Shown here in pieces: positions 1 through 64,000 of a DNA stretch of 64,000 nucleotides. A program made the translations under genes and the position numbers. Each line of letters starts with the position of its first letter. The stretch's first letter is position 1. This DNA comes from Actinomycetota bacterium (GTDB taxonomy: Bacteria > Actinomycetota > UBA4738 > CALAEC01): NCBI GenBank assembly GCA_035642095.1, contig DASQTB010000048.1, positions 2,496 through 66,495 on the forward strand, in the 5' to 3' direction. The notes below the pieces were generated by a model. The model was given only the letters and a program-made list of their open reading frames with translations. It was not told where the DNA came from and did not search any database.

Positions 1-166
1 GGGCTTCGGTGGCGCCGTTGCCGGACCCCGGAAGGGCCTCGGTCTCGGCCTGGCGATCGATGTGGGGTTCGTTACCCATAGACACGTGGTGTTCGAGGGT
101 CCGGGACCTCCGGAGGATACTCACCGCGGCTCATCCGCGCCAAACCGTCCTTGGTACCCTTCGAGG

Positions 167-2596
167 ATGGCCAGGCCGTACGACCCGAGCGAGATCGAGC
201 CGACGTGGGCCGACCGGTGGGAGGCGGAGGAGCTGTACGCCGCAGGCGGTGACGACGACCCCCGGCCCCGGTTCTACGCGCTCGACATGTTCCCGTACCC
301 CTCCGGAGACCTGCACATGGGCCACGCCGAGGCCTTCGCCCTGGGAGACGCCATCCCCCGGTTCAAGACCATGCAGGGCTTCAACGTGTTCCACCCGATC
401 GGCTGGGACTCGTTCGGTCTGCCCGCCGAGAACGCCGCCATCAGGCGGGGGATCCACCCGAAGGAGTGGACGTACGCCAACATCGAGAGGCAGGCCCGCT
501 CCTTCAAACGGTACGGAGTGTCCTTCGACTGGCGGACCCGGCTCCACACCTCCGATCCGGAGTACTACCGGTGGACGCAGTGGCTCTTCCTCCGTCTGTA
601 CGAGCGAGGCCTGGCCTACCGCAAGCTGGCCCCGGCCAACTGGTGCCCCAAGGACCAGACGGTCCTGGCCAACGAGCAGGTGGTGGGCGGGGCGTGTGAG
701 CGATGCGGCACCCCGGTAGTTCGTAAGGACCTGACCCAGTGGTTCTTCAAGATCACCGACTACGCCCAGGCGCTCCTGGACGACATGTCGGAGCTGCCGG
801 GGTGGAGTGACCGCGTTCTGACGATGCAGCGCAACTGGATCGGCCGATCCGACGGAGCCGAGGTCGACTTCGAGATCGCCGAAACCGGACAGAACGTCAC
901 CGTGTTCACCACCCGTCCGGACACTCTGTGGGGCGTGACCTTCTTCGTCTTCGCCCCGGAGCATCCCATGGTCGAGGAGCTGGGCCGGATGGGCGGCTCG
1001 TGGGACCAGGTGCGCACGATGCGCGATTCGCTACAGGCCACGCCGCTCACCGCTCGGGAGCAGGCGGAATCACGGGAGGGAATCCTTCTCGGTGTCCATG
1101 CGGTGAATCCGGTGAACGGGGAGAAGGTTCCCTGCTTCGTCGCCCCATACGTGCTGATGGAGTACGGGACGGGAGCGGTCATGGGAGTGCCGGGCCACGA
1201 CCAGCGGGACTTCGAGTTCGCCAGGGCGAACGGCCTCCCGGTTCGCGTGGTCATCGAACCCGAGGGCGAGACCCGGGACCCCGACGCCATGGACCGGGCA
1301 TGGGATCACGAAGGCGTGATGGTCAACTCGGGGCTGTTCGACGGAACGCCCTCGCCGGCCGGGATCGGTGACGTGATCCGTTGGCTGGAGAGCGAGGGGA
1401 AGGGACGGGCCGCGGTGTCGTACCGGCTTCGGGACTGGCTGATCTCCCGGCAGCGCTACTGGGGATGTCCGATCCCCATCATCCACTGTCCGTCGTGCGG
1501 AGAGGTTCCCGTGCCGGACGACCAGCTGCCGGTGGAGCTCCCCGAGGACGTCGACGTCTCACCGACCGGCGAGAGCCCCCTGGCCAGGGATGAAGGCTTC
1601 GTCAACGTCACCTGTCCCGAGTGCGGCGGCGACGCCAAGCGCGATACCGACACCATGGACACGTTCGTCGACTCCTCCTGGTACTACTACCGGTACCTGT
1701 CGCCGCGAGACGACAGGCAGCCGTTCGATTCCGAAGCCGTCCGGCGGTGGATGCCGGTGGGTCAGTACACGGGGGGCATCGAGCACGCCATCCTCCACCT
1801 GCTGTACTCGCGCTTCATCACCAAGGTCCTGAACGACATGGGGATGATCCCCTTCCGGGAACCGTTCCCCAAGCTGCTCAACCAGGGGCAGGTGATCCTT
1901 GGAGGCGCGGCGATGAGCAAGAGCCGGGGCAACATCGTCGAACCGATGCCGATCGTGGAGAAGTACGGCGCCGACACGGTGCGGCTGACCATGCTGTTCG
2001 CCAACAAGCCGGAGGACGATATCGACTGGGCGGACGTATCCCCTCACGGCGTCCACGATTGGCTGGGACGGGTCTGGCGAGTCGTCCACGAGGCTGGGGA
2101 ACGGCAGGGGGAGGATCCCGTCGAGCTTCGGAGGCTGACCCACCGGACGATCTCCCGGGTGACGGACATGTACGAGCGGTTCCGGTTCAATGTCATCGTC
2201 GCTCAGCTGATGTCGCTGTCGAACGAGATCCGGGCCGTGCTCGACGACGGCGAACCGGCCCGCGAGTCGGTCACCGCCTTGGTGCTCATGCTGGCTCCCC
2301 TGGCCCCGTTCATCGCCGAGGAGCTGTGGCGGGAGGCGCTGGGCCAGGAGGGCTCGGTGCATCGGGCCCGGTGGCCCGCGTTCGATCCGGAGCTGGCCAG
2401 GCAGACCACCGTCACCCTGGTGGTCCAGGTGGACGGCAAGGTCAGGGACCGCATCGAGGTGCCCACCGAGGTCTCGGAGTCCGAGGCGGAACGGCTGGCC
2501 CGGTCGTCGACGGGGGCCCTGCGAGCGATCGGGGATCGGCGGGTCGTCCGGGTGGTGGCCCGGCCGCCGAGGCTGGTCAATCTGGTCACGGGGTAG
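167..2596 (+). CDS. leuS: leucine--tRNA ligase
   Basis: Translation MARPYDPSEIEPTWADRWEAEELY...FPYPSGDLHMGHAE (HIGH-like motif) matches class I LeuRS N-terminus. ATG at 167 inside ORF 62..2596; ~810 aa typical length. Confidence 0.9.
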   Translation: MARPYDPSEIEPTWADRWEAEELYAAGGDDDPRPRFYALDMFPYPSGDLHMGHAEAFALGDAIPRFKTMQGFNVFHPIGWDSFGLPAENAAIRRGIHPKEWTYANIERQARSFKRYGVSFDWRTRLHTSDPEYYRWTQWLFLRLYERGLAYRKLAPANWCPKDQTVLANEQVVGGACERCGTPVVRKDLTQWFFKITDYAQALLDDMSELPGWSDRVLTMQRNWIGRSDGAEVDFEIAETGQNVTVFTTRPDTLWGVTFFVFAPEHPMVEELGRMGGSWDQVRTMRDSLQATPLTAREQAESREGILLGVHAVNPVNGEKVPCFVAPYVLMEYGTGAVMGVPGHDQRDFEFARANGLPVRVVIEPEGETRDPDAMDRAWDHEGVMVNSGLFDGTPSPAGIGDVIRWLESEGKGRAAVSYRLRDWLISRQRYWGCPIPIIHCPSCGEVPVPDDQLPVELPEDVDVSPTGESPLARDEGFVNVTCPECGGDAKRDTDTMDTFVDSSWYYYRYLSPRDDRQPFDSEAVRRWMPVGQYTGGIEHAILHLLYSRFITKVLNDMGMIPFREPFPKLLNQGQVILGGAAMSKSRGNIVEPMPIVEKYGADTVRLTMLFANKPEDDIDWADVSPHGVHDWLGRVWRVVHEAGERQGEDPVELRRLTHRTISRVTDMYERFRFNVIVAQLMSLSNEIRAVLDDGEPARESVTALVLMLAPLAPFIAEELWREALGQEGSVHRARWPAFDPELARQTTVTLVVQVDGKVRDRIEVPTEVSESEAERLARSSTGALRAIGDRRVVRVVARPPRLVNLVTG

Positions 2597-2762
2597 CCGA
2601 CCGACGGCCGCCCGCTCGCCGCGCTCCCTTGGCCGGGGGAACGGGGCTCGAGTACCATGTTTCCGTGGCCTCTCCGCGTGACCCGGCCGCGGCCCGAGGC
2701 TGAGGCCCGAGGAGGTTCCAATTTCTGAGGACTCAGGCACCCTCCCGTTCTCCCCCTTCGCC

Positions 2763-5700
2763 TTGCAGGTCCGAAGAACGACCGGGGCCGTGGTCGGCCG
2801 GCCCATCGAGGTGGGGGCGATCCAACAGGGGCTGTCGACGGCGCTCGAAGGTCGGCTGAGCGGCGTCAGCGTGGAGGGAGAGCCGGGGATCGGAAAGACC
2901 CGCCTCCTCCTGGCTGCTTCGGAGCTAGCCCGGGGCCAGGGATTCACCACGATCGCCATCCCCGCCGACGAGGAGATCCGAGGTCCCTTCCTCGTGGCCC
3001 GGTCGATTCTCGGGTCCCCGGACGCCTCCGCGGCCGCCGATACGGCCACGCTCGAGGCCATCGAGCGGAGCCTGGCCGCGCTCGAGGGGCGCGATGAGTC
3101 CGGGCTGGAGAGCCTCCCCGCCGATCGGCGTCTGGTCCGGACGCTCGACCTGGCGGCCGTCGCGGTTCGGTCTCTGGCCGACCAGCGACCGATGGCCCTG
3201 CTGATCGACGATCTCCAGTGGGCCGACGACGACAGTCTCCGGCTCCTCCGCTACGTCGTCCGGGCCACGGTCGCCAGTCGCCTGTTCCTCATGCTGTCCA
3301 TTCGCCCGGAGGAGCTCGCCTTCGTGAACGAGGCCGTCAACCTCCTGGCGGACATGGAGCGTCAGGGCGCGGTCCGGCGACTCAAGCTGGCGCGGTTCGG
3401 ACAGGTGGAGAGCACCGAGTTCCTCCGCCAGGTGCTGGGAGGAAAGGTCGATCCGGCCAGCGCCGCCGTCATGCACGCTCAAGCCGAGGGGGTTCCGTTC
3501 ATCGTCGAGGAGCTGGCCCGAGCGTATCGCGAGGCCGCCATGATCCAGGAGATCGATGGGACGTGGACCCTGGCCAAGAACGCCGAGCGACTGGTTCCCT
3601 CCAGCGTCCGGACGCTCATCTCCCGGCGAGGAGCGCGCCTCCCCGATGAGACCAGGGCCGCACTGGCTGAGGCCGCCATCCTGGGTCGTCATTTCAGCTT
3701 GAAGGACCTCCAGGCGCTCAAGGTCCATCTCGGTGGAGGAGAGGTGACGGCGGAGGCCCTGGACGAGAAGCTACGCCCCGCAGTGGCCGCCGGGTTCCTG
3801 GTGGCCCACGGGGGGGAGTCGCCCGCCGACTACGGCTTCGCGCACGAGCAGGTCCGTGACTTCGCCACGGCAGGCCTGACTCCCACGCGACGGCGAACCA
3901 TCCACGCCGCGGTGGTGGACCTCCTGCTGGTCGGAGAGCCGGCCCCGCAGACCCTTCCCCTCCTCGCGTACCACGCCAAGGCCGCCGGCGACGCTGCCGT
4001 GTGTGTGCGCTTCGCCATGCAGGCCTCTCGGAACGCCCTCGATGCCAGCGCTCCCGAGGAGGTCCTTCGGGTAGTCGACCTGGCCCTCACGGCCGCGGGG
4101 GCGTCGAGGGACCGGATGACGCTCCTCCGGGCCCGCGATGAAGCCCTGGACATGCTGCGGCGCTCGAGCGAGCGGCTTCAAGGGCTGGCGGAGATGGCTG
4201 CCCTGGCCGAGGCCATGGGAGAGAACGAGATCGAGATGGACGTACAGCTTCGGAGAGCGGCGGCGTTCCGCCAGGCCGAGGAGTGGGAGCAGGCGGCGAA
4301 GCTGGCCGCGGGAGTCCGGGACCGGGCTGCGGAGCGAGGGGAGTCGCGGACCGAGCTCGCGGCGTGCCTGCAGCTCGGCCAGGCCCTACTCCAGACGACG
4401 CTCGGAGAGTCGTACTCGCCCCCTGAGAATGAGGTGGACGCGGACGGTGCCGAGAGGGCGTACACGCGAGCTGCCGAGCTGGCGGAGCAACTGGGAGACG
4501 AGTCCAGCCTGGCAGCTACCAACCGCGAGCTGGGGGTGATCCTCCTGGGCCGAGTCCGGACGTGGTTCGTCGGGCGGGTGATGGCAGGCGATCACATCCC
4601 GATGATGCAGCGGGTGGCGGCGGGCGAGTCGCTCGACGAGATCCTGGAGAGCCTACCGGTGGCACCGCTGTTCCAGAAGGTCCAGGAGCGATTCGAGCGC
4701 GCGCTCCAGCTCTACGAGAAGGTCGGCGATCGCCGGGGAGCGATGTCCAGCATCATCGCCATGGCCTACTCGAACTGGGCTCCCGACATCCACCTCGGTG
4801 TGGGAGCGGGCCGGCACATCGAGGAGCTGCGCCGACTGGCTTCCCGGATGGACTCGTTCACCAAGGAGAGCGAACGGTTCGCCGCCGAGGCCCAGATGCT
4901 GTACGGGGCGCACGTGTTCGCTCAGGCCAAGGTCGTCCCCGACCTGGCGCTCTCCCGGGGGGAGGAAACCTATCGCCAGGCCCGGGTCCTGGGGGATCGA
5001 GCGCTCGAGTTCATGGCCGCCGGGGGGACCGCGCTGGCCCACCTGGACCTCGGTGAGGTTGAGGAGGCGAAGGCGTGGCTGGATCGAGCCGCCGCAGCTG
5101 CTGCGGAGAGTCCCACGCCGTTCCGGGCCCGCCAGCTCGAGACGTGGAGGGGGGTGTGGAGCGGGGCCGCAGGTGATGGAGCGGCGATGCTGACGCACCT
5201 GGACCGCGCGGTGAAGCTGGCCACGGAACAGGGCAGGCCCGCGGCCAGGTGTGAGGTCCTGGCCCGCCTGGCGTTGGAGGCGGCCCGGATGGGCGCCGCC
5301 AGCCAGGATGAGCACCTGCTGGGGGCGGCAGAGCGAGCGGCCGGCGAGGCCAAGGAGCTGAATGGGCTCCTGCCGGGCCACCCGCCGTGGGGGGCCCAGG
5401 CCGACGCGGCCCTGGCCCGGGTGGCCCTGGCCCGGGGCGCAAGGGATGAGGCGGCGGCCGCTGCCCGGTCGGCCATGACCGCGTTCGAATCAGCTCTGAC
5501 CGAAGACGCTCATCTGGAGATCCTCCTGCCGGTGGCGGAGGCGCTCCAGGGGACCGATGATGCGGGGAAGCTTCGAGCGTTCCTCCACGTCACCCTGGCG
5601 ATGACGGCCCAACGGACCCTGGACGAGGACGTCCGGGTGCGATGGCTCCGGGGTCCAACGGGCCGAAAGCTGGTCGAGCTGTCGGGCCCGCTCGAGGGAC

Positions 5701-5921
5701 TGGCCATGAGGCCACCGGAGGATGGGCATCCTCCGGTGGAGGAGTCCGACGCCGAACTGATGCGGTTGCTGCTGGAGGGGCTCTCCAACAGGGAGATCGG
5801 GCAGCGGCTCGGGATCGAGGAGCCGGAGGTGAGGCGTCGACTGGGAGCGATGTTCTCGAGGGTCGGGGCGTCCAGCCAAGCCGAGGCGACGGCGTTCGCG
5901 TTCCGGGAGCGGGTGGTCTAG
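2763..5921 (+). CDS. LuxR-family transcriptional regulator with N-terminal AAA+ (STAND) ATPase and TPR-like middle region (LAL/MalT-like)
   Basis: Walker A GEPGIGKTRLL near the N-terminus. Long Ala/Leu-rich helical repeat region. C-terminal LuxR HTH (LSNREIGQRLGIEEPEVRRRLGAMFSRVG). Confidence 0.75.
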   Translation: MQVRRTTGAVVGRPIEVGAIQQGLSTALEGRLSGVSVEGEPGIGKTRLLLAASELARGQGFTTIAIPADEEIRGPFLVARSILGSPDASAAADTATLEAIERSLAALEGRDESGLESLPADRRLVRTLDLAAVAVRSLADQRPMALLIDDLQWADDDSLRLLRYVVRATVASRLFLMLSIRPEELAFVNEAVNLLADMERQGAVRRLKLARFGQVESTEFLRQVLGGKVDPASAAVMHAQAEGVPFIVEELARAYREAAMIQEIDGTWTLAKNAERLVPSSVRTLISRRGARLPDETRAALAEAAILGRHFSLKDLQALKVHLGGGEVTAEALDEKLRPAVAAGFLVAHGGESPADYGFAHEQVRDFATAGLTPTRRRTIHAAVVDLLLVGEPAPQTLPLLAYHAKAAGDAAVCVRFAMQASRNALDASAPEEVLRVVDLALTAAGASRDRMTLLRARDEALDMLRRSSERLQGLAEMAALAEAMGENEIEMDVQLRRAAAFRQAEEWEQAAKLAAGVRDRAAERGESRTELAACLQLGQALLQTTLGESYSPPENEVDADGAERAYTRAAELAEQLGDESSLAATNRELGVILLGRVRTWFVGRVMAGDHIPMMQRVAAGESLDEILESLPVAPLFQKVQERFERALQLYEKVGDRRGAMSSIIAMAYSNWAPDIHLGVGAGRHIEELRRLASRMDSFTKESERFAAEAQMLYGAHVFAQAKVVPDLALSRGEETYRQARVLGDRALEFMAAGGTALAHLDLGEVEEAKAWLDRAAAAAAESPTPFRARQLETWRGVWSGAAGDGAAMLTHLDRAVKLATEQGRPAARCEVLARLALEAARMGAASQDEHLLGAAERAAGEAKELNGLLPGHPPWGAQADAALARVALARGARDEAAAAARSAMTAFESALTEDAHLEILLPVAEALQGTDDAGKLRAFLHVTLAMTAQRTLDEDVRVRWLRGPTGRKLVELSGPLEGLAMRPPEDGHPPVEESDAELMRLLLEGLSNREIGQRLGIEEPEVRRRLGAMFSRVGASSQAEATAFAFRERVV

Positions 5922-5923
5922 CG

Positions 5924-6655
5924 GTGCTCCGGGCCAGGGTCGATCGGCATCGGTGCATCGGAGCGGGGAACTGCATCACGATCGCTCCGACCGCGTTCGA
6001 CTGGCACGAGGGCGATTTCACGAAGGCCGCGGTCATCGACATGGAAAGCGTGGAGGAGGAAGTACTGCGGGAAGCGGCCGTGGCCTGTCCCACCCAGGCC
6101 ATCGTGATCGAGGAGGTCGACGAGCTCCTCCCCTGGCAGTTGCGGGGCAAGGGGGCGCCCCGGCGAGTCCAGAAGACGTTCATGTTCACGGACATCGTGC
6201 GATCCACGAATCTGGTGGAAGCGCTGGGTGATGAGGCGTGGGAGGCTCTACTTCGCTGGCACGACGAGACCCTGCGTTCGCTCTTCTCCGCCCATCGGGG
6301 GGAGGAGGTGGTGGCCACTGGAGATGGGTTCTTCGTCGCCTTCGACTCGCCGGACGACGCTGTAGGGTGCGCTGTCTCCATCCAGCGCCGACTGGCCGAG
6401 CACCGGCAGACGCAGGGGTTCGCCCCGCAGGTCCGCATCGGGGTGCACGCGGCGGGAGCGACCCAGGTGGGCCGCAACTTCACCGGTCGGGGCGTGCACG
6501 AGTCCTCGCGCATCGCCAACATGGCCGAGGGCGGCGAGATCCTGGCCAGCCGCGAGACGGCGGGGGGGAGTGGCTTTCCGGTCTCGGACACACGCACCGT
6601 GTCGGTCCGCGGGATCTCGGAACCGATCGAGGTCGTCTCGGTCGGCTGGCGGTGA
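5924..6655 (+). CDS. ferredoxin-domain / class III adenylate(guanylate) cyclase fusion protein
   Basis: GTG start 2 nt after the upstream stop. N-terminus has a single-cluster ferredoxin motif (RCIGAGNCI...ACPTQAI). The C-terminal cyclase domain carries FMFTDIVRSTNL, GDGFFVAFD and RIGVHAG motifs. Confidence 0.7.
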   Translation: MLRARVDRHRCIGAGNCITIAPTAFDWHEGDFTKAAVIDMESVEEEVLREAAVACPTQAIVIEEVDELLPWQLRGKGAPRRVQKTFMFTDIVRSTNLVEALGDEAWEALLRWHDETLRSLFSAHRGEEVVATGDGFFVAFDSPDDAVGCAVSIQRRLAEHRQTQGFAPQVRIGVHAAGATQVGRNFTGRGVHESSRIANMAEGGEILASRETAGGSGFPVSDTRTVSVRGISEPIEVVSVGWR

Positions 6656-6688
6656 CGTGCTTCTCCGAGCGTCGTCGAGGGGTGACCG

Positions 6689-7414
6689 CTAGAGGACGCG
6701 CACCGCGACCATGACCCCGTCCCGGGTCGGCACGATCGTGGTCCGATAGCGCTCGTCTGTCGCTGCCAGGCGGTTGTGTTCCCGGATCGCCGGGGCCAGC
6801 CGTCCTCGCTGTTGGTCCTCGATCTCCTCGTCCCGAAGGGCCACGTTCCCGCCCCACAAGACGTTGTCACACAGGTAGAGGCCGCCGATCCGGATCCGTC
6901 CGCTGGCCTTCCGCCACGCCTCCGGATAGTCGCCCTTGTCGATGTCGCAGAACACCGCGTCGAACTGGCCCTCGAGATCGTCGATGATCTCGAGAGCGTT
7001 GCCGACGTGTGATCGGACCCGGTCGGCCAGCCCGGCCCGGCCGAGATAGTCCATGGCCTTCCGCTGGTTCTCGGGGTCGCCCTCCGTCATGTGGACCTCA
7101 CCCTCCGGGCCGACGGCCCGAGCGAACCAGAACGCGCTGTACCCGTACCCCGACCCCATCTCCAGCACCCGGCGTGCGCCGATGGCCCGGCTCAGGACCT
7201 CGAGTGTCACTCCCACCGTTCGGCCGACGATGGGAAAGTCACGCTTCTCGGCCTCCCGTTCCATCTCGGCGGCGACGTCGTGCTCTCCGCCCAGCAGGTC
7301 ACCCAGGTACGCCTCGATCCGGGGGTCGACGATGTCCACCGCGGCTCCTTCCCTGGTCGCCCGCCGGGACGGTCGTGGCGACCGACCATTTCCATCACCC
7401 TGCCCAGTGAGCAT
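6689..7414 (-). CDS. class I SAM-dependent O-methyltransferase (caffeoyl-CoA OMT family 3)
   Basis: LEMGSGYGYSAFWFARA...VFCDIDKGDYPE...GGLYLCDNVLWGG motifs. The true start may be an internal GTG (VDIVDPRIEAY...). Confidence 0.7.
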   Translation of the reverse strand: MLTGQGDGNGRSPRPSRRATREGAAVDIVDPRIEAYLGDLLGGEHDVAAEMEREAEKRDFPIVGRTVGVTLEVLSRAIGARRVLEMGSGYGYSAFWFARAVGPEGEVHMTEGDPENQRKAMDYLGRAGLADRVRSHVGNALEIIDDLEGQFDAVFCDIDKGDYPEAWRKASGRIRIGGLYLCDNVLWGGNVALRDEEIEDQQRGRLAPAIREHNRLAATDERYRTTIVPTRDGVMVAVRVL

Positions 7415-7516
7415 AGCGGCGACGGGTCCGTGTCACCCCCAGGGGTTAGCGTTCGCGTGGCGGGATCCGTTCCGGGGTCCTCCCCCTTCGATCGACCATG
7501 GCCCAGGAAGGAGGGG

Positions 7517-8128
7517 ATGGACGGACTTCGCGATTGGCTGTCCGGGCTGAGCCGCCGGGAGCTCGCCTTCGTGTCGCTGCTGGGCCTGGCCGCCCTGAGC
7601 GGCGTGGGGCTGTGGTATGTCCGATCGCTTCCCCAGCCGGTGCGTATCCGTGGTGCGCCCGTGGCCGCGCCCACCGTGTCTCCGAGCCCAGCCGCGGTGA
7701 TCGTTCACGTGGCGGGCTGGGTGCGACGACCGGGCGTGTATCAGCTGGCCGAGGGCCAGCGGGTGATCGACGCGATCGATCTGGCCGGCGGGCCGCGACG
7801 CGGGGCGGACCTCGGCGGCCTGAACCTGGCCGCGGTCCTGACGGACGCCCAGCAGGTCGTCGTGCCGAAGACGGGAGCGACCCCAGGCGCCCCGGGCAGC
7901 TCCGGCGTTCCTACCTCGTCGGCTTCCCCTGCGGCGGCGCTGGTCGACGTGAACACGGCGACACCGGAGGAGCTGGAGACCCTCCCCGGGATCGGGGAGG
8001 TCCTGGCCGGAGCAATCGTCGCCTACCGGGAAGAGCACGGGCCCTTCACGTCCGTCGACCAGCTCCTCGATGTCAGCGGCATCGGAGAGATCACGCTGGA
8101 GGAGATCAGGGAGCTGGTCACGATATGA
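7517..8128 (+). CDS. comEA: competence protein ComEA (DNA-binding, helix-hairpin-helix)
   Basis: Strong RBS GGAAGGAGGGG then ATG. Has an N-terminal TM helix, a SLBB-like region and C-terminal tandem HhH motifs (VNTATPEELETLPGIGEVLAGAIVAYREEHGPFTSVDQLLDVSGIG). Confidence 0.8.
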   Translation: MDGLRDWLSGLSRRELAFVSLLGLAALSGVGLWYVRSLPQPVRIRGAPVAAPTVSPSPAAVIVHVAGWVRRPGVYQLAEGQRVIDAIDLAGGPRRGADLGGLNLAAVLTDAQQVVVPKTGATPGAPGSSGVPTSSASPAAALVDVNTATPEELETLPGIGEVLAGAIVAYREEHGPFTSVDQLLDVSGIGEITLEEIRELVTI

Positions 8129-10518
8129 CGTCGTGGCACCTCCCCGCCGCGGCCCTCGGGTTCGGAGGGGGGTGCCTCCTGGCGGCCGGGCGGCCGCCGG
8201 CCGTGGCCCTCGGTTTCCTCCAGATCCTGGCGGGAGGGGCGCTGTTCGGGGTGGCGCTCCGATGGAAGCGGCGAAGACCGAACATCTCCACGAGCCTCCT
8301 GGTGAACGCGGCGTTGCTTCCGAGCGAACAGGACACGCCGGAACCGCGAGCCCGGATCCTCGCCGCGGCCGGACTCGGGGCCCCGGCTCCGCCCCCGGCC
8401 CACCTCGCCCCCATCGTGCCGATGTTCGTGGCCGCGGTTGCCGGAGGAGCGGGGTGGGCCCTGGTCAGGGCTCCCCCGCCTGTCGGGTCACTCGACGGGC
8501 GCCACATCTGGTTCCAGGCGACCGCGGTCTCTGACGTCCGCCGGGAGGACTGGGGGTGGACGCTCGAGCTCAGCCTGGACCACCTGTCGGTTGACGGTCA
8601 TCCGGTCGAGGCTCATCCCAGGGTGTGGGCGTCCGGATCGCCGCCTGCCCCAGCGGTGACGGCGGGCCGGTCCGTGGCCGGCACGGGAACCATCGAAGCG
8701 CTCCCTCGGCCCGCGGAGGACTTCGATGCGTACCTCGTGGGCAAAGGGATGACCGCCCGGCTGAAGGTCTCCGAGCTCACCGCCCGGGGGCCGCCTGAGA
8801 ATCTCGCCCTCCGGGCGGCGAATGCCGTCCGCGACGCATACCGGCGAGGGGTGAAGTCGAGCCTGTCGCCCCGGCTGGGCGGGCTCCTCCGCGGGCTAGC
8901 CATCGGCGACACCGAGGGAATGGACCCCGAGGTGGAGGAGGACTTCCAGGCCACGGGGCTGACCCATCTCCTGGCGGTCTCGGGGTCGAACGTGGCCCTG
9001 GTGTTGGTTCCAGCCCTGGCCCTGGCGGCCCGGGTCGGGTTCGGCTCGGGACCGAGAGCTATGGCCGGGCTGCTCACCGTGGCGTTGTTCGCCCTGGTGA
9101 CCCGGTGGGAGCCGTCCGTCCTCAGAGCGGGAGCCATGGCGGCTATCGGCCTGGCAGGGTTGTGGTCGGGCCGTCCCCGCCGGGTGGGGGCCGCCCTGGC
9201 GGTCGCCGTGATCGTCCTCTTGGCCGTCGACCCGCTGCTGGCCACCTCGGTGGGGTTCCAGCTGTCGGTCGCGGCCACCGCATCTCTGGCCGGCCTGGCC
9301 GGCCCGGTTGCCCGGCGGCTCACCTGGCTACCGCGCCCCGTGGCCGGGGTTGCGGCGGCCACGATCGCCGCCCAGGTGGGCGTCACGCCGCTCCTCCTGC
9401 TCCGGTTCGGCACCGTTCCCACGGTCACGTTCCTGGCCAACGTGCTGGCCTTTCCGGCCGTCGGGCCGGCGCTGGTGCTCGGTTCGGTCGGGGCGGCCGT
9501 GGTGCCGGCCTGGCCCCAGGCCGGGCAGGCCGTGGGCGAGCTGGCCGGCCTGCCGCTCGGATACCTGGCCGAGGTGGCCGATCGGATGGCCCGGCTGGCG
9601 CTCCCCTCGGTCACGGGGGGCGTGTCCGCCGCGGCCATCGCCGGCGTCTTGGCGATGTTCGTGGCCTGGCGCCTTCGCCGGGGGGTGGCTCGGACGTCGC
9701 TGGCCGGGGTGGTGGTCGCCGCCGCGGTGGCGTGGTCGGCGGCTCCCACCGCAGGACCTCTGCCCTCCCTGACCGTCACCTTTCTGGACGTCGGGCAGGG
9801 CGACGCCGCCGTGGTGCGGACGCCCGATGGGGCAACCGTGCTCATCGATGCCGGACCAGAGGAACGCGACGTGGCCACATCCCTGGCAGCCCTCGGCATC
9901 CGACGGCTCGACGTTGCGGTGGCCTCGCATGCTCATGCCGACCACATCGAAGGGTTCCCCGCGGTCCTGGCTCGGTTCCCGGTGGGACTCCTTCTGGAGC
10001 CCGGGTGTCCGAGCGACTCGCCCTCCTATGCTCGGTTCGTCCGGGCCATCGGGGACGAGGAGGTTCTGGTCCGCCACCCTCGGGGCGGACGGTCCCTCAC
10101 CGTGGGCCGCCTGCGCGTGGAGGTCCTGGGCCCTGATCGCTGCTCGCCCGGCGGATCCGCGCCGAACGACGACTCGGTGGTCCTTCGGCTCACCTACGGG
10201 CCGGCCACGGTGCTGTTTCCGGGTGACGCCGAGGTTCCGGCCCAGGAGGATCTCCTGTCCGACGGCGACCCTGTCCACGCCACGGTGCTGAAGGTTCCGC
10301 ATCATGGCGGGGACACGTCTACCGCGGCGTTCTTCGACGCCGTCGAGGCGACCATGGCCGTGGTCAGCACGGGGCCGAATGACTACGGGCACCCCGACCC
10401 GCGCGTTCTCGCGGCCCTTCGGTCGGAGGGGACGGTCGTGTACCGAACCGATCAGGCCGGGGACGTCACGGTGACGTTCGCCGGGGATGGGTCACCGGTC
10501 GTAGCATCGTCCGGATGA
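8125..10518 (+). CDS. comEC: DNA internalization competence protein ComEC/Rec2 with C-terminal metallo-beta-lactamase domain
   Basis: ATG overlaps the comEA stop (ATGA). Polytopic membrane competence domain. C-terminal MBL motifs (VASHAHADHIEGF, LKVPHHGG). Confidence 0.8.
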   Translation: MTSWHLPAAALGFGGGCLLAAGRPPAVALGFLQILAGGALFGVALRWKRRRPNISTSLLVNAALLPSEQDTPEPRARILAAAGLGAPAPPPAHLAPIVPMFVAAVAGGAGWALVRAPPPVGSLDGRHIWFQATAVSDVRREDWGWTLELSLDHLSVDGHPVEAHPRVWASGSPPAPAVTAGRSVAGTGTIEALPRPAEDFDAYLVGKGMTARLKVSELTARGPPENLALRAANAVRDAYRRGVKSSLSPRLGGLLRGLAIGDTEGMDPEVEEDFQATGLTHLLAVSGSNVALVLVPALALAARVGFGSGPRAMAGLLTVALFALVTRWEPSVLRAGAMAAIGLAGLWSGRPRRVGAALAVAVIVLLAVDPLLATSVGFQLSVAATASLAGLAGPVARRLTWLPRPVAGVAAATIAAQVGVTPLLLLRFGTVPTVTFLANVLAFPAVGPALVLGSVGAAVVPAWPQAGQAVGELAGLPLGYLAEVADRMARLALPSVTGGVSAAAIAGVLAMFVAWRLRRGVARTSLAGVVVAAAVAWSAAPTAGPLPSLTVTFLDVGQGDAAVVRTPDGATVLIDAGPEERDVATSLAALGIRRLDVAVASHAHADHIEGFPAVLARFPVGLLLEPGCPSDSPSYARFVRAIGDEEVLVRHPRGGRSLTVGRLRVEVLGPDRCSPGGSAPNDDSVVLRLTYGPATVLFPGDAEVPAQEDLLSDGDPVHATVLKVPHHGGDTSTAAFFDAVEATMAVVSTGPNDYGHPDPRVLAALRSEGTVVYRTDQAGDVTVTFAGDGSPVVASSG

Positions 10519-11468
10519 AGAACGCTCCGGTCGTGCTGCTCTGGGGGGAGGACCGTTATCTCCTTCGCGAGGCCGGGCGGGCCGAGTTCGAGGGGATGGA
10601 CCCCATGGTGGCCGCCGGTCCCGACTGGCGCCCGGGGCTGACGGCGGACCTGGCCACTCCCTCCCTGCTCGGCGAGCGCCGGGGCCTCGTGGTGGTCGAC
10701 GCCGACGGGCTGTCCGAGGCGGCCGTCGACGAGATCGCGGCCTACGCCGCGTCCCCCTCGCCGGAGGCCCGCCTGGTCCTGTGCTGGACGGTGGGCGGTC
10801 GGGCCAAGGGACCTCCCAAGGGTGTCGTCAAGCGACTGGGGGAGGCCGAGGTTCGTCGGGTGGCCGTGGAGCGAAAGGATCTTCCCCGGTGGGTCCTGGA
10901 ACGAGCCCGGCGCCGGGCCGTGCGAGCCACCCCCCAGGGGGCGGCATCGCTGATCCAGACCGTCGGCGAAGACCTGGCCGGCCTGGATCAGGCCGTGGAA
11001 CAGATCGCCACGGCCCATCCCCAGGATGGCCTCACCCCTGAATCGGTGGCGGCCCAGTTCCGCGGGTTCGGCGACCGCAGGACGTGGGAGCTGTGCGACG
11101 CGGCCTTCGCCGGAGACGGACCAGGAGCGTACCGAGCGCTGGCCGGGATGCTCGAGTCCGGCGAGGAACCCCTCATGGTCCTGGGGGGCGTCGCCGCGCG
11201 GGTCCGAGATCTCCTCCGGGTGGCGTCCCTCGATCCCAGGACTCCACTGGGAGAGGTGGCCCGGTCGGCGGGGTTGAGATTCGACTGGCAGGCTCGTCGG
11301 TACCGGGACCAGTCCCGGCGGTACACCGTGCATCGGCTCCGAGAGCTTCACCGGGAGCTGGTCGAGGCGGATCGGTCGTTGAAGCAGGGAGGGACCGGGG
11401 ACGTGGTCCTGCCGATGCTCGTGTCGAGGATCGTCACCGGAGCGGAACGACCCGTTCGGGCGGGCTAG
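10515..11468 (+). CDS. holA: DNA polymerase III subunit delta
   Basis: Start overlaps the comEC stop. N-terminus VVLLWGEDRYLLREA is typical of HolA. Conserved comEC-holA-rpsT synteny. Confidence 0.75.
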   Translation: MKNAPVVLLWGEDRYLLREAGRAEFEGMDPMVAAGPDWRPGLTADLATPSLLGERRGLVVVDADGLSEAAVDEIAAYAASPSPEARLVLCWTVGGRAKGPPKGVVKRLGEAEVRRVAVERKDLPRWVLERARRRAVRATPQGAASLIQTVGEDLAGLDQAVEQIATAHPQDGLTPESVAAQFRGFGDRRTWELCDAAFAGDGPGAYRALAGMLESGEEPLMVLGGVAARVRDLLRVASLDPRTPLGEVARSAGLRFDWQARRYRDQSRRYTVHRLRELHRELVEADRSLKQGGTGDVVLPMLVSRIVTGAERPVRAG

Positions 11469-11495
11469 GCCCCGCCCGGTGAGCCGCTCAGCCGG

Positions 11496-11759
11496 TCAGC
11501 CGACGGTGCGAGCCGCCCGAGCAAGGCGGGACTTGCGCCTGGCGGCGGTCCGCTTGTGGATCACGCCGCGGGAGGCGGCCTTGTCGAGCATGCTGCCGGT
11601 GGTCCGAAGCTGCGAGCCGACGGCGTCGCCATCGCCCGACTCGATCGCCTGACCGACCTTCTTCGCCGCGGTCCGAAGCCGTGATCGGACGGCCTTGTTC
11701 CGTTCCTGACGCCGTTCGTTCTGGCGGTTTCTCTTGATCTGCGACTTGATGTTGGCCAC
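11496..11759 (-). CDS. rpsT: 30S ribosomal protein S20
   Basis: GTG start giving VANIKSQIKRNRQNERRQERNKAVRSRLRTAAKK..., 87 aa, a canonical S20. The remainder of minus ORF 11496..12242 is antisense to lepA and was rejected. Confidence 0.9.
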   Translation of the reverse strand: MANIKSQIKRNRQNERRQERNKAVRSRLRTAAKKVGQAIESGDGDAVGSQLRTTGSMLDKAASRGVIHKRTAARRKSRLARAARTVG

Positions 11760-11798
11760 GGCGAGCCAGTCTAGCAGTCGCCCCGATACGATGACCGC

Positions 11799-13607
11799 GT
11801 GACCGACCCCTCTCGGATCCGCAACTTCGCCATCATCAGCCACATCGATCACGGGAAGTCGACGCTGGCCGACCGCTTCCTCGACCTGACGCACGCCGTT
11901 CCCGAACGGCAGATGCGAGCGCAGTTCCTGGACCGGATGGACCTTGAGCGGGAGCGGGGCATCACCATCAAGGCCCAAGCCGTCCGCCTCCTCTACAGGG
12001 ACGGGAAGACGGAGCACGTCCTCAACCTCGTCGACACCCCCGGCCACGTGGACTTCACGTACGAGGTCTCGCGAGCTCTGGTGGCCTGCGAGGGCGCGAT
12101 CCTCCTGGTCGATGCGGCCCAGGGGATCGAGGCCCAGACGCTGGCCAACCACCACCTGGCTGAGGAGGCCGGCCTGGCCATCGTCCCCGTGGTCAACAAG
12201 ATCGACCTTCCCCAGGCCGACGTGGCCCAGGCGGTACGCCAATTGGCGGAACTGGCCGGGTGTCGGGAGGACGAGGTGCTCCGGGTCTCGGCGAAGACGG
12301 GGGAGGGCGTCGAGGACCTGCTCCGGGCGGTGATCGCTCGCGTGCCGGGCCCGTCAGGCGAGCCGGACCTGCCTCCTCGGGCGCTGATCTTCGACTCCGC
12401 CTACGACCCCTACCGTGGAGTGGTGGCCTACGTCCGGGTGGTCGACGGTGCCCTTTCCTCCCGAGCCCGGATCAGGATGATGGCCACCGGCCTCGAGTCC
12501 GACGCGGAGGAGGTCGGGGCGTTCGCTCCGGATCCGGTTCCCGTCGATCGCCTCGGGGTGGGCGAGATCGGCTACCTGGTGATCGGAGAGAAGGACGTTC
12601 GCCGGGCCCAGGTCGGCGACACCGTGACGGTGGCCGCCGAACCCGCTTCCCGGCCGCTTCCAGGCTATCGAGAGCCGAAGCCGATGGTGTGGAGCGGGCT
12701 GTACCCGATGGAGGGCGGTGACTACCCCGCCCTCCGGACGGCGCTCGACAAGCTCCGGCTGTCCGATGCGGCGCTGGCGTTCGAGCCGGAGTCCTCCCGC
12801 GCCTTGGGCTTCGGCTTCCGGTGCGGGTTCCTGGGACTGCTCCACATGGACATCGTCCGGGAGCGGCTGGAGCGCGAGTTCGATCTCACGCTGCTGTCCA
12901 CCGCGCCGAACGTGGCGTTCCGGATCCACCGCGGCGACGTTGTGGAGGAGGTCCACAATCCCAGCGAGATGCCGCAGCCGGGAGCGTACGACCGGGTCGA
13001 GGAGCCGGTGGTGGTGGCCACGGTCATCACGCCCAGCGCGTATCTCGGGCCGGTGATGGAGCTGTGCCAGGTCCGCCGAGGATCGATGGAGGAGCTGCGC
13101 TATCTCTCCACGGACCGGGTGGAGCTCCGATACCTCCTCCCCCTGGCCGAGATCATCTTCGACTTCTTCGACCAGCTGAAGTCCCGGACCAGGGGGTACG
13201 CCTCGCTGGACTACGAGCACCGGGGCCACCAGGAAGCCGACCTGGTCCGGGTGGACGTCCTCCTCCACGGTGAGCCGGTCGACGCGTTCAGCGCCGTTGT
13301 CCACCGCGAGAAGGCCCAGGCGTACGGGCGCCGGATGGTCGACCGGCTTCGGGAGCTGATCCCCCGCCAGCTCTTCGACGTGGCCATCCAGGCCGCGATC
13401 GGGTCCCGGATCGTGGCCCGGGAAACGTTGAAGGCCAAGCGCAAGGACGTCCTGGCCAAGTGCTATGGAGGCGACGTCACCCGGAAGCGGAAGCTCCTGG
13501 AGAAGCAGAAGGCCGGGAAGCAGCGCCTCCGCCGAGTGGGGAAGGTCGACGTTCCACACGAGGCGTTCATCGCCGCCCTGCGAGTCGACTCGGGAGGCTC
13601 GCCATGA
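11799..13607 (+). CDS. lepA: elongation factor 4 (LepA)
   Basis: G-domain motifs [20 protein letters not shown] and DTPGHVDF. C-terminal LepA-specific domain. 602 aa. Confidence 0.92.
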
Positions 13608-14673
13608 TCCCGGTGGAGACGACGGCGGGGCTGTACGTGCACGTGCCCTTCTGCCTGACTCGGTGCGGTTACTGCGACTTCAACGCCCACGCTGGGCTCG
13701 ATCATCTCCAGGACGCCTACGTCCGGCGCTGAAGGTCGAGGCGGACCGAGCGGCGGGTAAATGGTCCGAGATCCGGTTCGTCTCGGTGTTTCTGGGCGGG
13801 GGGACCCCCACGACGCTCCATCCCGAGGCGATCCTGAGCCTCCTCGACCATCTCCGGGCGCGATTCGAGGTCGCGGAGAACGCCGAGGTCACCTGCGAGG
13901 CGAACCCGGACACCGTCGACGAACGGTCGCTCTGCTCGCTCCAGCCGGCGGGATCACCCGGATCTCGCTCGGCGTCCAGTCCTTCGATCCCTCCGTCCTG
14001 GCCTCGCTGGAACGGGTCCACCGGCCCAGTCGGCCGTCCGGGCGTTGACCGATGCCCGGGCGGCCGGGTTCTGTGACGTGAACCTCGAACTGATCTACGG
14101 CGCCAGGGCCGAGACCCTGGCGTCGTGGCGGCGGACCCTGAACCGGGCCATCCGGCTGGGGCCAGAACACCTGTCCTGCTATGCGCTGTCGATCGAGCCG
14201 GGTACCCCGCTGGGGCCAAGGTGGCGGCCGGCCTGATCCCGCCCCCCGATCCCGATCTCCAGGCGGACATGTACGAGGTGGCGTGCGGCGCGCTCCGAAC
14301 GGCCGGCTACGAGTCGATCCACAACCTCGGCTACTGGGAGGGCCGGCCGTACCTTGGGGTGGGGGCAGGGGCCCACTCGTTCCGGGGCCGCCGGCGGTGG
14401 TGGAACGTACGGCCGCCGGGCCGGTACGTGGAGCTGGCCCTGGAGGGTCGGTCCACTCAGGCGGGTGGAGAGACTCTGGAGGATGAGGCCCGCCGGCTGG
14501 AGCGGCTCCTCCTGGGGATGCGGCGCGCGACCGGAGTCCCCGCCGGGTGGGTCGATCGGCCGGCCGCCCATGGTTCGTCCGAGTGGTCTCGCTTGGTGGG
14601 AGGGCTCCCGGTTCGGCCCTCACCGAGCCCGGGATGTGATGGCAACGAGGTCGTCCTTGCCGTGGCCGGCTGA
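13604..14673 (+). pseudogene. hemW: heme chaperone HemW / radical-SAM coproporphyrinogen-III-oxidase-like, disrupted by four successive -1 frameshifts
   Basis: ATG overlaps the lepA stop. Radical-SAM motif CLTRCGYCDF lies in frame 2 and stops at 13732. The gene continues as VFLGGGTPT (frame 1), GITRISLGVQSFDP (frame 0), DVNLELIYG...LSCYALSIEPGTP (frame 2) and the C-terminal segment 14125..14673 (frame 1). Approximate shift points are 13725, 13920, 14040 and 14225. Confidence 0.7.
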
Positions 14674-14686
14674 GCCGGAGGGGATG

Positions 14687-14713
14687 CTAGCACTCTCCCC
14701 TGGAGAGTGCTAA
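14687..14713 (+). promoter_or_regulatory. CIRCE element (HrcA operator), CTAGCACTC-N9-GAGTGCTAA
   Basis: Inverted repeat ctagcactc tcccctgga gagtgctaa ending 13 nt upstream of the hrcA start. It matches the consensus TTAGCACTC-N9-GAGTGCTAA with one mismatch. Confidence 0.85.
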
Positions 14714-14725
14714 TAGTAGAGGGTC

Positions 14726-15475
14726 ATGGCGGCGATGGGAACGCTGGGAGAACGGAAGGCGGGCGTTCTCCGGGCCGTCGTGGCCGACCACATCCGGACC
14801 GGCCAGCCGGTGGGGAGCGGGACCGTGGCCCGGCGATATCGCCTGGGGGTGAGTTCGGCCACGATCCGGAACGACATGGCCATCCTCACCGAGATGGGCT
14901 TCCTGGCTCAGCCCCATACCTCGGCCGGGAGGATCCCCACCGACTCCGGCTACCGGTTCTACGTGGACACCCTGCCCAGGTGGCCGTCCCTGCCCCACCG
15001 GCAAGACCGGACCATCCCCCCGTTCCTGGGACGACCGCCGCCGGACCCCTCCGACGTGGTCCGGAGGGCGGCTCTGCTCCTCTCCCGGCTGACCCACTAC
15101 GGCGCGCTGGCCCAGCCTCCGGAGTCCTCGCACGTCGTCATCGGAGGGGCGGCCAATATCGTCAGCGAGGAGACGTTCGAACGCCGGGAGACGGTCCGTC
15201 GGCTGTTGGAAGCGCTGGAGGAGGAGCGCGACGTCCTCGGCCTGATCCGGACCGTGGCTCGTGAGGGAGACGTCACGGTCCGGATCGGGAGGGAGAACCC
15301 GGTGGCGGCCCTGCGGGAGGCGAGCCTGGTGGTCTCCTCCTACGGTGTTGGCGGCCGGACCGTAGGAGTGGTGGCCGTGATCGGTCCCACCCGGATGCAC
15401 TACCGGGAGGCGATCTCGGCGGTCCGCGCCGTCTCGGGCCATCTGTCGCGCGCCATCGAGGGCCTGGCCGGGTAG
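14726..15475 (+). CDS. hrcA: heat-inducible transcription repressor HrcA (short form, about 249 aa)
   Basis: N-terminal winged-helix (GQPVGSGTVARRYRLGVSSATIRNDMAILTEMGFL...GRIPTDSGYRFYVD). C-terminal GPTRMHY signature. About 90-100 aa shorter than typical 340-aa HrcA; the central domain appears absent. Confidence 0.75.
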   Translation: MAAMGTLGERKAGVLRAVVADHIRTGQPVGSGTVARRYRLGVSSATIRNDMAILTEMGFLAQPHTSAGRIPTDSGYRFYVDTLPRWPSLPHRQDRTIPPFLGRPPPDPSDVVRRAALLLSRLTHYGALAQPPESSHVVIGGAANIVSEETFERRETVRRLLEALEEERDVLGLIRTVAREGDVTVRIGRENPVAALREASLVVSSYGVGGRTVGVVAVIGPTRMHYREAISAVRAVSGHLSRAIEGLAG

Positions 15476-15487
15476 AGGGCTGCGTCG

Positions 15488-16588
15488 ATGGCCCGGCGAG
15501 ACCTCTACGAGGTCCTGGGGGTGGCGTCGGACGCCACCCAGGAGGACATCAGGAAGGCCTATCGGAAGCTGGCTCGAACGCACCATCCCGACGTGAACCA
15601 CCACGACCCCGACGCTGAACGGCGGTTCAAGGAGATCAACCTTGCCTATCAGACCCTGTCCGATCCGGCCAAGCGGCGTCAGTACGACCTGTACGGCGGG
15701 GAGGGCCTGAGCCCGGACATGTTCGGATTCGGCGATCTGACCGACATCTTCGAGGCGTTCTTCGGGTCGTCGCCGTTCGGCGGGGGTCGGCCCGGCCAGC
15801 GGCGGGGGACCCGGACCGGCCGGGGTCGGGATCTCCATCTGGTCCTGGAGCTGGACTTCGAGGAGGCGGCGTTCGGCGCGACCAAGGAGGTTCGGGTCGA
15901 CACGCAGGAGATGTGCGGCCGGTGTGGGGGAACGGGGGCCGAGCCGGGAACCCATCCGTCCCGGTGCACCACCTGCGGCGGGTCGGGCGAGGTCTCCGAC
16001 GTCCGCCGGAGCGTATTCGGCACCGTGATGACGTCGCGCCTGTGCGGGACGTGCGAGGGGACCGGCGAGGAGATCGCATCGCCCTGCCGGGAGTGTAGGG
16101 GCGGGGGCCGGATCCCGACCCAGCAGACCGTCTCGGTGGAGGTTCCCGCCGGGGTCTCCGACGGGATGGACCTCCGCATCGAGGGCGGGGGGGAGGACGG
16201 CCGGGGCGGTGGCCCGTCGGGCGACCTGTACCTCACCCTGGCGGTCCGGCCGCATCCCGTGTTCGACCGTCGGGGGCAGGATCTGGTCTGTCTGTTGGAG
16301 CTCCCCATGACGGCGGCCGCCCTCGGGGCCGAGGTCGAGGTGGAGACCCTCGACGGTCCGGCCACGCTCAAGGTCCCCCCCGGGACCAGGGCGGGCTCCG
16401 TGCTCCGGCTCCGGGGGAAGGGTCTGCCCCACGTCGGCCGCAGAGGGCGGGGCGACCTCCTCCTCCGGGTCGACCTCGACGTCCCCCTTCGGCTGGCCCG
16501 GAATGAGCGCGAGCTCCTGGAGTCGCTGGCCGATCTTCGGGACGAGCGGTCGAGACCCCTGAGGGGCCGCCTTCGGCCCGGGACGTGA
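15488..16588 (+). CDS. dnaJ: molecular chaperone DnaJ
   Basis: J-domain with HPD motif (YRKLARTHHPDVN). Four CxxCxGxG zinc-finger repeats. C-terminal substrate-binding domains. Confidence 0.9.
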   Translation: MARRDLYEVLGVASDATQEDIRKAYRKLARTHHPDVNHHDPDAERRFKEINLAYQTLSDPAKRRQYDLYGGEGLSPDMFGFGDLTDIFEAFFGSSPFGGGRPGQRRGTRTGRGRDLHLVLELDFEEAAFGATKEVRVDTQEMCGRCGGTGAEPGTHPSRCTTCGGSGEVSDVRRSVFGTVMTSRLCGTCEGTGEEIASPCRECRGGGRIPTQQTVSVEVPAGVSDGMDLRIEGGGEDGRGGGPSGDLYLTLAVRPHPVFDRRGQDLVCLLELPMTAAALGAEVEVETLDGPATLKVPPGTRAGSVLRLRGKGLPHVGRRGRGDLLLRVDLDVPLRLARNERELLESLADLRDERSRPLRGRLRPGT

Positions 16589-17316
16589 GCCGTCCTCACT
16601 TCTTCGCCGGCGCTCCCGAGCCCGGCGAGGCGGTGATCCTCTCCTCGGAGGATGCCGGGCACGCCGTCCGGTCCCTTCGGCTCCGGGTCGGCGACGAGTT
16701 CACGTCGTCCGACGGGCATGGAGCGGTGGCCACGTGCCGGGTCCTCCGAGCCGAACGCCTCCTGGTGGAGGGCGAGGTGATCGACCGCTCCTGGGAGTCC
16801 CGCCCCCGGCCGTCCCTCAGCGTCGTGCTGGCTCCGCCCAAGGGAGACCGTCTCACCTGGGGGGTTCAGAAGCTGGTCGAGGTCGGGGCGGACGAGATAG
16901 TCCTGGTCGAGGCGTCCCGGTCGATCCGGAGGTGGCCTGGGCAGCGGGCCGATCGGGTGGGGCCCCGGCTGGCCGCCGTGGTCCGGGAGGCGGCCAAGCA
17001 GTCGCGGCGTCGGTTCGAGCCGTCCGTCTCGGGTCCCGTGCCGTGGGACGAGGCCGTCGTTCCGACGCCCCGCGGGATCCTGGTCGTGCTGTGGGAGCGG
17101 GCCCGCGGTGGTCTCTTGGAATCGCTCCCGCCCGACACCCCCGATGAGGTGACCCTGGTGATCGGTCCGGAGGGCGGGATCCCGGAGGAGGACGTCCGGG
17201 GCGCGGAGCGGGCCGGCGCGGCGGTTGCCTCGCTGGGTCCGAACGTCCTTCGGACGGAGACCGCGGCGGTCGCCGCCGCCGCGGTCGTCCTGGCCCGCTA
17301 CGGTCGCCTGGGATGA
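16585..17316 (+). CDS. rsmE: 16S rRNA (uracil1498-N3)-methyltransferase RsmE
   Basis: Start overlaps the dnaJ stop. PUA-like N-terminus and SPOUT fold (PKGDRLTWGVQKLVEVGADEIVLV). Conserved dnaJ-rsmE synteny. Confidence 0.75.
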   Translation: MSRPHFFAGAPEPGEAVILSSEDAGHAVRSLRLRVGDEFTSSDGHGAVATCRVLRAERLLVEGEVIDRSWESRPRPSLSVVLAPPKGDRLTWGVQKLVEVGADEIVLVEASRSIRRWPGQRADRVGPRLAAVVREAAKQSRRRFEPSVSGPVPWDEAVVPTPRGILVVLWERARGGLLESLPPDTPDEVTLVIGPEGGIPEEDVRGAERAGAAVASLGPNVLRTETAAVAAAAVVLARYGRLG

Positions 17317-17358
17317 CCCCTGTCCTCGACCGGGTCACCGTCGCGCGCTAGCATCGCG

Positions 17359-17727
17359 GTGACGAAGCGAAAGGAGCGGACCGTGCAGGACTGCCTGTTC
17401 TGCCGGATCGCCTCGGGTGATCAGGAGGCGGATGTCGTGCACACCTCCGATCACGTGGTGGCCTTCCGGGACGTCAATCCTCAGGCTCCGGTGCACATCC
17501 TGATCATCCCGAAGGAGCACATCGAGTCGGCCCGGTCGCTCCGCGACAAGCAGGGCGACGTGCTGGCCGACATGTTCGTCGCCGCGGCTCACCTGGCCCG
17601 GGCCAACGAGATCGATCGATCCGGCTGGAGAGTCGTCACCAACGTAGGGCCGGACGCCGGACAGAGCGTCCATCACCTCCACTTCCATCTTCTGGGCGGC
17701 CGGCAGATGCGGTGGCCACCCGGATGA
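17359..17727 (+). CDS. HIT-family (histidine triad) nucleotide hydrolase
   Basis: CLFCRI..., VHILIIPKEHI and the histidine triad HHLHFHLLGG. The start is either GTG 17359 or GTG 17383 (after RBS AAGGAG). Confidence 0.8.
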   Translation: MTKRKERTVQDCLFCRIASGDQEADVVHTSDHVVAFRDVNPQAPVHILIIPKEHIESARSLRDKQGDVLADMFVAAAHLARANEIDRSGWRVVTNVGPDAGQSVHHLHFHLLGGRQMRWPPG

Positions 17728-17800
17728 GCCGTATAATCGGGAGGTCGGGGTCGCGATAGGCGACCCCGTTTCCAACAGGAGAGAAGCTCGAAGGAAGCCC

Positions 17801-18805
17801 TTGGCCGAGGCCACCCAAGTCAAGATCCTGGTTCCGGGCCACCAGTCGATGGTCGCCCTCCTCGGAGAACGCGACGAGTTCCTCAAGCTCGTGGAAACGG
17901 CGTTCGACTCCCACATCCTGGTTCGGGGGAACGAGATCACGATCACCGGCGACCCCGTGGAGGCGGAGCGCGTGGCCCAGCTGTTCGAAGAGATGGTCAC
18001 GCTCCTGGAGCGGGGGCAGCAGCTGACGCCTTCGTCGGTGGGTCGGACCATCGACATGATCAAGGAGGACGGCGTTCGGCCGACCGAGGTGCTGACGGAC
18101 GCCGTGCTCACTGCGCGAGGAAAGTCGATCGCCCCCCAGACGATCGGGCAGAAGCGGTACGTTGATGCGCTCCGCGAGTCGACGCTGACGTTCGCCATCG
18201 GACCCGCCGGAACGGGGAAGACCTACCTCGCCGTGGCTCACGCCGTGCGGGCGCTCCAGGCACGGGACGTGTCCCGGATCATCCTCACCCGGCCGGCGGT
18301 GGAGGCCGGGGAGAAGCTGGGCTTTCTCCCAGGGACGCTGTACGAGAAGATCGATCCGTACCTCCGGCCTCTGTACGACGCTCTGTACGAGATGATGGAT
18401 CCCGACGCCTTCGGCCGGTTGATGGACCGGGGGACCATCGAGGTGGCCCCCCTGGCGTTCATGCGGGGCAGGACCCTGAACGACTCGTTCATCATCCTGG
18501 ACGAGGCCCAGAACACCTCGCCCGAGCAGATGAAGATGTTCCTCACCCGTCTCGGCTTCGGCTCGAAGGCCGTGGTGAACGGCGACGTGACCCAGATCGA
18601 CCTGCCGGCCGGGCAGCGGTCTGGCCTGGTGGTGGTCCAGGAGATCCTCCGGCACATCGAAGGGATCTCGTTCGTCCATCTCGGTGCCCGGGACGTGGTT
18701 CGACACCGTATCGTCCAGGACATCGTGGAGGCCTACCGCCGGTACTCCGAGCGGGACGAGGAGATCGCCCGCGTCGACGACGTTGAGCGACGACCCGTCC
18801 GATAG
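17801..18805 (+). CDS. phoH: PhoH-family ATPase
   Basis: Walker A AIGPAGTGKTYLAVA. KH-like N-terminus. Conserved phoH-ybeY-corC synteny. Confidence 0.85.
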   Translation: MAEATQVKILVPGHQSMVALLGERDEFLKLVETAFDSHILVRGNEITITGDPVEAERVAQLFEEMVTLLERGQQLTPSSVGRTIDMIKEDGVRPTEVLTDAVLTARGKSIAPQTIGQKRYVDALRESTLTFAIGPAGTGKTYLAVAHAVRALQARDVSRIILTRPAVEAGEKLGFLPGTLYEKIDPYLRPLYDALYEMMDPDAFGRLMDRGTIEVAPLAFMRGRTLNDSFIILDEAQNTSPEQMKMFLTRLGFGSKAVVNGDVTQIDLPAGQRSGLVVVQEILRHIEGISFVHLGARDVVRHRIVQDIVEAYRRYSERDEEIARVDDVERRPVR

Positions 18806-19205
18806 TCCCACGGTGGTCCTCTCGGACCGCCAGGAACTCCCCACGGATCACGGCGCCCTGATCGACCTGGCCCGTCGCACGCTGGACGCCGAGGGGGCCG
18901 GCGCGGTCGAACTCTCGGTGTCGCTGGTGTCGACCGAGGAGATGGACGATCTGCACCGCCGCTACCTGGACGAGGCGGGGCCGACCGACGTGCTGTCGTT
19001 CACCCTGGACGAGGACGGCCTCCTGGGGGACGTGGTGATCTGCCCCGAGGTGGCCTCGTCCCAGACCGAGGAGCTGGGCGCTGAGCTTCGCCTGTTGCTG
19101 GTCCACGGCATCCTTCATCTCCTCGGGTACGACCACGAGGGGGACGAGGAGCGCAGGGCGATGTGGGAACGACAGGCGCGGTACAGCGGGGTGGCGCTGC
19201 CGTGA
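18783..19205 (+). CDS. ybeY: rRNA maturation endoribonuclease YbeY
   Basis: Metal-binding motif HGILHLLGYDHE. The start is uncertain (TTG/GTG candidates) and overlaps the phoH 3' end. Confidence 0.75.
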   Translation: MSDDPSDSPTVVLSDRQELPTDHGALIDLARRTLDAEGAGAVELSVSLVSTEEMDDLHRRYLDEAGPTDVLSFTLDEDGLLGDVVICPEVASSQTEELGAELRLLLVHGILHLLGYDHEGDEERRAMWERQARYSGVALP

Positions 19206-20461
19206 TCTGGTTCCTGGCCGTGGTCGTGATCCTGGTCGTGTTCGGCTCCCTCCTGGCCATGTCCGAGGCATCTCTGACCCGCATGACTCGGGTCCGGGCC
19301 CTGGCTCTGGAGGACGAGGGTCGGCGCAGCGCCGGCGTACTGGTGCGGATCGAGACCGACCCCCCCCAGTTCCTCAACGCGATCTACCTGTGGGTGATGC
19401 TGGCCCAGAACGGCTCGGCCATCCTGGTCGCCATCCTGGCCGAGCACTACCTGGGCAACGTGTGGATCACCATCGCTTCGATCCTGTTCACGTTGCTTTA
19501 CTTCGTCGTCGTGGAGGCGATGTCCAAGACCTTCGCAATCCTTCACTCCGACCGCGTGGCGCTGATCCTGGCCCCGGTGGTCTTCTGGTTGTCCCGCATC
19601 CTGTACTGGCCGACCAGGTTGCTGATCGGGGCGGCCAACGTGCTCCTTCCAGGCAAGGGGCTCCGCGAGGGACCGTTCGTGTCCGAGGAGGAGATCCGGG
19701 CCATGGCCGAGGCCGGTCACGAGGAGGGGGCCATCGAGGAGGAGGAGAAGGAGCTGATCCACTCCATCTTCGAGTTCGGCGACACGGTCGTTCGCGAGGT
19801 CATGACCCCGCAGCCCGACGTGGTGGCCATCGACGCGTCTCGCTCCTTGGAAGAGGTCATGGACATGGTCATCCGGCACGGGTACTCCCGCATCCCGGTG
19901 TACCGCGATTCGATGAACGAGGTCGTGGGGATCGTCTACGCCAAGGACGTCCTCCGCGAGACTCGCTCCGGCAGGAACGGCCGCACCCTGGAGCAGCTGG
20001 CCCGCCCGGCTCACTTCGTGCCCGAGTCGAAGAAGGTGTCTGACCTCCTCAAGGACATGCAGCGGGAGAAGTTCCACGTGGCCGTGGTCGTCGACGAGTA
20101 CGGGTCGGTGGCCGGGCTGGTCACCCTGGAGGACCTCCTGGAGGAGATCGTGGGCGAGATCGCCGACGAGTACGATCGGGAGGAGCCCCAGGTCGAGCCG
20201 GCCGGCGACGGCCGGTTCCGGGTCAACGCCCGGCTTCCGGTGGACGAGCTCAACGAGATCCTGGAGGTGGAGCTCCCCGACGAGGAGTGGGACACGGTCG
20301 GCGGGTTGATGATGGCTGTGCTCGGTCATCTCCCGCAGCAGGGTGAGCGGGTGGACTTCGAGGGCCTTCGTTTCACCGCCGATCGGGTCCAGGGCCGGCG
20401 GATCGCCAAGGTGTTGATCGAGCGGCTGGAGCCGAAGCCTTCCGGAGGCGAGCGCCGGTGA
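19202..20461 (+). CDS. CNNM/CorC-family transporter (DUF21 membrane domain + CBS pair + CorC_HlyC)
   Basis: GTG overlaps the ybeY stop. N-terminal 4-TM DUF21. Tandem CBS domains. C-terminal transporter-associated domain. Confidence 0.8.
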   Translation: MIWFLAVVVILVVFGSLLAMSEASLTRMTRVRALALEDEGRRSAGVLVRIETDPPQFLNAIYLWVMLAQNGSAILVAILAEHYLGNVWITIASILFTLLYFVVVEAMSKTFAILHSDRVALILAPVVFWLSRILYWPTRLLIGAANVLLPGKGLREGPFVSEEEIRAMAEAGHEEGAIEEEEKELIHSIFEFGDTVVREVMTPQPDVVAIDASRSLEEVMDMVIRHGYSRIPVYRDSMNEVVGIVYAKDVLRETRSGRNGRTLEQLARPAHFVPESKKVSDLLKDMQREKFHVAVVVDEYGSVAGLVTLEDLLEEIVGEIADEYDREEPQVEPAGDGRFRVNARLPVDELNEILEVELPDEEWDTVGGLMMAVLGHLPQQGERVDFEGLRFTADRVQGRRIAKVLIERLEPKPSGGERR

Positions 20462-20862
20462 GCACCCGGGAAGAGGTGGAGAGGCTCGAGGCAGCGGCCC
20501 GAGAGGCTCGGGACCGGGCCTACGCCCCCTACAGCGGCTTCCAGGTGGGGGCGGCCCTCCTGACCGACGACGGCCGAATCTTCACCGGAGCCAACGTGGA
20601 GAACGCCTCGTACGGCCTGTCGATGTGCGCCGAGCGGACCGCCGTGTTCCACGCCGTCGCGGAGGGTGTCCGGGGCCTCCGGGCCGTGGCCGTGTCCGCC
20701 TCCAACGACGAGCCGACGTGGCCCTGCGGCGGATGCCGCCAGGTGCTGCACGAGTTCGGGCCGGACATGGTGGTGATCTCCGAGGGCCGGGGCGGTCGCC
20801 GGGAGGAGCGCAGGCTGGCCGAGCTGCTTCCGCTGGCCTTCGGACCGGCCGACCTGGAGTGA
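20458..20862 (+). CDS. cdd: cytidine deaminase
   Basis: Zinc-ligand motifs CAERTAVFHA and PCGGCRQVL. 134 aa. Start overlaps the upstream stop. Confidence 0.85.
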   Translation: MSTREEVERLEAAAREARDRAYAPYSGFQVGAALLTDDGRIFTGANVENASYGLSMCAERTAVFHAVAEGVRGLRAVAVSASNDEPTWPCGGCRQVLHEFGPDMVVISEGRGGRREERRLAELLPLAFGPADLE

Positions 20863-20901
20863 GCGGCTTCCGGGGCTGTCTCGCCTCGGGTACGGAGGTT
20901 C

Positions 20902-21336
20902 CTACTCGACGACGATCGTTCCGACCATGCCGGCGTCCTCGTGGAACCGGCAGAAGAACTTGTAGGTGCCGGCGCCCACCTCATCACCGACTTCGTCGGT
21001 CTCCTCGTCCTCCCCGGGCTCCACATCGAGGCTCAGATCGGTTCCCTGGATGGTGAAGTTGTGGTCCTGATTGCCGGCGTTGGTCAGGGCGACACCCTGC
21101 TCGCTCGACACGGCGATGCACGGCGGCTCGAAGAAGTTGTCCATCATCGTCACCGGAGCGGGCGCTCCCTCCGGCGCGGAGACCTCGGCGCAGGTCTCGT
21201 CGATGTCCTCCTGGAAACCGGCGGTGGCGGTCGGCGCCGCTTCCGGTTCGTCGTCGCCGACCTCGGGCAGATCGTTACAAGCGACCAGTGCCACTGTCGC
21301 CACGAAGACCGACAGGGCCGCCGTTCGCCTGGTCAC
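20902..21336 (-). CDS. cupredoxin (type-1 blue copper) lipoprotein
   Basis: Lipobox LVAC. Cu ligands H(DHNFT)...C-x2-H-x4-M (FFCRFHEDAGM). Confidence 0.7.
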   Translation of the reverse strand: MTRRTAALSVFVATVALVACNDLPEVGDDEPEAAPTATAGFQEDIDETCAEVSAPEGAPAPVTMMDNFFEPPCIAVSSEQGVALTNAGNQDHNFTIQGTDLSLDVEPGEDEETDEVGDEVGAGTYKFFCRFHEDAGMVGTIVVE

Positions 21337-21377
21337 GGCGCGGACCGTACCCGTCGATCGGAACCGTCAAACCAAGC

Positions 21378-21842
21378 TCAGCCGGCCTCGGAGACGGTCA
21401 ACTCGCCGGTCATGCCCTGGCCGCGATGGTAGATGCAGTAGAAGGCATAGGTCCCCGGAGGAACCGCGCCGCCGATCGCTTCGGTCCGGGCCACCCCGCC
21501 GGGCGGGACGTCGAAGCCGACGGAGGAATCCTCGACGGTGAGGTTGTGGAGGTTGGCCCCGGTGTTCCGGACCACCAGGCCCTGGCCGCCCAGGACGATC
21601 AGGCAGGTGGGATCGAAGGAGAAGTCGCTGGCCGAGATCCGGACCTCCACCCTGCCGGTCAGGGTCGCGTCGGTGCAGGCCGGGCTGGAGGTCGGGGTCG
21701 GCGCGGGGACGGGGGAGGGGCTGGCCGTCGGAACCGCCGTCGGCGATGGAGTGGCCGGCGGGGCGGTCTCGGGTTCCGCATCGCACGCCGTCAGCACGAG
21801 CAGGGCGGCGAACACCAACCGCAGGGACATCCATGCCAGCAT
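21378..21842 (-). CDS. cupredoxin (type-1 blue copper) lipoprotein with Pro/Ser/Thr-rich linker
   Basis: Lipobox LTAC. Cu ligands LHNLT...FYCIYHRGQGM. Sits in tandem with 20902..21336. Confidence 0.7.
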   Translation of the reverse strand: MLAWMSLRLVFAALLVLTACDAEPETAPPATPSPTAVPTASPSPVPAPTPTSSPACTDATLTGRVEVRISASDFSFDPTCLIVLGGQGLVVRNTGANLHNLTVEDSSVGFDVPPGGVARTEAIGGAVPPGTYAFYCIYHRGQGMTGELTVSEAG

Positions 21843-21874
21843 ACGGTGGGAATGGGCCGGGAGAGCGATATCGA

Positions 21875-22285
21875 ATGAACGCCCGACGGGCGATGGTCAC
21901 CGGTCTCAGCGTTCTGTGGATGGCGGCGTGCGCTGATGGCGGCCCGGCGGGAGACGGTCCCTCACCGTCGACGCTTCGGCAGGTCCTGGCGAACCGGCGG
22001 GCGTTCGACGACCGCACCGTGAGCGTTCGAACAGCCTACTTCTCCTCGTTCGAGGTCAGCGTGCTGACCACGGGCTTCGCCGAGTCTCACCCTCCCCAGC
22101 CGGTCGAGCCGGTGGTGTGGGTCGATGCCGCGCCGCCGGATCGGTGTATGGATCGGACAAGGGACGCCGCCTGGGCCCAGTCCGTGGTCGCCTCCGGGCG
22201 GTTCCGGTTCGATCCCGACTCCGGCTTCGGTCACCTCGGCGCCTACGACATGGCGCTGGAGGACGCCACGTTGAGCTGCGCCTGA
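21875..22285 (+). CDS. hypothetical lipoprotein
   Basis: Signal peptide with lipobox (MVTGLSVLWMAAC). No recognisable domain. The start is uncertain. Confidence 0.4.
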   Translation: MNARRAMVTGLSVLWMAACADGGPAGDGPSPSTLRQVLANRRAFDDRTVSVRTAYFSSFEVSVLTTGFAESHPPQPVEPVVWVDAAPPDRCMDRTRDAAWAQSVVASGRFRFDPDSGFGHLGAYDMALEDATLSCA

Positions 22286-22333
22286 ACAGACGGGTTGGGG
22301 AGGAGCTCGGAGGTATCATGGAGGTTCTCTCCG

Positions 22334-23293
22334 ATGGCCAAGCTCCCCGCCGAGACGAAACCCCGGGTCCCCGAGTCGCCCTGGAGTCCCCAGGCGGCCG
22401 AGGCGGCCATGATCCGAGTGACCCCGGTGGATGCGGTCGGACTGGAGGAACGAGCGGCCTCGCTGGCCACCCGGTCAATCAAGCGCGATGCCAAGCTGTA
22501 CGCCGTCGACCTGGCCATCCGGTGCGCGGACCTGACCACCCTGGAGGGGGCCGACACGCCGGGCAAGGTGACTGCGGTGTGCTCCAAGGCGGTTCGGCCC
22601 GATCCGACCGACCCGACGATCCCCAGCGTGGCCGCGGTCGTGGTCTATCCGTCTCTCGTCCCGGTGGCCGCCGAGCGGCTGAGGGGAACGGGCGTCCACC
22701 TGGCCAGCGTGGCCGGCGGCTTCCCCAGCGGCCTGGCCCCGCTGGAGGAGCGCCTCGACGAGATCCGGCGCGCGGTCCAGTGGGGGGCGGACGAGATCGA
22801 CATCGTCCTCAACCGTTCCGCGTTCCTGGCCGGACGGTACCACCAGGCCTACGAGGAGGTCGCGCTGTCCAAAGAGGCCACCGGCTCCGCGCACCTCAAG
22901 GTCATCCTGGAGACCGGGGAGCTCGGATCCTACGATCAGATCCGGAAGGCCTCGATGCTGGCCATGGCCGCAGGGGCCGACTTCATCAAGACGTCGACGG
23001 GAAAGATCGGCGTCAGCGCGACCTACCCGACGGCCCTGTGCATGATGGAGGCCGCCCGCGACTTTCACCGACAGACGGGCCGGCCCGTCGGGATCAAGGT
23101 CGCCGGCGGCATCCGGAAGGCCAAAGAGGCCTGGATCTACCTGGTCATCCTGCATGAGACCCTCGGACCGGACTGGCTCACGCCCGACCGGTTCCGGATC
23201 GGCGCGTCGACGCTGCTGAACGACCTGCTGATGCAGGTCCGCAAGGAGCGCGAGGGCCGGTACCAGGGGGCCGACTACTTCACGATCGACTGA
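22334..23293 (+). CDS. deoC: deoxyribose-phosphate aldolase
   Basis: Long-form DERA: VVVYPSLV, GFPSG and the Schiff-base Lys context FIKTSTGK...GIKVAGGIR. ATG at 22334 with GGAGG upstream; the ORF-track TTG at 22295 is less likely. Confidence 0.8.
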   Translation: MAKLPAETKPRVPESPWSPQAAEAAMIRVTPVDAVGLEERAASLATRSIKRDAKLYAVDLAIRCADLTTLEGADTPGKVTAVCSKAVRPDPTDPTIPSVAAVVVYPSLVPVAAERLRGTGVHLASVAGGFPSGLAPLEERLDEIRRAVQWGADEIDIVLNRSAFLAGRYHQAYEEVALSKEATGSAHLKVILETGELGSYDQIRKASMLAMAAGADFIKTSTGKIGVSATYPTALCMMEAARDFHRQTGRPVGIKVAGGIRKAKEAWIYLVILHETLGPDWLTPDRFRIGASTLLNDLLMQVRKEREGRYQGADYFTID

Positions 23294-24801
23294 TGGCGAA
23301 GAAGGACGAGCTCGAGCACCGTCGTCATCCCTCGGCCCTGGCCGAGGCGACGCCGTTCGACTATGCCCCCGCCCCGGAATCCCGGGACATCGTGTCGATC
23401 GAACCCCGGTACGGTCTGTTCATCGGGGGGGAGTTCGTCGACCCGAAGAGCGGGACGTGGTTCGAGACGATCAACCCGGCCACCGAACAGCGGCTGTCCG
23501 AGGTAGCCTCGGCCGGTCCGGAGGACGTCGACCTCGCCGTTCGCACCGCTCGACGGGCATCGGAGCAACAGTGGCGCGACATGCCGGGGGCCGAACGAGC
23601 CAAGTACATCTACCGGATCGCCCGGCAGCTCCAGGAGCGGTCCAGGGAGTTCGCGGTACTGGAGTCGCTTGACGGCGGCAAGCCGATCAAGGAGTCTCGC
23701 GACGTCGACGTGCCCCTGGCCGCGGCCCACTTCTTCTACTACGCCGGATGGGCGGACAAGCTCGGGTACGCGTTCCCCGGACGCATCCCCAGCCCCCTCG
23801 GTGTGGCCGGGCAGGTCATCCCGTGGAACTTCCCGCTGTTGATGGCGGCGTGGAAGATCGCCCCGGCTCTGGCCACGGGGAACACCGTCGTGCTCAAGCC
23901 AGCCGAGACCACTCCGCTGACCGCGTTGCTCCTGGCCGAGGTGATCCAGGAAGCGGATCTACCCCCCGGAGCGGTCAACATCATCACGGGAGCGGGGGAG
24001 ACCGGGGCCGACCTGACATCGCACCCCGGGGTCGACAAGGTCGCCTTCACGGGCTCCACCGAGGTCGGCAAGATCATCCAGCGGGCGGTGGCCGGCAGCG
24101 GGAAGCGGCTCACCCTGGAGCTCGGCGGCAAGGCCGCCAACATCGTGTTCGAGGACGCCGCCCTGGACCAGGCCGTGGAGGGCATCGTCAATGGGATCTA
24201 CTTCAACCAGGGCCACGTGTGCTGCGCCGGATCGCGGCTGTTCGTCCAGGAGTCGGTGTTCGAGCCGGTCCTGGAGAAGCTGAAGGATCGGCTGGCCACG
24301 CTCCGGGTAGGCGATCCTCTCGACAAGAACACCGACGTCGGAGCGATCAACTCGAGGCAGCAGCTCCGGAAGATCGAGGAGCTGGTCGAGTCCGGCGTGG
24401 AGGAGGGCGCGGAGATCTACCAGCCGGCCTGCGATCTCCCGGATCGCGGCTACTGGTTCCGTCCCACCCTGTTCACCAGCGTGGCCCAGTCGCATCGCAT
24501 CGCACAGGAGGAGATCTTCGGCCCCGTCCTCTCGGTCCTCACGTTCCGGACGCCCGAGGAAGCTCTGGAGAAGGCGAACAACACGCCGTATGGGCTCTCG
24601 GCCGGCGTGTGGACCGAGAAGGGCTCCCGGATCCTGTGGATGACCTCCCGCCTTCGGGCCGGGGTGATCTGGGCCAACACGTACAACCGGTTTGATCCCA
24701 GCTCGCCGTTCGGCGGGTATAAGGAGTCAGGGTTCGGACGGGAGGGCGGGCTCCACGGCCTGGAGCCGTACCTCGAGCTGGCGGAGAACGGCAGTGGCTG
24801 A
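23293..24801 (+). CDS. NAD(P)-dependent aldehyde dehydrogenase
   Basis: ATG overlaps the deoC stop (TGATG). Motifs ELGGKA and catalytic Cys context FNQGHVCCAGSR. 502 aa. Confidence 0.85.
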   Translation: MAKKDELEHRRHPSALAEATPFDYAPAPESRDIVSIEPRYGLFIGGEFVDPKSGTWFETINPATEQRLSEVASAGPEDVDLAVRTARRASEQQWRDMPGAERAKYIYRIARQLQERSREFAVLESLDGGKPIKESRDVDVPLAAAHFFYYAGWADKLGYAFPGRIPSPLGVAGQVIPWNFPLLMAAWKIAPALATGNTVVLKPAETTPLTALLLAEVIQEADLPPGAVNIITGAGETGADLTSHPGVDKVAFTGSTEVGKIIQRAVAGSGKRLTLELGGKAANIVFEDAALDQAVEGIVNGIYFNQGHVCCAGSRLFVQESVFEPVLEKLKDRLATLRVGDPLDKNTDVGAINSRQQLRKIEELVESGVEEGAEIYQPACDLPDRGYWFRPTLFTSVAQSHRIAQEEIFGPVLSVLTFRTPEEALEKANNTPYGLSAGVWTEKGSRILWMTSRLRAGVIWANTYNRFDPSSPFGGYKESGFGREGGLHGLEPYLELAENGSG

Positions 24802-25663
24802 TCCTCGGCGGGTTTCCGTCCGCCGCACGCACAAGCTGTACATCGGGGGCCAGTTCCCCCGGTCGGAGTCGGGACGGTCGTACCCCGCGGTCGACCGCGA
24901 TAACGGGGTCGTGGCCCGGGTGGCCCGGGCCAGCAGGAAGGACGTCCGCGATGCGGTCCGCGCTGCACGGGCGGCGTTGCCCGGGTGGTCCGGCAAGACG
25001 GCGTACCACCGCGGTCAGGTCCTGTACCGGGTGGCCGAGCTGATGGAGGGCCGGCGGGACCAGTTCGTCGACGAGGTCCGTCGGGCCGGCGCCACCGACC
25101 CCGAAGCGGGCGTGGACGCCGCCATCGACCGGTGGGTCTGGTACGCGGGATGGGCGGACAAGATCCATCACATCCTGGGCTCGGTGAATCCGGTGGCCGC
25201 CCCGTACTTCAACTTCACCATCCCCGAGCCGACCGGTGTGGTTGGGATAGTCGCTCCCGCCGACGCCCCGCTGCTGGGTCTGGTGTCGCGTCTGGCTCCC
25301 GCGGTGGTCGGCGGGAACTGCGTGGTCGTGCTGGCCAGCGAGCGGTGGCCGCTGTCCGCAGTCACCCTGTCCGAGGTCCTGGCCACCAGCGACGTCCCCG
25401 GCGGCGTCATCAACGTCCTGACGGGGTATACAGCGGAACTGGTGCCGTGGCTCGCCGGCCACATGGACGTCAACGCTATCGACGTCACCGGGCTGCCGGA
25501 GGAGCTCCGACAGGAGGTCGAGCGACTCGGCGCCGAGAACGTGAAGCGGATCGTTCGAGCGAAGGATGGTCAGACCGAGTGGTTGAGCGGCCGCGCCCAG
25601 AGCCCGTACGCCGTCACGGCCTTCATGGAGATGAAGACCGTGTGGCACCCGATGGGCGCGTGA
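24794..25663 (+). CDS. aldehyde-dehydrogenase-like protein (truncated, cofactor-domain only, probably non-catalytic)
   Basis: GTG overlaps the ALDH stop. Aligns to the N-terminal/NAD-binding half of ALDHs (KLYIGGQF...GKTAYHRGQVL). Lacks the catalytic Cys/Glu region. About 290 aa. Confidence 0.6.
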   Translation: MADPRRVSVRRTHKLYIGGQFPRSESGRSYPAVDRDNGVVARVARASRKDVRDAVRAARAALPGWSGKTAYHRGQVLYRVAELMEGRRDQFVDEVRRAGATDPEAGVDAAIDRWVWYAGWADKIHHILGSVNPVAAPYFNFTIPEPTGVVGIVAPADAPLLGLVSRLAPAVVGGNCVVVLASERWPLSAVTLSEVLATSDVPGGVINVLTGYTAELVPWLAGHMDVNAIDVTGLPEELRQEVERLGAENVKRIVRAKDGQTEWLSGRAQSPYAVTAFMEMKTVWHPMGA

Positions 25664-26031
25664 CCGACCGCCCGGCGCCGGACCCGGGCCAGACGGATCC
25701 GACCAAGGGGCTCCATCCGCTCTCTCAGATCGCTCGGTTCGTCGGACGAAGCGGCAGACGGATCGCGGTCACCATCGCCGGGTTCGCCGTCCTCTTGGCC
25801 GGCGTGATCATGCTGGTGACCCCCGGTCCGGGGATCCTCGGGATCATCGCCGGGCTGACCATCCTGGCCACCGAATGGGCCTGGGCCGAGAAGGCACTCG
25901 ACAAGGCGAAGCTCCGAGCCGGCCAGGCCGCACAGGCTGCCACGGCTACCCCATTCCGGCTCGGCCTGGCCATCGGGGCCACGATCATGGGCATCGTGGC
26001 GGTTCTCGTCTATTTCTTCTTCATCCGCTAG
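25660..26031 (+). CDS. PGPGW-motif small transmembrane protein (TIGR02611-like)
   Basis: GTG overlaps the upstream stop. Signature MLVTPGPGILGIIAGLTILATEWAWA and two TM helices. Only the C-terminal part of junk ORF 24985..26031 is real. Confidence 0.6.
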   Translation: MTDRPAPDPGQTDPTKGLHPLSQIARFVGRSGRRIAVTIAGFAVLLAGVIMLVTPGPGILGIIAGLTILATEWAWAEKALDKAKLRAGQAAQAATATPFRLGLAIGATIMGIVAVLVYFFFIR

Positions 26032-26076
26032 CCGAAACCCGTTTTACCGCTCCGATCATCGGGCAAGAGTCCGCCC

Positions 26077-26583
26077 GTGGCGTCACGGAGGCTAAGCGGG
26101 CAGGGACGGGAGTTTCGGGGACGAACCGCGGAGCTGTTTCACTACGTCGAGTACTTCTTCTACATTGCCGTGGCCGCCGCCCTAGGGATCGTGGGCGCGA
26201 TCATCTTCGGGCATGCGGTGTACACGTTCGTCACTGGGATCGAGGACGAGGGGCTGGGGTCGGCCGTGCTCCAGCTCCTGGACCAGCTGCTCCTGGTCTT
26301 CATCGTCGCCGAGCTGATCCACACCGTCCGGGCGGTGATCAACGACCGGGTCCTGATATCGGAGCCGTTCCTGATCGTGGGCATCGTGGCCTCAATCCGA
26401 AGACTGATCGTGGTCACCGCCGAGGTTCCGAGGTTCGTGGGGACCGACGAGTTCGCCAGCCTCATGCTCGAGATCGGCGTGCTGGTGGGGGCGGTCTTGG
26501 CCCTCGGCCTCACCGTGTTCCTGCTCCGTCACACCGAGCACCCGGAGCCGAGACCCTCCGGTGAACGAGAGCCTGCCCGCTAG
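26077..26583 (+). CDS. psiE: PsiE-family (phosphate-starvation-inducible) membrane protein
   Basis: Pattern YVEYFFYIAVAAALGIV...LIHTVRAVIND...IVGIVASIRRLIVV resembles PsiE helices. Confidence 0.55.
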   Translation: MASRRLSGQGREFRGRTAELFHYVEYFFYIAVAAALGIVGAIIFGHAVYTFVTGIEDEGLGSAVLQLLDQLLLVFIVAELIHTVRAVINDRVLISEPFLIVGIVASIRRLIVVTAEVPRFVGTDEFASLMLEIGVLVGAVLALGLTVFLLRHTEHPEPRPSGEREPAR

Positions 26584-26720
26584 TCTAGGCTGCCCGGCCG
26601 GTGGTCCGGTTCCACAGGATTTGCCCTCCGGCCCCTTTGTGGGTTCCCATGGAGCCGAGCGAAGCAGGGGAGCCGGATCCCGAGTTTGGGACCCGATGCT
26701 GCGCGGGAGGAGGAACTGCC

Positions 26721-28295
26721 ATGAGTCATCGCTCGAGGCGAGCTCTCTTCGCCGCGCTCGTGCTCGCCGTCACCCTGGTGTCCGCGTCGGTCTCTGGGGC
26801 CTCGGCGGCGGGAAGCAGCGAGGAGAAGAGTTACCTGGTGGTCCTGGAGTCCGGGGATCAAGGTGCCGGCCGGAGGGCCATCGAGAACGCGGGAGGCGAG
26901 CTGATCTCGGTGAACAAGTTGGGCATCGGCCGGGCCGTGTCGAGCAACCCCGCGTTCGTCTCCACGGTTCGATCGACCGGGGTCCTGGCTGCGGTCGGGG
27001 CGGACGGCGGGTTCCACGTCGAGCCACTCGACATCGTCCAGGGACCGGCCCAGGTGCCGGGGCCGGAGATGGCCGGTGACTGCTCCGCTCACTTCGGGGT
27101 CCCCATCGGCGTGGGGCCGGACCAGCTGTCCGCCTGCCAATGGGACATGCGGATCATCCATGCCAGCCCCGGCGGCTCATACTCCGAGAACCGCGGCGAT
27201 GGGGTGACGGTGGGGATCATCGACACGGGCGTGGACTTCACCCATCCGGACATCGCCCCGAACCTCGACCTGGGCCTCTCCTGCTCGTTCATCACCCCGA
27301 CGAACCCCGCGGCCATTCCGCAGGACATCGATCCGACCGGACAGTGCCTGACGAAGTCGGCCACCCAGGACTTCTTCGGACATGGCACGCACGTGGCCGG
27401 GATCGTGGCCGCCCCGATCAACGGCCTGGGGGTGGCCGGCGTCGCCCCAGAGGCCACCCTGGCCAGCCTGAAGGTGTGCGCCACCGGCGGATTCTGCTTC
27501 ACCAAGGAGGTCACCGACGCGCTGATCTACGCCGGCGACAAGGGGCTGGACATCGTCAACCTGAGCCTGTTCGCCGACCCATTCCTGTTCAACTGCCGGA
27601 ACGAAGCCGATCAGCGGGCCATCGTGGCCTCGATCGGCCGAGCGGCTCAGTACGCCACGCAGCGGGGAGTCGTCGTGGTCGCGTCGGCCGGGAACGAGGC
27701 CACCGACCTGGGTCACCCCGAGACGGACGAGATCAGCCCGGACTTCCCCCCGGGCTCTGAGGAGACCCGGGATGTGGGGAACCAGTGCATCGTCCTCCCC
27801 GCCGAGCTGCCCTCGGTGGCCACGGTCTCTGCCATCGGGCCCCAGGGAAAGCTGTCCTTCTATTCGAACTATGGGAACGCCGCGGTCGACGTAACGGCAC
27901 CCGGTGGATCCTCCGGCCAGGCCCCCAACCCGTTCGGGCGGGTCCTCAATGCCTGGGGATCGGAGGCACCGCCGCTGAGCACGGTGAACCGGCGGCTGGT
28001 GGAGGACTGCGCGGTGGTGGATGGCCAGAACGTGTGCGCCCTGTACGGCTGGATCCAGGGCACGTCCATGGCGGCGCCACACGCTTCCGGCGTGGCGGCG
28101 CTGATCCGCTCGGCGTATCCGGACCTCCCGGCGTTGGCCGTGATCGCCCGCATGCAGAGCACCGCCATGACGATGGTGTGCGAGGAGGTGCAGGATCCGC
28201 TGACCGATCCGCCGAAGGACTGCACCGGCGGCCCTGGCCACACCAACTTCTACGGCAGCGGGCTGGTGGACGCCCTGGCGGCCGGACAGGCGTAG
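26721..28295 (+). CDS. secreted subtilisin-like serine protease (peptidase S8) with I9 propeptide
   Basis: RBS GGGAGGAGG. Signal peptide. Catalytic triad contexts DTGVDFTHPD, HGTHVAGIV and GTSMAAPHASG. Confidence 0.85.
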   Translation: MSHRSRRALFAALVLAVTLVSASVSGASAAGSSEEKSYLVVLESGDQGAGRRAIENAGGELISVNKLGIGRAVSSNPAFVSTVRSTGVLAAVGADGGFHVEPLDIVQGPAQVPGPEMAGDCSAHFGVPIGVGPDQLSACQWDMRIIHASPGGSYSENRGDGVTVGIIDTGVDFTHPDIAPNLDLGLSCSFITPTNPAAIPQDIDPTGQCLTKSATQDFFGHGTHVAGIVAAPINGLGVAGVAPEATLASLKVCATGGFCFTKEVTDALIYAGDKGLDIVNLSLFADPFLFNCRNEADQRAIVASIGRAAQYATQRGVVVVASAGNEATDLGHPETDEISPDFPPGSEETRDVGNQCIVLPAELPSVATVSAIGPQGKLSFYSNYGNAAVDVTAPGGSSGQAPNPFGRVLNAWGSEAPPLSTVNRRLVEDCAVVDGQNVCALYGWIQGTSMAAPHASGVAALIRSAYPDLPALAVIARMQSTAMTMVCEEVQDPLTDPPKDCTGGPGHTNFYGSGLVDALAAGQA

Positions 28296-28313
28296 GGCTC
28301 ACCACCGAAGGGA

Positions 28314-28335
28314 AGGGGCCGGCATCCGCCGGCCC
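28314..28335 (+). terminator. GC-rich hairpin after the protease gene (putative intrinsic terminator)
   Basis: Perfect inverted repeat GGGGCCGG-catccg-CCGGCCCC 20 nt after the stop. No T-tract, as is common in high-GC genomes. Confidence 0.4.
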
Positions 28336-28376
28336 CTGGCCCGACCTCGGCCAGGTCCGATTGGTACGATCCGGAC

Positions 28377-29129
28377 GTGCCGCTGTACAAGGAACAGGGG
28401 ATCGTCCTGGGCGCGGTCAAGCTCGCGGAGGCCGACAAGATCGTGACCATCCTCACCCAGGGCGAGGGGAAGGTCCGAGCGGTGGCGAAGGGGATCCGCC
28501 GGACCACGTCGAGGTTCGGAGCCCGGCTGGAGCCGTTCACCCACGTCAACCTGATGCTCTACCGGGGCCGGTCCCTCGATACAGTGACTCAGGCCGAGAT
28601 CCTCAGCCCGTTTCGCCCGATCCGCGACGACTTCGGTCTGTTCTCGGCGGGCGAGACGATGCTCGAGTCCGTGGACAAGGTGGCCGAGGAGCACGAGCGC
28701 AACGTCCGCCTGTTCCTTCTTCTGCTCCAGGGCCTCCGGGCACTGGAGACCCGGCCGGCGGATCCCGCCGCGGTGGCCGAGGCCTTCCTAGTCCGGGTGC
28801 TGGGGCTGTCGGGCTTCGCTCCGGCGTTCTCCGCGTGCGCGGTGTGCGGCGACACGTCCGTCGGCCGGTTCTCGGCCTCGCAGGGGGGAGCGGTGTGCGA
28901 CGGATGCCGGGACCGGGACGCCCGCCGGGCCAATCCTGCCGCGCTGACCTGGTTGAACGGCCTGGTGGGGGGCGATCTGGCCGCCGCCGGACAGGGTCCC
29001 ATCGTCCCGGAGGTCCGCGGCGAGGCCCGGGCGCTGCTGTTCGGGTTCAGCGAGTACCACCTCGACCGCCGGATCCGGAGCCTCCCGCTCCTGGCTCGGT
29101 CGGCCCGCCCCGCGCCGGCGCCGTCATGA
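28377..29129 (+). CDS. recO: DNA repair protein RecO
   Basis: N-terminal OB fold (GIVLGAVKLAEADKIVTILT...GKVRAVAKGIRR). C-terminal Cys cluster (CAVCGDT...CDGC). Confidence 0.8.
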   Translation: MPLYKEQGIVLGAVKLAEADKIVTILTQGEGKVRAVAKGIRRTTSRFGARLEPFTHVNLMLYRGRSLDTVTQAEILSPFRPIRDDFGLFSAGETMLESVDKVAEEHERNVRLFLLLLQGLRALETRPADPAAVAEAFLVRVLGLSGFAPAFSACAVCGDTSVGRFSASQGGAVCDGCRDRDARRANPAALTWLNGLVGGDLAAAGQGPIVPEVRGEARALLFGFSEYHLDRRIRSLPLLARSARPAPAPS

Positions 29130-29857
29130 GCTTCCTCTCGGACCTGGACCGGTCGAGGATCCCCCGCCACGTGGCCATCATCATGGACGGCAACGGCCGG
29201 TGGGCCGCCCAGCGGGGCCTGGCCAGAACGAAGGGTCATGAGCAGGGTGAGCGAGCGCTGTACGACGTGGTCGAGGGGGGGCTGGAGATCGGTCTGCCGT
29301 TCCTCACCGTCTACGCGTTCTCCACCGAGAACTGGGATCGCCCCCGGTCGGAGGTCCGATTCCTCATGAACTTCAACCGTACGCTGATCCGGGCCCGTCG
29401 CGACGAGTTGAACGAGCGCGGCGTGAGGATCGTCTTCCTGGGCCGCCGCGACTGGCGCCTGCCCCGTTCGGTCCGGCGGGAGATGGAGGCCGCGGAACGG
29501 CTGACCGCGGGCAACACGAAGATGACGCTGGTAATCGCCCTCAACTATGGGGGCAGGACCGAGGTCGTCGACGCGGTCAGGCGACTCCTGGCGGACCACG
29601 ATGACGGCCGGCTGCGGGGGGAACGCATCGGGCCGAGGAGCATCTCCCGGCGCCTGTACCTCCCGGAGATCCCCGAGCCGGATCTCCTGATCCGAACATC
29701 GGGGGAGATGCGCACGTCGAACTTCCTCCTCTGGCAGGCGACCTACGCGGAGCTATGGTTCACCCCCGTCCTGTGGCCCGACTTCGGCCGGGAGCAGCTC
29801 TTCGAGGCGATCCGGGACTTCCAGAAACGGGACCGCCGGTTCGGGCGGGTGGAGTGA
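29126..29857 (+). CDS. uppS: undecaprenyl-diphosphate synthase (cis-isoprenyl transferase)
   Basis: ATG overlaps the recO stop (ATGA). Motifs HVAIIMDGNGRWA, YAFSTENW and RTSGEMRTSNFLLWQ. Confidence 0.9.
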   Translation: MSFLSDLDRSRIPRHVAIIMDGNGRWAAQRGLARTKGHEQGERALYDVVEGGLEIGLPFLTVYAFSTENWDRPRSEVRFLMNFNRTLIRARRDELNERGVRIVFLGRRDWRLPRSVRREMEAAERLTAGNTKMTLVIALNYGGRTEVVDAVRRLLADHDDGRLRGERIGPRSISRRLYLPEIPEPDLLIRTSGEMRTSNFLLWQATYAELWFTPVLWPDFGREQLFEAIRDFQKRDRRFGRVE

Positions 29858-30318
29858 TGCGGTACTTCGCGTATGGCTCGAACATGGACGCTCGGACCAT
29901 GCAGCGGTCCGTTCCCGAGGCCTCGCTGGTGGGACCCGGTCGGCTGGAGGGTTTCCGGCTGGAGTTCAACGTGTACTCCGACCGCTGGGAGGGTGGGGCG
30001 GCCAACCTGGAGCCCGATGAGGACGGGCACCTGTGGGGCGTGGTGTGGGACATCCCCGAGGATGCCCTGGAGCGTCTGGACACGTTCATCGGCCATCCGA
30101 CGTTCTACCGGAGGGAGGGCGTCTCGGTCGTGGTCCCGTCCGGCGAACCAACGGAGTGCGTGACCTATCGGGTGGCGCACCAGAGGGGGTACGTCCGACC
30201 CACCGCACAGTACCTGGCCCGGCTGCGAGGTGCCGTGCGAACCCAGGGCCTTCCGCCCGAAGCGCTCGACATCATCGAGTCGGCGGCCAGCCCCCCCCAG
30301 CCCCACATATCGACGTAG
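29857..30318 (+). CDS. gamma-glutamylcyclotransferase (AIG2-like) family protein
   Basis: ATG overlaps the uppS stop (TGATG). N-terminal signature YFAYGSNM. About 150 aa. Confidence 0.7.
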   Translation: MRYFAYGSNMDARTMQRSVPEASLVGPGRLEGFRLEFNVYSDRWEGGAANLEPDEDGHLWGVVWDIPEDALERLDTFIGHPTFYRREGVSVVVPSGEPTECVTYRVAHQRGYVRPTAQYLARLRGAVRTQGLPPEALDIIESAASPPQPHIST

Positions 30319-30319
30319 G

Positions 30320-31426
30320 ATGGTCCGCCTCCGCTGGGAGCAGGTACGGCGGTGGCGTGTGGCTCGGCATCACCTCGACCGGCGCGCGCCGAAGGGGCGG
30401 CTGGTGGAGGTGGTCAGCGAGGTGTGCGGCCTCCAGGGCCAGGCGCAGTCCGCCGCGGAACTCCAGCTGTGGGCCCGAGTCGAGGGGGTCACGGCGGAGA
30501 ACGTTCGCCAGGCGCTGTGGGAACGGCGGATCCTCATCCGGACGTGGGCCCAGCGGGGCACGCTTCACCTCCATGCCGCCGCCGACTGGCCGGTCTACGC
30601 CGCCGCCCTGGGAACCCACGACCGCTGGTGGAAGGGGGCGTGGCTCCGGATGATCGGCATGAGCGCCGAGGAGCTCCGCCGGACCCTGGACGCGATCCGG
30701 GACTCGCTCGGCGCCCGGCCCCTCACCCGCGAGCAGCTCGCCGACAAGGTCGCCGCCCGCGGCGGGTCCGGGTCCCGGGAGCGGATGCTGTCCGGCTGGG
30801 GAGAGATGCTCAAGCCGGCGTCGTTCGAGGGAGCGCTGATCTCCGGACCGGCGAAGGGACGGAGCGTGACGTTCGTCCGTCCGGACGGTGGCTGAAGGGC
30901 TGGAACCCGGTGGACGGCGAGGAGGCCATGCGCGAGGTGCTCCGGCGGTATCTGGCCGCCTACGGACCGTCGACCCGAGAGGAGTTCGCCGCGTGGTGGG
31001 GCACCCAGCCCGCCCCCGCCGGACGGGTCCTGGCCTCGATGCCGGACGGGGGGCTGGAACAGGTCCACGTGGCCGGACGACGTGGGCCCGGTCGGCCGCC
31101 GTCCCGGCGATGAGAGCGAAGCCCGGAAGGAGCCCGGTCGTGCTGCTCCCGGCGTTCGACGTCTACACGGTCGGCTTCCGGCACCGGGAGCAGCTCGTCG
31201 AGGGGCGACACGGCAAGCGGGTGTTCCGCCAGGCGGGATGGATCTCCCCGTGGTGCTGATCGACGGTCGGGCCGCCGGGGTGTGGTCCCACGAGCGGAAC
31301 GGCGGGACCATCGAGGTGACCGTCGAGATGCTCGGGCGGCCGACGGCCGCCCAGAAGAAGGCGATCGCCGGGGAGGCGGATCGGTTGGGCGCATTCCTCG
31401 AGGGGCCGGTTCGGGTGTCGATGTAG
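30320..31426 (+). pseudogene. winged-helix DNA glycosylase YcaQ-family (DUF1006) gene disrupted by three -1 frameshifts
   Basis: The homologous reading passes through frame 2 (30320..30895), frame 1 (to ~31090), frame 0 (SPVVLLPAFDVYTVGFRHREQL, to ~31258) and frame 2 (PVVLIDGRAAGVWSHERNGGTIEV, to 31426). Confidence 0.6.
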
Positions 31427-31435
31427 GCTCGATCG

Positions 31436-31951
31436 ATGGGCCGGCTGACCGAGGAGATGAAGCGGGTGATTCGCGAGCAGCGGCTGGCCCACGTGGCCAC
31501 CGTCCGCCCCGACGGCACCCCCAACCTGTCGCCGAAGGCCACCACCACCGTGTGGGACGACGACCACCTGATCTTCGCCGACCTCCGCTCGCCCGGCACG
31601 GTGGCGAACATCCGACAGAACCCGTCGGTGGAGGTCAACGTAGTCGATCCGTTCCTCCGCAAGGGATACCGGTTCCGGGGCACGGCCGAGGTGTTCACCG
31701 AGGGAGCGTTCTTCCAGGAAGCCGTCGGCTTCTTCGGACGGGGAGCGGACGCGGTGGAACGCCCTGAAGAGCGGATCCACAGCATCGTCCTGATCGAGGT
31801 GGATCGAGCGCTGCCGCTGCTGTCGCCGGCGTACGAGCTGGGCCCCACCGAGGAGGAGGTGCTGGCCTTCTGGAAGCGGTACTACGGCTCGCTCCAGCGC
31901 CCCCCCTCGCCGAGCCCCGCTACCGGGTCCGAGCCGGGAGCTTCGTTCTGA
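31436..31951 (+). CDS. pyridoxamine 5'-phosphate oxidase family (FMN/F420-binding split-barrel) protein
   Basis: Signature LAHVATVRPDGTPNLSP...FADL...RQNPSVEVNVVDP. Confidence 0.7.
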   Translation: MGRLTEEMKRVIREQRLAHVATVRPDGTPNLSPKATTTVWDDDHLIFADLRSPGTVANIRQNPSVEVNVVDPFLRKGYRFRGTAEVFTEGAFFQEAVGFFGRGADAVERPEERIHSIVLIEVDRALPLLSPAYELGPTEEEVLAFWKRYYGSLQRPPSPSPATGSEPGASF

Positions 31952-31995
31952 GGGGCCTGCCCCGACTGTACGGGGATCTCGCTCGGTGGTTCCCG

Positions 31996-32685
31996 TTGAT
32001 CACCGCTCCGGAAGAGTACGCGGACGAGGCGGAGATGTACCGACAAATCCTTGTCGAGGCGGTCGGCGGGCCGATCGACACCGTCCTTGAGCTGGGCAGC
32101 GGCGGAGGGAACAACGCGTCCCACCTGAAGCGGCACTTCTCGATGACGCTGACGGATCTGTCGCCCGACATGCTGGCCGTCAGCCGATCTCTGAACCCGG
32201 AGTGCGAGCACGTCCAGGGAGACATGCGGACCCTGCGGCTGGGCCGTCAGTTCGATGCCGTGTTCGCCCACGACGCGATCGACTACATGACCAAGGCCGC
32301 CGATCTCCGAGCGGCCATCGGCACGGCCTTCGCCCACTGCCGGCCGGGGGGCGTGGCCCTGTTCGTCCCGGACGAGATCAAGGAGCGGTTCCGACCCCGG
32401 ACCGATCACGGGGGCAACGACGACGGGGAACGGGGGGCCCGGTATCTGGAATGGACGTGGGACCCCGATCCTCATGACGACACCTACCTGGTGGACTTCG
32501 CCTATCTCCTCCGGGACGGCCTGGACGTGACCGTGGAGCACGACCGCCACGTCTGCGGGGTGTTCCCCCGGGCTCTGTGGCTCGACCTCCTTTCGGAGGC
32601 GGGGTTCCGGGCCCAGAGCCGGACCATCCATCGCGTCGACCAGGAGGTCGGGTCGGAGGGGTTCATCGCGGTCCGGCCGGGCTGA
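31996..32685 (+). CDS. class I SAM-dependent methyltransferase
   Basis: Motif I VLELGSGGGN. Motif post-I DAVFAHDAIDYM. Confidence 0.75.
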   Translation: MITAPEEYADEAEMYRQILVEAVGGPIDTVLELGSGGGNNASHLKRHFSMTLTDLSPDMLAVSRSLNPECEHVQGDMRTLRLGRQFDAVFAHDAIDYMTKAADLRAAIGTAFAHCRPGGVALFVPDEIKERFRPRTDHGGNDDGERGARYLEWTWDPDPHDDTYLVDFAYLLRDGLDVTVEHDRHVCGVFPRALWLDLLSEAGFRAQSRTIHRVDQEVGSEGFIAVRPG

Positions 32686-32743
32686 ACCTTCCGGCCGGCG
32701 GCCCTCATCCTGCTCTCATCTCCCACGATCTACGCTGTTCGGA

Positions 32744-33415
32744 ATGCGTGTGCTCGTGGTCGAGGACGATGCCCGGATGGCCGAGCTCCTCCGGAGGGGG
32801 CTCCAGGAGGAAGGATACGCGGTCGATGTGGTCTCCACCGGCGAGGAAGGCGTGTGGCTGGGGACGGAGAACGACTACGACGCCGTGGTCCTGGACGTGA
32901 TGCTCCCCGACGGCGACGGCTTCGAGGTGTGCCGGCGGCTCCGGCAGGCCGACCGATGGGCCCCGGTGATGATGCTCACGGCCCGCGACGCAGTGCCGGA
33001 CCGGGTGGCCGGGCTCGACGCCGGAGCGGACGACTACCTGACGAAGCCGTTCTCTTTCCAGGAGCTGTTCGCTCGGGTCCGGGCCCTGGTCCGCAGGGGA
33101 GTGGGGGAGCGGCCGGCCGTCCTGGAGGTGGGAGACTTGAGGTTGGATCCGGCCACCCGGCGCGTGCATCGAGGGGATGAGGAGCTCTCGTTGACCGCTA
33201 AGGAAGCCGCCCTCCTGGAGTACTTCCTGCGCCATCCCGGAGAGGTGCTCACCAGGGCTCAGATCATCGAGCACGTGTGGGACTTCGCCTACGACGGCGG
33301 CTCGAACGTGGTCGACGTGTACGTCCGGTACCTCAGGGAGAAGGTCGACCGGCCGTTCGGGCATCGGTCGATCGAGACGGTCCGTGGCGCGGGGTACCGC
33401 CTCCGGGAGGGGTAA
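32744..33415 (+). CDS. OmpR-family two-component response regulator
   Basis: Receiver domain (VLVVEDD...LDVMLPDGDGF...TARD). winged-helix C-terminus (GYRL). MprA/CutR-like. Confidence 0.9.
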   Translation: MRVLVVEDDARMAELLRRGLQEEGYAVDVVSTGEEGVWLGTENDYDAVVLDVMLPDGDGFEVCRRLRQADRWAPVMMLTARDAVPDRVAGLDAGADDYLTKPFSFQELFARVRALVRRGVGERPAVLEVGDLRLDPATRRVHRGDEELSLTAKEAALLEYFLRHPGEVLTRAQIIEHVWDFAYDGGSNVVDVYVRYLREKVDRPFGHRSIETVRGAGYRLREG

Positions 33416-33418
33416 GGG

Positions 33419-34774
33419 ATGCCGATCCGCGTTCGTCTCACGCTGGTCTTCCTGGTAGCTATGGCCGCCGTCATGCTGGCCACGGGGGTCTTCCTGACCC
33501 TTCGGCTCCGAGCGGAGCTCGAGAACGCTGTCGATGCGGGGCTCCGGTCCCGGGCCGAGACGCTCCTCGCCGCCCTCGACCCCGCCGACCCCAGCCTCGG
33601 ACCGGTGGACCCGCTGGCCGAGGAGGACGAGGCCTTCACCCAGCTCCTAGCCGAGAACGGCACCGTGGTCGAGTCATCGCCGATCCTGGAGGGCCGTCCC
33701 CTTCTCCCCCCAGCGACGGTGCGGGTCCTGAGCGGGCCGGCGTTCCTGGAACGGACCGTGCCGACCGCGGAGGAGCCCGTCCCGGCTCGGATCCTGGCCC
33801 TGCCTGCAGGCGGCGGTCTGGTCGTCGTGGTGGCGTCGTCGCTCGAGGAGCAGCGCGAGGCCGTGGCCGCCCTGGTGGGACTGCTGGCGGTGGGCGGGCC
33901 CGCGGCACTGACTGTGGCCACGGTGGTCGTATGGCTCCTGACCGGCTGGGCCTTCCGGCCGGTCGAGCGGATGAGGACCGAGGCGGAGGCGGTGTCGATG
34001 TCCGAGCCCGATCGACGGCTGACCGTGCCGAGAACCCGGGACGAGGTGGCCGCCCTGGCCGGGTCGTTGAACCGGATGCTGGACCGGCTGGAGGAGGCCC
34101 TCGATCGGGAGCGCAGGTTCGTCGACGACGCCAGCCACGAGCTCCGAACGCCGGTGGCCGCCCTCAAGGCTGAGCTCGAGCTGGCGTTGTCCAGGTCGAG
34201 GACGAAGGAGGAGCTCGAGGCGGCCGCGCGCCGGGCCGCGGCGGACTCCGAGGCGCTGGCCCGGCTCACCGAGGACCTCCTCGTCCTGGCCCGGGCGGAC
34301 CGGGGCCGGCTGCCGGTCCGGCCGGCGGCCGTGGACCTCGACGAGGTGATGGATCAGGTGGCGCGGGCCCTGTCCCACCGGGCCTCCGAGGCCGGTGTCA
34401 CGGTGGAGCGCCGGGTCGACGCCACACAGCCAGCCCGGGTCGATCCCGTCCGGCTGAGCCAGGCCCTGTCGAACCTTCTGGACAACGCCGTCCGGCACAC
34501 CCCGCCCGGCGGGCGGGTCCGGCTCACCGCCTCGCGGGTCGACGGGGCGGTGGTCCTGGAGGTGGCCGATACCGGTCCGGGGTTCTCCCCCGAGACCCTG
34601 GCCCACCCGTTCGAGCCGTTCGCCCGGGCATCGACGGTCCGCGGCCGCGAGGGGGGCGCCGGCCTGGGGATGGCCATCGTCAGGGCCGTGCTCGAGGCCC
34701 ACGGCGGGTCGGTCACCCTCGACAACCCGGATAGCGGCGGAGCCCGGGTCCGGCTCCGGTTCCCCGGCGCCTAG
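33419..34774 (+). CDS. two-component sensor histidine kinase (2 TM, HAMP, HisKA, HATPase_c)
   Basis: H-box SHELRTP. N, G1 and G2 boxes (NLLDNAVRHT, DTGPG, GGAGLG). Lies 4 nt downstream of the response regulator. Confidence 0.9.
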   Translation: MPIRVRLTLVFLVAMAAVMLATGVFLTLRLRAELENAVDAGLRSRAETLLAALDPADPSLGPVDPLAEEDEAFTQLLAENGTVVESSPILEGRPLLPPATVRVLSGPAFLERTVPTAEEPVPARILALPAGGGLVVVVASSLEEQREAVAALVGLLAVGGPAALTVATVVVWLLTGWAFRPVERMRTEAEAVSMSEPDRRLTVPRTRDEVAALAGSLNRMLDRLEEALDRERRFVDDASHELRTPVAALKAELELALSRSRTKEELEAAARRAAADSEALARLTEDLLVLARADRGRLPVRPAAVDLDEVMDQVARALSHRASEAGVTVERRVDATQPARVDPVRLSQALSNLLDNAVRHTPPGGRVRLTASRVDGAVVLEVADTGPGFSPETLAHPFEPFARASTVRGREGGAGLGMAIVRAVLEAHGGSVTLDNPDSGGARVRLRFPGA

Positions 34775-34812
34775 AGGATTCATCCTCGACTCATCGGGGT
34801 CTCATCGGCCCT

Positions 34813-35043
34813 GTGGCCGCCTGGACGGCGGGGGACGTTCCTCCGATCACCCTGGAGCAGGACATCGTGGTCCGGGAGGGACGGTCCCTGACCGTGACGG
34901 GAGGGTCCTACGACGACGTGATCGTGTTCCGAGAGATCCTGGCCCCGGACGGCGACGTCGAGTTCAAGTACTACGCCCGGGGGACCGGCGTGATCCGGGA
35001 GAAGCCCCCCGACGGCCAGGTCGACCTGATCTCCTGCACCTGA
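34813..35043 (+). CDS. small hypothetical protein (76 aa), possibly a gene remnant
   Basis: GTG-start ORF between the kinase and a convergent HAD gene. No recognisable domain. Confidence 0.2.
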   Translation: MAAWTAGDVPPITLEQDIVVREGRSLTVTGGSYDDVIVFREILAPDGDVEFKYYARGTGVIREKPPDGQVDLISCT

Positions 35044-35049
35044 AGCCGT

Positions 35050-35715
35050 TCAAGTGGGTGGCAAGCCAAGGGCCGCTCGAACCGCCGGATCCTCCAGTGA
35101 TCGGGCGGTGACATCGGCCTCGACCGGCAGGTCGGGGAGATACGGGATGCCGATCACGAACAGGCCGGCCGCTCGGGCGGCCGCGGCGCCGCGGGGCGAG
35201 TCCTCGACGGCGACCGTGGCTTCCGGTGAGGCGCCGAGACGGCGACAGGCCTCCAGATAGAGGTCGGGAGCCGGCTTGGGCCGGGGCACCTCATCGCTGG
35301 CCACGACGGCATCGAAGGCGTCCCCGATGCCGGAGCCGCCCAAGGCCAGCTCGACCAGCTGACGGTGAGAGTTCGAGGCGACCGCCAGGGGCCGCCGGCC
35401 CCTCAGCTCGGCGATCAGGTCGAGGGCCCCGGGCATGGGGTCCAATCGCCCGGCGAACTCCTCGGCCGCCAGCGCGACCAGCTCGGTGATGAGCGCGTTG
35501 GCGCTCCGCCGCCGATCGAGCAGCCCTTCGAGCGCCCGCCCGGTCTCCGGGAGCGACCCGCCGATCAGGAGCCGCTTCGCCTCGGCGCCGTACGTCTTCC
35601 CGTACCGGGAGAAGAGCCTGGTCTCGGCCCGAGTCCAGGCCGCCTCGCTGTCGAGGAGGACCCCGTCGCAGTCGAACACGACCGCCGGCTCGGGGCCCGG
35701 AGGGGAGCGACGCAT
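35050..35715 (-). CDS. HAD-IA family hydrolase (beta-phosphoglucomutase-like)
   Basis: Motif I VVFDCDGVLLDSE. Motif III/IV near the C-terminus (DSPRGAAAARAAG). Confidence 0.75.
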   Translation of the reverse strand: MRRSPPGPEPAVVFDCDGVLLDSEAAWTRAETRLFSRYGKTYGAEAKRLLIGGSLPETGRALEGLLDRRRSANALITELVALAAEEFAGRLDPMPGALDLIAELRGRRPLAVASNSHRQLVELALGGSGIGDAFDAVVASDEVPRPKPAPDLYLEACRRLGASPEATVAVEDSPRGAAAARAAGLFVIGIPYLPDLPVEADVTARSLEDPAVRAALGLPPT

Positions 35716-35789
35716 CGACGCAGGATACGCGGAGGTAGGATGGTCGCACGCCAGCGGCCGCAGCCGGCGGCCGGGAAAGGAGCCTCACG

Positions 35790-37166
35790 ATGGCCGACCT
35801 GATGGACGCCATCACCTCTCTGGCCAAGCGCCGGGGGATCGTCTTCCAGTCCAGCGAGATCTACGGCGGCCTGCGGTCGTTCTGGGACTACGGGCCGTTG
35901 GGAGTGGAGCTGAAGCGCAACGTCCGGGCGGCGTGGTGGCGGGACGTGGTCCAGCTACGGGACAACGTGGTCGGGCTGGAGTCCTCGATCATGATGTCGC
36001 CCCGAGTGTGGGAGGCCTCCGGACATCTCGAATCGTTCACCGATCCCTTAGTGGAGTGCCTGAACTGCCACCAGCGGTTCCGGGCTGACCATCTCCCCGG
36101 GTTCCACGAGCCGCAATCCGGGGCCGAGGAGGGGAGCGAGGGCACGGTGGAGATGGACCACCCCAAATGCCCGAACTGCGGCCACGACCGGTTCACCGAC
36201 CCGAGGAACTTCAACCTGATGTTCAAGACGTACATGGGACCGGTGGAGGAGTCGGGCAACGAGGTGTTCCTCCGCCCCGAGACGGCGCAGGGCATGTTCG
36301 TGGATTTCAGCACGGTCCAGTCGACCAGCCGGAAGAAGCTGCCGTTCGGGATCGCCCAGATCGGGAAGTCGTTCCGCAACGAGATCACGCCGGGGAACTT
36401 CATTTACCGAACACGGGAGTTCGAGCAGATGGAGATGGAGTTCTTCGTCGAGCCCGGCACCGACGAGGACTGGCACGAGTACTGGATCGAGCAGCGCCTC
36501 GACTGGTACCGGCGCCTGGGGATGAAAGAGGAGAACCTCCGGGTCCGGGAGCACGAGCAAGACGAGCTGAGTCACTACTCGAAGCGAACGGTCGATATCG
36601 AGTACCGGTTCCCGTTCACCGACTGGGGGGAGCTCGAGGGGATCGCTAACCGCACGGATTTCGACCTCAAGGCTCATGAAAAGTACTCCGGCCAGGACCT
36701 GACGTACTTCGACCAGGAGAGGGAGGAGCGGTTCCACCCGTACGTCATCGAGCCGGCGGCGGGCGTGGACCGAGCCGCGCTGGCCTTCCTGTGCGATGGC
36801 TACGCGGTCGAGGAAGCTCCTAACGCCAAGGGGCAGATGGAGAAGCGCACGGTGCTCAAGCTCCACAGGGACCTGGCCCCGGTCAAGGTGGCGGTCCTAC
36901 CGCTCAGTCGGAACGAGAAGCTCGTGCCGAAGGCGCGAGAGGTCTTCGACCTGGTCAAGGGGACGTGGATGTGCGACTACGACGACGCCGGCTCGATCGG
37001 CCGCCGGTACCGCCGGCAGGACGAGGTGGGAACGCCGGTCTGCGTCACGGTCGACTTCGAGAGTCTCGACGACCAGGCGGTGACCGTGCGTGACCGAGAC
37101 TCGATGCAGCAGGATCGCCTTCCGATCGGTCAGTTGTCCGAGCATCTCGCCGAGCGGCTGGCCTGA
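35790..37166 (+). CDS. glyQS: glycine--tRNA ligase (dimeric alpha2 type)
   Basis: Signature [23 protein letters not shown]. Zn-like insertion with CLNCHQRF...CPNCGH. Class II motifs. Confidence 0.9.
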
Positions 37167-37208
37167 CCGGGTCTGACATTTCGGCCCCGGCCCGTCATCA
37201 TTGGGGAG

Positions 37209-38543
37209 ATGGAAACAGATAGTAGATCCGGGTTCTCGGCGGGGGAGCCCCTCGAGCCGGTCGCGCTCGACCGGCTGACGCTCCGGTTCCGGAACCCGGA
37301 CCTCGAGGCCGCGTACAACAAGGACTTCTACCAGCACAACCTGGGGAACCTCCGGTTCGCCTTCCTCGGAGGTGTCGCCCTGTGGGTGCTGTTCGGGTTC
37401 GTGATCGACGGCTTCCTGCTGGTCCAGGCCGACCAGACGTTCGACCTGGTCATGCGGTACGGGGTGTTCACGCCCCTGCTGCTGGTGGTGTTCGGGCTAA
37501 CCTTCCTTCACGGGTTCGAGCGTATGTGGGAGTGGGTGGCGGGTGGCGTCGTCATCGTGACCCTTCTCCTGTGGGTGTACTACAACACCCAGGTGCTGAC
37601 GATGCCCGTCGATTACGGGTACGTCGGACTGATCCTGATCACGGCTTTCACCTATACGCTGCTTCGCTTGCGGTTCGTCCTGGTGGTCCTGACCACCGTC
37701 GTGGCCATCGCCACGTATGTGCCGTACGCCGTCATCGCCGTCCACATCTTCGGCGTGAAGACGGTCCTGGCCACCCTGTACCTGTCGACGTTCGGCGTGC
37801 TGTGGGGTGTGGCCGCGTACCGTCTGGAGCGGTTCACGAGATTGCTCTTCGTCAGGGAGCGCCAGCTCGACCGGGAGCGGGAGCGGTCGGACAGCCTGCT
37901 GCTCAACGTCCTCCCGCAGGCCATCGTGGCCCGTCTGAAGGCCAAGCCGATCGAAGGCCGCATGGCCGAGGCCCTCGAGGAGGTGAGCATCGTCTTCGCC
38001 GACGCGGTCGGTTCGACGGAACAGGCCGCGAAGTGCTCCCCGGACGAGTTCGCGGCCGCGCTGGACGAGCTCTTCGGCCGGTTCGACGATCTGGCCGATC
38101 GCTACGGCCTGGAGAAGGTGAAGACGATCGGCGACGCGTACATGGCGGTGGCTGGAGCTCCCACTCCGATGGACGACCATGCCGAAGCCGCGGCCGACAT
38201 GGCGCTGGATATGCTCGCCCAGGCCGGCCAGGTTCGGTGGCCGTCCGGCGACCCCATCGCCCTGCGGGTCGGCGTGGCCACCGGTCCCGCCGTGGCCGGT
38301 GTGATCGGCCAGCGGAAGTTCGCCTACGACCTGTGGGGGGACACGGTGAACCTGGCCAGCCGTCTGGAGGCCAGCGGGGAGCCGGGCCGGATCCTGGTGT
38401 CGGAGACGATGGCGGAGTTGCTGGCCGACCGATACGAGTTCGGTCCCGCGCAGGTCCTCGACCTCAAGGGAAAGGGGCCGACGCCGGTCCGGTTCCTCGT
38501 CGCCCGCCGGGCCGACGTGCAGGCGGCGACTGCTTCCTCGTAG
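37209..38543 (+). CDS. membrane-anchored class III adenylate cyclase (6 TM + cyclase domain)
   Basis: Six predicted TM helices. Cyclase motifs VSIVFADAVGST, KTIGDAYMAV, GVATGPAVAGVIG and DLWGDTVNLASRLE. Confidence 0.85.
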   Translation: METDSRSGFSAGEPLEPVALDRLTLRFRNPDLEAAYNKDFYQHNLGNLRFAFLGGVALWVLFGFVIDGFLLVQADQTFDLVMRYGVFTPLLLVVFGLTFLHGFERMWEWVAGGVVIVTLLLWVYYNTQVLTMPVDYGYVGLILITAFTYTLLRLRFVLVVLTTVVAIATYVPYAVIAVHIFGVKTVLATLYLSTFGVLWGVAAYRLERFTRLLFVRERQLDRERERSDSLLLNVLPQAIVARLKAKPIEGRMAEALEEVSIVFADAVGSTEQAAKCSPDEFAAALDELFGRFDDLADRYGLEKVKTIGDAYMAVAGAPTPMDDHAEAAADMALDMLAQAGQVRWPSGDPIALRVGVATGPAVAGVIGQRKFAYDLWGDTVNLASRLEASGEPGRILVSETMAELLADRYEFGPAQVLDLKGKGPTPVRFLVARRADVQAATASS

Positions 38544-38595
38544 TCGCTGCGCGGCGACGCCTGGACCGTTCGGTCCCGCCAGCATCGACCGGGCT

Positions 38596-39270
38596 ATGCT
38601 GACTTCGGTGCGCGGCTTGATCTTCGACCTCGACGGCACCCTGGTGGACACGGTGTACGCGCACGTCTTTGCCTGGTACCGGGCCTTGGCCGAAGCCGGT
38701 GCCCGGATCGAGGCGTGGCGCATCCACCGGAAGATCGGGATGAGCGGCGGCCTGTTCACGCGAGCGGTGGCCCGGGAGGTGGGTCGGGCCCTCGACTCGA
38801 ACGAGGTCGAAGCGGTTCAGCGGCGTCACGGGGAACTGTTCCGTGAGCTCATGCCGGACCGCCCGTGCCTGCCCGGAGCGGTGGAGCTTCTCCACCATCT
38901 CCGGGAGCTGGGTATCCCCTTCGGCATCGCTACTTCCGGACGAAGGCCTGAGATCGACGCATCGCTGGAGGCCCTCGGCGTCGGCTTCGAGACCGTGGTC
39001 GTCGAGCGCGGCCATGTGGCCAGGGCCAAACCGGAACCCGATCTGTTCATCGCCTGCCAGAAGCGGCTCGGGCTTCCCGCCGAGCAGTGTTACGTCGTCG
39101 GAGATGCGGTGTGGGACCTCCTGGCCGCCCGTCGAGCGGGGATGTTCAGCGTTGGGGTGATGACCGGTGGCTACGGCGAGGACGAGCTCATCCGAGCCGG
39201 GGCCTTCCGGGTGTACCGCGACCCGGCGGAGCTGCGGGTCTCCCTGGATGAGCTCGGCGTTCTTCCCTGA
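38596..39270 (+). CDS. HAD family hydrolase (phosphoglycolate phosphatase-like)
   Basis: Motif I LIFDLDGTLVDT. Motif IV VVGDAVWDLLAARRAG. Confidence 0.75.
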   Translation: MLTSVRGLIFDLDGTLVDTVYAHVFAWYRALAEAGARIEAWRIHRKIGMSGGLFTRAVAREVGRALDSNEVEAVQRRHGELFRELMPDRPCLPGAVELLHHLRELGIPFGIATSGRRPEIDASLEALGVGFETVVVERGHVARAKPEPDLFIACQKRLGLPAEQCYVVGDAVWDLLAARRAGMFSVGVMTGGYGEDELIRAGAFRVYRDPAELRVSLDELGVLP

Positions 39271-39279
39271 CGCGGGCGG

Positions 39280-39654
39280 TCAGCCCGACTTGAGGTCGCA
39301 CCATGCCCGGACGGCGACCTCGAGGTCCCGTCGCTTGGCCTTCACGTCGTCGAGGTCCGCGAACCGCAGATAGCGCACCGTGGCGCCGCCACCCTCCAGG
39401 CGTGGGTGCTTCCCCGGGAGCGTGGCACCCTGATGGAACATCAGGCTCACGTGCTTCTTCGACCGCGGATCGATGCTGGCCATGTTGCCTTCGAACACGA
39501 AGGTCGGGCTCTTCCACTTTATTGCTTCGGTCAGGCGACGATCGGTGCGGAGGATGATTCTCCGCACCTCGAGCATGGCGTCCTTCTGGGGGTGGTCCAG
39601 ATCCTCGAACCAGGCCTCGACCTCTGGACTGGCGCCCATGGGTCCTTCTATCAC
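39280..39654 (-). CDS. DUF1801 (YdhG-like) domain protein
   Basis: Pattern AMLEVRRIILRTDRRLTEAIKWKSPTF is typical of the DUF1801 family. Confidence 0.55.
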   Translation of the reverse strand: MIEGPMGASPEVEAWFEDLDHPQKDAMLEVRRIILRTDRRLTEAIKWKSPTFVFEGNMASIDPRSKKHVSLMFHQGATLPGKHPRLEGGGATVRYLRFADLDDVKAKRRDLEVAVRAWCDLKSG

Positions 39655-39681
39655 ACGAGGAATGCCCGAAGCCTCAAGCCG

Positions 39682-41079
39682 CTACAGGACCTTGCCGGGG
39701 TTGAGGATGCCTTCCGGATCGAGGGCGTGCTTCACGGCGGCGTGGACCCGGAATCCGTCGTCGCCGAGCTCTTCGGTGAGCCAGGGACGCTTGAGGAGGC
39801 CCACGCCGTGCTCGCCGGTGATCGTGCCGCCCAGGTCGACCGCCGCCCGGAGGATGTCCTGGAAGGCGGCCCGGGCTCGAGCGACGTGCTCGGGGTCCCG
39901 GTGGTCATAGACGAGCGTGGGATGCATGTTGCCGTCCCCGGCATGGCCGAACGTCCCGATCACGACGGCGTGGTCGGCGGCGATGCGCTCGATGGCCTCG
40001 AACAGTTCGGTGATCCGGCCGATGGGCACGGCCACGTCGTCGAGGAGAATGGTCCCCTGACGCTCGAGGGCGGGAAGGGCCAAACGCCGGGCATTCATGA
40101 GGAGGTCGGCCTCCATCGGGTCGGACGACCGGGCCACCAGCGTGGCTCCCGCGGACGTGCAGGCTCGCGCCATCCGTTCGATCTGGTTCGCGGCCTGCTC
40201 CCCGCCGGCGTCGGATCTCCCGATCAGCATGGCGGCGGCATCGAGGTCGAGATCCATATGTTTCCATTCGTCGACGGCCCGCACCGTGTGGCGGTCCATC
40301 AGCTCGAGGACCGAGGGGACCACCTCGGAGGTGATCTCCGCGATGGCCGTTCCTGCGGACTTCAGATCCCCGAAGAACGCGACCAGCGTGGCCGGAGGGG
40401 GCGGAGCTGGCCGGAGGCGCAGGGTGGCCTCCGTCACCACTCCGAGTGTCCCCTCGGAACCGACGAACAGGCCGGTGAGGTCGTATCCTGCGACGCGCTT
40501 GACCGTCCTGCCTCCGGTTCGGATCAGGGAGCCGTCGGCCAGGACGACCTGCAGGCCGAGGACGGAATCTCGGGTCACCCCGTACTTCGCGCAGCACAGC
40601 CCTCCCGCGTTGGTGGCGATGTTTCCCCCGATCGACGAGAACCCAGCGCTGGCCGGATCCGGGGGGTACCACAGTCCCCGTTCGGCAGCAGCCGCGGAGA
40701 GGTCGCCGTTGATGACGCCCGGCTCGACGACAGCGAGGAGGTTGGCTCGGTCGATTTGCAGGACCCGGTCCATTGCCGTGAGCGACAGGACCAGCCCGCC
40801 GTCGACAGCGTTTGCCCCGCCGGACAGCCCCGATCCCGCGCCTCGGGGCACCACCGGTACGCCGCCCGCCGACGCGATCCGGAGGGTGGTCTGCACCTCG
40901 GCCGCCAAGCGGGGGCGGACGACGGCGAGGGGCATCCCCGCCCCGGGAAGCGCCGCCTGATCCCGCCGGTAGCTCTCCATCACGTCCCGGTCCGTGAGCA
41001 GTGCAGCGGACGGAAGAGAGCGGGCCAGCGCGTCGAGCACGTCGGACCCGTCGGCGCGAGGTCTCCGTGGGTCCACCAT
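39682..41079 (-). CDS. FAD-linked oxidase (GlcD / D-lactate dehydrogenase family)
   Basis: FAD-binding PCMH motif (VVRPRLAAEVQTTLRIASAGGVPVVPRGAGSGLSGGA). C-terminal FAD-oxidase domain. Confidence 0.8.
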   Translation of the reverse strand: MVDPRRPRADGSDVLDALARSLPSAALLTDRDVMESYRRDQAALPGAGMPLAVVRPRLAAEVQTTLRIASAGGVPVVPRGAGSGLSGGANAVDGGLVLSLTAMDRVLQIDRANLLAVVEPGVINGDLSAAAAERGLWYPPDPASAGFSSIGGNIATNAGGLCCAKYGVTRDSVLGLQVVLADGSLIRTGGRTVKRVAGYDLTGLFVGSEGTLGVVTEATLRLRPAPPPPATLVAFFGDLKSAGTAIAEITSEVVPSVLELMDRHTVRAVDEWKHMDLDLDAAAMLIGRSDAGGEQAANQIERMARACTSAGATLVARSSDPMEADLLMNARRLALPALERQGTILLDDVAVPIGRITELFEAIERIAADHAVVIGTFGHAGDGNMHPTLVYDHRDPEHVARARAAFQDILRAAVDLGGTITGEHGVGLLKRPWLTEELGDDGFRVHAAVKHALDPEGILNPGKVL

Positions 41080-41086
41080 CCGCCGG

Positions 41087-41779
41087 CTACCGGGAGATGG
41101 TCATCTCGGTGACATGGGCCGCGCCGGGGTCGAGAGCGACTCGGAGAATCTGCCGGGCCACGTGGCGCGGATCCATGTAGTCGGTCAGGTCGGGCATCCG
41201 CCCCGTCTCGGGGGACCAGAACGCGGTCCGCATACCACCGGGGTAGACGGTCAGGGTTCGGACGGAGGTGCCCTTGAGGGCGATGCGGAGCGCCTCCATG
41301 AATCCTCGGGCGCCCCACTTGGCGGCGCAGTAGACCGCTTCCTCGGCCCGACCGACGAGTGCGGCCGAGGACAGGACGCTCACCACGGTCCCTCCGGTCG
41401 CCCGGAGGGCCGGGAGGGCAGCCGCCGTGGCGAGCATCAGCCCCTTCAGGTTCGCCGCCAAGACCTCGTCGATCATGGCTTCGGTCAGGTCTTCCACCGG
41501 GCCGAACCGTCCCACGCCAGCGGCGTTCACCAGGAAGCCGAGGGATCCCATGGCCGCGACCTGGTCGAAGGTCGATCGCACCTGGCTCTCGCTGGACACG
41601 TCGCACACCATCCCGTGGGCGTCGGCCCCCTCGCCGCGAAGGCGTTCCACCGCTTCTCCGACAGTCTGAGCATCTCGGGCGATGATCGAAACGGCCATGC
41701 CCGCGGCCGCCAGTGATTCGGCCAGGGCGAACCCGAGGCCGGAGCTTCCTCCCGTTACCACCGCCCTGTTTCGAGCCAT
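41087..41779 (-). CDS. SDR-family short-chain dehydrogenase/reductase
   Basis: TGGSSGLG cofactor motif. Catalytic YxxxK region (YCAAK). Confidence 0.8.
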   Translation of the reverse strand: MARNRAVVTGGSSGLGFALAESLAAAGMAVSIIARDAQTVGEAVERLRGEGADAHGMVCDVSSESQVRSTFDQVAAMGSLGFLVNAAGVGRFGPVEDLTEAMIDEVLAANLKGLMLATAAALPALRATGGTVVSVLSSAALVGRAEEAVYCAAKWGARGFMEALRIALKGTSVRTLTVYPGGMRTAFWSPETGRMPDLTDYMDPRHVARQILRVALDPGAAHVTEMTISR

Positions 41780-41883
41780 GACATCCTCCGCCCCAGCCCG
41801 GGGCCCACGATAGCCCGTGGGCCACGGTCGCCGAGCGGTCGCTCGCTTGACAACGACTCGCCGGGAGTGCTTGGCTCCGGGTT

Positions 41884-41895
41884 TGACAACGTTGT
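41884..41895 (+). promoter_or_regulatory. LacI-family operator palindrome GACAACGTTGTC (site 1, upstream of lacI-ABC operon)
   Basis: Perfect 12-nt palindrome within TGACAACGTTGTCG, 13 nt before the lacI start. A degenerate copy TTGACAACGACTC lies at 41846..41858. Confidence 0.6.
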
Positions 41896-41907
41896 CGGAG
41901 CCCGAGG

Positions 41908-42930
41908 ATGGCGTCCGGAGCGGGGATGAGTGAGCGTCCCACGATGGTGGACGTGGCCAGGCTAGCCGGGGTGAGCCTCAAGACCGTCTCGCGTGTGGTG
42001 AACCATGAGGCGGGGGTTCGACCGGAGACCGAGTCTCGGGTTCGGGGGGCCGTGGAGGCCCTCGGGTACCGCGCGAACGACATCGCCAGGAACCTTCGAC
42101 GAGGCCGACCGTCGGCGACCATCGGCCTGGTCATCGAGGACGTCCGCAACCCTTTCTACTCAGCGGTGGCCCGTGCGGTCGAGCAGGTGGCCAGGGACCA
42201 CGGCTACGTCGTCGTTATCGCGAACTCAGACGAGGACGCGGCGGCGGAGCGCAAGGCGGCGGCCAGCCTGCTGGAGCGACGAGTGGGCGGGCTCCTGATC
42301 GTTCCGGCCGGCCGTGACCACGCGTACCTCCGGAACGAGGTCCGCCTGGGCACGCCGGTCGTGTTCATGGACCGGCCGGCCGACTCGATCGACGCTGACG
42401 AGGTGCTGCTCGACAACGCGGGCGGGGCGCGCCAGGCGGCCGAGCATCTGCTCGCCCGGGGCCATCGCCGGATCGCGGTGGTGGCCGACTCCCCGGACAT
42501 CGTTACGATCGCCGAGCGGCTGTCGGGGTATCGCCGAACCGTGGAGGCGGCTGGTCTGACCGTGGACGAGACCCTGATCAGGACCGGCCTGCACGATGTG
42601 CGGGATGCCGAGGCAGCGACTGTCCACCTCCTGGCCTTGTCCGACCCGCCCACGGCCATCTTCGCCACGAACAACCGGGGGTGCGTCGGGGCTCTCCGGG
42701 CTCTCCACGTTCGTTCGGAGGAACGCTCTCGCGCCGCCCTGGTGGGGTTCGACGACTTCGAGCTGGCCGATCTCCTCCAGGTCACCGTGGTGCGGCACGA
42801 CCCCCACGAGATGGGCCGGCGGGCGGCGGACCTTCTGTTTGCCAGGCTGTCGGGCGACGAGAGCCCACCCCAGCGGATCGTCCTCCCGACCGAGCTCGTG
42901 GTCCGCGCCTCCAAGGAGACCTCGCCATGA
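41908..42930 (+). CDS. LacI-family transcriptional repressor
   Basis: HTH with MVDVARLAGVSLKTVSRVVN. Periplasmic-binding-protein-like effector domain. Confidence 0.85.
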   Translation: MASGAGMSERPTMVDVARLAGVSLKTVSRVVNHEAGVRPETESRVRGAVEALGYRANDIARNLRRGRPSATIGLVIEDVRNPFYSAVARAVEQVARDHGYVVVIANSDEDAAAERKAAASLLERRVGGLLIVPAGRDHAYLRNEVRLGTPVVFMDRPADSIDADEVLLDNAGGARQAAEHLLARGHRRIAVVADSPDIVTIAERLSGYRRTVEAAGLTVDETLIRTGLHDVRDAEAATVHLLALSDPPTAIFATNNRGCVGALRALHVRSEERSRAALVGFDDFELADLLQVTVVRHDPHEMGRRAADLLFARLSGDESPPQRIVLPTELVVRASKETSP

Positions 42931-43706
42931 CCGGGGCCGAAGCGGCCGCCCCCGATGGATACCTGCTCGAAGCCCGCGGGATCGTCAAGCGCTACGGGCA
43001 CGTTCAGGCGCTTCAGGAGGCGGACTTCGACGTGCTCCCCGGGGAGGTCACCGCGCTGGTTGGAGACAACGGCGCCGGGAAGAGCACCCTGATCAAGATT
43101 CTGTCGGGCACGGTTCAGCCGGATGCCGGGAAGATTCGCTTCGAGGGCCATCCGGTGACGATCCACTCGCCGCTCGACGCCCGCCGTCTCGGCGTGGAGA
43201 CCGTGTACCAGGACCTGGCTCTGGCCGAGGACCTGGACCCGGCGGCGAACCTCTTCCTGGGGCGGGAGCTGCTGCGGCCGGGCGTGCTCGGCATGGTGGG
43301 GTTCATCGACAAGCGGGCGATGAGAGGCCGCGCGTCGGAATCGTTCAGGACACTCGGCATCGACCTCCAGGACATGGATGCCGAGGTCGGCATGCTCTCG
43401 GGTGGCCAGCGACAGACGGTGGCCGTCAGCCGGGCTGCCACGTGGGCCAGCCGGGTGATCTTCATGGACGAACCGACCGCGGCGCTCGGGGTGGTTCAGG
43501 CGGAGCGGGTCCTCGAACTCGTCCGGCGGATCCGAGAATCGGGGAAGTCGGTCGTCCTGATCAGCCACAACCTGCCGCAGGTGTTCCAGGCGGCGGACCG
43601 GATCCAGGTGCTGCGCCTGGGTCGGCGGGTGGCCGCCTTCCGGGCCGAAGAGGTGACCATGGACGAGGTCGTCGGCGCGATGACGGGCGCCGCGGAGGAG
43701 GGGTAG
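42927..43706 (+). CDS. sugar ABC transporter ATP-binding protein (single nucleotide-binding domain, 259 aa)
   Basis: ATG overlaps the lacI stop (ATGA). Walker A GDNGAGKST, signature LSGGQRQ, Walker B VIFMDEPT. Confidence 0.85.
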   Translation: MTGAEAAAPDGYLLEARGIVKRYGHVQALQEADFDVLPGEVTALVGDNGAGKSTLIKILSGTVQPDAGKIRFEGHPVTIHSPLDARRLGVETVYQDLALAEDLDPAANLFLGRELLRPGVLGMVGFIDKRAMRGRASESFRTLGIDLQDMDAEVGMLSGGQRQTVAVSRAATWASRVIFMDEPTAALGVVQAERVLELVRRIRESGKSVVLISHNLPQVFQAADRIQVLRLGRRVAAFRAEEVTMDEVVGAMTGAAEEG

Positions 43707-43709
43707 GCC

Positions 43710-44759
43710 GTGGTCCGGGAGCGCAGGCCGCTCGACCGACGGGAGCTGACCCGCCACCCCGAAGAGGGGGGATGGGGGGCGCGGAGCGGTCTGGTGCGGC
43801 TGACCGCAGCCACGTCGACATGGATCTTCTTGGTGCTGGTGGTGATCATCGCCATATTCTCGATCCTCAACTTCGACGCGTTTGCGTCGGTGTTCAACCT
43901 GCGCAACATCACCATCGACGCATCAAGCCTCGTGATCGTGGCGGTGGGGATGACGTTCGTGATCATCACCGGGGGGATCGACCTCTCGGTCGGATCGGTC
44001 CTGGTGTTCTCTCAGGTGGTGGCGGCCCTGGTCATGCGAGGGATGGGGGCGGAGGGGATGGCAGTCATCCTGGCCGGCCTCGGGAGCGCGCTGCTGTCCG
44101 GGCTCGTCTGGGGGCTTCTGAACGGGGTGCTGATCGCCAAGACGCGGATGCCCGCGCTGATCGTGACCTTGGGGACGCTCGGCATGGCGCAGGGTGCAGC
44201 GCTGCTGCTCAGCGGGGGGATCAACATCCGGCGGGCGGTTCCGACGGAACTCGTCACCACGGTAGGGATCGGGCGGCTGTTCGGCCAGATCCCTTATCAG
44301 GTCGTGATCGCGGCCGGAATCACCGTGATTGGGGGGATCCTGCTGCACCTCACTCGGTTTGGCCGACACACGTATGCGATCGGCTCGAACGCCGAGGCGT
44401 CGCGCCGGGCCGGGATCAACGTGGCCGGGCACCTGATCAAGGTGTACGCGATGTCCGGAGTGCTGGCGGGGATGGCCGGGTACCTGCTGCTGGCGCGGTT
44501 CACCACGACCACGATCGAGGGACACGGGACCACCAACCTGCAGGCGATCGCGGCGGTAGTCATCGGAGGAACCAGCTTGTTCGGCGGGATCGGCACGGTG
44601 TTCGGCACGGTTGTGGGTGTGTTCATCCCGTCGATCCTTCGGAACGGGTTCATCATCCTCGGCGTCGAACCGTTCTGGCAGCAAGTTGCTGTGGGAGCGA
44701 TCTTGATCTTGGCGGTGTACGTCGATCAGTTGAAGCGTCGCGCTCGTGAGCGGAAGTAG
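43710..44759 (+). CDS. sugar ABC transporter permease (RbsC/AraH-like)
   Basis: Starts 4 nt after the ATPase stop. Ten predicted TM segments. Matches the branched monosaccharide ABC permease family pattern. Confidence 0.8.
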   Translation: MVRERRPLDRRELTRHPEEGGWGARSGLVRLTAATSTWIFLVLVVIIAIFSILNFDAFASVFNLRNITIDASSLVIVAVGMTFVIITGGIDLSVGSVLVFSQVVAALVMRGMGAEGMAVILAGLGSALLSGLVWGLLNGVLIAKTRMPALIVTLGTLGMAQGAALLLSGGINIRRAVPTELVTTVGIGRLFGQIPYQVVIAAGITVIGGILLHLTRFGRHTYAIGSNAEASRRAGINVAGHLIKVYAMSGVLAGMAGYLLLARFTTTTIEGHGTTNLQAIAAVVIGGTSLFGGIGTVFGTVVGVFIPSILRNGFIILGVEPFWQQVAVGAILILAVYVDQLKRRARERK

Positions 44760-44837
44760 ACGAGCCGGAAGGAGGGAGGCGATCGGTTTCAGCACCGGCC
44801 GGGACGAAAGCGGGCAGCCGGAAAGAGGAGGAGTGCA

Positions 44838-45815
44838 ATGAGAAGAAGGTTACTGGTCCTCCTGGCCGTGATGGCTGTGGTCGCCGGAGCGTGCGGCGAC
44901 GACGGCGATGAGGCCGGGGGTGCGGGAGGCGGTGAAGAGTCGTTCGACATCGTCCTGATCCAGGGCGTCGCGGGAGACGAGTTCTACATCACGATGGACT
45001 GCGGGGCCCGCGCCGCCGCCGAGGAGCTCGGGGTGAACTACTCGGTGCAGGGGCCGAACGAGTTCGATCCCACGGAGCAGATACCGATCGTGGAGGCCGT
45101 GACAGCTCAGCAGCCGGACGCCATCCTGATCGCCCCGACGGAGCGCACGGCCCTGATCGGGCCGCTCCAGGCGGCCCAGGATGCCGGGATCACCGTGGTG
45201 CTGGTAGATACCATCGTGGACGACCCGAACATCGGCGTCTCCCGGATCGCTACCGACAACGTGGAGGGCGGTCGGGTCGCCGGCGAGGCACTGGTCGAGC
45301 TGATCGGCGGCGAGGGCTCGGTGTTCGTCAACACCACCCAGCCGGGGGTCTCCACGGTCGAAGAGAGGCAGCAGGGATTCGAGGAGGTGATCGAGGGCGA
45401 GCCGGGGATCGAATATCTCGGTGCCGAGTTCAACAACGACGACCCGACCCGGGCTGCTCAGATCACGTCGGCGGTCCTGGCCCGCAACCCGGACCTGGCC
45501 GGTGTCTTCGCCACGAACCTGTTCTCGGCCGAGGGCGCGGCCACCGCGCTTCGAGACGCCGGTGCCCAGGACCAGGTTTCCATCGTCGGCTTCGACGCCA
45601 GCCCCGGTCAGGTCGATCAGCTGGAGGAGGGGCTGGTCCAGGCGCTGGTGGCCCAGAACCCCAGAGAGATCGGGTTCCGGGGCGTGCAGACGGCCGTAGC
45701 GGCGCTGCGGGGCGAGGAGCACGAGGAGGAGATCACCACCCCGCTGACGGTGGTGACCCAGGACAACCTGGAGGACCCGGAGGTCCAGGACACCCTGTAT
45801 CTCGGGGAGTGCTGA
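44838..45815 (+). CDS. sugar ABC transporter substrate-binding lipoprotein (RbsB-like periplasmic binding protein)
   Basis: RBS GGAAAGAGGAGG. Lipobox VVAGAC. Type-I PBP fold (VLIQGVAGDEFY...). Confidence 0.8.
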   Translation: MRRRLLVLLAVMAVVAGACGDDGDEAGGAGGGEESFDIVLIQGVAGDEFYITMDCGARAAAEELGVNYSVQGPNEFDPTEQIPIVEAVTAQQPDAILIAPTERTALIGPLQAAQDAGITVVLVDTIVDDPNIGVSRIATDNVEGGRVAGEALVELIGGEGSVFVNTTQPGVSTVEERQQGFEEVIEGEPGIEYLGAEFNNDDPTRAAQITSAVLARNPDLAGVFATNLFSAEGAATALRDAGAQDQVSIVGFDASPGQVDQLEEGLVQALVAQNPREIGFRGVQTAVAALRGEEHEEEITTPLTVVTQDNLEDPEVQDTLYLGEC

Positions 45816-45868
45816 TCTCGGTCTGATCGAACGTGTGGCTGGCGCCGGTTTCGGCGCCGGCCGCACGG

Positions 45869-47011
45869 TCAGCCTCCGGGGGGGACGGGCTCGGCGGCCT
45901 GGGACTCCGATGATCGGAGGGCCGCCTCGAACAGGCGGTGCGCCTCGAGCGCCTCCTCGGCATTCGCGCACGGGAACCCGTCACCGAGAAGGCCCGCCCG
46001 CTCGGCGAGGAACGCTGCCCACATCTGCAGCACGGCATCCGAGAAGCCGAACTCAAAGATGGCGCCTGTCACGGTCGGGAACACGGACTGGCTGCCCGTC
46101 TCCATTCCTTCCCAGACCTGGCGCCCGTCCCGAACCGTGAACCGGCGCACGGTCTTCGGCCGGGCGGTCGAGAACTCCACGCCGCCTTCCATCCCCACGG
46201 CCCGGATCCGCCAGGTGTTCATCTCCCCCGGCGAGATCCGCTTCGTCTCCACGGTCAGGGGGAACGTGGCGTCGTTTTCGCCTACGGTGCAGACGAGCGT
46301 GGCATTCTCGATTGTGTCGCAGGGAACCGGCGCGCCGTCCGGTCCCGGTCTCTCCGTGACGAGGTCCTGCAGAACGGCGTAGGTGCGCGTCGGATACCAG
46401 CCCAGCTTGAACGGGAGATGCAGGGCGTGCATGCCCAGGTCGCCCATCACGCCGATCCGTCCGCACAACCGGGCTTGACGTTTCCAGTTGGCCGGCTTGT
46501 GGACGTCCAGATCGCTCGAATGGAGGAACGCTGAGCTGGCCTCGATCACCCGTCCGAGTCTCCCAGTTCGTATCGTCTCGAAGGCGAGCTGAGCCCCGGG
46601 GAAGTAGGGCATCTCGCTGGAGCACCGGACGAACAGGTTCGGTCGCCTCCGCAGCACCTCGACGATCCGTTCGCATGCGGCGAGGTCGATCCCGAACGGC
46701 TTCTCACCGAGGAAGTCCTTGCCGGCCTCGATCGCCGCCACGTATAGCTTCTCGTGGAGATGGTGCGGCACCGCGATGTACAAGACGTCGACGACGTCGT
46801 CCTCGAGCAGCTGGCGGTAGTCGGTGCTTGTCAACCGAACCGTGTCGATGCGTTCGAACCAGGCCAGGGCCTTGGGGTCCGAATCGCACACGGCGGTGAG
46901 TGTCGGGCGGACCGGATGGCTCTGGAGTGCCGGCCACCGCTGAATTGCGGCGGCGACCTCCTTGCCCATCAGACCGCCGCCGATGATCCCGATCTGGACC
47001 TCGGAGGTCAC
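45869..47011 (-). CDS. Gfo/Idh/MocA-family NAD(P)-dependent oxidoreductase
   Basis: N-terminal Rossmann motif IGIIGGGLMGKE. C-terminal alpha/beta domain. Confidence 0.8.
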   Translation of the reverse strand: MTSEVQIGIIGGGLMGKEVAAAIQRWPALQSHPVRPTLTAVCDSDPKALAWFERIDTVRLTSTDYRQLLEDDVVDVLYIAVPHHLHEKLYVAAIEAGKDFLGEKPFGIDLAACERIVEVLRRRPNLFVRCSSEMPYFPGAQLAFETIRTGRLGRVIEASSAFLHSSDLDVHKPANWKRQARLCGRIGVMGDLGMHALHLPFKLGWYPTRTYAVLQDLVTERPGPDGAPVPCDTIENATLVCTVGENDATFPLTVETKRISPGEMNTWRIRAVGMEGGVEFSTARPKTVRRFTVRDGRQVWEGMETGSQSVFPTVTGAIFEFGFSDAVLQMWAAFLAERAGLLGDGFPCANAEEALEAHRLFEAALRSSESQAAEPVPPGG

Positions 47012-47015
47012 GAGC

Positions 47016-47855
47016 TCAGGAGGGCTCGTGCAGGAGGGTCAGGGCCTTCTCCGGGGACCAGTCGTCATGGACGACGGCCATCAGCGCCCGGGTGATCGCC
47101 TCCGGATTCGGGTGCTGGATGATGTTGCGCCCGTAGACGATCCCCGTGGCGCCCTGAGCGAGCACGGCCTGGGTTCGAATCAGGATCTCCTCGTCACTCA
47201 CCCGGCCTCCGCCGCGAACGAGGAGGGGGACCCGAGCGACCTGGACCACCCGGTGGTACTCGGAGACATCGTCGGTGGGATCGGCTTTGATGATGTCGGC
47301 CCCGAGCTCCACCGCCTGGCGGACCAGCGCCGTGATCCTTCCGACGTCGCCGTCGAGCGTGAGCCCGCCGTCGCCGGGCTTCATGACCAGCGGCTCCACC
47401 ATCAGGGGGATCGCCGCCGACTCACACAAGGTCTTGAGCCGGCCCACGTTCTCGATGCAGGCCCGGCGGAGCTCGTCGGCGCCGGGGATGTCGAACATGT
47501 TCACCACTACACAAACCGCGTCGAGGCGGACGGCGTGAGCGATCGGATCGTCGATCAGGACGGCAAAGGCCCTTTCGGGGGCCCTCCGTCCGTATACGTT
47601 TGCCACATCGCACCGAAGGACCAGGGCCGGCTTGTCGCGCCCCGGCCGTGACTGGAGGAGATCGGCCTGTCCCACGCTGAGCTGGATTGCGTCCGGCGCC
47701 GCCTCGACCAGTGCGGACACCGCGGCTTCCATGTCCTCGATGCCTGTGAGAAAGTCCCGCTCCCCGGCGAAGCCGTGGTCGACCGCCACGTCGAGGCACC
47801 GGTTCGAGCGGGGGTTGAACAGTCGGTTGAGACGATAGGACTTCACCGGCGACAT
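47016..47855 (-). CDS. class I aldolase of the DhnA/FbaB/LsrF/LacD superfamily
   Basis: Pattern LNRLFNPRSNRCLDVAVDHGF...DAIQL...GADIIKADP is typical of DhnA-type (TIM-barrel Schiff-base) aldolases. The stop is 4 nt from the MocA start. Confidence 0.7.
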   Translation of the reverse strand: MSPVKSYRLNRLFNPRSNRCLDVAVDHGFAGERDFLTGIEDMEAAVSALVEAAPDAIQLSVGQADLLQSRPGRDKPALVLRCDVANVYGRRAPERAFAVLIDDPIAHAVRLDAVCVVVNMFDIPGADELRRACIENVGRLKTLCESAAIPLMVEPLVMKPGDGGLTLDGDVGRITALVRQAVELGADIIKADPTDDVSEYHRVVQVARVPLLVRGGGRVSDEEILIRTQAVLAQGATGIVYGRNIIQHPNPEAITRALMAVVHDDWSPEKALTLLHEPS

Positions 47856-47895
47856 CCTCTTGACCAGCGGTCGAGACCGAACCTAGGCTAGCCAG

Positions 47896-47907
47896 GACAA
47901 CGTTGTC
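47896..47907 (+). promoter_or_regulatory. LacI-family operator palindrome GACAACGTTGTC (site 2, divergent aldolase/isomerase promoter region)
   Basis: Identical 12-nt palindrome to site 1. It lies in the 86-nt divergent intergenic region between 47855 (minus operon) and 47942 (plus operon). Confidence 0.6.
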
Positions 47908-47941
47908 AACACCAGTGCAGTGACCGCGGGGGGTCGGCCGG

Positions 47942-48994
47942 GTGGAGCCCATCGAGCTCGGGGTGAACCAGATCCACCGCTTCTACCGGGGTGGCCGGTC
48001 CATCGCGGAGTTCCGCGGCCTTCGCCACCAGGACGATTTAGGGCCGGAGGACTGGGTCGGGTCGGCGACGGCCGTCTTCGGATCGGAGACGCTTGGAGTG
48101 AGCAGGCTGACCGATGGTCGAACGCTCAGGGACGCCGTCGTGGCGGATCCGGAAGGGTTCCTGGGCCCCGAGCACGCGGAGCGGTTCGGAGCCGAGATCG
48201 GACTGTTGGTGAAGCTGCTGGATGCGGGCCAGCGGCTCCCGGTGCATTGCCATCCGAATCGGGAATTCTCGAGGCGCCACCTCGACTGCCCGTACGGGAA
48301 GACCGAAGCCTGGGTGATCGTCGGCGTGGGTTCGACCGACCCGGTCGTGCATCTCGGTTTCAGGCACAAGGTCGATCCGGAGACCCTCGCCGAGTGGGTG
48401 ACGCGACAGGACACCGAGGCGCTCCTCCAGGCCACCAATCGTCTCCCCGTCAAGATCGGGGACTCGGTCCTGGTCCCGGCGGGCATCCCGCACGCCATCG
48501 GCGAGGGGGTGTTCCTGGTCGAGCTTCAGGAGCCGACGGACCTCTCCGTGCTTCTCGAGTGGGACGGCTTCGATATCGACGGCGCCCTGGACGGACACCT
48601 CGGGCTGGGGTTCGATGTGGCCCTGGCTTGCGTCGACGCATCGGGCTGGGGGGGACGGCAGGTCGACCGGCTTCGCGGCCCGCGTCGTGGTCTCGCCGGG
48701 GCCCGGCCCGGGGTGGAGATCCTGTTCCCGACCGAAGCGGATCCGTTCTTCCGGGCCGAGCGGATCCGTCCTCCGGGAAGCACGCCGCTCCCGCCGTCCT
48801 TCTCCATCCTGGTGATCACCGCCGGATCGGGAACGCTCCGTTGGGCGAGTGCCGGGCGGGAGGTCGCTCGGGGAGACACCCTCCTGATCCCGTTCGCTGC
48901 GGGAACGTGTGAGTTGTCCGGCGCGGTCGAGGCGGTCCGATGCCTGCCTCCGGATCCGACGGCACCGGACGCCTCGGTGCCCGCGTTCCGATGA
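47942..48994 (+). CDS. class I mannose-6-phosphate-isomerase-like cupin sugar isomerase
   Basis: Type I PMI signatures (GKTEAWVIVG, LPVHCHPN, IPHAIGEG, LVELQEPTD). 350 aa. Confidence 0.75.
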   Translation: MEPIELGVNQIHRFYRGGRSIAEFRGLRHQDDLGPEDWVGSATAVFGSETLGVSRLTDGRTLRDAVVADPEGFLGPEHAERFGAEIGLLVKLLDAGQRLPVHCHPNREFSRRHLDCPYGKTEAWVIVGVGSTDPVVHLGFRHKVDPETLAEWVTRQDTEALLQATNRLPVKIGDSVLVPAGIPHAIGEGVFLVELQEPTDLSVLLEWDGFDIDGALDGHLGLGFDVALACVDASGWGGRQVDRLRGPRRGLAGARPGVEILFPTEADPFFRAERIRPPGSTPLPPSFSILVITAGSGTLRWASAGREVARGDTLLIPFAAGTCELSGAVEAVRCLPPDPTAPDASVPAFR

Positions 48995-50349
48995 CCGCAG
49001 AGCTGCTCCTCGGCCTTGACCTGGGCACCACTCATGCCAAGGCCGCGGTGGTGACGGTGGACGGCCGGGAACGTGCCCACGGCTCGGCGCCAACACCCTG
49101 GCGCACCCTGGCCACCGGGGCGGAGCTGGACCCTCGGGCTCTGGTCGAAACAGCGGTGACGGCCGCCCGGGCGGCGCTGGCTGCCGCACCGGAGGGCCGG
49201 GTGATCGGGGTCGGTGTGACGAGCATGGCCGAGACCGGTGCGCTGCTCGATCGGGAAGGAGAGCCGGTCACCCCGATGATCGCCTGGCACGACACCCGGG
49301 GCGACGAGCAGGCTGGCGAGCTGGCCCGTGCCGTCGGCCCACAGTGGTTCGCTCGGCGAGCCGGGCTTCCCATGAGCCGGTTGTGCACCGCGAGCAAGTA
49401 TCGGTGGCTGCGGGCCCACCTCCCGGGTGCCAAGGAAGGCGTTCGATGGCTCAACGTGGCGGAGTGGCTTGTGCGCAGCCTGGGGGGCGAGGAGGTGGCC
49501 GAGCTGTCGCTGTCCTCCCGGACGGGGTTCCTGGACCTGGCTCGGAAGGAATGGCTCGACGAGGTGCTCGACGCTGTGGAGGCTCCGGCCGGGTTCCTGC
49601 CCGACCCCGCCGATGCCGGGACGCCGGCGGGCACGGTGTCGCGCACGCTCGACGAGGCTCGCGGCGCCGTGTTGACCGTGGCGGGTCACGATCACCCCTG
49701 CGCCTCGGTCGGAGCGGGGGCCACCGAACCAGGTGACGTTTTCGACTCGTGTGGGACTGCGGAGGCCTTCGTTCGCGTGCTGGAAACGCCTCTCGGTCCC
49801 GACGACGTCGAGCGGGCGGTGTCGGGCGGGGTGACTGTGGGCTGGAGCGCCGTGCCGAACCAGCAGGCCCTGATGGCGGGATTCGTCTCGGGCCTGGCCC
49901 TGACCAGGTTTCTAAACCTTCTCGGTGTGGGCAAGAAGGGCCGAGCCGCCCTCGATGCCGCGGCCGTGGCGCTTCGGTCCGGCGCGGACGGGGTTTCGGT
50001 GGCCGGCGTGACGGACGACCGAGCCACGCTCGAGGGGATCCCCCGATCCGTGACTCCCGCACACGTCTGGCGGGCCGCGATCGAGGCGGTGACCCGGCAC
50101 GGCGAGCAGGTGTTGGAGACGATCGAGGCGGTCGCCGGCCCGACCACGAGGCTGGTGGTGACGGGAGGATGGGCCCGAAGCGTGGCCGTCCGGGCCGTCA
50201 AGCGGGAGATCCTGGGGCCGTACGATGAACCGGCGGTCGAGGAGGCCGGGGCTCGAGGGGCCGCGTTGATCGCCGGCCTCGCGGCGGGCGCCTTCTCGGG
50301 GATCGAGGACCTTCCTCCGATCGCTCGAGTCCGGCGCGACGAGGGATGA
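48991..50349 (+). CDS. FGGY-family carbohydrate kinase
   Basis: ATG overlaps the isomerase stop (ATGA). N-terminal LGLDLGTTHAKA. FGGY C-terminal domain (VVTGGWAR). Confidence 0.8.
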   Translation: MTAELLLGLDLGTTHAKAAVVTVDGRERAHGSAPTPWRTLATGAELDPRALVETAVTAARAALAAAPEGRVIGVGVTSMAETGALLDREGEPVTPMIAWHDTRGDEQAGELARAVGPQWFARRAGLPMSRLCTASKYRWLRAHLPGAKEGVRWLNVAEWLVRSLGGEEVAELSLSSRTGFLDLARKEWLDEVLDAVEAPAGFLPDPADAGTPAGTVSRTLDEARGAVLTVAGHDHPCASVGAGATEPGDVFDSCGTAEAFVRVLETPLGPDDVERAVSGGVTVGWSAVPNQQALMAGFVSGLALTRFLNLLGVGKKGRAALDAAAVALRSGADGVSVAGVTDDRATLEGIPRSVTPAHVWRAAIEAVTRHGEQVLETIEAVAGPTTRLVVTGGWARSVAVRAVKREILGPYDEPAVEEAGARGAALIAGLAAGAFSGIEDLPPIARVRRDEG

Positions 50350-51365
50350 GCATCCGATCGGCGGGCGGCTACGTCCGGGCGGGAAAGGTGGCCAACCTCG
50401 ATCACCTGGCCCGGGCCACGCTCTCGACCGTGGTCGATGGGCCGGCCCGCGGTTGCCGCGCTCTCGACCTCCGGGTGGCGGAGGGGGTGGACCTTCGGAT
50501 CCTGCCCGACCGTGGGTTCGACATCGGCGACGCCCGGTTCCGGGGGGTTCCTCTCTCCTGGATCTCGGCGATCGGCGAGACGGGGCCGCTGAACGTCCTG
50601 ACCGGACGATCATGGCTCCAGACGTTCGGGGGTGGCCTGATCACCACCTGCGGGCTCCGGAACGTGGGATCTCCCTCCGAGGGGCACGGGCTGCACGGTC
50701 TGTTCTCGCACCTCCGGGCCTCCGACGTGCGCTGGGACCGGGGGATCGAAGAAGACGACATCGTGCTCACCGCTCGAGCCACGATCGACGAGATCGACGC
50801 GGGGGGAGCGCACCTTCGGGTGGATCGAACCATCCGAACCCGTACCGGTCGCGGCCTGGTCGAACTGACCGACGTCACCTCGAACCTCGGAGCCGCGCCC
50901 GAGCCCGCACCGATCCTCTACCACGTGAACCTGGGCGTCCCTCTGTTCGACGAGGGAGCCACCGTGGACATCGACAGCGTCGAGGTCCTGCCCCGCGACG
51001 ACGACGCGGGGCGGGGGCGCCATTCATGGATGTCGCCGGGTCCTCCCGAGGATGGTGGAAGGGAGATGGTCTTCGAGCATCGGGTCCGACCCGACCGCTC
51101 GGGCTGGGGGCGGGCGGCCGTGGTCAACTCGTCAGCCCGGCTCGAGCTGATCCTCCGATGGCGGGCGACCGAGCTGCCCCGCTTCCACCAGTGGCTCCAT
51201 CTCCGTCGGTCGATGTACGTGTTGGGGCTCGAACCGGCGAACTGCTCGGTTCTCGGCCGGGCCGCCGACCGGGCGGCCGGAACACTTCCGGTCCTGGAAC
51301 CCGGAGCCCTCCGAACGACGGAGCTTCGGCTCGAGCCCCGGCGGCGAGTGCCTGACCGCGCATGA
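50346..51365 (+). CDS. DUF4432 / aldose-1-epimerase-like family protein
   Basis: ATG overlaps the kinase stop. Beta-sandwich mutarotase-like pattern (YHVNLGVP...). No closer assignment possible by eye. Confidence 0.5.
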   Translation: MSIRSAGGYVRAGKVANLDHLARATLSTVVDGPARGCRALDLRVAEGVDLRILPDRGFDIGDARFRGVPLSWISAIGETGPLNVLTGRSWLQTFGGGLITTCGLRNVGSPSEGHGLHGLFSHLRASDVRWDRGIEEDDIVLTARATIDEIDAGGAHLRVDRTIRTRTGRGLVELTDVTSNLGAAPEPAPILYHVNLGVPLFDEGATVDIDSVEVLPRDDDAGRGRHSWMSPGPPEDGGREMVFEHRVRPDRSGWGRAAVVNSSARLELILRWRATELPRFHQWLHLRRSMYVLGLEPANCSVLGRAADRAAGTLPVLEPGALRTTELRLEPRRRVPDRA

Positions 51366-52309
51366 TCGTCGCGGGGCCGAACATCACACTCGATCGCATC
51401 GTCCGGATCGACGAGCTCCGGCCCGGGGAGGTGCTGCGATTCTCTGAGGCGATCATCGCGCCTGGAGGGAAGGGCGCGAACGTGACCCGGGTGGCGAAGG
51501 CGCTGGGTTTCCCGGCAACCCTGGTCGCGCTTGCCCCCGGACGTACCGGCCGGGCCGTGATCGAGCTTCTCTTCGAAGAAGGCCTTCCGGTGGACGCCGT
51601 CGCTACGGGAGGCGAGGCTCGGGCGGCTTCGATTGTGCTCGAGTCGAGCGGTCGGGTCACCGTCCTCAACGAGCCGGGTGCCACGATCCGAGAGGAGGAC
51701 TGGGGAGCGTACGAGCGGACGGTGGCTGATCTTCTTCCCGGCCATGGCTTCCTGGTGTGCATCGGAAGCACCCCTCCCGGTAGCCCACCGGACGCGTACG
51801 GCAGGCTCGTCGTACTGGCCAGGGAACGCGGGATGCGCGCGCTGGTCGATGCGGCCGGCGACTCCCTGGCGGGCGCCCTGGTGGCAGCTCCCGAGCTCGT
51901 CACGCCGAGCCTGGGCGAGGCGGAAGGGATCATTCGCGGTGCCGGCCCCCAGCCCGCAGCGGAGCGGTCAGCGGACGTGCGGGATCGAGCTCTGGCGGCT
52001 GCCTCCGCCTTGGTCGGTCGAGGTGCGAGCACTGCCATGGTGACGGTCGCCCAGGGACTGGCTGTGGCTCGAGGTTCAGAGCGCTGGTGGGTGGATGCCC
52101 CGCCGGTCACCGTCCGGAACCCCATCGGGGCCGGCGACTCGCTGGTCGGCGGCCTGATCGGCTCGCTCGAGCGAGGCCACGACCTTCGAACCGCGCTACG
52201 CCTCGGCGTGGCCGCGGCATCGGCCAGCGTCGAGACGAACCTCCCGGGGGTCCTCGATGCTCGCCGCGTCCACACCCTGGTGGACCACGTGGCGATCGTG
52301 GAGCGTTGA
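51362..52309 (+). CDS. PfkB-family sugar-phosphate kinase (1-phosphofructokinase/tagatose-6-P kinase-like)
   Basis: Start overlaps the upstream stop. N-terminal NITLDR pattern like FruK/LacC. Anion-hole/ATP motif GAGDSLVGGL near the C-terminus. Confidence 0.8.
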   Translation: MIVAGPNITLDRIVRIDELRPGEVLRFSEAIIAPGGKGANVTRVAKALGFPATLVALAPGRTGRAVIELLFEEGLPVDAVATGGEARAASIVLESSGRVTVLNEPGATIREEDWGAYERTVADLLPGHGFLVCIGSTPPGSPPDAYGRLVVLARERGMRALVDAAGDSLAGALVAAPELVTPSLGEAEGIIRGAGPQPAAERSADVRDRALAAASALVGRGASTAMVTVAQGLAVARGSERWWVDAPPVTVRNPIGAGDSLVGGLIGSLERGHDLRTALRLGVAAASASVETNLPGVLDARRVHTLVDHVAIVER

Positions 52310-52416
52310 GGGACCCACCGCTTCAACGACCGCAGGACCGTCGCCGAGTGATCAATCCCTCCCGCGGAGATCGACTCAACGACCGACCGAAGGGTGGCCG
52401 ACGCCTCCACCACCGG

Positions 52417-52684
52417 CTTTCAGGCTTGCAGGGAAACGGCGTACTCCGTGTCATCGTTCTGCCACCGGAAGATGAGGTGATCGCCGTCTCCTCTGGCCGC
52501 CGCGTCGAGGTCTCCGGTGAAGGTCGCCGAAGACCGGAATGAGGGGATCCTGCTCGGCGAAGGGGAACAGCAGGACCTCCCCGTCGGCGCCCCGTTGGGA
52601 CGCATCGATCAGGGTCGCCGTGGAGTAGTCGAGATGGAACACCACGCCGGATCCAGTCGGCCATGCTCGAGCCGGTGGCAGCAT
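52417..52684 (-). pseudogene. small ORF (about 88 aa) interrupted by one frameshift, unknown function
   Basis: Minus ORFs 52451..52684 and 52420..52605 read as one sequence if a 1-nt frameshift near 52525 is bridged. No recognisable domain. Confidence 0.2.
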
Positions 52685-52759
52685 CGGTCATCAGGCGCCG
52701 TGAAGTATGGGGGATCGACCGCTCACTATGCTGGGAGGCCCGGAAGGAAGGAGACGCAG

Positions 52760-53515
52760 ATGGCCACTTACGTCCTCGTTCCCGGAGCGTGGCTCGGGGC
52801 CTGGGCCTGGGACCGGGTCGGTGCGAGGCTCCGGGAGGGGGGCCATCACGTGCATCCCGTCTGCCTGACCGGCCTCGGCGAGCGGGCCTCCGAGGCGGAC
52901 CCGGGCGTGGACCTGGAGAGGCACGTGGCCGATGTGGTCGACGTGATCCGGCGGGAAGACCTGTGGAACGTGATCCTGGCGGGCCATAGCTACGCGGGGA
53001 TGGTGGTCACCGGGGCCGTGGAACGGGTCCGAGACCGGATCTCGCAGCTCGTGTACGTCGACTCAGGGCCCTTCCCCGACGGGACCTCGTTCCTGGACAC
53101 CATGGAGCCGCAAGCCCGCCAGCTCGCCGAGCGCCTGATCCGGGAACGAGGTCAGGGATGGCTCTGGCCCATGCCCACATGGGATGAGCTGGAGAACGTG
53201 ATGCAGGCCCGCCTGGACGGACTGGGGGAGCGGGAACGCGACACGATGCGAGTGGGCGCGGTTTCCCAGCCCGCGGGGACGATCAGGCAGCCCCTCCGTC
53301 GCCCCGAGCCCGTCGGGGAAGAGATCCGCAAGGTCCTGGTCAGCTCCAGCTTCCCGCTCCCGGCCGTGAAGGAGATGATCGCCGGGGGTCACCCCTGGTT
53401 CGCCGAGCTGGCCGGTCCCGAATGGCGGTTCCAGGAGGTCCCCACCGGACACTGGCCGATGTTTTCGAAGCCCGACGAGCTCGCCGCGGAGCTCGGCCGG
53501 ATCGCCATCAGCTGA
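52760..53515 (+). CDS. alpha/beta hydrolase (esterase)
   Basis: RBS GGAAGGAAGGAG. Nucleophile elbow GHSYAG. Starts MATYVLVPGAWLGAWAW. C-terminal His context (TGHWPMFS). Confidence 0.8.
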   Translation: MATYVLVPGAWLGAWAWDRVGARLREGGHHVHPVCLTGLGERASEADPGVDLERHVADVVDVIRREDLWNVILAGHSYAGMVVTGAVERVRDRISQLVYVDSGPFPDGTSFLDTMEPQARQLAERLIRERGQGWLWPMPTWDELENVMQARLDGLGERERDTMRVGAVSQPAGTIRQPLRRPEPVGEEIRKVLVSSSFPLPAVKEMIAGGHPWFAELAGPEWRFQEVPTGHWPMFSKPDELAAELGRIAIS

Positions 53516-53575
53516 GGATGATGGTTGGCGCCCCGACCGGCTCCCCGGCGTAAGGTAAGAGGAAGGGAGGGAGCA

Positions 53576-53686
53576 TGGGTGTGCAGATGCTGGCGGAGTG
53601 GACCACCGCCGACGGCGAGAGAGGCGCGTGGTTCAAGGACCCCGAAGGGAACATCCTGTCCCTGGCCCAGATCGCACCGTTCTGAC
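53576..53686 (+). CDS. 36-aa mini-ORF resembling the C-terminal module of a VOC/glyoxalase protein (probable remnant)
   Basis: Strong SD GGAAGGGAGGGAGC precedes the ATG. AWFKDPEGNILSL is the classical VOC C-terminal motif. Confidence 0.3.
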
Positions 53687-54107
53687 GGTCGATCGACAGG
53701 ACCGGCTCGACCACGGGGCCTTCCACAGCCTCGACTTCCTGTACACGCCGAGCCGTGACGTCGCCGCGGACCGCGACTACTTCACCGAGATTCTGGGCGG
53801 TCGGCTGGTCTTCGCCGTGGAGGCCATGGGAACCAGGGTCGCCGCGATCGAGCTCGCCCAGGGGTCGCCGCTGGTTCTCCTGACCGACCACCTGGACGGC
53901 GAGCGTCCCGTGCTCGTCTACCGGGTGGCCGATCTGGACGCCGCACTGGCGGCCCTCGAGTCTCGGGGCTGGGGCCGGACCCAGAGCTTCGAGATCCCCC
54001 ACGGGCCGTGCTGCTCGTTCATCGGTCCGGGCGGCCACCGCATCGCCCTCTATCAGCCCACCCGCCCGGAGGCGGCCCGTCACTTCGACGGCCGCCGTGA
54101 CTTCTAG
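53598..54107 (+). CDS. VOC-family (glyoxalase/bleomycin-resistance/dioxygenase) protein
   Basis: Two beta-alpha-beta-beta-beta modules (LDHGAFHSLDFLY...; VLVYRVADLDAALAALESRGW...GHRIALYQ). The start codon is uncertain, between GTG 53598 and GTG ~53637. Confidence 0.6.
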   Translation: MDHRRRRERRVVQGPRREHPVPGPDRTVLTVDRQDRLDHGAFHSLDFLYTPSRDVAADRDYFTEILGGRLVFAVEAMGTRVAAIELAQGSPLVLLTDHLDGERPVLVYRVADLDAALAALESRGWGRTQSFEIPHGPCCSFIGPGGHRIALYQPTRPEAARHFDGRRDF

Positions 54108-54171
54108 CCGGATTATCCCCTGCCCGGGTGGGGTTGGAACTCTGGTCAGGGAAGACTTGGCACAGGAAGGG

Positions 54172-54624
54172 ATGAGCATGGAAGTGAAGGAGCTGGGACA
54201 CATCGTCCTGTACGTGCGTGACCTGGAACGCTCCCGCCGGTTCTACGGCGAGGTGCTCGGGTGGAAGGAGGTCGCCCGGCTGGGCAATCAGGGAGCGATG
54301 TTCTCCTCCGGCCGGACCCATCACGAGCTGCTTCTCCTGGAGGTCGGGCCGAACGCCGCCCCGATCCCGCCGGGGCCGCGGGTGGGGATGTACCACTTCG
54401 GGCTCAAGCTGGGGGAGACCGACCAGGAGCTCCGGGCCGCCCTGGAAGAGCTGACCCGGGCGGGGGTCAGGGTGGGCGGCGCGGCGGACCACAACGTGAC
54501 CCACAGCCTGTACATCGAGGATCCGGACGGAAACGAGATCGAGCTGTACATCGACGTCCAGCCCGAGGTGTGGCGGGAGGACCCGCAGGCCATCCTGGCC
54601 CGGCCCCGGGCGCTCGAGCTGTAG
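54172..54624 (+). CDS. VOC-family protein (glyoxalase I / catechol-2,3-dioxygenase-like)
   Basis: RBS CAGGAAGGG. Signatures LGHIVLYVRDLERSRRFYGEVLGW and LYIEDPDGNEIEL. Confidence 0.8.
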   Translation: MSMEVKELGHIVLYVRDLERSRRFYGEVLGWKEVARLGNQGAMFSSGRTHHELLLLEVGPNAAPIPPGPRVGMYHFGLKLGETDQELRAALEELTRAGVRVGGAADHNVTHSLYIEDPDGNEIELYIDVQPEVWREDPQAILARPRALEL

Positions 54625-54648
54625 CCGCGGCGGGCAGGCGGATCCCCC

Positions 54649-55401
54649 TCAGCCGACCCGGACCGTCCCTCGCATCGAGGGGTGGATGGCGCAGAAGTAC
54701 GCCACGGAGCCGGGCCGCTCGAACGTGGTCGCGAACGTTCCGTCTGGCTCGATCGGTCCCGAGTCGAACTCCCCGTCCTCGGCGGTGACGGTGTGGCCCT
54801 CGGGGTCGCCGTTGGTCCAGGTGACCTCGGTCCCCGGGGGGACCTCGAGGGTCGTCGGCTGGAAGGCGAACCCCTGGACGGCCACGGCGGCCCCGCCGGG
54901 GGCCGCGGGTTCCCGACGGACCCTCGGCGCGTCCGGTCGGACCTCCAGCAGGGCCTCCATGCCTAGGTCGTCGTGGTTCGCCACGAAGCACTCGACCTTG
55001 TACACGCCGAGGCCGAGATCGAGGTCGACTCGGATGGTCTCGCCCGGATCGAACGTCGGCTCCTCGATCTTGAACCCGTCGTCCCCGCCGCTCCCGGGGC
55101 CGCTGCTGTCCCCGTCGGACTCGAGCTCCATCTCGAAGCCGTGGACCAGCTTCCCGCCGTTCCGCACAACGAACGTGACCGGTCCCGGCCGGATGGCCGG
55201 CGCCTCCAGGGTCACCGCGTACTCACCGAACCCGACCTCGAAGCCGCCCCGGCGCGGATCGACCCGCCGAGGGCCTGAGGCGGATCCCGTCCCAGACTCG
55301 GCCGAGGTTCCGCCGCCGACCTCGACGGGACTCGCGGTCGGCTCCGAGCGACCGCAGGCCGCCGTGACGAGCGCCATCGCGGCCAGCGCCATACCGGCCA
55401 T
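54649..55401 (-). CDS. lipoprotein with two tandem cupredoxin (type-1 copper) domains
   Basis: Lipobox LVTAAC with a Gly/Ser-rich linker. Domain 1 has H...C-x4-H-x4-M (VECFVANHDDLGM). Domain 2 has EGHTV...YFCAIHPSM. Confidence 0.7.
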   Translation of the reverse strand: MAGMALAAMALVTAACGRSEPTASPVEVGGGTSAESGTGSASGPRRVDPRRGGFEVGFGEYAVTLEAPAIRPGPVTFVVRNGGKLVHGFEMELESDGDSSGPGSGGDDGFKIEEPTFDPGETIRVDLDLGLGVYKVECFVANHDDLGMEALLEVRPDAPRVRREPAAPGGAAVAVQGFAFQPTTLEVPPGTEVTWTNGDPEGHTVTAEDGEFDSGPIEPDGTFATTFERPGSVAYFCAIHPSMRGTVRVG

Positions 55402-55412
55402 CCGGCGTCCCG

Positions 55413-55760
55413 TCACTGGACGGTGACCGTCCCTTCCATGCCGCCGGCCCGGTGGTATTCGCAGAACATCGTGTACTCGCCGGGGTCGGCGTCCACGGTG
55501 ATCGAGGTGCTGTCGCCCGGATCGACGTCCTCGTCGACGTCGGTGCCCTCGATGGTGATGTTGTGCTCGGCCTGGCCATCGTTCGACACGTCCACCGTGT
55601 CTCCGGCGCTCACGGTCAGATCGACGGGCTGGAAGGCGTTGTCGACCATGCTCAGCCCCGTTCCTTCGCCACCGCCGTCTCCTCCTCCCTCGTCGCCGCC
55701 GCACGCGGCCAGGGTGAGCGCCGCAATCACGGCCAGGATGACCCTCACCACATTCCTCAT
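55413..55760 (-). CDS. cupredoxin (type-1 blue copper) lipoprotein
   Basis: Lipobox LAAC with a Gly-rich linker. Cu ligands EHNIT...FCEYHRAGGM. Its stop is 12 nt upstream of the 54649..55401 start, consistent with an operon. Confidence 0.7.
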   Translation of the reverse strand: MRNVVRVILAVIAALTLAACGGDEGGGDGGGEGTGLSMVDNAFQPVDLTVSAGDTVDVSNDGQAEHNITIEGTDVDEDVDPGDSTSITVDADPGEYTMFCEYHRAGGMEGTVTVQ

Positions 55761-55835
55761 GTCGACCTCCTCCGCTGTCCTCCCGATGGTGGGCCCCTGA
55801 GGTCAGGCCTTCATGAAGCTCGCATGAGGGTTCGT

Positions 55836-56121
55836 TCACCCGAGCGGGAAGGTTCGAGGATCCGTTCTATTCCCTGTCGGCCCAGGGGCCCATGCCTCCG
55901 TGGGGTTCAGGTTCCGCGTCTGGATCACCACGGCCACCCGAGGGTCCCGTCGCATGTTGGCCAGCTTCCGCTGCTCCGGGAGGGTTCCGATGACGATCTC
56001 GTCTCCCTCCAGCCCCACCCAAGCCACGGTGACGTGCGGGCTGCCGGTCCGCGTTCAGCGTTATCAGCGTGGCCACGTCGTCGCTCTCCAGCACCTGCCG
56101 AGCCGACGGCGGCAGCTCCAC
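55836..56121 (-). pseudogene. pyridoxamine 5'-phosphate oxidase / F420H2-dependent reductase family gene, frameshifted
   Basis: The N-terminal segment LPPSARQVLESDDVATLITLNAD is in one frame. The continuation HVAWVGLEGDEIVIGTLPEQRKLANMRRDPRVAVV is in another. Consistent with a +1 insertion (or -2) near 56025-56035. Confidence 0.5.
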
Positions 56122-56133
56122 GTCGCCGGTAGC

Positions 56134-56616
56134 CTATCGTCGGCCGGTCCTTCGGGGTCTCCCTCGGAGCCCCTCGCCGTGCGCCGCCATCCACTCATCG
56201 TGCGGGGGGACGTCCTCGCCCACCACGTACAGGAAGTAGTACGCCCCAACGTCGCCCAGGAACTTGAATCGCTTCCGCAGATCGGCCACGGTATGGTCGA
56301 ACCCGGGGTGGGAGCGGAGGTACCGGCGGAATCCGCCGTGCTCTCGGTCCAGGTCGAGCATCGTTCGGGCGTTGTGGACGGTGGCCTCGATCTTCCGCCG
56401 GTTCCGGACGATCCGCGTGTCGGCGGCCAGCCGATCGACGTCCGGCGGGTCGATGCCGGCCACGATGTGGGGATCGAAACCGTCGAATGCCTCTCGGAAC
56501 TCGTCCCATTTCGCCTCGATCACCCTCCAGCTGATCCCGGATTGAAACACCGCCCTGGTCATGACCTCCAGGTAGTCGGCCAGCCCCGCAGGCCGGATCC
56601 GCTTCGGTGCCTCCAA
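56134..56616 (-). CDS. tag: DNA-3-methyladenine glycosylase I
   Basis: Signature [23 protein letters not shown]...[11 protein letters not shown]. Confidence 0.75.
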
Positions 56617-56770
56617 CGCTCCTCCTCTCGCCGCCCTCCATCATGACGAACGGCCCCGGCGGAGATCGACACGGGAGCGCCGTGAGACCGATGCCTGTTC
56701 CCCGGGACCTGACCCCCCGTGTCCCCACCGGAACGCGGTCATCCGGCGTCCGAGCGGTCACAATGGAGAG

Positions 56771-58168
<1,398 letters not shown>

Positions 58169-58292
58169 ACCCGGTCCTGGCTCGCTGCCGAGGGTGTGGC
58201 AGCCGGGCACCCTCGGCACCTCGGCTCCAAGGTTGTGCCCGGTTCGGCCCTGGGGGGAGAATCTTCGGATCGAGGGAAACGGAGGTGGCACC

Positions 58293-58709
58293 GTGCGGTT
58301 CCGGATCGTCGTGGGCCTGGTAGTGCTCGTCGCCGTGGTGCTGTCATCCAGCCCGTCGGTGGCTCACAAATCCTCTGGCGTCAAGGCCCAGCAGCGGGTG
58401 TTCGCCAAGCACCAGAACTTGGACCGGAGCGACGCCAGGGTCCAGCTCCTGGTGACGAACCGGCGGTTCCGACCAATCCGCCGGCTGGTGTGCGAGACCG
58501 AGATCTCCGACAAGTGGTTCCATCCCGTGACCGGCGAGGTTCGGACCTACACGGAGGACTGGTTCCTGACGATCCGCAACTTTCCGGAGCGGAGCCGGCT
58601 CCGGTCGCGGAAGGACACGATCTTCGTCGAGCACAGCGAGCTGACCACCGACCCGCAGTGGCAGCCGCAAGGGGTGACCGTCAGGACCCGGCACTGCCAC
58701 GTCCGGTAG
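58293..58709 (+). CDS. secreted hypothetical protein
   Basis: RBS GGAGGTGG then GTG. Signal peptide IVVGLVVLVAVVLSSSPSVA. No domain recognised. Confidence 0.5.
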   Translation: MRFRIVVGLVVLVAVVLSSSPSVAHKSSGVKAQQRVFAKHQNLDRSDARVQLLVTNRRFRPIRRLVCETEISDKWFHPVTGEVRTYTEDWFLTIRNFPERSRLRSRKDTIFVEHSELTTDPQWQPQGVTVRTRHCHVR

Positions 58710-58734
58710 CCGACGGCCGGTCTCCGAGAGGACC

Positions 58735-59667
58735 GTGAACGTCGAGATCCCTTTGCGGGGGGCCGGCGGGGAGCCGGTCGATCTCCTGCGGACGATCACC
58801 TCGCACGGGCTGGCTTCGCTGCCACCGATCGAACTCGACGAGGACGCGGCCACGCTCACTTCGACGTTGCCCGCCCCGGCCGGCCGGCCCCGGACGGTCC
58901 GTGTATCGCCGGGCTCGAAGGGCCACGCTCGGATCCAGGTGATGGGGAGACCGCCCGGTCGGAAGGCGGCGGAGGCCCTGGTCGATTCCGTTCGGCACGT
59001 GCTCCACATGGACGAGGACCTGTCCGAGTTCTACGCGCTGGCCCTGGCGGATCCAGACCTGGCCTGGGTGGCCGGGGGGGCGGGCCGAATGATCCGGAGC
59101 CCAACAGTACTCGAGGAGGTCGTCCGGATCGTGTGCACCACGAACTGCTCGTGGGCCCTGACCACCAGGATGATCACCGCCCTGGTCGAACGGCTCGGCG
59201 AGCCGGCGCCCGGCGCTCCGGCGGACGGGTGGCGCGGTCGCACCTTCCCCACCGCGGAGGCCATGGCCCGAGCGACCCCGACCTTCTACCGGGACGTGGT
59301 TCGGGCCGGCTACCGGGGTCCCTACCTCCGAGCCCTGGCCCGCTCGGTGGCCTCCGGTGCCCTGGACCTCGAGGTCCTGGCCGCCGCCTCGCCGGAGGAG
59401 CTGTCCGACGACGAGATGGAGATCCGGCTCCTGGCCCTCCCCGGGGTCGGCCCGTACGCCGCCGCGCACGTCATGCTGCTTCTGGGCCGGTACTCACGGC
59501 TGATCCTCGATTCCTGGACCCGTCCGAAATACGCCCGGCTGATCGGAAGGAAGAAACCGGTCTCCGATGCCACGATCCTCCGGCGGTTCCGGCCGTACGG
59601 ACGGTACGCCGGCCTGGCGTTTTGGTGCTTCGTGACCAGCGACTGGGTGGCGGACGGGGTGGCCTGA
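58735..59667 (+). CDS. HhH-GPD superfamily DNA glycosylase (AlkA / 3-methyladenine glycosylase II-like)
   Basis: HhH-GPD motif LLALPGVGPYAAAHVML with a downstream Asp. N-terminal AlkA-like domain. Confidence 0.7.
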   Translation: MNVEIPLRGAGGEPVDLLRTITSHGLASLPPIELDEDAATLTSTLPAPAGRPRTVRVSPGSKGHARIQVMGRPPGRKAAEALVDSVRHVLHMDEDLSEFYALALADPDLAWVAGGAGRMIRSPTVLEEVVRIVCTTNCSWALTTRMITALVERLGEPAPGAPADGWRGRTFPTAEAMARATPTFYRDVVRAGYRGPYLRALARSVASGALDLEVLAAASPEELSDDEMEIRLLALPGVGPYAAAHVMLLLGRYSRLILDSWTRPKYARLIGRKKPVSDATILRRFRPYGRYAGLAFWCFVTSDWVADGVA

Positions 59668-59721
59668 AGGCTTGGTTTGGCCACGCTCCGCGGCGGGAAC
59701 AACTCTGCGGAACGGAGGAGG

Positions 59722-59879
59722 TGCACCTGGTGACCGAGCCACACACCCACGGCACGGCCCCTCCGCCCGAGGATCGGGGGAGCGGCCTGACCGGGTACGC
59801 GATCGCCAAGTACGGGTTCATCCTGCTGATCGTGATCGTCGTGCTCTGGTTCGTGGCGAACTACTTCCTGGGCGAGTAG
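59722..59879 (+). CDS. small single-TM membrane protein (about 50 aa), hypothetical
   Basis: RBS GGAGGAGG then GTG. C-terminal hydrophobic helix KYGFILLIVIVVLWFVANYFLGE. Confidence 0.3.
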
Positions 59880-59882
59880 CGC

Positions 59883-60428
59883 TCAGGGCACGACCATCCC
59901 CACCGCCTCGGCGGCGGCCTGTACCGCGGGGTGGTCGGGGGTCAGCGTCTCGGGGTCTTCGACCACGGCCAGCTTCGGTGCGGCCCGGTCGGCGAACAGC
60001 GTCACGTTGATCCACGAGGCCTCCACCGTCGACCACCAGGCCAGGCCGTCGGCCCCTTCCTCGTAGATGCGGAGGGCGAGCGGCTGGGTGGTGTCGCGAT
60101 CCCGGGTGGCCACGGCGGAAGGGCGAACGGAGCGCTCCACGAGCTGGGCCGGCTCGTCGAGATCGACCAGGTCGCCCAGGGCGGCACTGTCGAAAGTGGC
60201 CAGGGCGACACGACCGCCTCCCGGACGCTCCAGGGGTCTGCCCCGGAGCAGGCGACCACGGAACCGGCGGATCGCTTCGGCCACCGCCGACTCCGGGGAC
60301 CGTGAGGTGTACAGGGCCGCGTAGGCGTGCGGGTTGTCGTGCCGCCCGCCGCCCTGGTAGGAACGGGACACCTCGAGGGGATCGGCGCCTTCCGGACGCC
60401 GGATGAACGCTCGGTACAGAAGGGTCAC
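59883..60428 (-). CDS. RES-domain toxin (MbcT/ParT-like)
   Basis: GTG overlaps the antitoxin stop (GTGA). RES-family pattern LLYRAF...GGRHDNP...ALYTSRSPESAVAE. It is the C-terminal 181 aa of artefactual minus ORF 59883..62888. Confidence 0.65.
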   Translation of the reverse strand: MTLLYRAFIRRPEGADPLEVSRSYQGGGRHDNPHAYAALYTSRSPESAVAEAIRRFRGRLLRGRPLERPGGGRVALATFDSAALGDLVDLDEPAQLVERSVRPSAVATRDRDTTQPLALRIYEEGADGLAWWSTVEASWINVTLFADRAAPKLAVVEDPETLTPDHPAVQAAAEAVGMVVP

Positions 60429-60757
60429 GCGTAGGAGCCGGCCTCTTCGGCATCGATGGCCGAGAGGACCTCGGTGATGCGCCCCCGGGCCACGAGGTCG
60501 ATCGGCCGGGAGTCCCTCAGGAAGGGGTTCATGCCCAGGAGCCAATCGACCGCGGTCTCCGGGTAGTAGACCTGGAGGAGCCGGGACAGCACGAACTCGA
60601 GCCCCTCCAGCTTGCGGCGGTTCTCGGGGTCCGGCTGCTCGGTGCGGAGCCACCGGCTGATCCGGGATCTGCTGACGCCCAGGGCCTCGGCCACCCGGGC
60701 CTGGCTTCCCAGATCGTGGGTGATCGCCTTCAGCTTCTCTCTGACCGGCACCGGCAC
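60425..60757 (-). CDS. Xre/MbcA/ParS-type antitoxin (HTH + DUF2384 toxin-binding domain)
   Basis: HTH ARVAEALGVSRSRISRW. C-terminal DUF2384 pattern (WLLGMNPFLRDSRPIDLV...). Confidence 0.7.
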   Translation of the reverse strand: MPVPVREKLKAITHDLGSQARVAEALGVSRSRISRWLRTEQPDPENRRKLEGLEFVLSRLLQVYYPETAVDWLLGMNPFLRDSRPIDLVARGRITEVLSAIDAEEAGSYA

Positions 60758-60881
60758 AGGCTCCCACCTCCCGCCGACAGGCTCCCAGTATACCGCAACG
60801 GATCCTGTTGCGGCGTCCGCTCGACCAGCCCGGTGGCGGGCGCCGCGCTACAGTAGGCCGAAGCGGACGAAAGGCAGGGAG

Positions 60882-63695
60882 ATGGCGTCGACCAAGACCA
60901 AGTACGTCTACGACTTCCGGGAGGGGAACCGGGACATGAAGGATCTCCTGGGAGGAAAGGGCGCCAACCTGGCCGAGATGACCAACCTGGGCCTCCCCGT
61001 CCCCCCCGGCTTCACCATCAGCACCGACGCCTGCAAGGAATATCTGACTTCGCGAGGCTTCCCGGACGGTCTGGTGGAGGAGGTGGACGGCCACCTCCGC
61101 GGCCTGGAGCAGGCCATGGGCCGGCGGTTGGGGGACCTCGACAACCCGCTCCTGGTCTCGGTTCGCTCCGGGGCGAAGTACTCGATGCCGGGGATGATGG
61201 ATACGGTCCTCAACCTGGGGCTGAACGACCGCTCTGTCCTGGGCCTGGCCCGCCAGGCTCGGAGTGACCGATTCGCGTTCGACTCGTACCGCCGGTTCAT
61301 CCAGATGTTCGGCAAGATCGTCATGGACATCCCGGCCGATGCCTTCGACGAGGAGCTCGAGCGAGCGAAGGAGAAGAAGGGGCCGGACGCCAAGGACACC
61401 GATCTCACCGCCGTCGACCTGATGGATCTGGTCGAGCGGTTCAAGACCATCGTTCGCCAGCACGCCGGCCGGCTGTTCCCCACCGACCCCAGGGAGCAGC
61501 TGCGGATGGCCATCGAGGCGGTGTTCGGGTCCTGGAACAATGACCGGGCCAAGGTGTACCGGAAGCAGTACGCCATCCCCGAAGATCTCGGCACCGCGGT
61601 GAACGTGGTGGCCATGGTGTTCGGCAACCTGGGCGACGACTCCGGCACCGGGGTGGCCTTCACCAGGGATCCGGCCACGGGCGAGAAGGGGATCTACGGC
61701 GACTACCTTCCCAATGCTCAGGGCGAGGATGTGGTGGCCGGTATCCGGAACACGCTGCCCCTGGCCGATCTGAAGCGGCTCAACCACCAGGCCTTCCGGG
61801 AGCTCCTGGAGATCATGAGGCGCCTGGAGCGGCACTACCGCGACATGTGCGACATCGAATTCACCATCGAAAAGGGCAAGCTGTGGATGCTCCAGACTCG
61901 GGTCGGCAAGCGCACCGGTGGGGCCGCCGTGCGGATGGCCGTCGACATGGCGGGGGAAGGCCTGATCAAGCGGGATGAGGCCGTGATGCGGGTGGAGCCC
62001 GATCACCTCGACCAGCTCCTCCACCCGCAGTTCGATCCCACGGCCGACGTTGAGGTCCTGGCCAAGGGGCTGAACGCCTCCCCCGGCGCTGCGGTCGGCC
62101 GGGCCGTGTTCGACGCGGACAGCGCCGCGGAGATGGGGGAGAACGGTCAGTCGGTGATCCTGGTCCGCCGGGAGACCAATCCGGACGATCTCCACGGGAT
62201 GATCGCCGCCCGGGGGATCCTGACCAGCCACGGGGGCAAGACGTCGCATGCTGCGGTGGTGGCCCGGGGCATGGGCAAGCCCGCGGTGTGCGGCGCCGAG
62301 GCGCTGAAGATCAACGCGGCCCGGCGCGAGTTCATGGTGGACGGCACCCGAGTCCGGGAAGGGGATCTGATCTCGATCGACGGGACCACGGGTCGGGTCG
62401 TCCTGGGCGAGGTCGACCTGGTGGAGCCGAAGCTGTCTGGCGACTTCGAGACCCTGCTGTCCTGGGCCGACAACGCTCGACAGCTGAAGGTCCGGGCCAA
62501 CGCCGACGACGGGCCGAGTGCGGCCCAGGCCCGGACGTTCGGCGCCGAGGGGATCGGGCTGTGCCGGACCGAGCACATGTTCGGCACGCCGGGCGATCCC
62601 CGCCTCCCGATCTTCCGTCAGGTGATCCTGTCCGCCCCCGCCGCCCGGGCGGCGCAACTCGCCATGGAGGAGGCGGAGCGAGCCGCCGGATCGGCGGGGC
62701 CCAGGGAGAAGAAGGCCGCCGAACGGCGGCTCCGGGAGGCAAAGGCCCGGCTCCGGTCTGCCGACATCAAGCCCTACTTCGACGGCCTGAAGAAGCTCCT
62801 GGCCGGCCAGCGCCGGGACTTCGAGGCGATCTTCAAGGCCATGGACACCCTGCCCGTGACGATCCGATTGCTGGACCCGCCGCTGCACGAGTTCCTGCCG
62901 TCGTCGAAAGACCTGGAGGTGGCCATGGCCACCTCACAGAAGAAGGCGTCGAAGGACCTGCTCAAGGAGTTCGGAGGGAAGCGGAAGGCCGAGGAGGTCC
63001 TCCGGGAGGTGTCGGCCCTCGAGGAGAACAATCCGATGCTCGGGCTCCGAGGATGCCGGTTGGGCATCCTGTACCCGGACATCTACCGGGCCCAGGTCCA
63101 GGCCATCGTCGAGGCGGCCTGCAACGTGAAGAAGCGGGGGGGCGACCCGATCGTCGAGATCATGGTGCCGTTGGTCTCGAACCGCGAGGAACTGGCCGCG
63201 GTGGCCAAGGACGTCCGGCAGGTGGCGGACCAGGTTCTGGAGAAGCGCGGGGTCGACCTTCCCTACCTCGTGGGGACGATGATCGAGTTGCCCCGGGCGG
63301 CCATGGTCGCCGACGAGATCGCCGAGGAAGCGGAGTTCTTCTCGTTCGGAACCAACGATCTCACCCAGACCACCTTCGGGTTCAGCCGGGACGACGTCGA
63401 AGGCAAGTTCATGGCCCGGTACCTCGAGGAAGGGATCCTGGTGGCGAACCCCTTCGAATCCCTGGACGAGCGAGGCGTGGGCGAGCTCGTCCAGACGGCG
63501 TGCGAGCGCGGCCGGAAGGCTCGGGAAGACATCAAGCTCGGTATCTGCGGCGAGCATGGAGGCGATCCGGAGTCGGTGGCCTTCTTCCATCGGGCCGGGC
63601 TCGACTACGTGTCCTGCTCGCCCTATCGGGTTCCGATCGCCCGGCTGGCCGCGGCCCATTCCGCCCTGGGCGAGCGGGACGAGACGTCCAAGTAG
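60882..63695 (+). CDS. ppdK: pyruvate, phosphate dikinase
   Basis: ATG with RBS AAGGCAGGGAG. N-terminal MKDLLGGKGANLAEM. Phospho-His domain GGKTSHAAVVARGMGKP. C-terminal PEP-utilising TIM barrel (GTNDLTQ). Confidence 0.92.
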   Translation: MASTKTKYVYDFREGNRDMKDLLGGKGANLAEMTNLGLPVPPGFTISTDACKEYLTSRGFPDGLVEEVDGHLRGLEQAMGRRLGDLDNPLLVSVRSGAKYSMPGMMDTVLNLGLNDRSVLGLARQARSDRFAFDSYRRFIQMFGKIVMDIPADAFDEELERAKEKKGPDAKDTDLTAVDLMDLVERFKTIVRQHAGRLFPTDPREQLRMAIEAVFGSWNNDRAKVYRKQYAIPEDLGTAVNVVAMVFGNLGDDSGTGVAFTRDPATGEKGIYGDYLPNAQGEDVVAGIRNTLPLADLKRLNHQAFRELLEIMRRLERHYRDMCDIEFTIEKGKLWMLQTRVGKRTGGAAVRMAVDMAGEGLIKRDEAVMRVEPDHLDQLLHPQFDPTADVEVLAKGLNASPGAAVGRAVFDADSAAEMGENGQSVILVRRETNPDDLHGMIAARGILTSHGGKTSHAAVVARGMGKPAVCGAEALKINAARREFMVDGTRVREGDLISIDGTTGRVVLGEVDLVEPKLSGDFETLLSWADNARQLKVRANADDGPSAAQARTFGAEGIGLCRTEHMFGTPGDPRLPIFRQVILSAPAARAAQLAMEEAERAAGSAGPREKKAAERRLREAKARLRSADIKPYFDGLKKLLAGQRRDFEAIFKAMDTLPVTIRLLDPPLHEFLPSSKDLEVAMATSQKKASKDLLKEFGGKRKAEEVLREVSALEENNPMLGLRGCRLGILYPDIYRAQVQAIVEAACNVKKRGGDPIVEIMVPLVSNREELAAVAKDVRQVADQVLEKRGVDLPYLVGTMIELPRAAMVADEIAEEAEFFSFGTNDLTQTTFGFSRDDVEGKFMARYLEEGILVANPFESLDERGVGELVQTACERGRKAREDIKLGICGEHGGDPESVAFFHRAGLDYVSCSPYRVPIARLAAAHSALGERDETSK

Positions 63696-63841
63696 TCGCG
63701 GTGGCCGCGACGTAGCCCTTCCCCGCGACCGATATCCCCCGTCCGGGGGATGCCTCGCCGGCCCGAGCCTCGTATCCTTTCGAACCGGACGTACCAGGCA
63801 CCCGGTCACCTCCTCCGCCGGGCCGACCGGAAGGAGGAGCG

Positions 63842-64000
63842 GATGACTGGACGGATGGGCACCACCCTCGCCCTGGCGGGGCTGGTGCTTGCGGCGAGCT
63901 TGGGGGTGGCCGTGGCGGAGGACGGTGGCACGGAGCCCGTCAGCGCCGCCGACTGCGACCTGGCCATCAAGGAGACCACGCGAGGATACGAGCGTGGCCG
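63842..64000 (+). CDS. secreted protein, 5' partial (runs off window end)
   Basis: RBS GGAAGGAGGAG. Signal peptide MTGRMGTTLALAGLVLAASLGVAVA. Confidence 0.4.

Follow-up and report, generated by a model that had tools for sequence, protein, structure and literature searches.

A conserved two-gene cassette of a ferredoxin-cyclase fusion and a STAND/LuxR regulator in uncultured Actinomycetota and Chloroflexota

The analysed window, a 64,000-nt stretch of DNA from a member of the Actinomycetota, carries downstream of leuS (ORF end at 2596) a gene for a LAL regulator, which is directly followed by a gene for a small protein with ferredoxin and cyclase domains:

2597..2762, + strand: leuS-LAL intergenic region, which presumably holds the promoter and leader of the gene pair
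2763..5921, + strand: LAL regulator gene (1052 aa, TTG start), encoding an NTPase, a winged helix, a TPR-like helical solenoid and, at the C-terminus, a LuxR HTH
5919..5926, + strand: gene junction, read from the sequence, with the LAL stop TAG (5919-5921), a CG spacer (5922-5923) and the start GTG (5924-5926)
5924..6655, + strand: ferredoxin-cyclase gene (243 aa), with Pfam Fer4_13, Fer4_15 and Guanylate_cyc above cut-offs

An in-frame stop lies 27 codons 5' of TTG 2763, and no canonical start codon occurs between them. A consensus sigma-70 scan of 2597..2762 gave no match. In related loci, the 130 nt before the point aligned to the first residue of the window's LAL contain an exact TACCCT or ATAATN hexamer in 33 of 62 cases, compared with 0 of 62 in the coding control; at the matching place the window has CACCCT only. 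At the junction, the GTG start 2 nt after the LAL stop that had been noted in the original prediction is confirmed. Nearly all homologues of the ferredoxin-cyclase protein are 243-245 aa long and share the N-terminus MLRARVDRHRC at the position of GTG 5924, where the start codon is ATG in 61, GTG in 16 and TTG in 3 loci. A longer ORF from ATG-5642 was rejected, because it overlaps LAL in another frame and the homologues begin at the GTG 5924 position. Candidate Shine-Dalgarno-like sites are found in the 3' end of LAL (GGGAG 5905-5909 and GGTGG 5912-5916). The gap between LAL stop and cyclase start ranges from -4 to +16 nt in 78 of the 80 measurable loci, which were drawn from fetched genomes, the window and two metagenome contigs; stop and start overlap in 13 of the 80, and the gap is 0-5 nt in 28. 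This spacing suggests that the two genes are translationally coupled. GC3 is 0.85 in LAL, and the GC content of the ferredoxin-cyclase gene by codon position is 0.70, 0.49, and 0.86.

The ferredoxin-cyclase protein of the window is an exact match to NCBI HZB03329.1, named "ferredoxin"; databases give family members no other names than "ferredoxin" or "class 3 adenylate cyclase". Both domains are present in all of the best 120 database relatives (identity 76-97%), and the fusion occurs in 80 of 80 fetched species-level genomes, which are MAGs of Actinomycetota and Chloroflexota (identity 64-80%), and in hundreds of metagenome protein clusters. Because of this recurrence far beyond chance, the fusion is not an assembly artefact, an explanation that had been held open when it was first noticed. 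A LAL orthologue lies directly upstream in all 80 genomes, and a reciprocal check that started from two LAL orthologues found the pair both times. By this strict linkage and the narrow range of gaps, the genes form a conserved module; a signalling module had been suggested in the original prediction. A third conserved gene was not found, as no other neighbour is common to more than 19 of the 81 loci; in the window, the cassette is located among the housekeeping genes leuS, comEC, holA, and lepA. The organisms that carry this small, highly conserved gene pair are uncultured soil bacteria.

For the upstream gene product, a STAND NTPase, a TPR-like arm, and a LuxR HTH are supported, with the following elements:

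2790..3275, + strand: AAA_16 NTPase core (Pfam AAA_16, aa 10-171)
2877-2900, + strand: Walker A, GEPGIGKT (aa 39-46), within the AAA_16 core
3198-3212, + strand: Walker B, LLIDD (aa 146-150), within the AAA_16 core
3945..5687, + strand: helical-hairpin (TPR-like) solenoid (aa ~395-975; AF2, Foldseek)
5742..5906, + strand: LuxR/GerE-type HTH (aa 994-1048; Pfam GerE, profile search)

The AAA_16 match scores 59.6 bits, and G39, E40, P41, G42, G44, K45, T46, D149, and D150 are invariant among 29 and 41 orthologues. The Pfam GerE/LuxR match (aa 998-1046) is barely over its cut-off (23.9 versus 23.5 bits); the orthologue profile finds the DNA-binding domains of DevR/DosR, NarL, and GerE in the PDB with E-values of 3e-8 to 3e-6. 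Of the predicted STAND/TPR LuxR architecture, the STAND and LuxR HTH parts thus stand, whereas Pfam detects no significant TPR in the window's LAL and the repeats are indicated by TPR_12, precomputed for about one quarter of the orthologues, and by the predicted structure. In the AF2 model (mean pLDDT 83.6), the solenoid consists of successive helix pairs of ~17 residues (pLDDT 80-98). By fold, it is closest to 6mfv (E 2.7e-10), a STAND protein whose sensor is of the TPR type; Avs3 and the TPR proteins LGN/Pins come next, and the target-normalised TM-score in Foldseek reaches 0.71 for TPR proteins. The solenoid presumably serves as a sensor or protein-binding arm. The orthologues show 61-96% identity and lengths of 975-1109 aa. 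In its size, N-terminal P-loop NTPase with Walker A/B, helical-repeat arm, and C-terminal LuxR HTH, the protein resembles the MalT/LAL family, although sequence-level searches gave no match to MalT or any solved LAL. Unlike MalT, it has an obligate cyclase partner gene; the known protein partners of MalT, which are MalK, MalY, and Aes, are inhibitors encoded elsewhere. Domain searches detected no cNMP-binding domain in LAL, which counts against the Fe-S-gated cassette proposed below.

With Avs3 as second-best fold match, and cNMP cyclases being effectors in several conflict systems (PMC7159879), the pair might be an anti-phage or conflict system similar to Avs or Pycsar, whose STAND NTPase senses an invader and whose cyclase makes an alarm nucleotide. 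We regard this as the most improbable of the readings considered here. Neither protein matches a PADLOC model, the STAND protein has a LuxR DNA-binding domain as its effector end, and the neighbouring genes are housekeeping genes. Defence genes typically diversify fast, and 64-97% identity across two phyla is the opposite of such behaviour.

The downstream protein begins with a ferredoxin domain, which a linker connects to the cyclase domain:

5936..6109, + strand: single-cluster ferredoxin domain (aa 5-62; alignment to solved ferredoxins)
5954-5956, + strand: predicted cluster ligand C11
5963-5965, + strand: A14, in the place of the fourth ligand
5972-5974, + strand: predicted cluster ligand C17
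6086-6091, + strand: predicted ligand C55 and P56
6110..6175, + strand: conserved linker EEVDELLPWQLRGKGAPRRVQK (aa 63-84, 22 aa)

Both Fer4_13 (aa 6-60, 39.8 bits, cut-off 24.5) and Fer4_15 (33.9 bits, cut-off 22.4) match, and C11-I-G-A14-G-N-C17...C55-P56 aligns in every column to the cluster ligands of single-cluster ferredoxins with known structures. With E-values of 6e-7 to 1e-3, the domain aligns to D. africanus FdI (CIACESC), T. maritima Fd (CIGCGVC), P. furiosus Fd (CIGDAIC), and Mtb Rv1786 (CVGHAQC). The N-terminal single-cluster ferredoxin of the original prediction is hence well founded. C11, C17, C55, and P56 are kept in 79 of 79 genomes; position 14 is Ala in 76 of them and never Cys, Asp, or His. 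As Ala at the second ligand position is the 3Fe-4S pattern, the cluster is most likely [3Fe-4S]. In the linker, L69, P70, R74, R81, and V82 are invariant and W71 and Q72 almost so (79 genomes). Mean pairwise identity in the same genomes is ~71-72% for the ferredoxin domain, linker, and cyclase domain alike, which indicates equal selection on the ferredoxin part and the enzyme. The AF2 model of the ferredoxin domain is poor (pLDDT 26-45) and gives no confident picture of its packing on the cyclase. A membrane helix is not expected, since the highest 19-residue hydropathy is 1.0.

Small ferredoxins of the Fer4_13/Fer4_15 type are normally electron carriers and not sensors, and most members of these families are electron-transfer proteins, including P450 partners like Mtb Rv1786. 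The ferredoxin might therefore be a working electron carrier whose metabolic partner, for instance a P450 or a reductase, is encoded elsewhere, with the cyclase only reporting or regulating the electron flux and the linkage to LAL reflecting no more than co-regulation. This is very unlikely, because a diffusible carrier would not be expected to be fused to a signalling enzyme via an invariant linker; moreover, conservation of a P450, a reductase, or any other redox enzyme was not seen around the cassette in the examined loci, and the only universal neighbour is a transcription regulator. Ferredoxin had been called an uncommon cyclase partner, and the single precedent found in the literature agrees with this: a cluster of 30 alpha- or beta-proteobacterial sequences, such as R. 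palustris Q132R4, that combine a 6TM (dihaem cytochrome-b-like) domain, a ferredoxin, and a class IIIb adenylate cyclase (Beltz et al., 2016; PMC4821796). As in the window's protein, the ferredoxin module directly precedes a class III cyclase and a redox input is implied (PMC4821796). The likeness is drawn from descriptions, and those enzymes are membrane-anchored, whereas the window's protein is predicted to be soluble, has 243 aa, has a Ma1120/Rv1900c-like cyclase domain, and is strictly paired with LAL.

The remainder of the protein is the cyclase domain:

6176..6652, + strand: class III cyclase homology domain (aa 85-243; Pfam, PDB, fold match)
6191-6193, 6311-6313, and 6323-6325, + strand: cyclase residues D90, V130, and D134
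6476-6478, 6497-6499, and 6509-6511, + strand: cyclase residues N185, H192, and R196, followed by R229

Pfam Guanylate_cyc matches aa 85-230 (34.3 bits, cut-off 21.9), and the best NCBIfam match of the protein is the LipJ model. The closest solved relatives of the domain are Ma1120 (89 bits by sequence; target-normalised TM-score 0.87-0.90, rmsd 1.6-1.8 A) and Rv1900c/LipJ (60 bits; target-normalised TM-score 0.79-0.84), with which it shares the FTDIxxST phosphate loop, GDG(F), Arg, and the K/R-G hairpin. Descriptions of these two relatives mention neither an Fe-S domain nor a dedicated LAL partner. Ma1120 has been solved as chains of 171-210 residues that comprise the cyclase domain, and Rv1900c has an N-terminal alpha/beta-hydrolase domain. 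D90, D134, H192, and R196, and with them both metal Asp and the transition-state Arg, are kept in 79 of 79 genomes. The class III assignment is thus correct; the domain is not "complete" as had been claimed, because substitutions are found at three of the six textbook catalytic positions: V130 and N185 stand in for the Lys and Asp that specify the purine, and H192 for the catalytic Asn. Among the 79 genomes, position 130 is occupied by V, S, T, A, G, or D but by neither K nor E; position 185 carries N in 56 genomes and D in 17, and position 229 carries K or R. Rv1900c, which is active, has Asn, Asp, and His in the three substituted columns, whereas Ma1120 retains the canonical Lys101 and Asp157. 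The transition-state position is non-Asn throughout, being His in Rv1900c and the window's protein and Ala164 in Ma1120, whose activity was lost when Asn was introduced (PMC4215837). By analogy with these active relatives, the domain may synthesise cAMP, cGMP, or another product, but activity and product are uncertain owing to the replaced canonical residues and the variability of position 130.

Alternatively, the protein might be a pseudo-enzyme that makes no second messenger and binds LAL as a nucleotide- and redox-sensitive co-regulator (anti-activator or co-activator), in the manner of MalK, MalY, and Aes acting on MalT. The substitutions and the freely variable position 130 would fit such a role, and it has been proposed that inactive cNMP cyclase domains bind nucleotides or act as regulators in further multi-domain systems of actinobacteria (PMC7159879) and in Mclx2 and Mclx3 of Mtb (PMC4452763). 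We nevertheless consider it improbable: the same or similar substitutions occur in the active relatives, and the invariance of the metal Asp pair, transition-state Arg, phosphate loop, and K/R-G hairpin across two phyla is hard to explain without catalysis.

The pair could be a self-contained two-gene signalling cassette, in which an Fe-S-gated cyclase is dedicated to a STAND/LuxR regulator; we favour this explanation and give it about an even chance. The downstream protein would be soluble, with one Fe-S cluster on Cys11, Cys17, and Cys55 of its ferredoxin domain, and its cyclase would be a class III nucleotidyl cyclase that forms homodimers, as in the Ma1120/Rv1900c group of actinobacteria. 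Changes in the cluster, be it oxidation, reduction, or damage from O2, NO, or a shortage of iron, would alter the hold of the ferredoxin domain and linker on the two cyclase domains and thereby set the rate of cyclic nucleotide synthesis. The product would probably be cAMP, with relaxed base specificity because the purine-selecting Lys is missing. Co-made with the upstream LAL, the cyclase would work specifically with it, through a locally delivered nucleotide signal or direct contact, and LAL would then switch transcription at targets elsewhere in the genome. Such redox or Fe-S control is plausible; how the cyclase and the regulator are physically linked, and in which direction the signal runs, is inferred. 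Sequence-based support comes from the scores of both domains above the Pfam cut-offs, the invariant key residues, the strict pairing, and the sister fusions described below. Through the pair, redox or oxygen status may be passed on to gene expression. Sensors based on Fe-S or haem, among them FNR, NreB, WhiB-like proteins, and haem-linked cyclases, likewise place a signalling output domain under the control of a cofactor domain that is redox- or O2-labile. The resemblance to the window's protein is one of logic only, as to our knowledge none of them has a single-cluster Fer4_13-type ferredoxin fused to a class III cyclase. NreB is described as an Fe-S-based sensor (PMC13478379).

The closest cyclase domains outside the family are C-terminal parts of AAA_16-TPR, SARP-AAA_16, kinase-STAND-TPR, and TPR proteins. 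P0130 combines AAA_16...GerE-cyclase in one protein and in the same order as the window's operon. Its cyclase is 61% identical to that of the window, including the GVHExxRIA His variant, and has Asn and Asp at the specificity positions, as in Rv1900c; its NTPase part shares only 26% identity with the window's LAL. Unlike the window's pair, P0130 and the related STAND/TPR/SARP-cyclase metagenome proteins are single polypeptides without a ferredoxin domain; they also lack the linker, as their match starts at ~aa 75-85. In STAND proteins, the C-terminal place is the effector position. In the fused relatives, the place of the cyclase after the HTH suits an output role no less than an input role with respect to the STAND protein, which speaks against the gated cassette described above. 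Signal flow could then be reversed: binding of ligand and ATP would cause LAL to oligomerise and to recruit and pair the ferredoxin-cyclase, for example by its linker on the TPR-like arm. Proximity would activate the obligately dimeric enzyme, and the Fe-S domain would be only a second checkpoint (for example, an oxygen or iron veto). The active sites of class III cyclases form only on dimerisation, tight co-translation suits a stoichiometric complex, and the linker, found in the ferredoxin-cyclase family only, is as conserved as the domains. Still, we judge this reversal rather unlikely, since none of 120 LAL orthologues contains a Fer4 or cyclase domain, so that the ferredoxin-cyclase is never fused to this LAL family, and a free-standing protein with its own sensor-like domain is simpler to understand as an independent input.

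In the Mclx proteins of M. tuberculosis (Rv0386, Rv1358, and Rv2488c; cyclase-AAA/NB-ARC-LuxR; PMC4452763), one polypeptide unites the same components, namely a class III cyclase domain, an NTPase of the STAND type, and a LuxR HTH. There the cyclase is N-terminal and fused, whereas the cyclase of the window has its own gene downstream, is joined to a ferredoxin domain, and falls into a clade whose other members are C-terminal. Rv0386 is said, from work by Castro and colleagues in 2005, to lack the canonical Lys-Asp pair and to have Gln and Asn instead. It has a guanylyl cyclase side activity (PMC4452763). Mclx proteins are reported to be nearly exclusive to mycobacteria (PMC4452763), while the pair described here is distributed over uncultured Actinomycetota and Chloroflexota.

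The original prediction had placed a ferredoxin-cyclase fusion (Fd-AC) directly behind a STAND/TPR LuxR regulator (LAL) at 2763-6655, and this observation is correct, because the ORFs, the Pfam domains and the starts of homologous proteins all agree with these coordinates. The two genes, hereafter the cassette, and the gene that follows them are:

2763-5921, forward strand: LAL, an ORF of 1052 aa running from TTG 2763 to the stop codon TAG at 5919-5921.
5924-6655, forward strand: Fd-AC, an ORF of 243 aa that starts with GTG 5924.
6689-7414, reverse strand: convergent O-methyltransferase gene (Methyltransf_3), which ends 33 nt past the Fd-AC stop.

In the window, whose G+C content is about 70%, the LAL stop and the GTG of Fd-AC are separated by a spacer of two bases (CG). 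Homologues of Fd-AC begin with MLRARVDRHRC where GTG 5924 stands, and nearly all of them have a length of 243-245 aa. A longer Fd-AC ORF starting at ATG 5642 was rejected, because its extra part overlaps LAL in another frame and shows no protein conservation. In 78 of the 80 loci where the gap from stop to start could be measured, it is between -4 and +16 nt (13 of the 80 are overlaps and 28 lie at 0-5 nt); the two outliers are one frameshifted locus and one gap of 43 nt. This tight spacing supports co-transcription of the two genes and makes translational coupling of LAL to Fd-AC plausible.

A search with Fd-AC against 5.8 billion protein clusters yielded 2864 matches, the best 120 of which are 76-97% identical to the query. 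All but six of these best 120 measure 242-247 aa, and both the ferredoxin and the cyclase Pfam domain are present throughout except in one N-terminally truncated entry (P0104; P numbers denote protein-cluster entries and L numbers fetched related loci). The protein of the window is identical to NCBI entry HZB03329.1, annotated as 'MAG TPA: ferredoxin [Actinomycetota bacterium]', and its relatives in IMG are named 'class 3 adenylate cyclase'. When each GTDB species was represented by a single genome, a scan gave at least 600 pattern matches and at least 576 confirmed relatives, part of which may be cyclase-only paralogues. The best 80 of these at least 576 loci share 64-80% identity over essentially the whole of Fd-AC and, according to the labels of the MAGs, belong mostly to Actinomycetota (including Gaiellaceae, Solirubrobacterales, and Thermoleophilia) and Chloroflexota (Limnocylindrales, Dehalococcoidia, and Chloroflexia), with few loci labelled otherwise. 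Fd-AC is conserved at 64-97% identity over two phyla whose bacteria, from soil and groundwater, are mostly uncultured. In a library grouped at 50% identity, a single cluster (P0121) holds the intact full-length family, and every other match that extends into the ferredoxin part is a frameshifted or truncated entry. An assembly artefact or a missed stop, the doubt raised along with the original prediction, was rejected as the origin of the fusion, since the best 120 clusters and 80 genomes show the same 243-aa layout with the same start. In five representatives of 50% clusters (P0123, P0124, P0135, P0191, and P0224), the LuxR C-terminus continues in frame into the ferredoxin domain; each has obviously frameshifted stretches, and the read-through is probably due to long-read assembly or gene-calling errors. 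The apparent LAL-ferredoxin-cyclase fusions P0123, P0124, P0135, and P0191 are presumed to be sequencing or gene-calling errors, given their frameshifts and the absence of any fusion among 120 LAL orthologues, and a rare true fusion may exist among the read-through entries. Two contigs of MAG MFD10007.bin.1.78 (L005 and L007) each carry a complete cassette with near-equal identity to the query, which may reflect a duplication, a mixture of strains, or faulty binning.

An orthologue of LAL lies directly upstream of Fd-AC and on the same strand in 80 of 80 fetched genomes, which confirms the co-occurrence of the gene pair; where this upstream gene is intact and full-length, it is 50-66% identical to LAL of the window. 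The reverse check, made from two LAL orthologues, found as the next gene, at 3 and 13 nt downstream, a 244-aa protein with Fer4_13 and Guanylate_cyc domains. Ferredoxin and cyclase domains are absent from all 120 LAL orthologues, and the split two-gene arrangement is therefore the rule. All-against-all clustering of the ORFs from 81 loci revealed no third universal gene, the other ORF clusters being found in 19 loci at most. Recurring neighbours are lineage-restricted housekeeping genes (IclR, aldo/keto reductase, LeuC, and NAPRTase). Because the neighbours vary, the pair is regarded as a self-contained cassette in differing chromosomal contexts. DUF2231, globin, and cNMP-binding neighbours (L081 and L082) were considered as general partners and rejected, as they are not general. 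In L082, a gene for a SulP-STAS-cNMP_binding transporter (3777-5936) lies directly upstream of LAL, and L017, L022, L026, L039, L042, and L045 have weakly similar cNMP-binding ORFs some 8 kb downstream from the cyclase. These neighbours could be cNMP receptors; they have no general link to the cassette.

Both domains of the fusion exceed their Pfam cut-offs, in line with the original prediction. Fer4_13 matches aa 6-60 of Fd-AC with 39.8 bits (cut-off 24.5), Fer4_15 matches the protein with 33.9 bits (cut-off 22.4), and Guanylate_cyc (PF00211) covers aa 85-230 with 34.3 bits (cut-off 21.9). Four solved single-cluster ferredoxins were also matched, namely D. africanus FdI (E 6e-7), T. maritima Fd, P. 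furiosus Fd, and M. tuberculosis Rv1786. Residues C11, C17, and C55-P56 are in register with the cluster ligands of these proteins (CxxXxxC...CP), so that the N-terminal Cys motif does align to solved ferredoxins. In the second ligand column, D. africanus and T. maritima have Cys, P. furiosus has Asp, and Rv1786 has His; Fd-AC has Ala14 there. Among 79 species-level genomes, C11, C17, C55, and P56 are kept in all 79, and Ala stands at position 14 in 76 of them, Ile in two, and Ser in one, so that this position never offers a ligand-capable residue. Three Cys ligands arranged as CxxAxxC...CP are indicative of the [3Fe-4S] cluster type. For Fd-AC we infer a [3Fe-4S] cluster, because it has three Cys ligands and Ala in the second ligand column. 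A fourth Cys, C149 (window 6368-6370), sits in the cyclase domain, and 64 of 79 family members have it. It was rejected as a fourth cluster ligand, because the solved cyclases Ma1120 and Rv1900c share a Cys in this alignment column, which makes C149 a feature of the cyclase clade. That the ferredoxin domain is an electron carrier with a true role in electron transfer is highly improbable, as no redox partner is conserved nearby.

Structure prediction of the fusion with AF2 succeeded for one part only: the cyclase was modelled well (pLDDT 74-90), whereas the ferredoxin domain and the linker are unusable (pLDDT 26-45 for aa 1-80, in a cofactor-free model from a shallow alignment of 22 sequences with at least 76% identity). 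A ferredoxin fold is proposed for Fd-AC on the evidence of its sequence. The segment between the two domains is:

aa 63-84 of Fd-AC, forward strand: linker, EEVDELLPWQLRGKGAPRRVQK, with conservation assessed in 79 genomes.

Mean pairwise identity over these 79 genomes is 72% in the linker, 72% in the ferredoxin domain, and 70% in the cyclase domain, and the linker residues L69, P70, R74, R81, and V82 are invariant. Sister cyclases align to Fd-AC only from about residue 75-85 on, and the linker is therefore specific to the Fd-AC family.

Among solved proteins, the cyclase domain is most closely related to Ma1120 of M. avium (89 bits) and Rv1900c/LipJ of M. tuberculosis (60 bits), and Foldseek superimposed the modelled cyclase on Ma1120 with a target-normalised TM-score of 0.87-0.90 and an rmsd of 1.6-1.8 Å. 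The original prediction had called the catalytic domain complete. This holds for the fold, both metal-binding Asp residues, and the Arg, but not for the canonical Lys, Asp, and Asn, which are replaced by V130, N185, and H192.

Catalytic positions in Fd-AC, Ma1120, and Rv1900c (Ma1120 residues numbered as in PMC4215837)
Metal-binding Asp (FTD): D90 in Fd-AC; Asp in Ma1120; Asp in Rv1900c.
Metal-binding Asp (GDG): D134 in Fd-AC; Asp in Ma1120; Asp in Rv1900c.
First substrate-specifying position: V130 in Fd-AC; K101 in Ma1120; Asn in Rv1900c.
Second substrate-specifying position: N185 in Fd-AC; D157 in Ma1120; Asp in Rv1900c.
Transition-state Asn position: H192 in Fd-AC; A164 in Ma1120; His in Rv1900c.
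Transition-state Arg: R196 in Fd-AC; R168 in Ma1120; Arg in Rv1900c.

D90, D134, H192, and R196 occur in 79 of 79 genomes, and position 229 in the K/R-G hairpin is basic throughout. The canonical Lys/Glu four residues before the second Asp is found in none of them (position 130 is V in 41, S in 17, T in 10, A in 7, G in 3, and D in 1). Position 185, where the Asp of adenylate cyclases is replaced in the window, is N in 56 genomes, D in 17, S in 3, G in 2, and A in 1, and the canonical transition-state Asn has given way to H192 in all 79, with its Arg partner R196 kept. Because positions 130, 185, and 192 deviate, the cyclase is non-canonical. Ma1120 has Ala at the Asn position yet is active, and activity is lost in its A164N mutant (PMC4215837). 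As Ma1120 works with Ala and Rv1900c has His, Asn is not strictly required in this subgroup. Rv0386 is said to carry Gln/Asn at the specificity positions, and Sinha et al. in 2005 reportedly found N342 and H402 of Rv1900c dispensable for activity. Judged by the aligned residues, the deviations of Fd-AC thus have precedents in active enzymes. Fd-AC might instead be a pseudo-enzyme that serves as a co-regulator; this is improbable, because the catalytic Asp, Arg, and phosphate-loop residues are invariant. By analogy with its relatives, we infer that Fd-AC is an active cyclase with weak base discrimination and probably an adenylate cyclase. Since Fd-AC lacks the purine-selecting Lys, a non-canonical or promiscuous product is conceivable.

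For LAL, Pfam gives AAA_16 over aa 10-171 with 59.6 bits, and the motifs Walker A (GEPGIGKT) and Walker B (LLIDD) do not vary among the orthologues. GerE at aa 998-1046 is borderline (23.9 bits, cut-off 23.5); a profile of 29 LAL orthologues matches the LuxR-type DNA-binding domains of DevR, NarL, and GerE with E of about 3e-8. The same profile matches TPR proteins weakly (E 0.04-0.07), Pfam detects no significant TPR in LAL of the window, and TPR_12 is precomputed for about one quarter of the 120 orthologues. An AF2 model from 41 orthologues (mean pLDDT 83.6) contains an alpha/beta NTPase and a winged-helix region, an extended series of helical hairpins at about aa 395-975, and an HTH at the end. 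Among PDB folds, the model matches best the STAND protein 6mfv, which has a TPR sensor (E 2.7e-10), and next Avs3 and many TPR proteins including LGN/Pins. The model thereby bears out a predicted helical-repeat (TPR/SUPR-like) arm at about aa 395-975. Neither phmmer nor a profile search of the PDB gave a sequence match to MalT or any other solved LAL, and the protein is therefore filed as LAL-like by architecture only: the label 'STAND/TPR LuxR (LAL)' stands as a description of the domain layout, but not as a claim of sequence homology to MalT. LAL of the window starts at TTG and lacks the short N-terminal extension of many orthologues. The pair might also be an anti-phage or conflict system, which we consider scarcely credible: at E up to 0.001, neither protein matches a PADLOC model (e.g. 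Avs, Pycsar), a LuxR HTH serves as output, the gene setting is one of housekeeping, and conservation across phyla is high.

The best-scoring proteins outside the family (190-250 bits) match only the cyclase part of Fd-AC, and in almost every listed case their own cyclase is C-terminal. A Pfam scan of a sample found these architectures:

AAA_16-TPR-cyclase: P0147, P0164, P0142.
SARP-AAA_16-cyclase: P0153.
SARP-cyclase: P0126.
Ser/Thr kinase-STAND-TPR-cyclase: P0249.
TPR(MalT-like)-cyclase: P0129, P0132.
AAA_16...GerE-cyclase: P0130, 1158 aa.

The cyclase clade is therefore habitually joined to STAND, TPR, or transcription-factor scaffolds. In P0130, a single gene call on its own contig, the cyclase is 61% identical to that of the window over 163 residues and the NTPase 26% identical to that of LAL; it reads as a Rosetta-stone fusion with the domain order of the LAL/Fd-AC operon. 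Other cyclases are encoded near the cassette in L032 (471-3122 and 3101-4729, both forward) and L060 (12414-14639, reverse). Two of them are TPR-cyclase paralogues, about 50% identical in the cyclase and sharing the His variant GVHxxxR. L032 has a canonical HAMP-cyclase directly upstream of LAL, and in L060 the TPR-cyclase ORF overlaps the preceding ORF of a STAND/TPR protein (14579-16561). On the 610-kb metagenome contig L081, a gene of 1138 aa (13370-15219), about 3.4 kb downstream of the cassette, encodes Guanylate_cyc followed by AAA_16. This gene is Mclx/Rv0386-like, and both layouts thus occur side by side in one genome.

The fused relatives also suggest a reversed flow of information, in which oligomerisation of LAL recruits the cyclase and activates it by proximity, with the Fe-S domain as a veto input. 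Such behaviour would be expected of a STAND effector, and we regard this reading as the main rival, though a rather unlikely one. To the preferred model, an Fe-S-gated cyclase that acts on LAL and through it on unlinked genes, we give an even chance. The ferredoxin domain of Fd-AC would bind a [3Fe-4S] cluster, whose redox state or integrity would be transmitted through the invariant linker to the productive pairing of two cyclase domains. The nucleotide product, or Fd-AC itself, would then act on the co-translated LAL, and unlinked genes would be under LAL control.

Known inputs of class III cyclases include HAMP, GAF, PAS, BLUF, haem-linked, and pH-sensing domains as well as membrane receptors. 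We know of no iron-sulfur-gated cyclase that has been characterised. Full-text searches of the literature yielded no study of a soluble ferredoxin-cyclase, and the sole precedent found for a ferredoxin beside a class III cyclase is a bioinformatic description of 30 membrane-bound class IIIb enzymes from alpha- and beta-proteobacteria (Beltz et al., 2016; PMC4821796), which agrees with the view that ferredoxin is an uncommon cyclase partner. In that group (Q132R4 cluster), a six-helix cytochrome-b-like anchor with two predicted haems precedes a cytosolic ferredoxin (PMC4821796). Fd-AC, in contrast, lacks the six-helix anchor: its ferredoxin begins at residue 5, and with a peak 19-residue hydropathy of 1.0 the protein is predicted to be soluble. 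It further differs in its Ma1120/Rv1900c-like cyclase, its obligate pairing with LAL, and its taxonomic range. The Mclx proteins (Rv0386, Rv1358, and Rv2488c) have components in common with the pair, but they combine an N-terminal cyclase with a C-terminally placed LuxR HTH in one polypeptide (PMC4452763), whereas here two genes are used, the cyclase is downstream, and 0 of 120 LAL orthologues have a cyclase domain. We therefore rate the pair as familiar parts on a familiar theme (cyclase plus STAND/LuxR) and not as categorically new. Tentatively, Fd-AC might represent the founding family of soluble Fe-S-gated cyclases, each in an obligate complex with its own STAND/LuxR factor. If so, many uncultured soil Actinomycetota and Chloroflexota would possess a switch that leads from redox, O2, NO, or iron via a cyclic nucleotide to transcription. 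If the cluster gates the enzyme, cAMP signalling would gain an input class (redox, O2, NO, or iron), and there would be a small soluble model for an N-terminal cofactor domain that controls cyclase dimer geometry, and a handle on the frequent cyclase-STAND/LuxR wiring, including Mclx of M. tuberculosis. As a candidate for Fe-S control of cyclic-nucleotide signalling, and for the connection between cyclase, STAND, and LuxR, Fd-AC is compact, strongly conserved, and amenable to experiment; the two-gene architecture makes the questions of gating and wiring tractable in a heterologous host.

The gene order in the window is leuS, the pair, the convergent O-methyltransferase gene, and then comEC, holA, and lepA. 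No terminator was predicted in the 33-nt gap between Fd-AC and the O-methyltransferase gene; the sole terminator-like site (6753-6773, forward) falls within the methyltransferase ORF and is no better than chance. Rfam gave no match in window 1-12000, and no consensus promoter was found. In 62 loci, the 130 nt before the point that aligns with residue 1 of LAL in the window were searched for exact -10-like hexamers. TACCCT or ATAATN occurs in 33 of the 62, compared with 0 of 62 in a coding control. At the equivalent place in window 2700-2762 stands CACCCT, as though the T of GGCTACCCTC were absent. The comEC ORF (7498-10518, 1006 aa) matches ComEC models only from about residue 408, and it is overlapped by an ORF of 345 aa (7091-8128) with a coding-like GC3 of 0.81. 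The true gene boundaries at 7091-10518 may differ, for instance with a comEA-like gene upstream of comEC. An ORF of 517 aa at 42204-43757 (reverse) has coding-like codon bias; with E up to 1e-10, NCBIfam gave no match for it. Elsewhere the window resembles core chromosome, with lepA, glyS, a histidine kinase, a mycosin-like protease, and ppdK.

What the first reader, a model, noticed from the sequence alone, without database searches (positions are those of the whole stretch)
20902..21842. Tandem pair of small type-1 copper (cupredoxin) lipoproteins
Two adjacent minus-strand genes each encode a lipobox signal, a low-complexity Pro/Ser/Gly linker and a plastocyanin-like domain with the full H...C-x2-H-x4-M ligand set. 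A second paralogous pair lies at 54.6-55.8 kb, giving five blue-copper domains in 64 kb. None is next to an obvious redox partner such as nitrite reductase or oxidase subunits, so their electron-transfer role is open.
Basis: partly seen in the sequence, partly recalled or inferred. Interest (0 to 1): 0.5.

Follow-up and report, generated by a model that had tools for sequence, protein, structure and literature searches.

The report
Two tethered blue-copper electron-carrier genes
Two neighbouring genes of an uncultured soil actinobacterium encode small membrane-anchored blue-copper proteins that most likely carry single electrons outside the cell membrane; this is an ordinary, already auto-annotated kind of protein whose redox partner is still unknown.

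Summary
Window 20902-21336(-) (CupA, 144 aa) and 21378-21842(-) (CupB, 154 aa) are real genes, 41 nt apart on the same strand and 32% identical to each other. Each has a lipobox (LVAC / LTAC, Cys20), a low-confidence linker and a high-confidence cupredoxin domain. The His / Cys-x2-His-x4-Met set is invariant across homologues and aligns with the plastocyanin ligands.

The closest solved structure is the unpublished copper-bound Bacillus anthracis 'Cupredoxin_1' (4HCF). No curated named family (plastocyanin, halocyanin, amicyanin, EfeO, CopI) reaches its cut-off.

The B-then-A pair is conserved, at a fixed place in a housekeeping block (phoH-ybeY-corC-cdd | pair | deoC), in at least nine related loci from uncultured Actinomycetota. 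No oxidase or reductase lies in the window. Distant relatives (29-36% identity) in Chloroflexota sit directly upstream of nosZ-nosL-nosD, beside a haem-copper oxidase subunit III, or 2 kb from a multicopper oxidase.

Best reading: lipid-tethered type 1 copper one-electron carriers. CupA and CupB probably serve different partners, since their net charges are about -28 and -8. These are new members of a known kind, and interest is low to moderate.

The parts
21378..21842 (-). cupB: 154-aa lipoprotein cupredoxin. Signal peptide residues 1-19, lipobox Cys20, Pro/Ser/Thr/Ala linker about residues 21-55, type 1 copper domain about residues 56-152. Ligands H99, C136, H139, M144. Extra Cys pair C56/C79.
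   Evidence: ORF and GC3 0.88. Pfam Copper-bind 25.3 bits (cut-off 21.2) and Cupredoxin_1 26.4 bits (cut-off 27). Ligands invariant in 25-27 homologues. AlphaFold2 pLDDT above 92 for residues 62-150 and below 55 for the linker. Foldseek top hit 4HCF, TMt 0.82-0.88.
20902..21336 (-). cupA: 144-aa lipoprotein cupredoxin with a GTG start. Signal peptide residues 1-19, lipobox Cys20, acidic linker about residues 21-47, conserved N-terminal extension plus type 1 copper domain about residues 48-144. Ligands H92, C129, H132, M137. Extra Cys pair C49/C73. Mature protein has 30 Asp+Glu against 2 Lys+Arg.
   Evidence: ORF and GC3 0.86. Pfam Cupredoxin_1 36.3 bits and Copper-bind 26.0 bits. Invariant C20, H92, C129, H132, M137 in 32 homologues. 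AlphaFold2 pLDDT 93-98 for residues 60-144. Foldseek and phmmer top hit 4HCF. Charge count.
21337..21377 (-). 41-nt spacer between the cupB stop and the cupA start. The two genes are on the same strand and are probably co-transcribed.
   Evidence: Sequence. No terminator-like site in the spacer. The same B-then-A order is found in 9 related loci. Co-transcription is inferred, not shown.
21875..22285 (+). Divergent neighbour 'lipo136': a 136-aa predicted lipoprotein (lipobox MAAC, Cys19) of unknown family, starting 32 nt from the cupB start. It may or may not be functionally linked to the pair.
   Evidence: Called gene. No Pfam, NCBIfam or PDB sequence hit. Homologues of 41-51% identity lie next to the cupredoxin gene(s) in L010, L016, L017, L019 and L020, but are absent in L011, L014 and L015.
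55413..55760 (-). Third cupredoxin lipoprotein: 115 aa, lipobox LAAC, Gly/Asp/Glu linker, ligands H...C-x2-H-x4-M. A paralogue of cupA and cupB (37-39% identity over the domain).
   Evidence: Pfam Cupredoxin_1 56.4 bits and Copper-bind 42.7 bits. tblastn against cupA and cupB. NCBIfam plastocyanin 53 bits, below the cut-off of 87.85.
54649..55401 (-). Two-domain cupredoxin lipoprotein of 250 aa, 11 nt downstream of the 115-aa gene. The C-terminal domain has H...C-x2-H-x2-M (amicyanin/halocyanin-like spacing). The N-terminal domain has H...C-x4-H-x4-M and weakly resembles the type 1 copper domain of two-domain laccases.
   Evidence: Gene call and Pfam hit on the C-terminal domain. The N-terminal domain matches laccases only at E about 0.02 and has no Pfam hit. 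NCBIfam halocyanin 41.5 bits and amicyanin 29.1 bits, both below cut-off.

Best explanation
cupB and cupA are a co-oriented, probably co-transcribed pair of paralogous genes in an uncultured soil Actinomycetota genome.

Proposed mechanism:
- Each product is exported and lipid-modified on Cys20. It is then held on the outer face of the cytoplasmic membrane by a flexible linker of about 30-40 residues.
- The globular part is an 85-95-residue cupredoxin that binds one copper through His / Cys / His / Met, a type 1 'blue' site with plastocyanin loop spacing.
- A conserved extra cysteine pair probably forms a disulfide that pins the N-terminal extension to strand 2.
- The proteins act as tethered one-electron shuttles between a membrane quinol-oxidising complex and terminal copper enzymes (haem-copper oxidase, nitrous-oxide reductase, or nitrite reductase / multicopper oxidase).
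- The two paralogues differ strongly in surface charge (CupA about -28, with a conserved acidic loop VEPGEDEETDEVGDE; CupB about -8). They probably dock to different partners, or act in series.

Shown here: the genes, the fold, the ligand set and its conservation, the lipobox, the conserved synteny, and the coupled presence of the Cys pair.
Inferred: copper binding, lipidation, the disulfide, co-transcription, the electron-carrier role and the identity of the partners.
For: - Real genes: GC3 0.86 and 0.88. There are 114 and 42 homologues, and other pipelines call them 'cupredoxin domain-containing protein' or 'plastocyanin'.
- Fold and ligands: Pfam hits. Alignment to the plastocyanin ligands (His37/Cys84/His87/Met92, established knowledge) and to 4HCF. 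Ligands invariant in the alignments. 148 of 156 homologues keep C-x2-H-x4-M. Confident AlphaFold2 domains whose best structural match is the copper-bound 4HCF.
- Tethering: Cys20 is invariant in the CupA alignment and at least 90% conserved in the CupB alignment. A lipobox is found in 121 of 156 homologues, and at least some of the remainder are N-terminally truncated fragments. The linkers have low pLDDT.
- No copper-trafficking signature: each mature protein has only two His, both of them ligands, and 1-3 Met.
- Cys pair: both present in 142 of 149 homologues, both absent in 3. The only 4 'one present' cases are N-terminally truncated fragments.
- Selection: the pair is kept in order and position in L010, L011, L013-L018 and L021, while LepA and PhoH in the same loci are 81-87% identical.
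- Electron-donor role by analogy: distant relatives lie directly upstream of nosZ-nosL-...-nosD (L025, L027), after a haem-copper oxidase subunit III-like ORF (L029), and 2 kb from a Tat-signal multicopper oxidase (L022). This is the position held by lipoprotein cytochrome c NosC in Gram-positive nos clusters (PMC3475470).
- Precedent: lipid-anchored cupredoxins are an established kind, for example lipocyanin of Streptomyces coelicolor (Worrall et al. 2006, cited in PMC3603459 and PMC4059628) and Laz of Neisseria (PMC6277709).
Against: - No redox partner lies in the 64-kb window, in the extra flank of the 73-kb contig, or beside any Actinomycetota homologue examined.
- The relatives with informative neighbours are only 29-36% identical and belong to another phylum. 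The two nos-linked ones whose sequences were read (L027, and nos-unlinked L024) have a shorter C-x2-H-x3-M loop. Transferring their role to this pair is therefore weak.
- By established knowledge, canonical Actinomycetota pass electrons inside a bcc-aa3 supercomplex through a fused dihaem cytochrome c and need no mobile carrier. A carrier's place in this organism's chain is therefore not obvious.
- A full His/Cys/His/Met set also occurs in cupredoxins that work in copper resistance, such as CopI (from my own recall; not checked in a paper here).
- Copper-site geometry could not be measured, because the tools do not expose model coordinates.
Confidence: 0.7

Rival explanations
1. Copper homeostasis proteins. 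The pair would bind, buffer or detoxify extracytoplasmic copper, as the periplasmic cupredoxin-like CopI does, or hand copper to other cuproenzymes, rather than carry electrons.
For: The cupredoxin fold and a Cys/His/Met site are compatible with this role. CupB gives a faint NCBIfam match to CopI (E = 0.2, 11.4 bits against a cut-off of 280). No redox partner is nearby. Four cupredoxin genes in 64 kb could reflect copper handling.
Against: There are no His- or Met-rich tracts: only two His per mature protein, both type 1 ligands. No copA, copZ, csoR, copC, copD or multicopper oxidase gene lies in the window. The CopI match is far below its cut-off. The pair sits in a housekeeping block, not in a metal-resistance island.
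Confidence: 0.12
2. A dedicated three-lipoprotein module. CupB, CupA and the divergently transcribed lipoprotein lipo136 would work together in an undescribed extracytoplasmic redox or maturation task, with lipo136 as the partner or substrate.
For: lipo136 starts 32 nt from cupB on the opposite strand. Homologues of 41-51% identity lie next to the cupredoxin gene(s) in L010, L016, L017, L019 and L020. It has conserved motifs (FEVSVLT-GFAES-PPQP, GFGHLG) and two conserved Cys, and no known family.
Against: The whole region is syntenic, so conserved adjacency carries little weight. lipo136 is absent from L011, L014 and L015, which keep the pair. It has only one conserved His and no recognisable cofactor motif.
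Confidence: 0.08
3. Iron-uptake or other non-electron-transfer cupredoxin-like domains, of the EfeO 'Cup' type.
For: Pfam Cupredoxin_1 also covers the N-terminal domain of EfeO. The 115-aa paralogue gives a weak NCBIfam EfeO hit (27 bits against a cut-off of 270).
Against: There is no peptidase-M75 domain, and no efeU or efeB gene in the window. CupA and CupB themselves give no EfeO hit at E up to 1. They keep the complete type 1 ligand set.
Confidence: 0.03
4. Chance ORFs or decaying pseudogenes in GC-rich DNA.
For: High-GC DNA produces many long spurious ORFs: 47 ORFs of at least 50 aa overlap 18-25 kb.
Against: Codon-position GC is typical of real genes. The pair is conserved down to 45-55% identity with invariant ligands. 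The structure models are confident.
Confidence: 0.01

Closest known systems
Bacillus anthracis 'Cupredoxin_1' domain protein (PDB 4HCF copper-bound, 4HCG zinc-bound, 4HCI; structural-genomics entries)
   Same: It is the best sequence hit in the PDB for CupA (E = 5.6e-9) and the best structural hit for both proteins (Foldseek E about 3e-9 to 4e-9, TMt 0.81-0.88). It has the same H...C-x2-H-x4-M spacing and the same compact domain of about 90 residues.
   Different: It is only 22-30% identical and comes from Firmicutes. No paper in the searchable library mentions the entry, so it supplies a fold and a metal site but no function or partner. Its aligned stretch lacks the strand-2 cysteine of the conserved Cys pair.
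Plastocyanin (NCBIfam TIGR02656; Pfam PF00127)
   Same: It has the same ligand order and loop length (C-x2-H-x4-M), the His-Asn motif at the first ligand and the GMxG after the Met. CupA also carries a strongly acidic patch.
   Different: The scores of 31 and 29 bits are far below the equivalog cut-off of 87.85. Plastocyanin is a soluble lumenal protein working between cytochrome f and photosystem I, which do not exist in Actinomycetota (established knowledge). It has no lipobox or linker.
Lipid-anchored cupredoxins: lipocyanin (Streptomyces coelicolor), halocyanins (haloarchaea), auracyanin A (Chloroflexus), Laz (Neisseria)
   Same: The architecture is the same: lipoprotein signal, flexible linker, then a single type 1 copper domain tethered to the membrane surface. 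These are used as, or proposed to be, electron carriers (PMC3603459 ref 9; PMC4059628; PMC6277709; PMC8301774).
   Different: This pair does not belong to those sequence families: halocyanin TIGR03102 scores 22 and 18 bits against a cut-off of 93.8. From my own knowledge, auracyanin and Laz are azurin-like with longer C-to-H loops. I could not compare with the lipocyanin sequence, which was not available to the tools.
Cupredoxin lipoproteins encoded directly upstream of nosZ in Chloroflexota MAGs (L025, L027)
   Same: They are of the Pfam Cupredoxin_1 type and share the first-strand motif T-M-x-D-N-F-F-E-P. L027 has a lipobox. They were retrieved with the CupA profile.
   Different: They are 35-36% identical to CupA. 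In L027, the one whose sequence was read, the loop is one residue shorter (C-x2-H-x3-M) and the conserved Cys pair is absent. They are embedded in a nos cluster, whereas the Actinomycetota pair sits among housekeeping genes.
Poly-cupredoxin lipoproteins (3-9 tandem domains; for example P0157 of 669 aa and P0158 of 1166 aa)
   Same: They carry the same broad domain family and show the same tendency to duplicate in tandem. P0157, P0158 and P0204 have a lipobox and Ala/Pro linkers between domains.
   Different: The domains are fused in one polypeptide. The loops are mostly C-x4-H-x4-M (P0158 carries other variants), and each domain scores far lower than the true orthologues. Their taxonomy and function are unknown.

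Membership tests
Cupredoxin superfamily, type 1 (blue) copper proteins | Greek-key beta-sandwich of 7-8 strands | tested here: met
   The AlphaFold2 models show 8 strands (CupA) and 9 strands (CupB) with pLDDT above 92. Foldseek probability is 1.00 to cupredoxins, with TMt up to 0.88.
Cupredoxin superfamily, type 1 (blue) copper proteins | One upstream His, plus Cys, His and Met in the C-terminal loop, all conserved | tested here: met
   CupA has H92/C129/H132/M137 and CupB has H99/C136/H139/M144. These are invariant in alignments A1-A3 and align with the plastocyanin and 4HCF ligand columns.
Cupredoxin superfamily, type 1 (blue) copper proteins | Binds one copper with blue spectroscopy (about 600-nm band, small parallel hyperfine EPR coupling) | not testable with these tools
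   This needs purified protein. Model coordinates are not exposed, so even the predicted ligand geometry could not be measured.
Pfam PF13473 Cupredoxin_1 / PF00127 Copper-bind | Score at or above the Pfam gathering threshold | tested here: met
   CupA: PF13473 36.3 bits (cut-off 27) and PF00127 26.0 bits (cut-off 21.2). CupB: PF00127 25.3 bits (cut-off 21.2) and PF13473 26.4 bits, just below 27.
Bacterial lipoproteins | N-terminal signal peptide ending in a lipobox [LVI][ASTVI][GAS]C | tested here: met
   LVAC (CupA) and LTAC (CupB), with Cys at position 20. That Cys is invariant in the CupA alignment and at least 90% conserved in the CupB alignment, and 121 of 156 homologues have a lipobox. 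Actual lipidation was not tested.
Plastocyanin (NCBIfam TIGR02656, equivalog) | Score at or above the curated cut-off of 87.85 bits | tested here: not met
   31.3 bits (CupA) and 29.1 bits (CupB). Only the C-terminal ligand loop matches.
Halocyanin (NCBIfam TIGR03102) | Score at or above the curated cut-off of 93.8 bits | tested here: not met
   22.5 and 18.4 bits.
Azurin, pseudoazurin, amicyanin, rusticyanin, sulfocyanin, nitrosocyanin (NCBIfam equivalogs) | Any match at E up to 1 that reaches the cut-off | tested here: not met
   None of these models appears for CupA or CupB at E up to 1. Pseudoazurin appears only at E = 0.73 in the PDB search for CupB.
CopI-type copper-resistance cupredoxins (NCBIfam NF051440) | Score at or above the cut-off of 280 bits; His/Met-rich copper-binding regions | tested here: not met
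   CupB scores 11.4 bits (E = 0.2) and CupA gives no hit. Each mature protein has only 2 His and 1-3 Met.
CuA domains (cytochrome oxidase subunit II, NosZ) | Binuclear site with two Cys (C-x3-C) in the loop | tested here: not met
   There is a single Cys in the loop (C-x2-H-x4-M). The structural similarity to CuA domains is at fold level only.
EfeO (NCBIfam NF041757) | Cup domain fused to a peptidase-M75 domain; efeU/efeB neighbours | tested here: not met
   No M75 domain and no efeU or efeB gene. CupA and CupB give no EfeO hit.

The most novel reading that the evidence does not exclude
This uncultured soil Actinomycetota lineage may run the extracytoplasmic part of its respiratory chain largely on tethered copper proteins, as ammonia-oxidising archaea and haloarchaea do. 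The conserved CupB-CupA pair, fixed in the core housekeeping block, would be a constitutive two-step or two-partner relay. It would replace or supplement the fused dihaem cytochrome c of the canonical actinobacterial bcc-aa3 supercomplex.

The hints are the density of cupredoxins (4 genes and 4-5 domains in 64 kb, plus a possible third, 130-aa cupredoxin-like ORF beside the pair in L010, seen only as a weak tblastn match with no Pfam hit) and the retention of the pair across relatives whose LepA is only 81-84% identical.
Probability: 0.12. Interest if true: 0.6.

Novelty: new member of a known kind. Interest (0 to 1): 0.25.

Why it matters
Monoderm bacteria have no periplasm to retain soluble carriers, so they tether their electron carriers to the membrane. 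Lipid-anchored cytochromes c are well studied, but lipid-anchored cupredoxins are known from only a handful of characterised cases.

This pair defines a clade of about a hundred 50%-identity clusters at E <= 1e-30. That clade sits inside a very large and mostly unstudied Cupredoxin_1 family of about 18,600 clusters.

The clade is confined to uncultured soil Actinomycetota and is conserved in the core of the genome. If its partners were identified, they would show how these abundant soil bacteria wire quinol oxidation to oxygen, N2O or nitrite reduction, which bears on soil N2O budgets.

As it stands, the finding is a correct but routine annotation. It does not open a long-standing question.

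Tried and rejected
- Rfam (gathering thresholds) and tRNA scans of the whole window found nothing.
- The sigma-70 promoter scan of 20.4-22.4 kb found nothing. One of the two terminator-like hits lies inside cupA coding sequence and the other about 70 nt inside the start of the deoC ORF; both were ignored.
- lipo136 gave no hit in Pfam at E up to 10, in NCBIfam, or in PDB sequences.
- Neighbourhoods of intermediate homologues P0098, P0108 and P0151 hold no redox gene.
- No paper in the library mentions PDB 4HCF. The search for papers on cupredoxins in clade II nos clusters returned nothing specific about a donor cupredoxin.
- The ORF upstream of the L029 cupredoxin protein gave no Pfam hit as a whole. 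My ORF call is probably out of frame in its second half. Its first 97 residues match subunit III of haem-copper oxidases in the PDB at E = 2e-11.
It was redone without them.
- A GC-rich 6-bp palindrome (CGCCCG-T-CGGGCG) near the cupB / lipo136 starts lies inside lipo136 coding sequence. I judged it unremarkable in 70% GC DNA.
- A Tat signal for CupA (TRRT) was considered and rejected, because the RR is not conserved in orthologues.
- I ran no further search on taxonomy. Every source labels the relatives only 'Actinomycetota bacterium'.
Full report
**What is there.** The window is about 70% GC throughout. It matches a 73-kb contig of a soil-metagenome assembly (ENA ERZ27259297). Two minus-strand ORFs lie at the stated coordinates: 20902-21336 (144 aa, GTG start; called CupA here) and 21378-21842 (154 aa, ATG start; called CupB here). 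High-GC DNA throws up many spurious ORFs, so I checked codon-position GC. Both have third-position GC of 0.86-0.88 and second-position GC of 0.46-0.60, the pattern of real genes in this window. ENA, JGI and NCBI pipelines call exactly these genes and name them 'plastocyanin' or 'cupredoxin domain-containing protein [Actinomycetota bacterium]'. The genes are 41 nt apart on the same strand with no terminator-like site between them, so co-transcription is likely but not shown.

**Protein anatomy.** Both products start with a short signal peptide ending in a lipobox (LVAC in CupA, LTAC in CupB; Cys20 in each).
- CupB then has a Pro/Ser/Thr/Ala-rich linker.
- CupA has an acidic Ala/Pro/Asp/Glu linker followed by a conserved segment (ECAEVSAxEGAPAPVTMMDNFFEP).
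- Pfam places both in Cupredoxin_1 / Copper-bind.
- The ligand pattern is His...Cys-x2-His-x4-Met: H92/C129/H132/M137 in CupA and H99/C136/H139/M144 in CupB. I verified every codon on the DNA.
- In phmmer alignments these residues fall on the ligand columns of plastocyanins (His37/Cys84/His87/Met92, established knowledge) and of the B. anthracis Cupredoxin_1 structure, 4HCF.
- The two proteins are 32% identical, BLASTP E = 2e-23.

**Conservation.** A homology search found 114 relatives of CupA and 42 of CupB. Almost all come from soil metagenomes or MAGs labelled only 'Actinomycetota bacterium'.
- In alignments of diverse members the four ligands are invariant. The lipobox Cys is invariant for CupA and at least 90% conserved for CupB.
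- 148 of 156 homologues keep C-x2-H-x4-M.
- Two further cysteines are conserved: one just before the domain and one in strand 2 (F-[ED]-P-x-C). Both are present in 142 of 149 homologues and both are absent in 3. The only four 'one without the other' cases are N-terminally truncated fragments. That coupling is what a structural disulfide predicts; the disulfide itself is inferred.

**Structure.** AlphaFold2 with these alignments gives confident cupredoxin domains and low-confidence linkers: pLDDT 93-98 for CupA residues 60-144 and above 92 for CupB residues 62-150. Foldseek against the PDB ranks the copper-bound B. anthracis 'Cupredoxin_1' (4HCF/4HCG/4HCI) first for both (TMt 0.81-0.88, 22-30% identity). 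CuA domains and plastocyanins follow. No paper in the searchable library mentions 4HCF, so the nearest structure carries no functional information. Model coordinates are not exposed, so copper-site geometry could not be measured.

**Family membership.** None of the curated named cupredoxin families claims these proteins.
- Plastocyanin TIGR02656: 31 and 29 bits against a cut-off of 87.85.
- Halocyanin TIGR03102: 22 and 18 bits against 93.8.
- CopI NF051440: 11 bits against 280.
- Azurin, pseudoazurin, amicyanin, rusticyanin and nitrosocyanin models do not appear at all.

The same holds for the second cluster. A profile of the CupA alignment, searched against 1.84 billion cluster representatives, found 18,598 proteins at E <= 1e-3, 2,596 at <= 1e-10 and 101 at <= 1e-30. 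The broad domain family is therefore very large and the specific clade is modest. The highest total scores belong to poly-cupredoxin proteins with 3-9 tandem domains, several of them lipoproteins and mostly of the C-x4-H-x4-M type. This shows that tandem duplication is a habit of the family, both as separate genes and as fusions.

**Genomic context.** The pair is convergent with cdd. It sits inside a housekeeping block: holA, lepA, hrcA, dnaJ, rsmE, a HIT-family gene, phoH, ybeY, corC, cdd | cupA, cupB | lipo136, deoC, two aldehyde dehydrogenases, a PGPGW-domain gene, psiE, an S8 peptidase, recO, uppS. I annotated almost all remaining genes of the window. They comprise tRNA synthetases, comEA/comEC, regulators, sugar transport and catabolism, fumarase, PPDK and a RES toxin pair.

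The same B-then-A order, and where enough flank is held the same position, recurs in L010, L011, L013-L018 and L021. In those loci CupA is 55-67% and CupB 47-54% identical, while PhoH is 83-87% in all but L016 (51%) and LepA 81-84%. The pair is thus old and maintained, but it evolves faster than its neighbours. Single-copy relatives in other contexts (L012, P0108, P0151) also lack redox neighbours.

**A lead on function.** The genome scan also returned 29-36% identical relatives in other phyla. I called ORFs in those loci and checked them with Pfam and PDB searches.
- In L025 (Thermoflexaceae) and L027 (Dehalococcoidaceae), the match to CupA (in L027 a called 148-aa cupredoxin lipoprotein) lies directly upstream of nosZ, which is followed in L025 by nosL and in both by a nosD-like ORF (nosZ, nosL and L025 nosD confirmed by Pfam).
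- In L029 (Chloroflexia), a membrane protein with two such domains follows an ORF whose N-terminus matches haem-copper oxidase subunit III (E = 2e-11).
- In L022 (Caldilineaceae), a Tat-signal multicopper oxidase lies about 2 kb away.

In Gram-positive nos clusters the position before nosZ is occupied by a lipoprotein cytochrome c, NosC, thought to be the electron donor (PMC3475470). A cupredoxin lipoprotein in the same slot suggests the same job. This supports a general role of the wider family as an electron donor to terminal copper enzymes. The transfer to the Actinomycetota pair is an analogy across phyla, at low identity, and with a one-residue-shorter ligand loop in the relatives whose sequences were read.

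**Mechanism proposed.** The proteins are exported and lipidated at Cys20. A flexible tether holds them at the membrane surface. One type 1 copper per protein cycles between Cu(I) and Cu(II) and shuttles single electrons between a quinol-oxidising complex and one or more terminal enzymes encoded elsewhere in the genome. CupA is extremely acidic (30 Asp+Glu against 2 Lys+Arg in 125 mature residues) and carries a conserved acidic loop, VEPGEDEETDEVGDE. CupB is only mildly acidic (13 against 5). Electrostatic docking is how plastocyanin-type carriers recognise partners (established knowledge), so the paralogues probably serve different partners or act in series. Each mature protein has only two His, both ligands, and 1-3 Met. 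This argues against a CopI-like copper-trafficking role.

**Rivals.** I give copper homeostasis 0.12, a three-lipoprotein module with the unknown neighbour lipo136 0.08, an EfeO-like role 0.03 and spurious ORFs 0.01. The evidence for each is in the rival entries.

**Second cluster.** Gene 55413-55760(-) encodes a 115-aa lipoprotein with the best Pfam Cupredoxin_1 score in the window (56 bits) and C-x2-H-x4-M. Eleven nucleotides downstream, 54649-55401(-) encodes a 250-aa two-domain lipoprotein. Its C-terminal domain is firm (Copper-bind 40.5 bits; C-x2-H-x2-M). Its N-terminal domain has H...C-x4-H-x4-M but only a weak resemblance to the type 1 copper domain of two-domain laccases (E about 0.02) and no Pfam hit. 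'Five blue-copper domains' is therefore four firm plus one probable. This cluster lies between tag/fumC and a glyoxalase gene, again without a partner.

**Comparison with what is known, and novelty.** Lipid-anchored type 1 copper proteins are an established kind. Examples are lipocyanin of Streptomyces coelicolor (Worrall et al. 2006, cited in PMC3603459 and PMC4059628), Laz of Neisseria (PMC6277709), haloarchaeal halocyanins (PMC8301774) and auracyanin A (my own knowledge). The pair works like these but is not a member of their sequence families. It belongs to an uncharacterised clade of Pfam Cupredoxin_1 whose nearest structure has no published function. I rate it a new member of a known kind, already annotated generically by standard pipelines.

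**Verdict.** Interest is 0.25: a specialist would not be surprised, and no long-standing question becomes testable from this locus alone. The most novel reading still open is that this lineage relies on a copper-protein-based extracytoplasmic electron-transfer chain, with this conserved pair as a core relay. I give that a probability of about 0.12; it would be of moderate to high interest if true.

Noticed in passing
window 21875-22285 (+): A 136-aa predicted lipoprotein (lipobox MAAC) with no Pfam, NCBIfam or PDB sequence match. It is transcribed divergently from cupB with only 32 nt between the start codons, which suggests leaderless or overlapping promoters. Homologues of 41-51% identity with conserved motifs (FEVSVLT-GFAES-PPQP, GFGHLG, two Cys) lie beside the cupredoxin gene(s) in L010, L016, L017, L019 and L020.
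   Followed up: partly
window 54649-55401 (-): A two-domain cupredoxin lipoprotein. Its N-terminal domain keeps type 1-like ligands in a C-x4-H-x4-M loop and weakly resembles the type 1 copper domain of two-domain laccases, but the residues flanking its Cys are Glu and Phe (E-C-F) rather than the two His seen beside the aligned laccase Cys. It may be a laccase-derived electron-transfer domain fused to an amicyanin-like domain.
   Followed up: partly
proteins P0157, P0158, P0163, P0186, P0204: The profile search surfaced proteins with 2-9 tandem cupredoxin domains joined by Ala/Pro linkers, up to 1452 aa. Three of the six read (P0157, P0158, P0204) have a lipobox. Most domains have a full C-x4-H-x4-M set (P0158 carries other loop variants). 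These 'poly-cupredoxins' could act as extended electron conduits. Their taxonomy and context are unknown because the library holds no annotation.
   Followed up: no
L025 6001-11168; L027 5824-11018: In Chloroflexota MAGs a Cupredoxin_1-type match (in L027 a called 148-aa lipoprotein) lies directly upstream of nosZ, in the position held by lipoprotein cytochrome c NosC in Firmicutes. nosL (L025 only) and a nosD-like ORF follow; nosZ was confirmed by Pfam in both loci, nosL and nosD in L025. It is a candidate copper-only electron-donor arrangement for nitrous-oxide reductase.
   Followed up: partly
window 20862-20902, compared with L010 10448-11329 and L011 10674-11564: The GTPase gene era lies between cdd and cupA in related loci, but it is missing from this position and from the whole window. 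The only tblastn hit is a weak match to the LepA GTPase domain.
   Followed up: partly
window about 30329-31420 (+): The AlkZ-like (PF06224) gene is called as four fragments in two independent assemblies (L001, L002). It still aligns in one frame over 375 residues (51% identity) to the intact 373-aa gene of L011. It is probably a pseudogene interrupted by in-frame stops.
   Followed up: partly
L016 (JBKJVY010000056.1): A contig carrying the same lipo136-cupB-cupA block (41-55% identity) is deposited in a MAG labelled Thermoanaerobaculia (Acidobacteriota). This is probably a binning or labelling error rather than a transfer, although PhoH on that contig is only 51% identical.
   Followed up: no
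window about 59883-60757: A toxin-antitoxin pair, HTH (Xre-like) followed by a RES-domain protein, lies next to pyruvate phosphate dikinase (from the gene calls of L006).
   Followed up: no
L010 8663-9055 (+): In the 615-kb relative, a possible third cupredoxin-like ORF (130 aa, 33% identity to the 115-aa paralogue by tblastn at E = 2e-6, no Pfam hit on record) lies two genes upstream of the cupB-cupA pair. This hints at local expansion of the family.
   Followed up: no

What the first reader, a model, noticed from the sequence alone, without database searches (positions are those of the whole stretch)
41846..52309. LacI-regulated carbohydrate locus with an unusual enzyme set, a candidate uncharacterised sugar/polyol pathway
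The locus has a LacI repressor and an ABC transporter whose ATPase has a single NBD rather than the duplicated NBD of CUT2 importers. It also carries a Gfo/Idh/MocA dehydrogenase, a DhnA-type class I aldolase, a class I PMI-like cupin isomerase, an FGGY kinase, a DUF4432 mutarotase-like protein and a PfkB (FruK/LacC-like) kinase. Tight 4-nt overlaps link PMI-FGGY-DUF4432-PfkB and lacI-ATPase. Two different sugar kinases plus a Schiff-base aldolase suggest sequential phosphorylation to a bisphosphate that is then cleaved. That logic resembles tagatose-6-P, sulfo-EMP (YihR/S/V/T) or sedoheptulose-bisphosphate routes. The isomerase type (PMI cupin) and DUF4432 match none of the textbook operons, so the substrate is not predictable from annotation.
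Basis: partly seen in the sequence, partly recalled or inferred. Interest (0 to 1): 0.65.

Follow-up and report, generated by a model that had tools for sequence, protein, structure and literature searches.

The report
LacI-controlled ketose-bisphosphate sugar catabolic locus
This is a real, co-regulated ten-gene sugar-utilisation locus of an uncultured soil actinobacterium that most likely imports a tagatose- or mannoheptulose-like sugar, phosphorylates it twice and splits it with an aldolase; it is an uncharacterised variant of a known type of pathway, not a new kind of system.

Summary

The genes form a functional unit:
- The same set recurs in at least 10 independent metagenomic contigs with shuffled gene order.
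- The palindrome TGACAACGTTGTCA sits in the promoter gaps of every version.
- One lineage fuses the PMI-like cupin in frame to the FGGY kinase.

The bisphosphate-then-aldolase logic is supported:
- The PfkB kinase keeps the Arg-Arg-Ser phosphate-recognition triad of Pfk-2/LacC.
- The aldolase keeps the Schiff-base lysine.
- Sister loci replace the DhnA-type aldolase with a LacD-like, tagatose-bisphosphate-type one.

- The binding protein is 45% identical to Agrobacterium vitis Avi_5339, reported to bind mannoheptulose, with the same residues at 9 of the 10 ribose-contact positions of RbsB.
- A DUF4432 homologue lies in the experimentally validated E. coli Nissle D-tagatose cluster.

Sulfo-EMP and Lsr readings fail their tests. 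The single NBD is normal for this transporter subgroup. The roles of the cupin, DUF4432 and Gfo/Idh/MocA enzymes and the exact sugar remain open. Verdict: new variant of a known kind, moderate interest.

The parts
41884..41897 (.). LacI-type operator 1 (TGACAACGTTGTCG), 11 nt upstream of the lacI start. It lies in the gap shared with a divergent SDR gene and contains a TTGACA -35-like hexamer.
   Evidence: Equivalent sites lie upstream of lacI in L001, L003, L004, L018 and L021.
41908..42930 (+). LacI-family repressor (340 aa), first gene of the lacI-ABC operon
   Evidence: Pfam LacI HTH plus Peripla_BP_1/3. Orthologues are 55-72% identical in L001, L003, L004 and L018.
42927..43706 (+). CUT2-type ABC ATPase with a single nucleotide-binding domain (259 aa). 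It would act as a homodimer.
   Evidence: One ABC_tran domain. It matches only the N-terminal half of YtfR, AraG and RbsA. ATGA overlap with lacI.
43710..44759 (+). ABC permease (349 aa), a single gene, so presumably a homodimer
   Evidence: PF02653 BPD_transp_2, AraH/RbsC-like.
44838..45815 (+). Solute-binding protein (325 aa), probably a lipoprotein, of the Avi_5339 (PDB 5DKV) type
   Evidence: PF13407. 5dkv_A E 7.7e-72. 45.5% identity, with the same residue at 9 of the 10 RbsB ligand positions (position 164 is D here and N in 5DKV).
45869..47011 (-). Gfo/Idh/MocA NAD(P) oxidoreductase (380 aa), second gene of the aldolase operon. Its role is unassigned.
   Evidence: PF01408/PF22725. GGGLMG and GEKPF motifs are present. 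Best solved relative is levoglucosan dehydrogenase 6a3f, E 2.5e-23. Always paired with the DhnA-type aldolase in orthologous loci.
47016..47855 (-). Class I (Schiff-base) aldolase of the DhnA/ADH-synthase/LsrF group (279 aa). Proposed ketose-bisphosphate aldolase.
   Evidence: PF01791 E 1.8e-33. MJ0400 E 1.7e-23. The lysine in ELGADIIKADP aligns with the catalytic lysines of MJ0400, LsrF and T. tenax FBPA. DHG and GRNI(I)Q motifs are kept.
47895..47908 (.). LacI-type operator 2 (GGACAACGTTGTCA) in the divergent aldolase/cupin promoter gap
   Evidence: The same site lies in the same gap in L001, L002 and L009-L012, and in the aldolase/DUF4432 gap in L004 and L015.
47942..48994 (+). PMI-like double-cupin metallo-isomerase (350 aa). 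Proposed aldose-ketose isomerase coupled to the FGGY kinase.
   Evidence: Weak PMI_typeI_cat and MPI_cupin_dom matches; TIGR00218 E 4e-14. 1qwr E 1.2e-11. Metal ligands H104, E122 and H184 are invariant. Fused in frame to FGGY in L093/L094.
48991..50349 (+). FGGY carbohydrate kinase (452 aa). Proposed first phosphorylation, at the terminal carbon.
   Evidence: FGGY_N/FGGY_C. Best families are xylulokinase and glycerol kinase, far below cut-offs. ATGA overlap with the cupin gene.
50346..51365 (+). DUF4432 protein (339 aa) with a galactose-mutarotase-like fold. Proposed anomerase or ring-opening enzyme for the imported sugar.
   Evidence: PF14486 E 7.5e-82. AlphaFold model pLDDT 81.6. Foldseek: 3ty1 TM 0.82, GalM 4bze TM 0.64. 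31% identical to ECOLIN_RS18670 of the E. coli Nissle tagatose cluster. Invariant H117, D176, Y192-H193, N195 and E296.
51362..52309 (+). PfkB-family phosphosugar kinase (315 aa) of the Pfk-2/FruK/LacC group. Proposed second phosphorylation, to the bisphosphate.
   Evidence: TIGR03168 206.4 bits against a cut-off of 216.4. Pfk-2, FruK and LacC structures E 4e-29 to 4e-25. R29/R90/S139 triad and GAGD motif are conserved.
39682..41779 (-). Possible extra regulon members: SDR (41087-41779) and GlcD-like FAD oxidase (39682-41079), transcribed divergently from lacI
   Evidence: Pfam. They share the 128-bp gap that holds operator 1. An SDR orthologue (71% identical) is in the same position in L001. 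Membership is unproven.

Best explanation
**Organisation.** The locus is a LacI-repressed regulon of three transcription units:
- lacI-ATPase-permease-binding protein
- aldolase-Gfo
- cupin-FGGY-DUF4432-PfkB

Each promoter gap carries the palindrome TGACAACGTTGTCA.

**Proposed pathway.**
1. A lipoprotein binding protein of the Avi_5339 type delivers a lyxo/manno-configured monosaccharide to a CUT2 importer built from one permease gene and a single-NBD ATPase. The most likely sugar is a ketose such as D-tagatose or D-mannoheptulose.
2. The mutarotase-fold DUF4432 protein speeds ring opening or anomer/pyranose-furanose exchange.
3. The PMI-like metallo-isomerase and the FGGY kinase act consecutively to give a ketose omega-phosphate.
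4. The Pfk-2/LacC/FruK-type PfkB kinase phosphorylates C1.
5. The class I aldolase cleaves the ketose bisphosphate to DHAP plus glyceraldehyde-3-P (hexose) or erythrose-4-P (heptose).

**Status of the claims.** Shown here by sequence: family membership, intact catalytic and ligand motifs, co-regulation signals, conserved co-occurrence and the gene fusion. Inferred: every reaction, the order of isomerase and kinase, and the identity of the sugar. The Gfo/Idh/MocA enzyme has no assigned step.
For: **Gene families and motifs**
- Families assigned by Pfam and NCBIfam.
- PfkB keeps the R-R-S 6-phosphate triad and GXGD, unlike free-sugar TagK or sulfosugar YihV (with PMC8006165).
- The aldolase Schiff-base lysine and phosphate motifs are kept.
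- The cupin metal ligands are invariant.
- DUF4432 has a mutarotase fold.

**Functional unit**
- The operator is conserved in the promoter gaps of loci with different gene orders.
- The full set recurs in L001-L004, L009-L012 and L015-L018.
- An in-frame cupin-FGGY fusion is seen in two independent assemblies.

**Substrate lead**
- The binding protein matches 5dkv at E 7.7e-72, with the same residue at 9 of the 10 RbsB-equivalent contact positions (position 164 is D here and N in 5DKV).
- Avi_5339 is reported to bind mannoheptulose, 'structurally similar to D-tagatose'. A kinase-kinase-aldolase route was proposed for its cluster (PMC5507952).
- The Agrobacterium homologous cluster has a single-NBD ABC system plus a ROK kinase and a gene annotated 'tagatose-bisphosphate aldolase'.

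**Non-orthologous replacements that keep the same logic**
- A LacD-like aldolase in L003/L018, 36% identical to the Agrobacterium one.
- Class II aldolase plus two TagK-like PfkB genes in Neomoorella.
- LacD-like aldolase plus PfkB plus PfkA in Meiothermus.

**Experimental anchor**
- The E. coli Nissle cluster (ABC system, tagatose kinase, aldolase and a DUF4432 gene) confers growth on D-tagatose via Tag-6-P and Tag-1,6-BP (PMC9720028). Its DUF4432 is 31% identical to ours.
Against: - There is no experiment on any protein of this locus or its close relatives.
- No protein reaches an equivalog cut-off.
- The aldolase is nearer to ADH synthase and LsrF than to FbaB. The residue aligned with the catalytic Tyr of archaeal class IA aldolases is not Tyr, though that alignment is uncertain.
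- If the imported sugar is already a ketose, the isomerase has no obvious catabolic role.
- In L021 and Embleya the cupin is replaced by a YihS-like free-sugar isomerase. That fits an imported aldose such as mannose better.
- The Avi_5339 ligand data are an unpublished observation quoted second-hand. The 5DKV ligand (alpha-D-tagatopyranose) is my recollection and could not be checked here.
- No FGGY kinase is known to phosphorylate tagatose or a heptulose in bacteria (own knowledge).
- The Gfo enzyme is unexplained.
- The E. coli tag binding protein is only 26% identical and has a different pocket.
Confidence: 0.55

Rival explanations
1. D-mannose (or another manno-aldose) utilisation. The sugar is imported as an aldose and anomerised by DUF4432. 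It is converted to fructose-6-P by kinase plus a true PMI, or by isomerase plus kinase. It then runs through a locus-encoded phosphofructokinase (PfkB) and class I FBP aldolase, forming a self-contained glycolytic module.
For: - NCBI and JGI pipelines name the cupin homologues 'mannose-6-phosphate isomerase', and the PMI metal ligands are kept.
- In Embleya and L021 the same transporter, repressor and operator go with a YihS-like mannose-isomerase-family enzyme plus a PfkB kinase. In Embleya no aldolase or further sugar enzyme was found in the ORFs checked around the transporter, which is a complete mannose-to-F6P route.
- DhnA-family and Pfk-2-family enzymes do act on FBP and F6P (established knowledge).
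- Mannose is far more abundant in soil than rare ketoses.
Against: - The binding pocket matches that of a protein reported to bind ketoses with an anomeric CH2OH, not mannose.
- A dedicated PFK and aldolase are unnecessary for F6P.
- Sister loci use a LacD-like (tagatose-bisphosphate-type) aldolase and TagK-like kinases.
- FGGY kinases are not known as aldohexose 6-kinases (own knowledge).
Confidence: 0.2
2. Heptose salvage. D-glycero-D-manno-heptose (for example from lipopolysaccharide) is imported and converted by the PMI-like isomerase and FGGY kinase to sedoheptulose-7-P. It is phosphorylated to sedoheptulose-1,7-bisphosphate by PfkB and cleaved to DHAP plus erythrose-4-P.
For: - It uses the same stereochemistry as the PMI reaction.
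- Every core enzyme gets a role.
- The binding-protein relative binds a heptulose.
- Sedoheptulokinase is an FGGY enzyme, and PFK plus FBP aldolase are known to process S7P and SBP (own knowledge).
- No bacterial heptulose catabolic cluster was found in the literature held.
Against: - It is purely stereochemical reasoning.
- S7P could enter the pentose phosphate pathway directly.
- There is no evidence that the binding protein accepts an aldoheptose.
- The Gfo enzyme is still unexplained.
Confidence: 0.1
3. Ketose-1-phosphate route. PfkB or FGGY makes a ketose-1-P. The aldolase gives DHAP plus an unphosphorylated aldehyde. The co-transcribed Gfo enzyme oxidises or reduces that aldehyde, and the FGGY kinase (glycerol-kinase-like) or the neighbouring GlcD-like oxidase processes the product.
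For: - The aldolase and Gfo genes are always co-transcribed.
- The best solved relatives of the FGGY protein are glycerol kinases.
- GlcD-like FAD oxidases lie near the cluster in the window, L001/L002, L003 and L004.
Against: - PfkB carries the phosphosugar R-R-S triad.
- The cupin-FGGY fusion ties FGGY to the isomerase step, not to a triose.
- The GlcD-like genes are paralogues only 30-40% alike, and none was detected in L017 or L018.
- Loci with a LacD-like aldolase lack the Gfo gene.
Confidence: 0.08
4. A sulfoquinovose (sulfo-EMP-like) locus: isomerase, sulfofructose kinase, sulfofructose-phosphate aldolase and mutarotase, with Gfo acting on sulfolactaldehyde.
For: - The Pfam families for kinase and aldolase are the same as YihV and YihT, and a mutarotase-like protein is present.
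- Arthrobacter sulfo-EMP clusters carry an ABC system and an unexplained IolG (Gfo-family) homologue (PMC8873060).
- The L021 isomerase is 47% identical to YihS.
Against: - No BLAST similarity (E<1e-3) of the window proteins to YihR, YihS, YihT or YihV.
- PfkB has the phosphate RRS triad, not the sulfonate KRN triad.
- The YihS-like enzymes of sister loci keep only 1 of 3 sulfonate-pocket residues.
- There is no sulfoquinovosidase, sulfolactaldehyde dehydrogenase or reductase, or TauE-type exporter among the flanking genes.
- There are two kinases.
Confidence: 0.03
5. An autoinducer-2/DPD-like (Lsr-type) uptake and processing system: CUT2 transporter, FGGY kinase and LsrF-like enzyme.
For: - The aldolase matches LsrF structures at E 3.8e-20 and the LsrF family at 106 bits.
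- The FGGY protein has weak LsrK similarity.
Against: - All scores are far below the cut-offs (LsrF 106 vs 297; LsrK 64 vs 528; LsrB 49 vs 384).
- There is no LsrG.
- The PfkB, cupin and DUF4432 genes have no place in that pathway.
Confidence: 0.02

Closest known systems
ABC-dependent D-tagatose cluster of E. coli Nissle 1917 / B2 phylogroup (ECOLIN_RS18670-18695; PMC9720028)
   Same: - CUT2 ABC importer.
- A DUF4432 'aldose 1-epimerase family' gene, 31% identical.
- Route: sugar to ketose-6-P to ketose-1,6-bisphosphate to aldolase cleavage.
- The DUF4432 role is untested there too.
   Different: - The kinase there is a free-sugar PfkB (TagK), and the second phosphorylation is done by host PfkA. 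Here the kinases are FGGY plus a Pfk-2/LacC-type PfkB.
- The aldolase there is class II GatY-like; here it is class I.
- The ATPase there has tandem NBDs.
- The binding protein is only 26% identical, with a different pocket.
- There is no isomerase, no Gfo gene, and a DeoR rather than a LacI regulator.
Avi_5339-type cluster of Agrobacterium/Rhodobacteraceae, proposed (not tested) to catabolise mannoheptulose via a 1,7-bisphosphate (PMC5507952)
   Same: - Binding protein 44-45% identical, with the same residue at 9 of 10 contact positions.
- Single-NBD ATPase (49% identical) and a single permease.
- Kinase, kinase, class I aldolase logic.
   Different: - The kinases are ROK plus an APS-kinase-like P-loop enzyme instead of FGGY plus PfkB.
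- The aldolase is LacD-type. In the window it is DhnA-type, though sister loci L003/L018 are LacD-like.
- There is no cupin, DUF4432 or Gfo gene, and the regulators are SorC/DeoR types.
Tagatose-6-phosphate pathway LacABCD of Gram-positive bacteria
   Same: A PfkB-family phosphosugar kinase followed by a class I (PF01791) aldolase that yields DHAP plus GAP.
   Different: - There is no LacAB (RpiB-type) isomerase.
- LacC and LacD equivalog scores are not reached.
- Entry is by ABC transport and an FGGY kinase, not by PTS.
Sulfo-EMP pathway YihQRSTUV
   Same: It uses the same sequence of reaction types (mutarotase, isomerase, PfkB kinase, PF01791 aldolase). This is what the locus works like in outline.
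   Different: There is no orthology to any Yih protein, no sulfonate-recognition residues and no sulfoquinovosidase, reductase or exporter, and there are two kinases.
Rhizobial tagatose/galactitol clusters (S. meliloti, A. tumefaciens), as described in PMC9720028
   Same: ABC import of D-tagatose and phosphorylation to Tag-6-P.
   Different: Those convert Tag-6-P to Fru-6-P with an epimerase and have no second kinase or aldolase.

Membership tests
CUT2 ABC sugar importer (RbsABC-like) | RbsB-type binding protein (Peripla_BP_4) and BPD_transp_2 permease | tested here: met
   PF13407 E 4.2e-63 and PF02653 E 1.6e-36.
CUT2 ABC sugar importer (RbsABC-like) | ATPase with two fused NBDs (about 500 aa), as in RbsA, XylG and AraG | tested here: not met
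   The ATPase is 259 aa with one ABC_tran domain and aligns to profile positions about 1-240 of about 500. The same holds in all orthologous loci and in the Avi_5339-type transporter, so this is a recurrent single-NBD subgroup.
E. coli Nissle D-tagatose cluster | DUF4432 gene in the cluster | tested here: met
   ECOLIN_RS18670 is PF14486 (E 6.6e-104) and 31% identical to the window protein over 320 aa.
E. coli Nissle D-tagatose cluster | TagK-type PfkB tagatose kinase | tested here: not met
   Only a 60-aa local match to the window PfkB, and no RRS-less TagK-like gene is present. An FGGY kinase takes that place.
E. coli Nissle D-tagatose cluster | Class II GatY-like tagatose-bisphosphate aldolase | tested here: not met
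   The window aldolase is PF01791, class I.
E. coli Nissle D-tagatose cluster | Growth on or induction by D-tagatose | not testable with these tools
   The organism is uncultured; the sequence comes from a soil metagenome.
Avi_5339-type (proposed mannoheptulose) cluster | Binding protein homologous to Avi_5339 with the same ligand-contact residues | tested here: met
   5dkv E 7.7e-72, 45.5% identity. The pattern D-F-Y-D-T-R-(D/N)-N-D-Q appears at the RbsB-equivalent positions in both. The RbsB reference sequence and its contact list came from memory.
Avi_5339-type (proposed mannoheptulose) cluster | ROK and COG0529 kinases and a LacD-family aldolase | tested here: not met
   The window has FGGY, PfkB and a DhnA-type aldolase. 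A LacD-like aldolase is present only in sister loci L003, L018 and L021.
Avi_5339-type (proposed mannoheptulose) cluster | Binding of mannoheptulose or tagatose | not testable with these tools
   Needs DSF, ITC or crystallography.
PfkB phosphosugar kinases (Pfk-2/FruK/LacC; TIGR03168) | Family score at or above the curated cut-off | tested here: not met
   206.4 bits against a cut-off of 216.4. The 1-PFK equivalog scores 192.9 against 292.
PfkB phosphosugar kinases (Pfk-2/FruK/LacC; TIGR03168) | Arg-Arg-Ser phosphate-recognition triad and GXGD catalytic motif | tested here: met
   R, R and S stand at the Pfk-2 positions 29, 90 and 139, and GAGD is present, in the window protein and its orthologues. 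TagK and YihV lack the triad (definition in PMC8006165).
Class I aldolase, DhnA/FbaB - ADH synthase - LsrF group | PF01791 fold with the Schiff-base lysine | tested here: met
   PF01791 E 1.8e-33. The K in ELGADIIKADP aligns with K of MJ0400 (ELGADIVKTSY), LsrF (K203, absent in the 4p2v mutant) and T. tenax FBPA.
Class I aldolase, DhnA/FbaB - ADH synthase - LsrF group | Equivalog-level membership (FbaB, ADH synthase or LsrF) | tested here: not met
   139 vs 241, 127 vs 299, 106 vs 297 and 82 vs 430 bits.
Type I phosphomannose isomerase | Family score (TIGR00218 / Pfam PMI domains) | tested here: inconclusive
   TIGR00218 scores 52.6 against 116.2. PMI_typeI_cat scores 22.5 against 22. MPI_cupin_dom scores 24 against 27.
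Type I phosphomannose isomerase | Metal ligands (His, Glu, His) | tested here: met
   VHCHP, GKTEAW and IPHAIG align with the KVHPD, GKTECW and TLHAL motifs of B. subtilis 1QWR. H104, E122 and H184 are invariant in five homologues. That these motifs hold the metal ligands is from my own knowledge.
Type I phosphomannose isomerase | Activity on mannose-6-P rather than on a free sugar | not testable with these tools
   Replacement by a free-sugar AGE-family isomerase in L021 and L092 hints at a free-sugar substrate.
Galactose-mutarotase-like superfamily | Mutarotase beta-sandwich fold | tested here: met
   Model pLDDT 81.6 and pTM 0.86. Foldseek gives 3ty1 at E 1.7e-21 (TM 0.82) and GalM 4bze at E 1.4e-11. 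Sequence-profile comparison with E. coli GalM found nothing.
Sulfo-EMP (YihQRSTUV) | Orthologues of YihS, YihV, YihT and YihR, and sulfonate-binding residues | tested here: not met
   No BLAST hit at E<1e-3 for any window protein. The KRN triad is absent.
myo-Inositol catabolism (Iol) | IolG, IolE, IolD, IolB, IolC and IolJ set | tested here: not met
   There are only weak IolG/IolC-type family matches (47.7 vs 355; 36.7 vs 300). No IolE or IolD families appear in the locus or its flanks.

The most novel reading that the evidence does not exclude
The locus encodes the first dedicated bacterial catabolic pathway for a seven-carbon sugar: D-mannoheptulose, or manno-heptose/sedoheptulose. The route runs via a heptulose-1,7-bisphosphate and needs four unassigned enzyme functions:
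- an FGGY heptulokinase functionally coupled to a PMI-like isomerase
- a PfkB heptulose-7-P 1-kinase
- a DhnA-type heptulose-bisphosphate aldolase
- DUF4432 as a ketose/heptose anomerase

It would also assign the DUF4432 gene of the E. coli B2 tagatose cluster.
Probability: 0.2. Interest if true: 0.7.

Novelty: new variant of a known kind. Interest (0 to 1): 0.42.

Why it matters
- The locus gives a defined, testable gene set for a sugar pathway that appears widespread in uncultured soil Actinomycetota. Relatives occur in Euzebyales, Egibacteraceae and Solirubrobacterales, with looser versions in Deinococcota and Bacillota.
- Thousands of its cupin homologues are automatically labelled 'mannose-6-phosphate isomerase', and its DUF4432 homologues carry only generic or hypothetical-protein labels. 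Those labels are probably incomplete or wrong.
- Assigning DUF4432 would also settle the open question left by the E. coli Nissle/B2 D-tagatose cluster.
- If the sugar turns out to be a heptulose, it would fill a gap, since no bacterial heptulose catabolic genes are described.

Tried and rejected
**Searches that gave nothing usable**
- Profile comparison of the DUF4432 alignment with E. coli GalM gave nothing. The fold search was needed instead.
- The consensus promoter/terminator scan found nothing useful in this 70% GC DNA.
- A literature search for DUF4432 returned two irrelevant papers.
- Searches for bacterial heptulose or FGGY-tagatose pathways found nothing relevant.
- The ligand of PDB 5DKV could not be confirmed from the held literature.

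**Readings considered and rejected**
- Sulfo-EMP was taken seriously after finding YihS-like isomerases in sister loci and an unexplained IolG homologue in Arthrobacter sulfo-EMP clusters. It was rejected on residue and similarity tests.
- Lsr/AI-2 and inositol catabolism were rejected on family scores and missing genes.

**Tested and downgraded**
- I tested whether GlcD-like FAD oxidases are orthologous companions of the cluster. They are only 30-40% alike and none was detected in L017 or L018, so they are left as an unexplained association.
- DUF4432 contexts on rhizobial and Streptomyces plasmids turned out to be unrelated pathways. They do not inform this locus.

**Correction**
- My recollection that the SqvD sulfoquinovose isomerase is PMI-like was wrong. 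It is FucI-family.

Full report
**What is there**

The window is about 70% GC. Proteins identical to the window's DUF4432 protein occur on ENA soil-metagenome contigs. The nearest relatives are MAGs labelled Actinomycetota.

Between 41908 and 52309 lie ten genes in three transcription units:
- lacI, a 259-aa ABC ATPase, a BPD_transp_2 permease and an RbsB-type binding protein, on the + strand.
- A DeoC/DhnA-type class I aldolase followed by a Gfo/Idh/MocA oxidoreductase, on the - strand.
- A PMI-like cupin, an FGGY kinase, a DUF4432 protein and a PfkB kinase, on the + strand.

None of the ten proteins reaches an NCBIfam equivalog cut-off. On annotation alone the locus is indeed unassigned.

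**It is a functional unit**

Neighbourhoods of DUF4432 homologues were examined in two sets of loci (and the 80 genome loci, screened with tblastn). The same set of genes recurs in MAGs of Actinomycetota, Euzebyales, Egibacteraceae and Solirubrobacteraceae. Identities are 47-93% and the gene orders differ.

The 14-bp palindrome TGACAACGTTGTCA occurs twice in the window with one mismatch each. One site is 11 nt upstream of lacI. The other is in the divergent aldolase/cupin gap. One-mismatch copies sit in the corresponding promoter gaps of most related loci in which the motif was searched (L016 has only a two-mismatch match and L017 none), wherever those gaps have moved.

In one lineage the cupin and the FGGY kinase are a single 838-aa reading frame. 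It is seen in two independent assemblies. This marks them as consecutive steps.

**The transporter**

The ATPase has one nucleotide-binding domain and matches only the first half of RbsA-type proteins. This is the rule for the subgroup: orthologous loci, the Agrobacterium relative and the Meiothermus relative all share it. With a single permease gene the importer is simply homodimeric.

**The substrate lead**

The binding protein's best solved relative by far is 5dkv, A. vitis Avi_5339 (E 7.7e-72, 45.5% identity). I checked the ten positions that contact ribose in E. coli RbsB; the reference sequence and contact list are from my own knowledge. Nine positions carry identical residues (D-F-Y-D-T-R at the first six, N-D-Q at the last three) and position 164 is D or N in all of these:
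- the window protein
- 5dkv
- the Agrobacterium plasmid homologue
- the orthologues in L001, L003 and L004
- the Meiothermus protein

The E. coli tagatose binding protein differs.

Leyn et al. (PMC5507952) report that Avi_5339 binds mannoheptulose, 'structurally similar to D-tagatose'. They proposed, without testing, a kinase-kinase-aldolase route for its cluster. I recall the 5DKV ligand as alpha-D-tagatopyranose but could not verify this here.

The Agrobacterium cluster around the homologue holds a ROK-type kinase and a gene annotated 'tagatose-bisphosphate aldolase'.

**The bisphosphate logic**

The PfkB protein scores 206 bits against the Pfk-2/FruK/LacC subfamily model, whose cut-off is 216. 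In an alignment it keeps three features:
- the Arg of the 'TR' motif
- the second Arg and the Ser, which together with the first form the 6-phosphate-recognition triad of Pfk-2 and LacC
- the GXGD catalytic motif

The free-sugar tagatose kinase of E. coli Nissle and the sulfofructose kinase YihV lack that triad (triad definition from PMC8006165).

The aldolase aligns its lysine (ELGADIIKADP) with the Schiff-base lysines of MJ0400, LsrF and T. tenax FBP aldolase. It also keeps the DHG and GRNI(I)Q motifs.

Related loci replace parts with analogues that do the same job:
- Solirubrobacterales loci use a LacD-like aldolase, 36% identical to the Agrobacterium one, and lack the Gfo gene.
- Meiothermus has two FGGY genes, DUF4432, PfkB, a LacD-like aldolase, ROK, Gfo and PfkA.
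- Neomoorella has LacI, two TagK-like PfkB genes, a PMI-like cupin, DUF4432 and a class II aldolase.

**DUF4432**

The family match is strong (E 7.5e-82). The AlphaFold model (pLDDT 81.6) matches the Klebsiella 'putative aldose 1-epimerase' 3ty1 (TM 0.82) and true galactose mutarotases. Residues H117, D176, Y192-H193, N195 and E296 are invariant across distant members. By analogy with GalM they would form the sugar-binding and acid/base set; this is inference.

The experimentally validated D-tagatose cluster of E. coli Nissle contains a DUF4432 gene 31% identical to ours. Its authors state that its function is untested. In other genomes DUF4432 sits in unrelated sugar contexts. It is therefore a generic accessory enzyme, not a pathway marker.

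**The cupin**

It is a diverged type I PMI homologue whose metal ligands are intact. Metagenomes hold thousands of homologues, all auto-annotated as mannose-6-phosphate isomerase.

In Embleya sp. and a Solirubrobacterales MAG, the same transporter, repressor and operator are combined with a YihS-like AGE-family isomerase instead of the cupin. That isomerase is 44-47% identical to E. coli YihS but keeps only one of its three sulfonate-pocket residues. The kinase alongside it is TagK-like.

AGE enzymes act on free sugars. The cupin may therefore also isomerise a free aldose of manno configuration before phosphorylation. This is the main tension with a ketose ligand. It is why a D-mannose or manno-heptose reading is kept as a rival.

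**Most likely mechanism**

1. LacI repression is relieved by the sugar or a phosphorylated intermediate.
2. A lyxo/manno-configured sugar is imported by the ABC system.
3. DUF4432 opens the ring or exchanges anomers.
4. The cupin and FGGY kinase isomerise the sugar and add the first phosphate.
5. PfkB adds the second phosphate.
6. The class I aldolase cleaves the product to DHAP plus GAP or E4P.

All reaction steps are inferred. What is shown is family membership, intact motifs, co-regulation signals, co-occurrence and the fusion.

**Excluded readings**

- Sulfo-EMP: no similarity to any Yih protein, and phosphate rather than sulfonate recognition.
- Lsr: family scores far below cut-offs.
- Inositol catabolism: IolD and IolE are missing.

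**Unexplained**

- The Gfo/Idh/MocA enzyme has intact NAD and EKP motifs. It is always co-transcribed with the DhnA-type aldolase.
- GlcD-like FAD oxidases lie near several versions of the cluster.
- The aldolase is nearer to ADH synthase and LsrF than to FbaB.

**Verdict**

The substrate class can be narrowed to tagatose/mannoheptulose-like or manno-configured sugars. The locus is a new variant of a known kind of pathway, not a new kind of system.

Noticed in passing
window 39682-41779 (- strand): An SDR gene (41087-41779) and a GlcD-like FAD-linked oxidase (39682-41079) are transcribed divergently from lacI. They share the 128-bp gap that holds operator 1. An SDR orthologue (71% identical) sits in the same place in L001. 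They may belong to the regulon.
   Followed up: partly
L093 12334-14850 and L094 12334-14850: An in-frame fusion of the PMI-like cupin and the FGGY kinase (838 aa, with a linker of about 40 aa) occurs in two independent metagenome assemblies. The fused gene follows lacI and precedes the ABC genes.
   Followed up: yes
L021 18701-20035; L092 (Embleya sp. NBC_00888) 5848-7512: The same transporter, LacI and operator are combined with a YihS-like AGE-family isomerase instead of the cupin. That isomerase is 47% and 44% identical to E. coli sulfoquinovose/mannose isomerase. Of the YihS sulfonate pocket only R55 is kept (Q362 is H, Q379 is P).
   Followed up: yes
L001 11990-14827; L002 6478-9330: A 945-950-aa fusion of GlcD-like FAD oxidase and Fe-S/CCG domains follows the PfkB gene directly on the same strand. 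GlcD/GlcE/GlcF-like genes also lie within 10 kb in L003 and L004. They are paralogues only 30-40% alike.
   Followed up: partly
L056 (Neomoorella carbonis) 548-1597 and 8862-9950: Two URO-D-family (uroporphyrinogen decarboxylase / methyltransferase-like) genes are interleaved with the sugar transporter, DUF4432 and aldolase genes of this acetogen's related cluster.
   Followed up: no
L089, L090, L096, L005 (plasmids): DUF4432 genes on Agrobacterium, Sinorhizobium, Pararhizobium and Streptomyces replicons sit in quite different contexts. One is next to a glycerophosphodiester phosphodiesterase and an inositol monophosphatase. Others are next to Gfo, a sugar-phosphate isomerase/epimerase, an SDR and a CoA transferase. 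The family serves several pathways.
   Followed up: partly
window 47016-47855: In the HMMER alignments, the residue that lines up with the catalytic Tyr of archaeal class IA FBP aldolases (the S-Y-P motif) falls in M-K-P in this aldolase. The alignment there is gapped and uncertain.
   Followed up: no
window 35960-35973: A third, weak operator-like match (GGACAACGTGGTCG, 3 mismatches) lies far upstream. Matches at this mismatch level are expected by chance (mean 0.89 per shuffle).
   Followed up: no
window 37209-39270 and 52517-58168: Flanking genes look unrelated to the locus. Upstream are an adenylate/guanylate cyclase and a HAD hydrolase. Downstream are an alpha/beta hydrolase, a cupredoxin-domain protein and a class II fumarase. 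The downstream synteny (copper-binding protein, fumarase) is shared with L095.
   Followed up: partly
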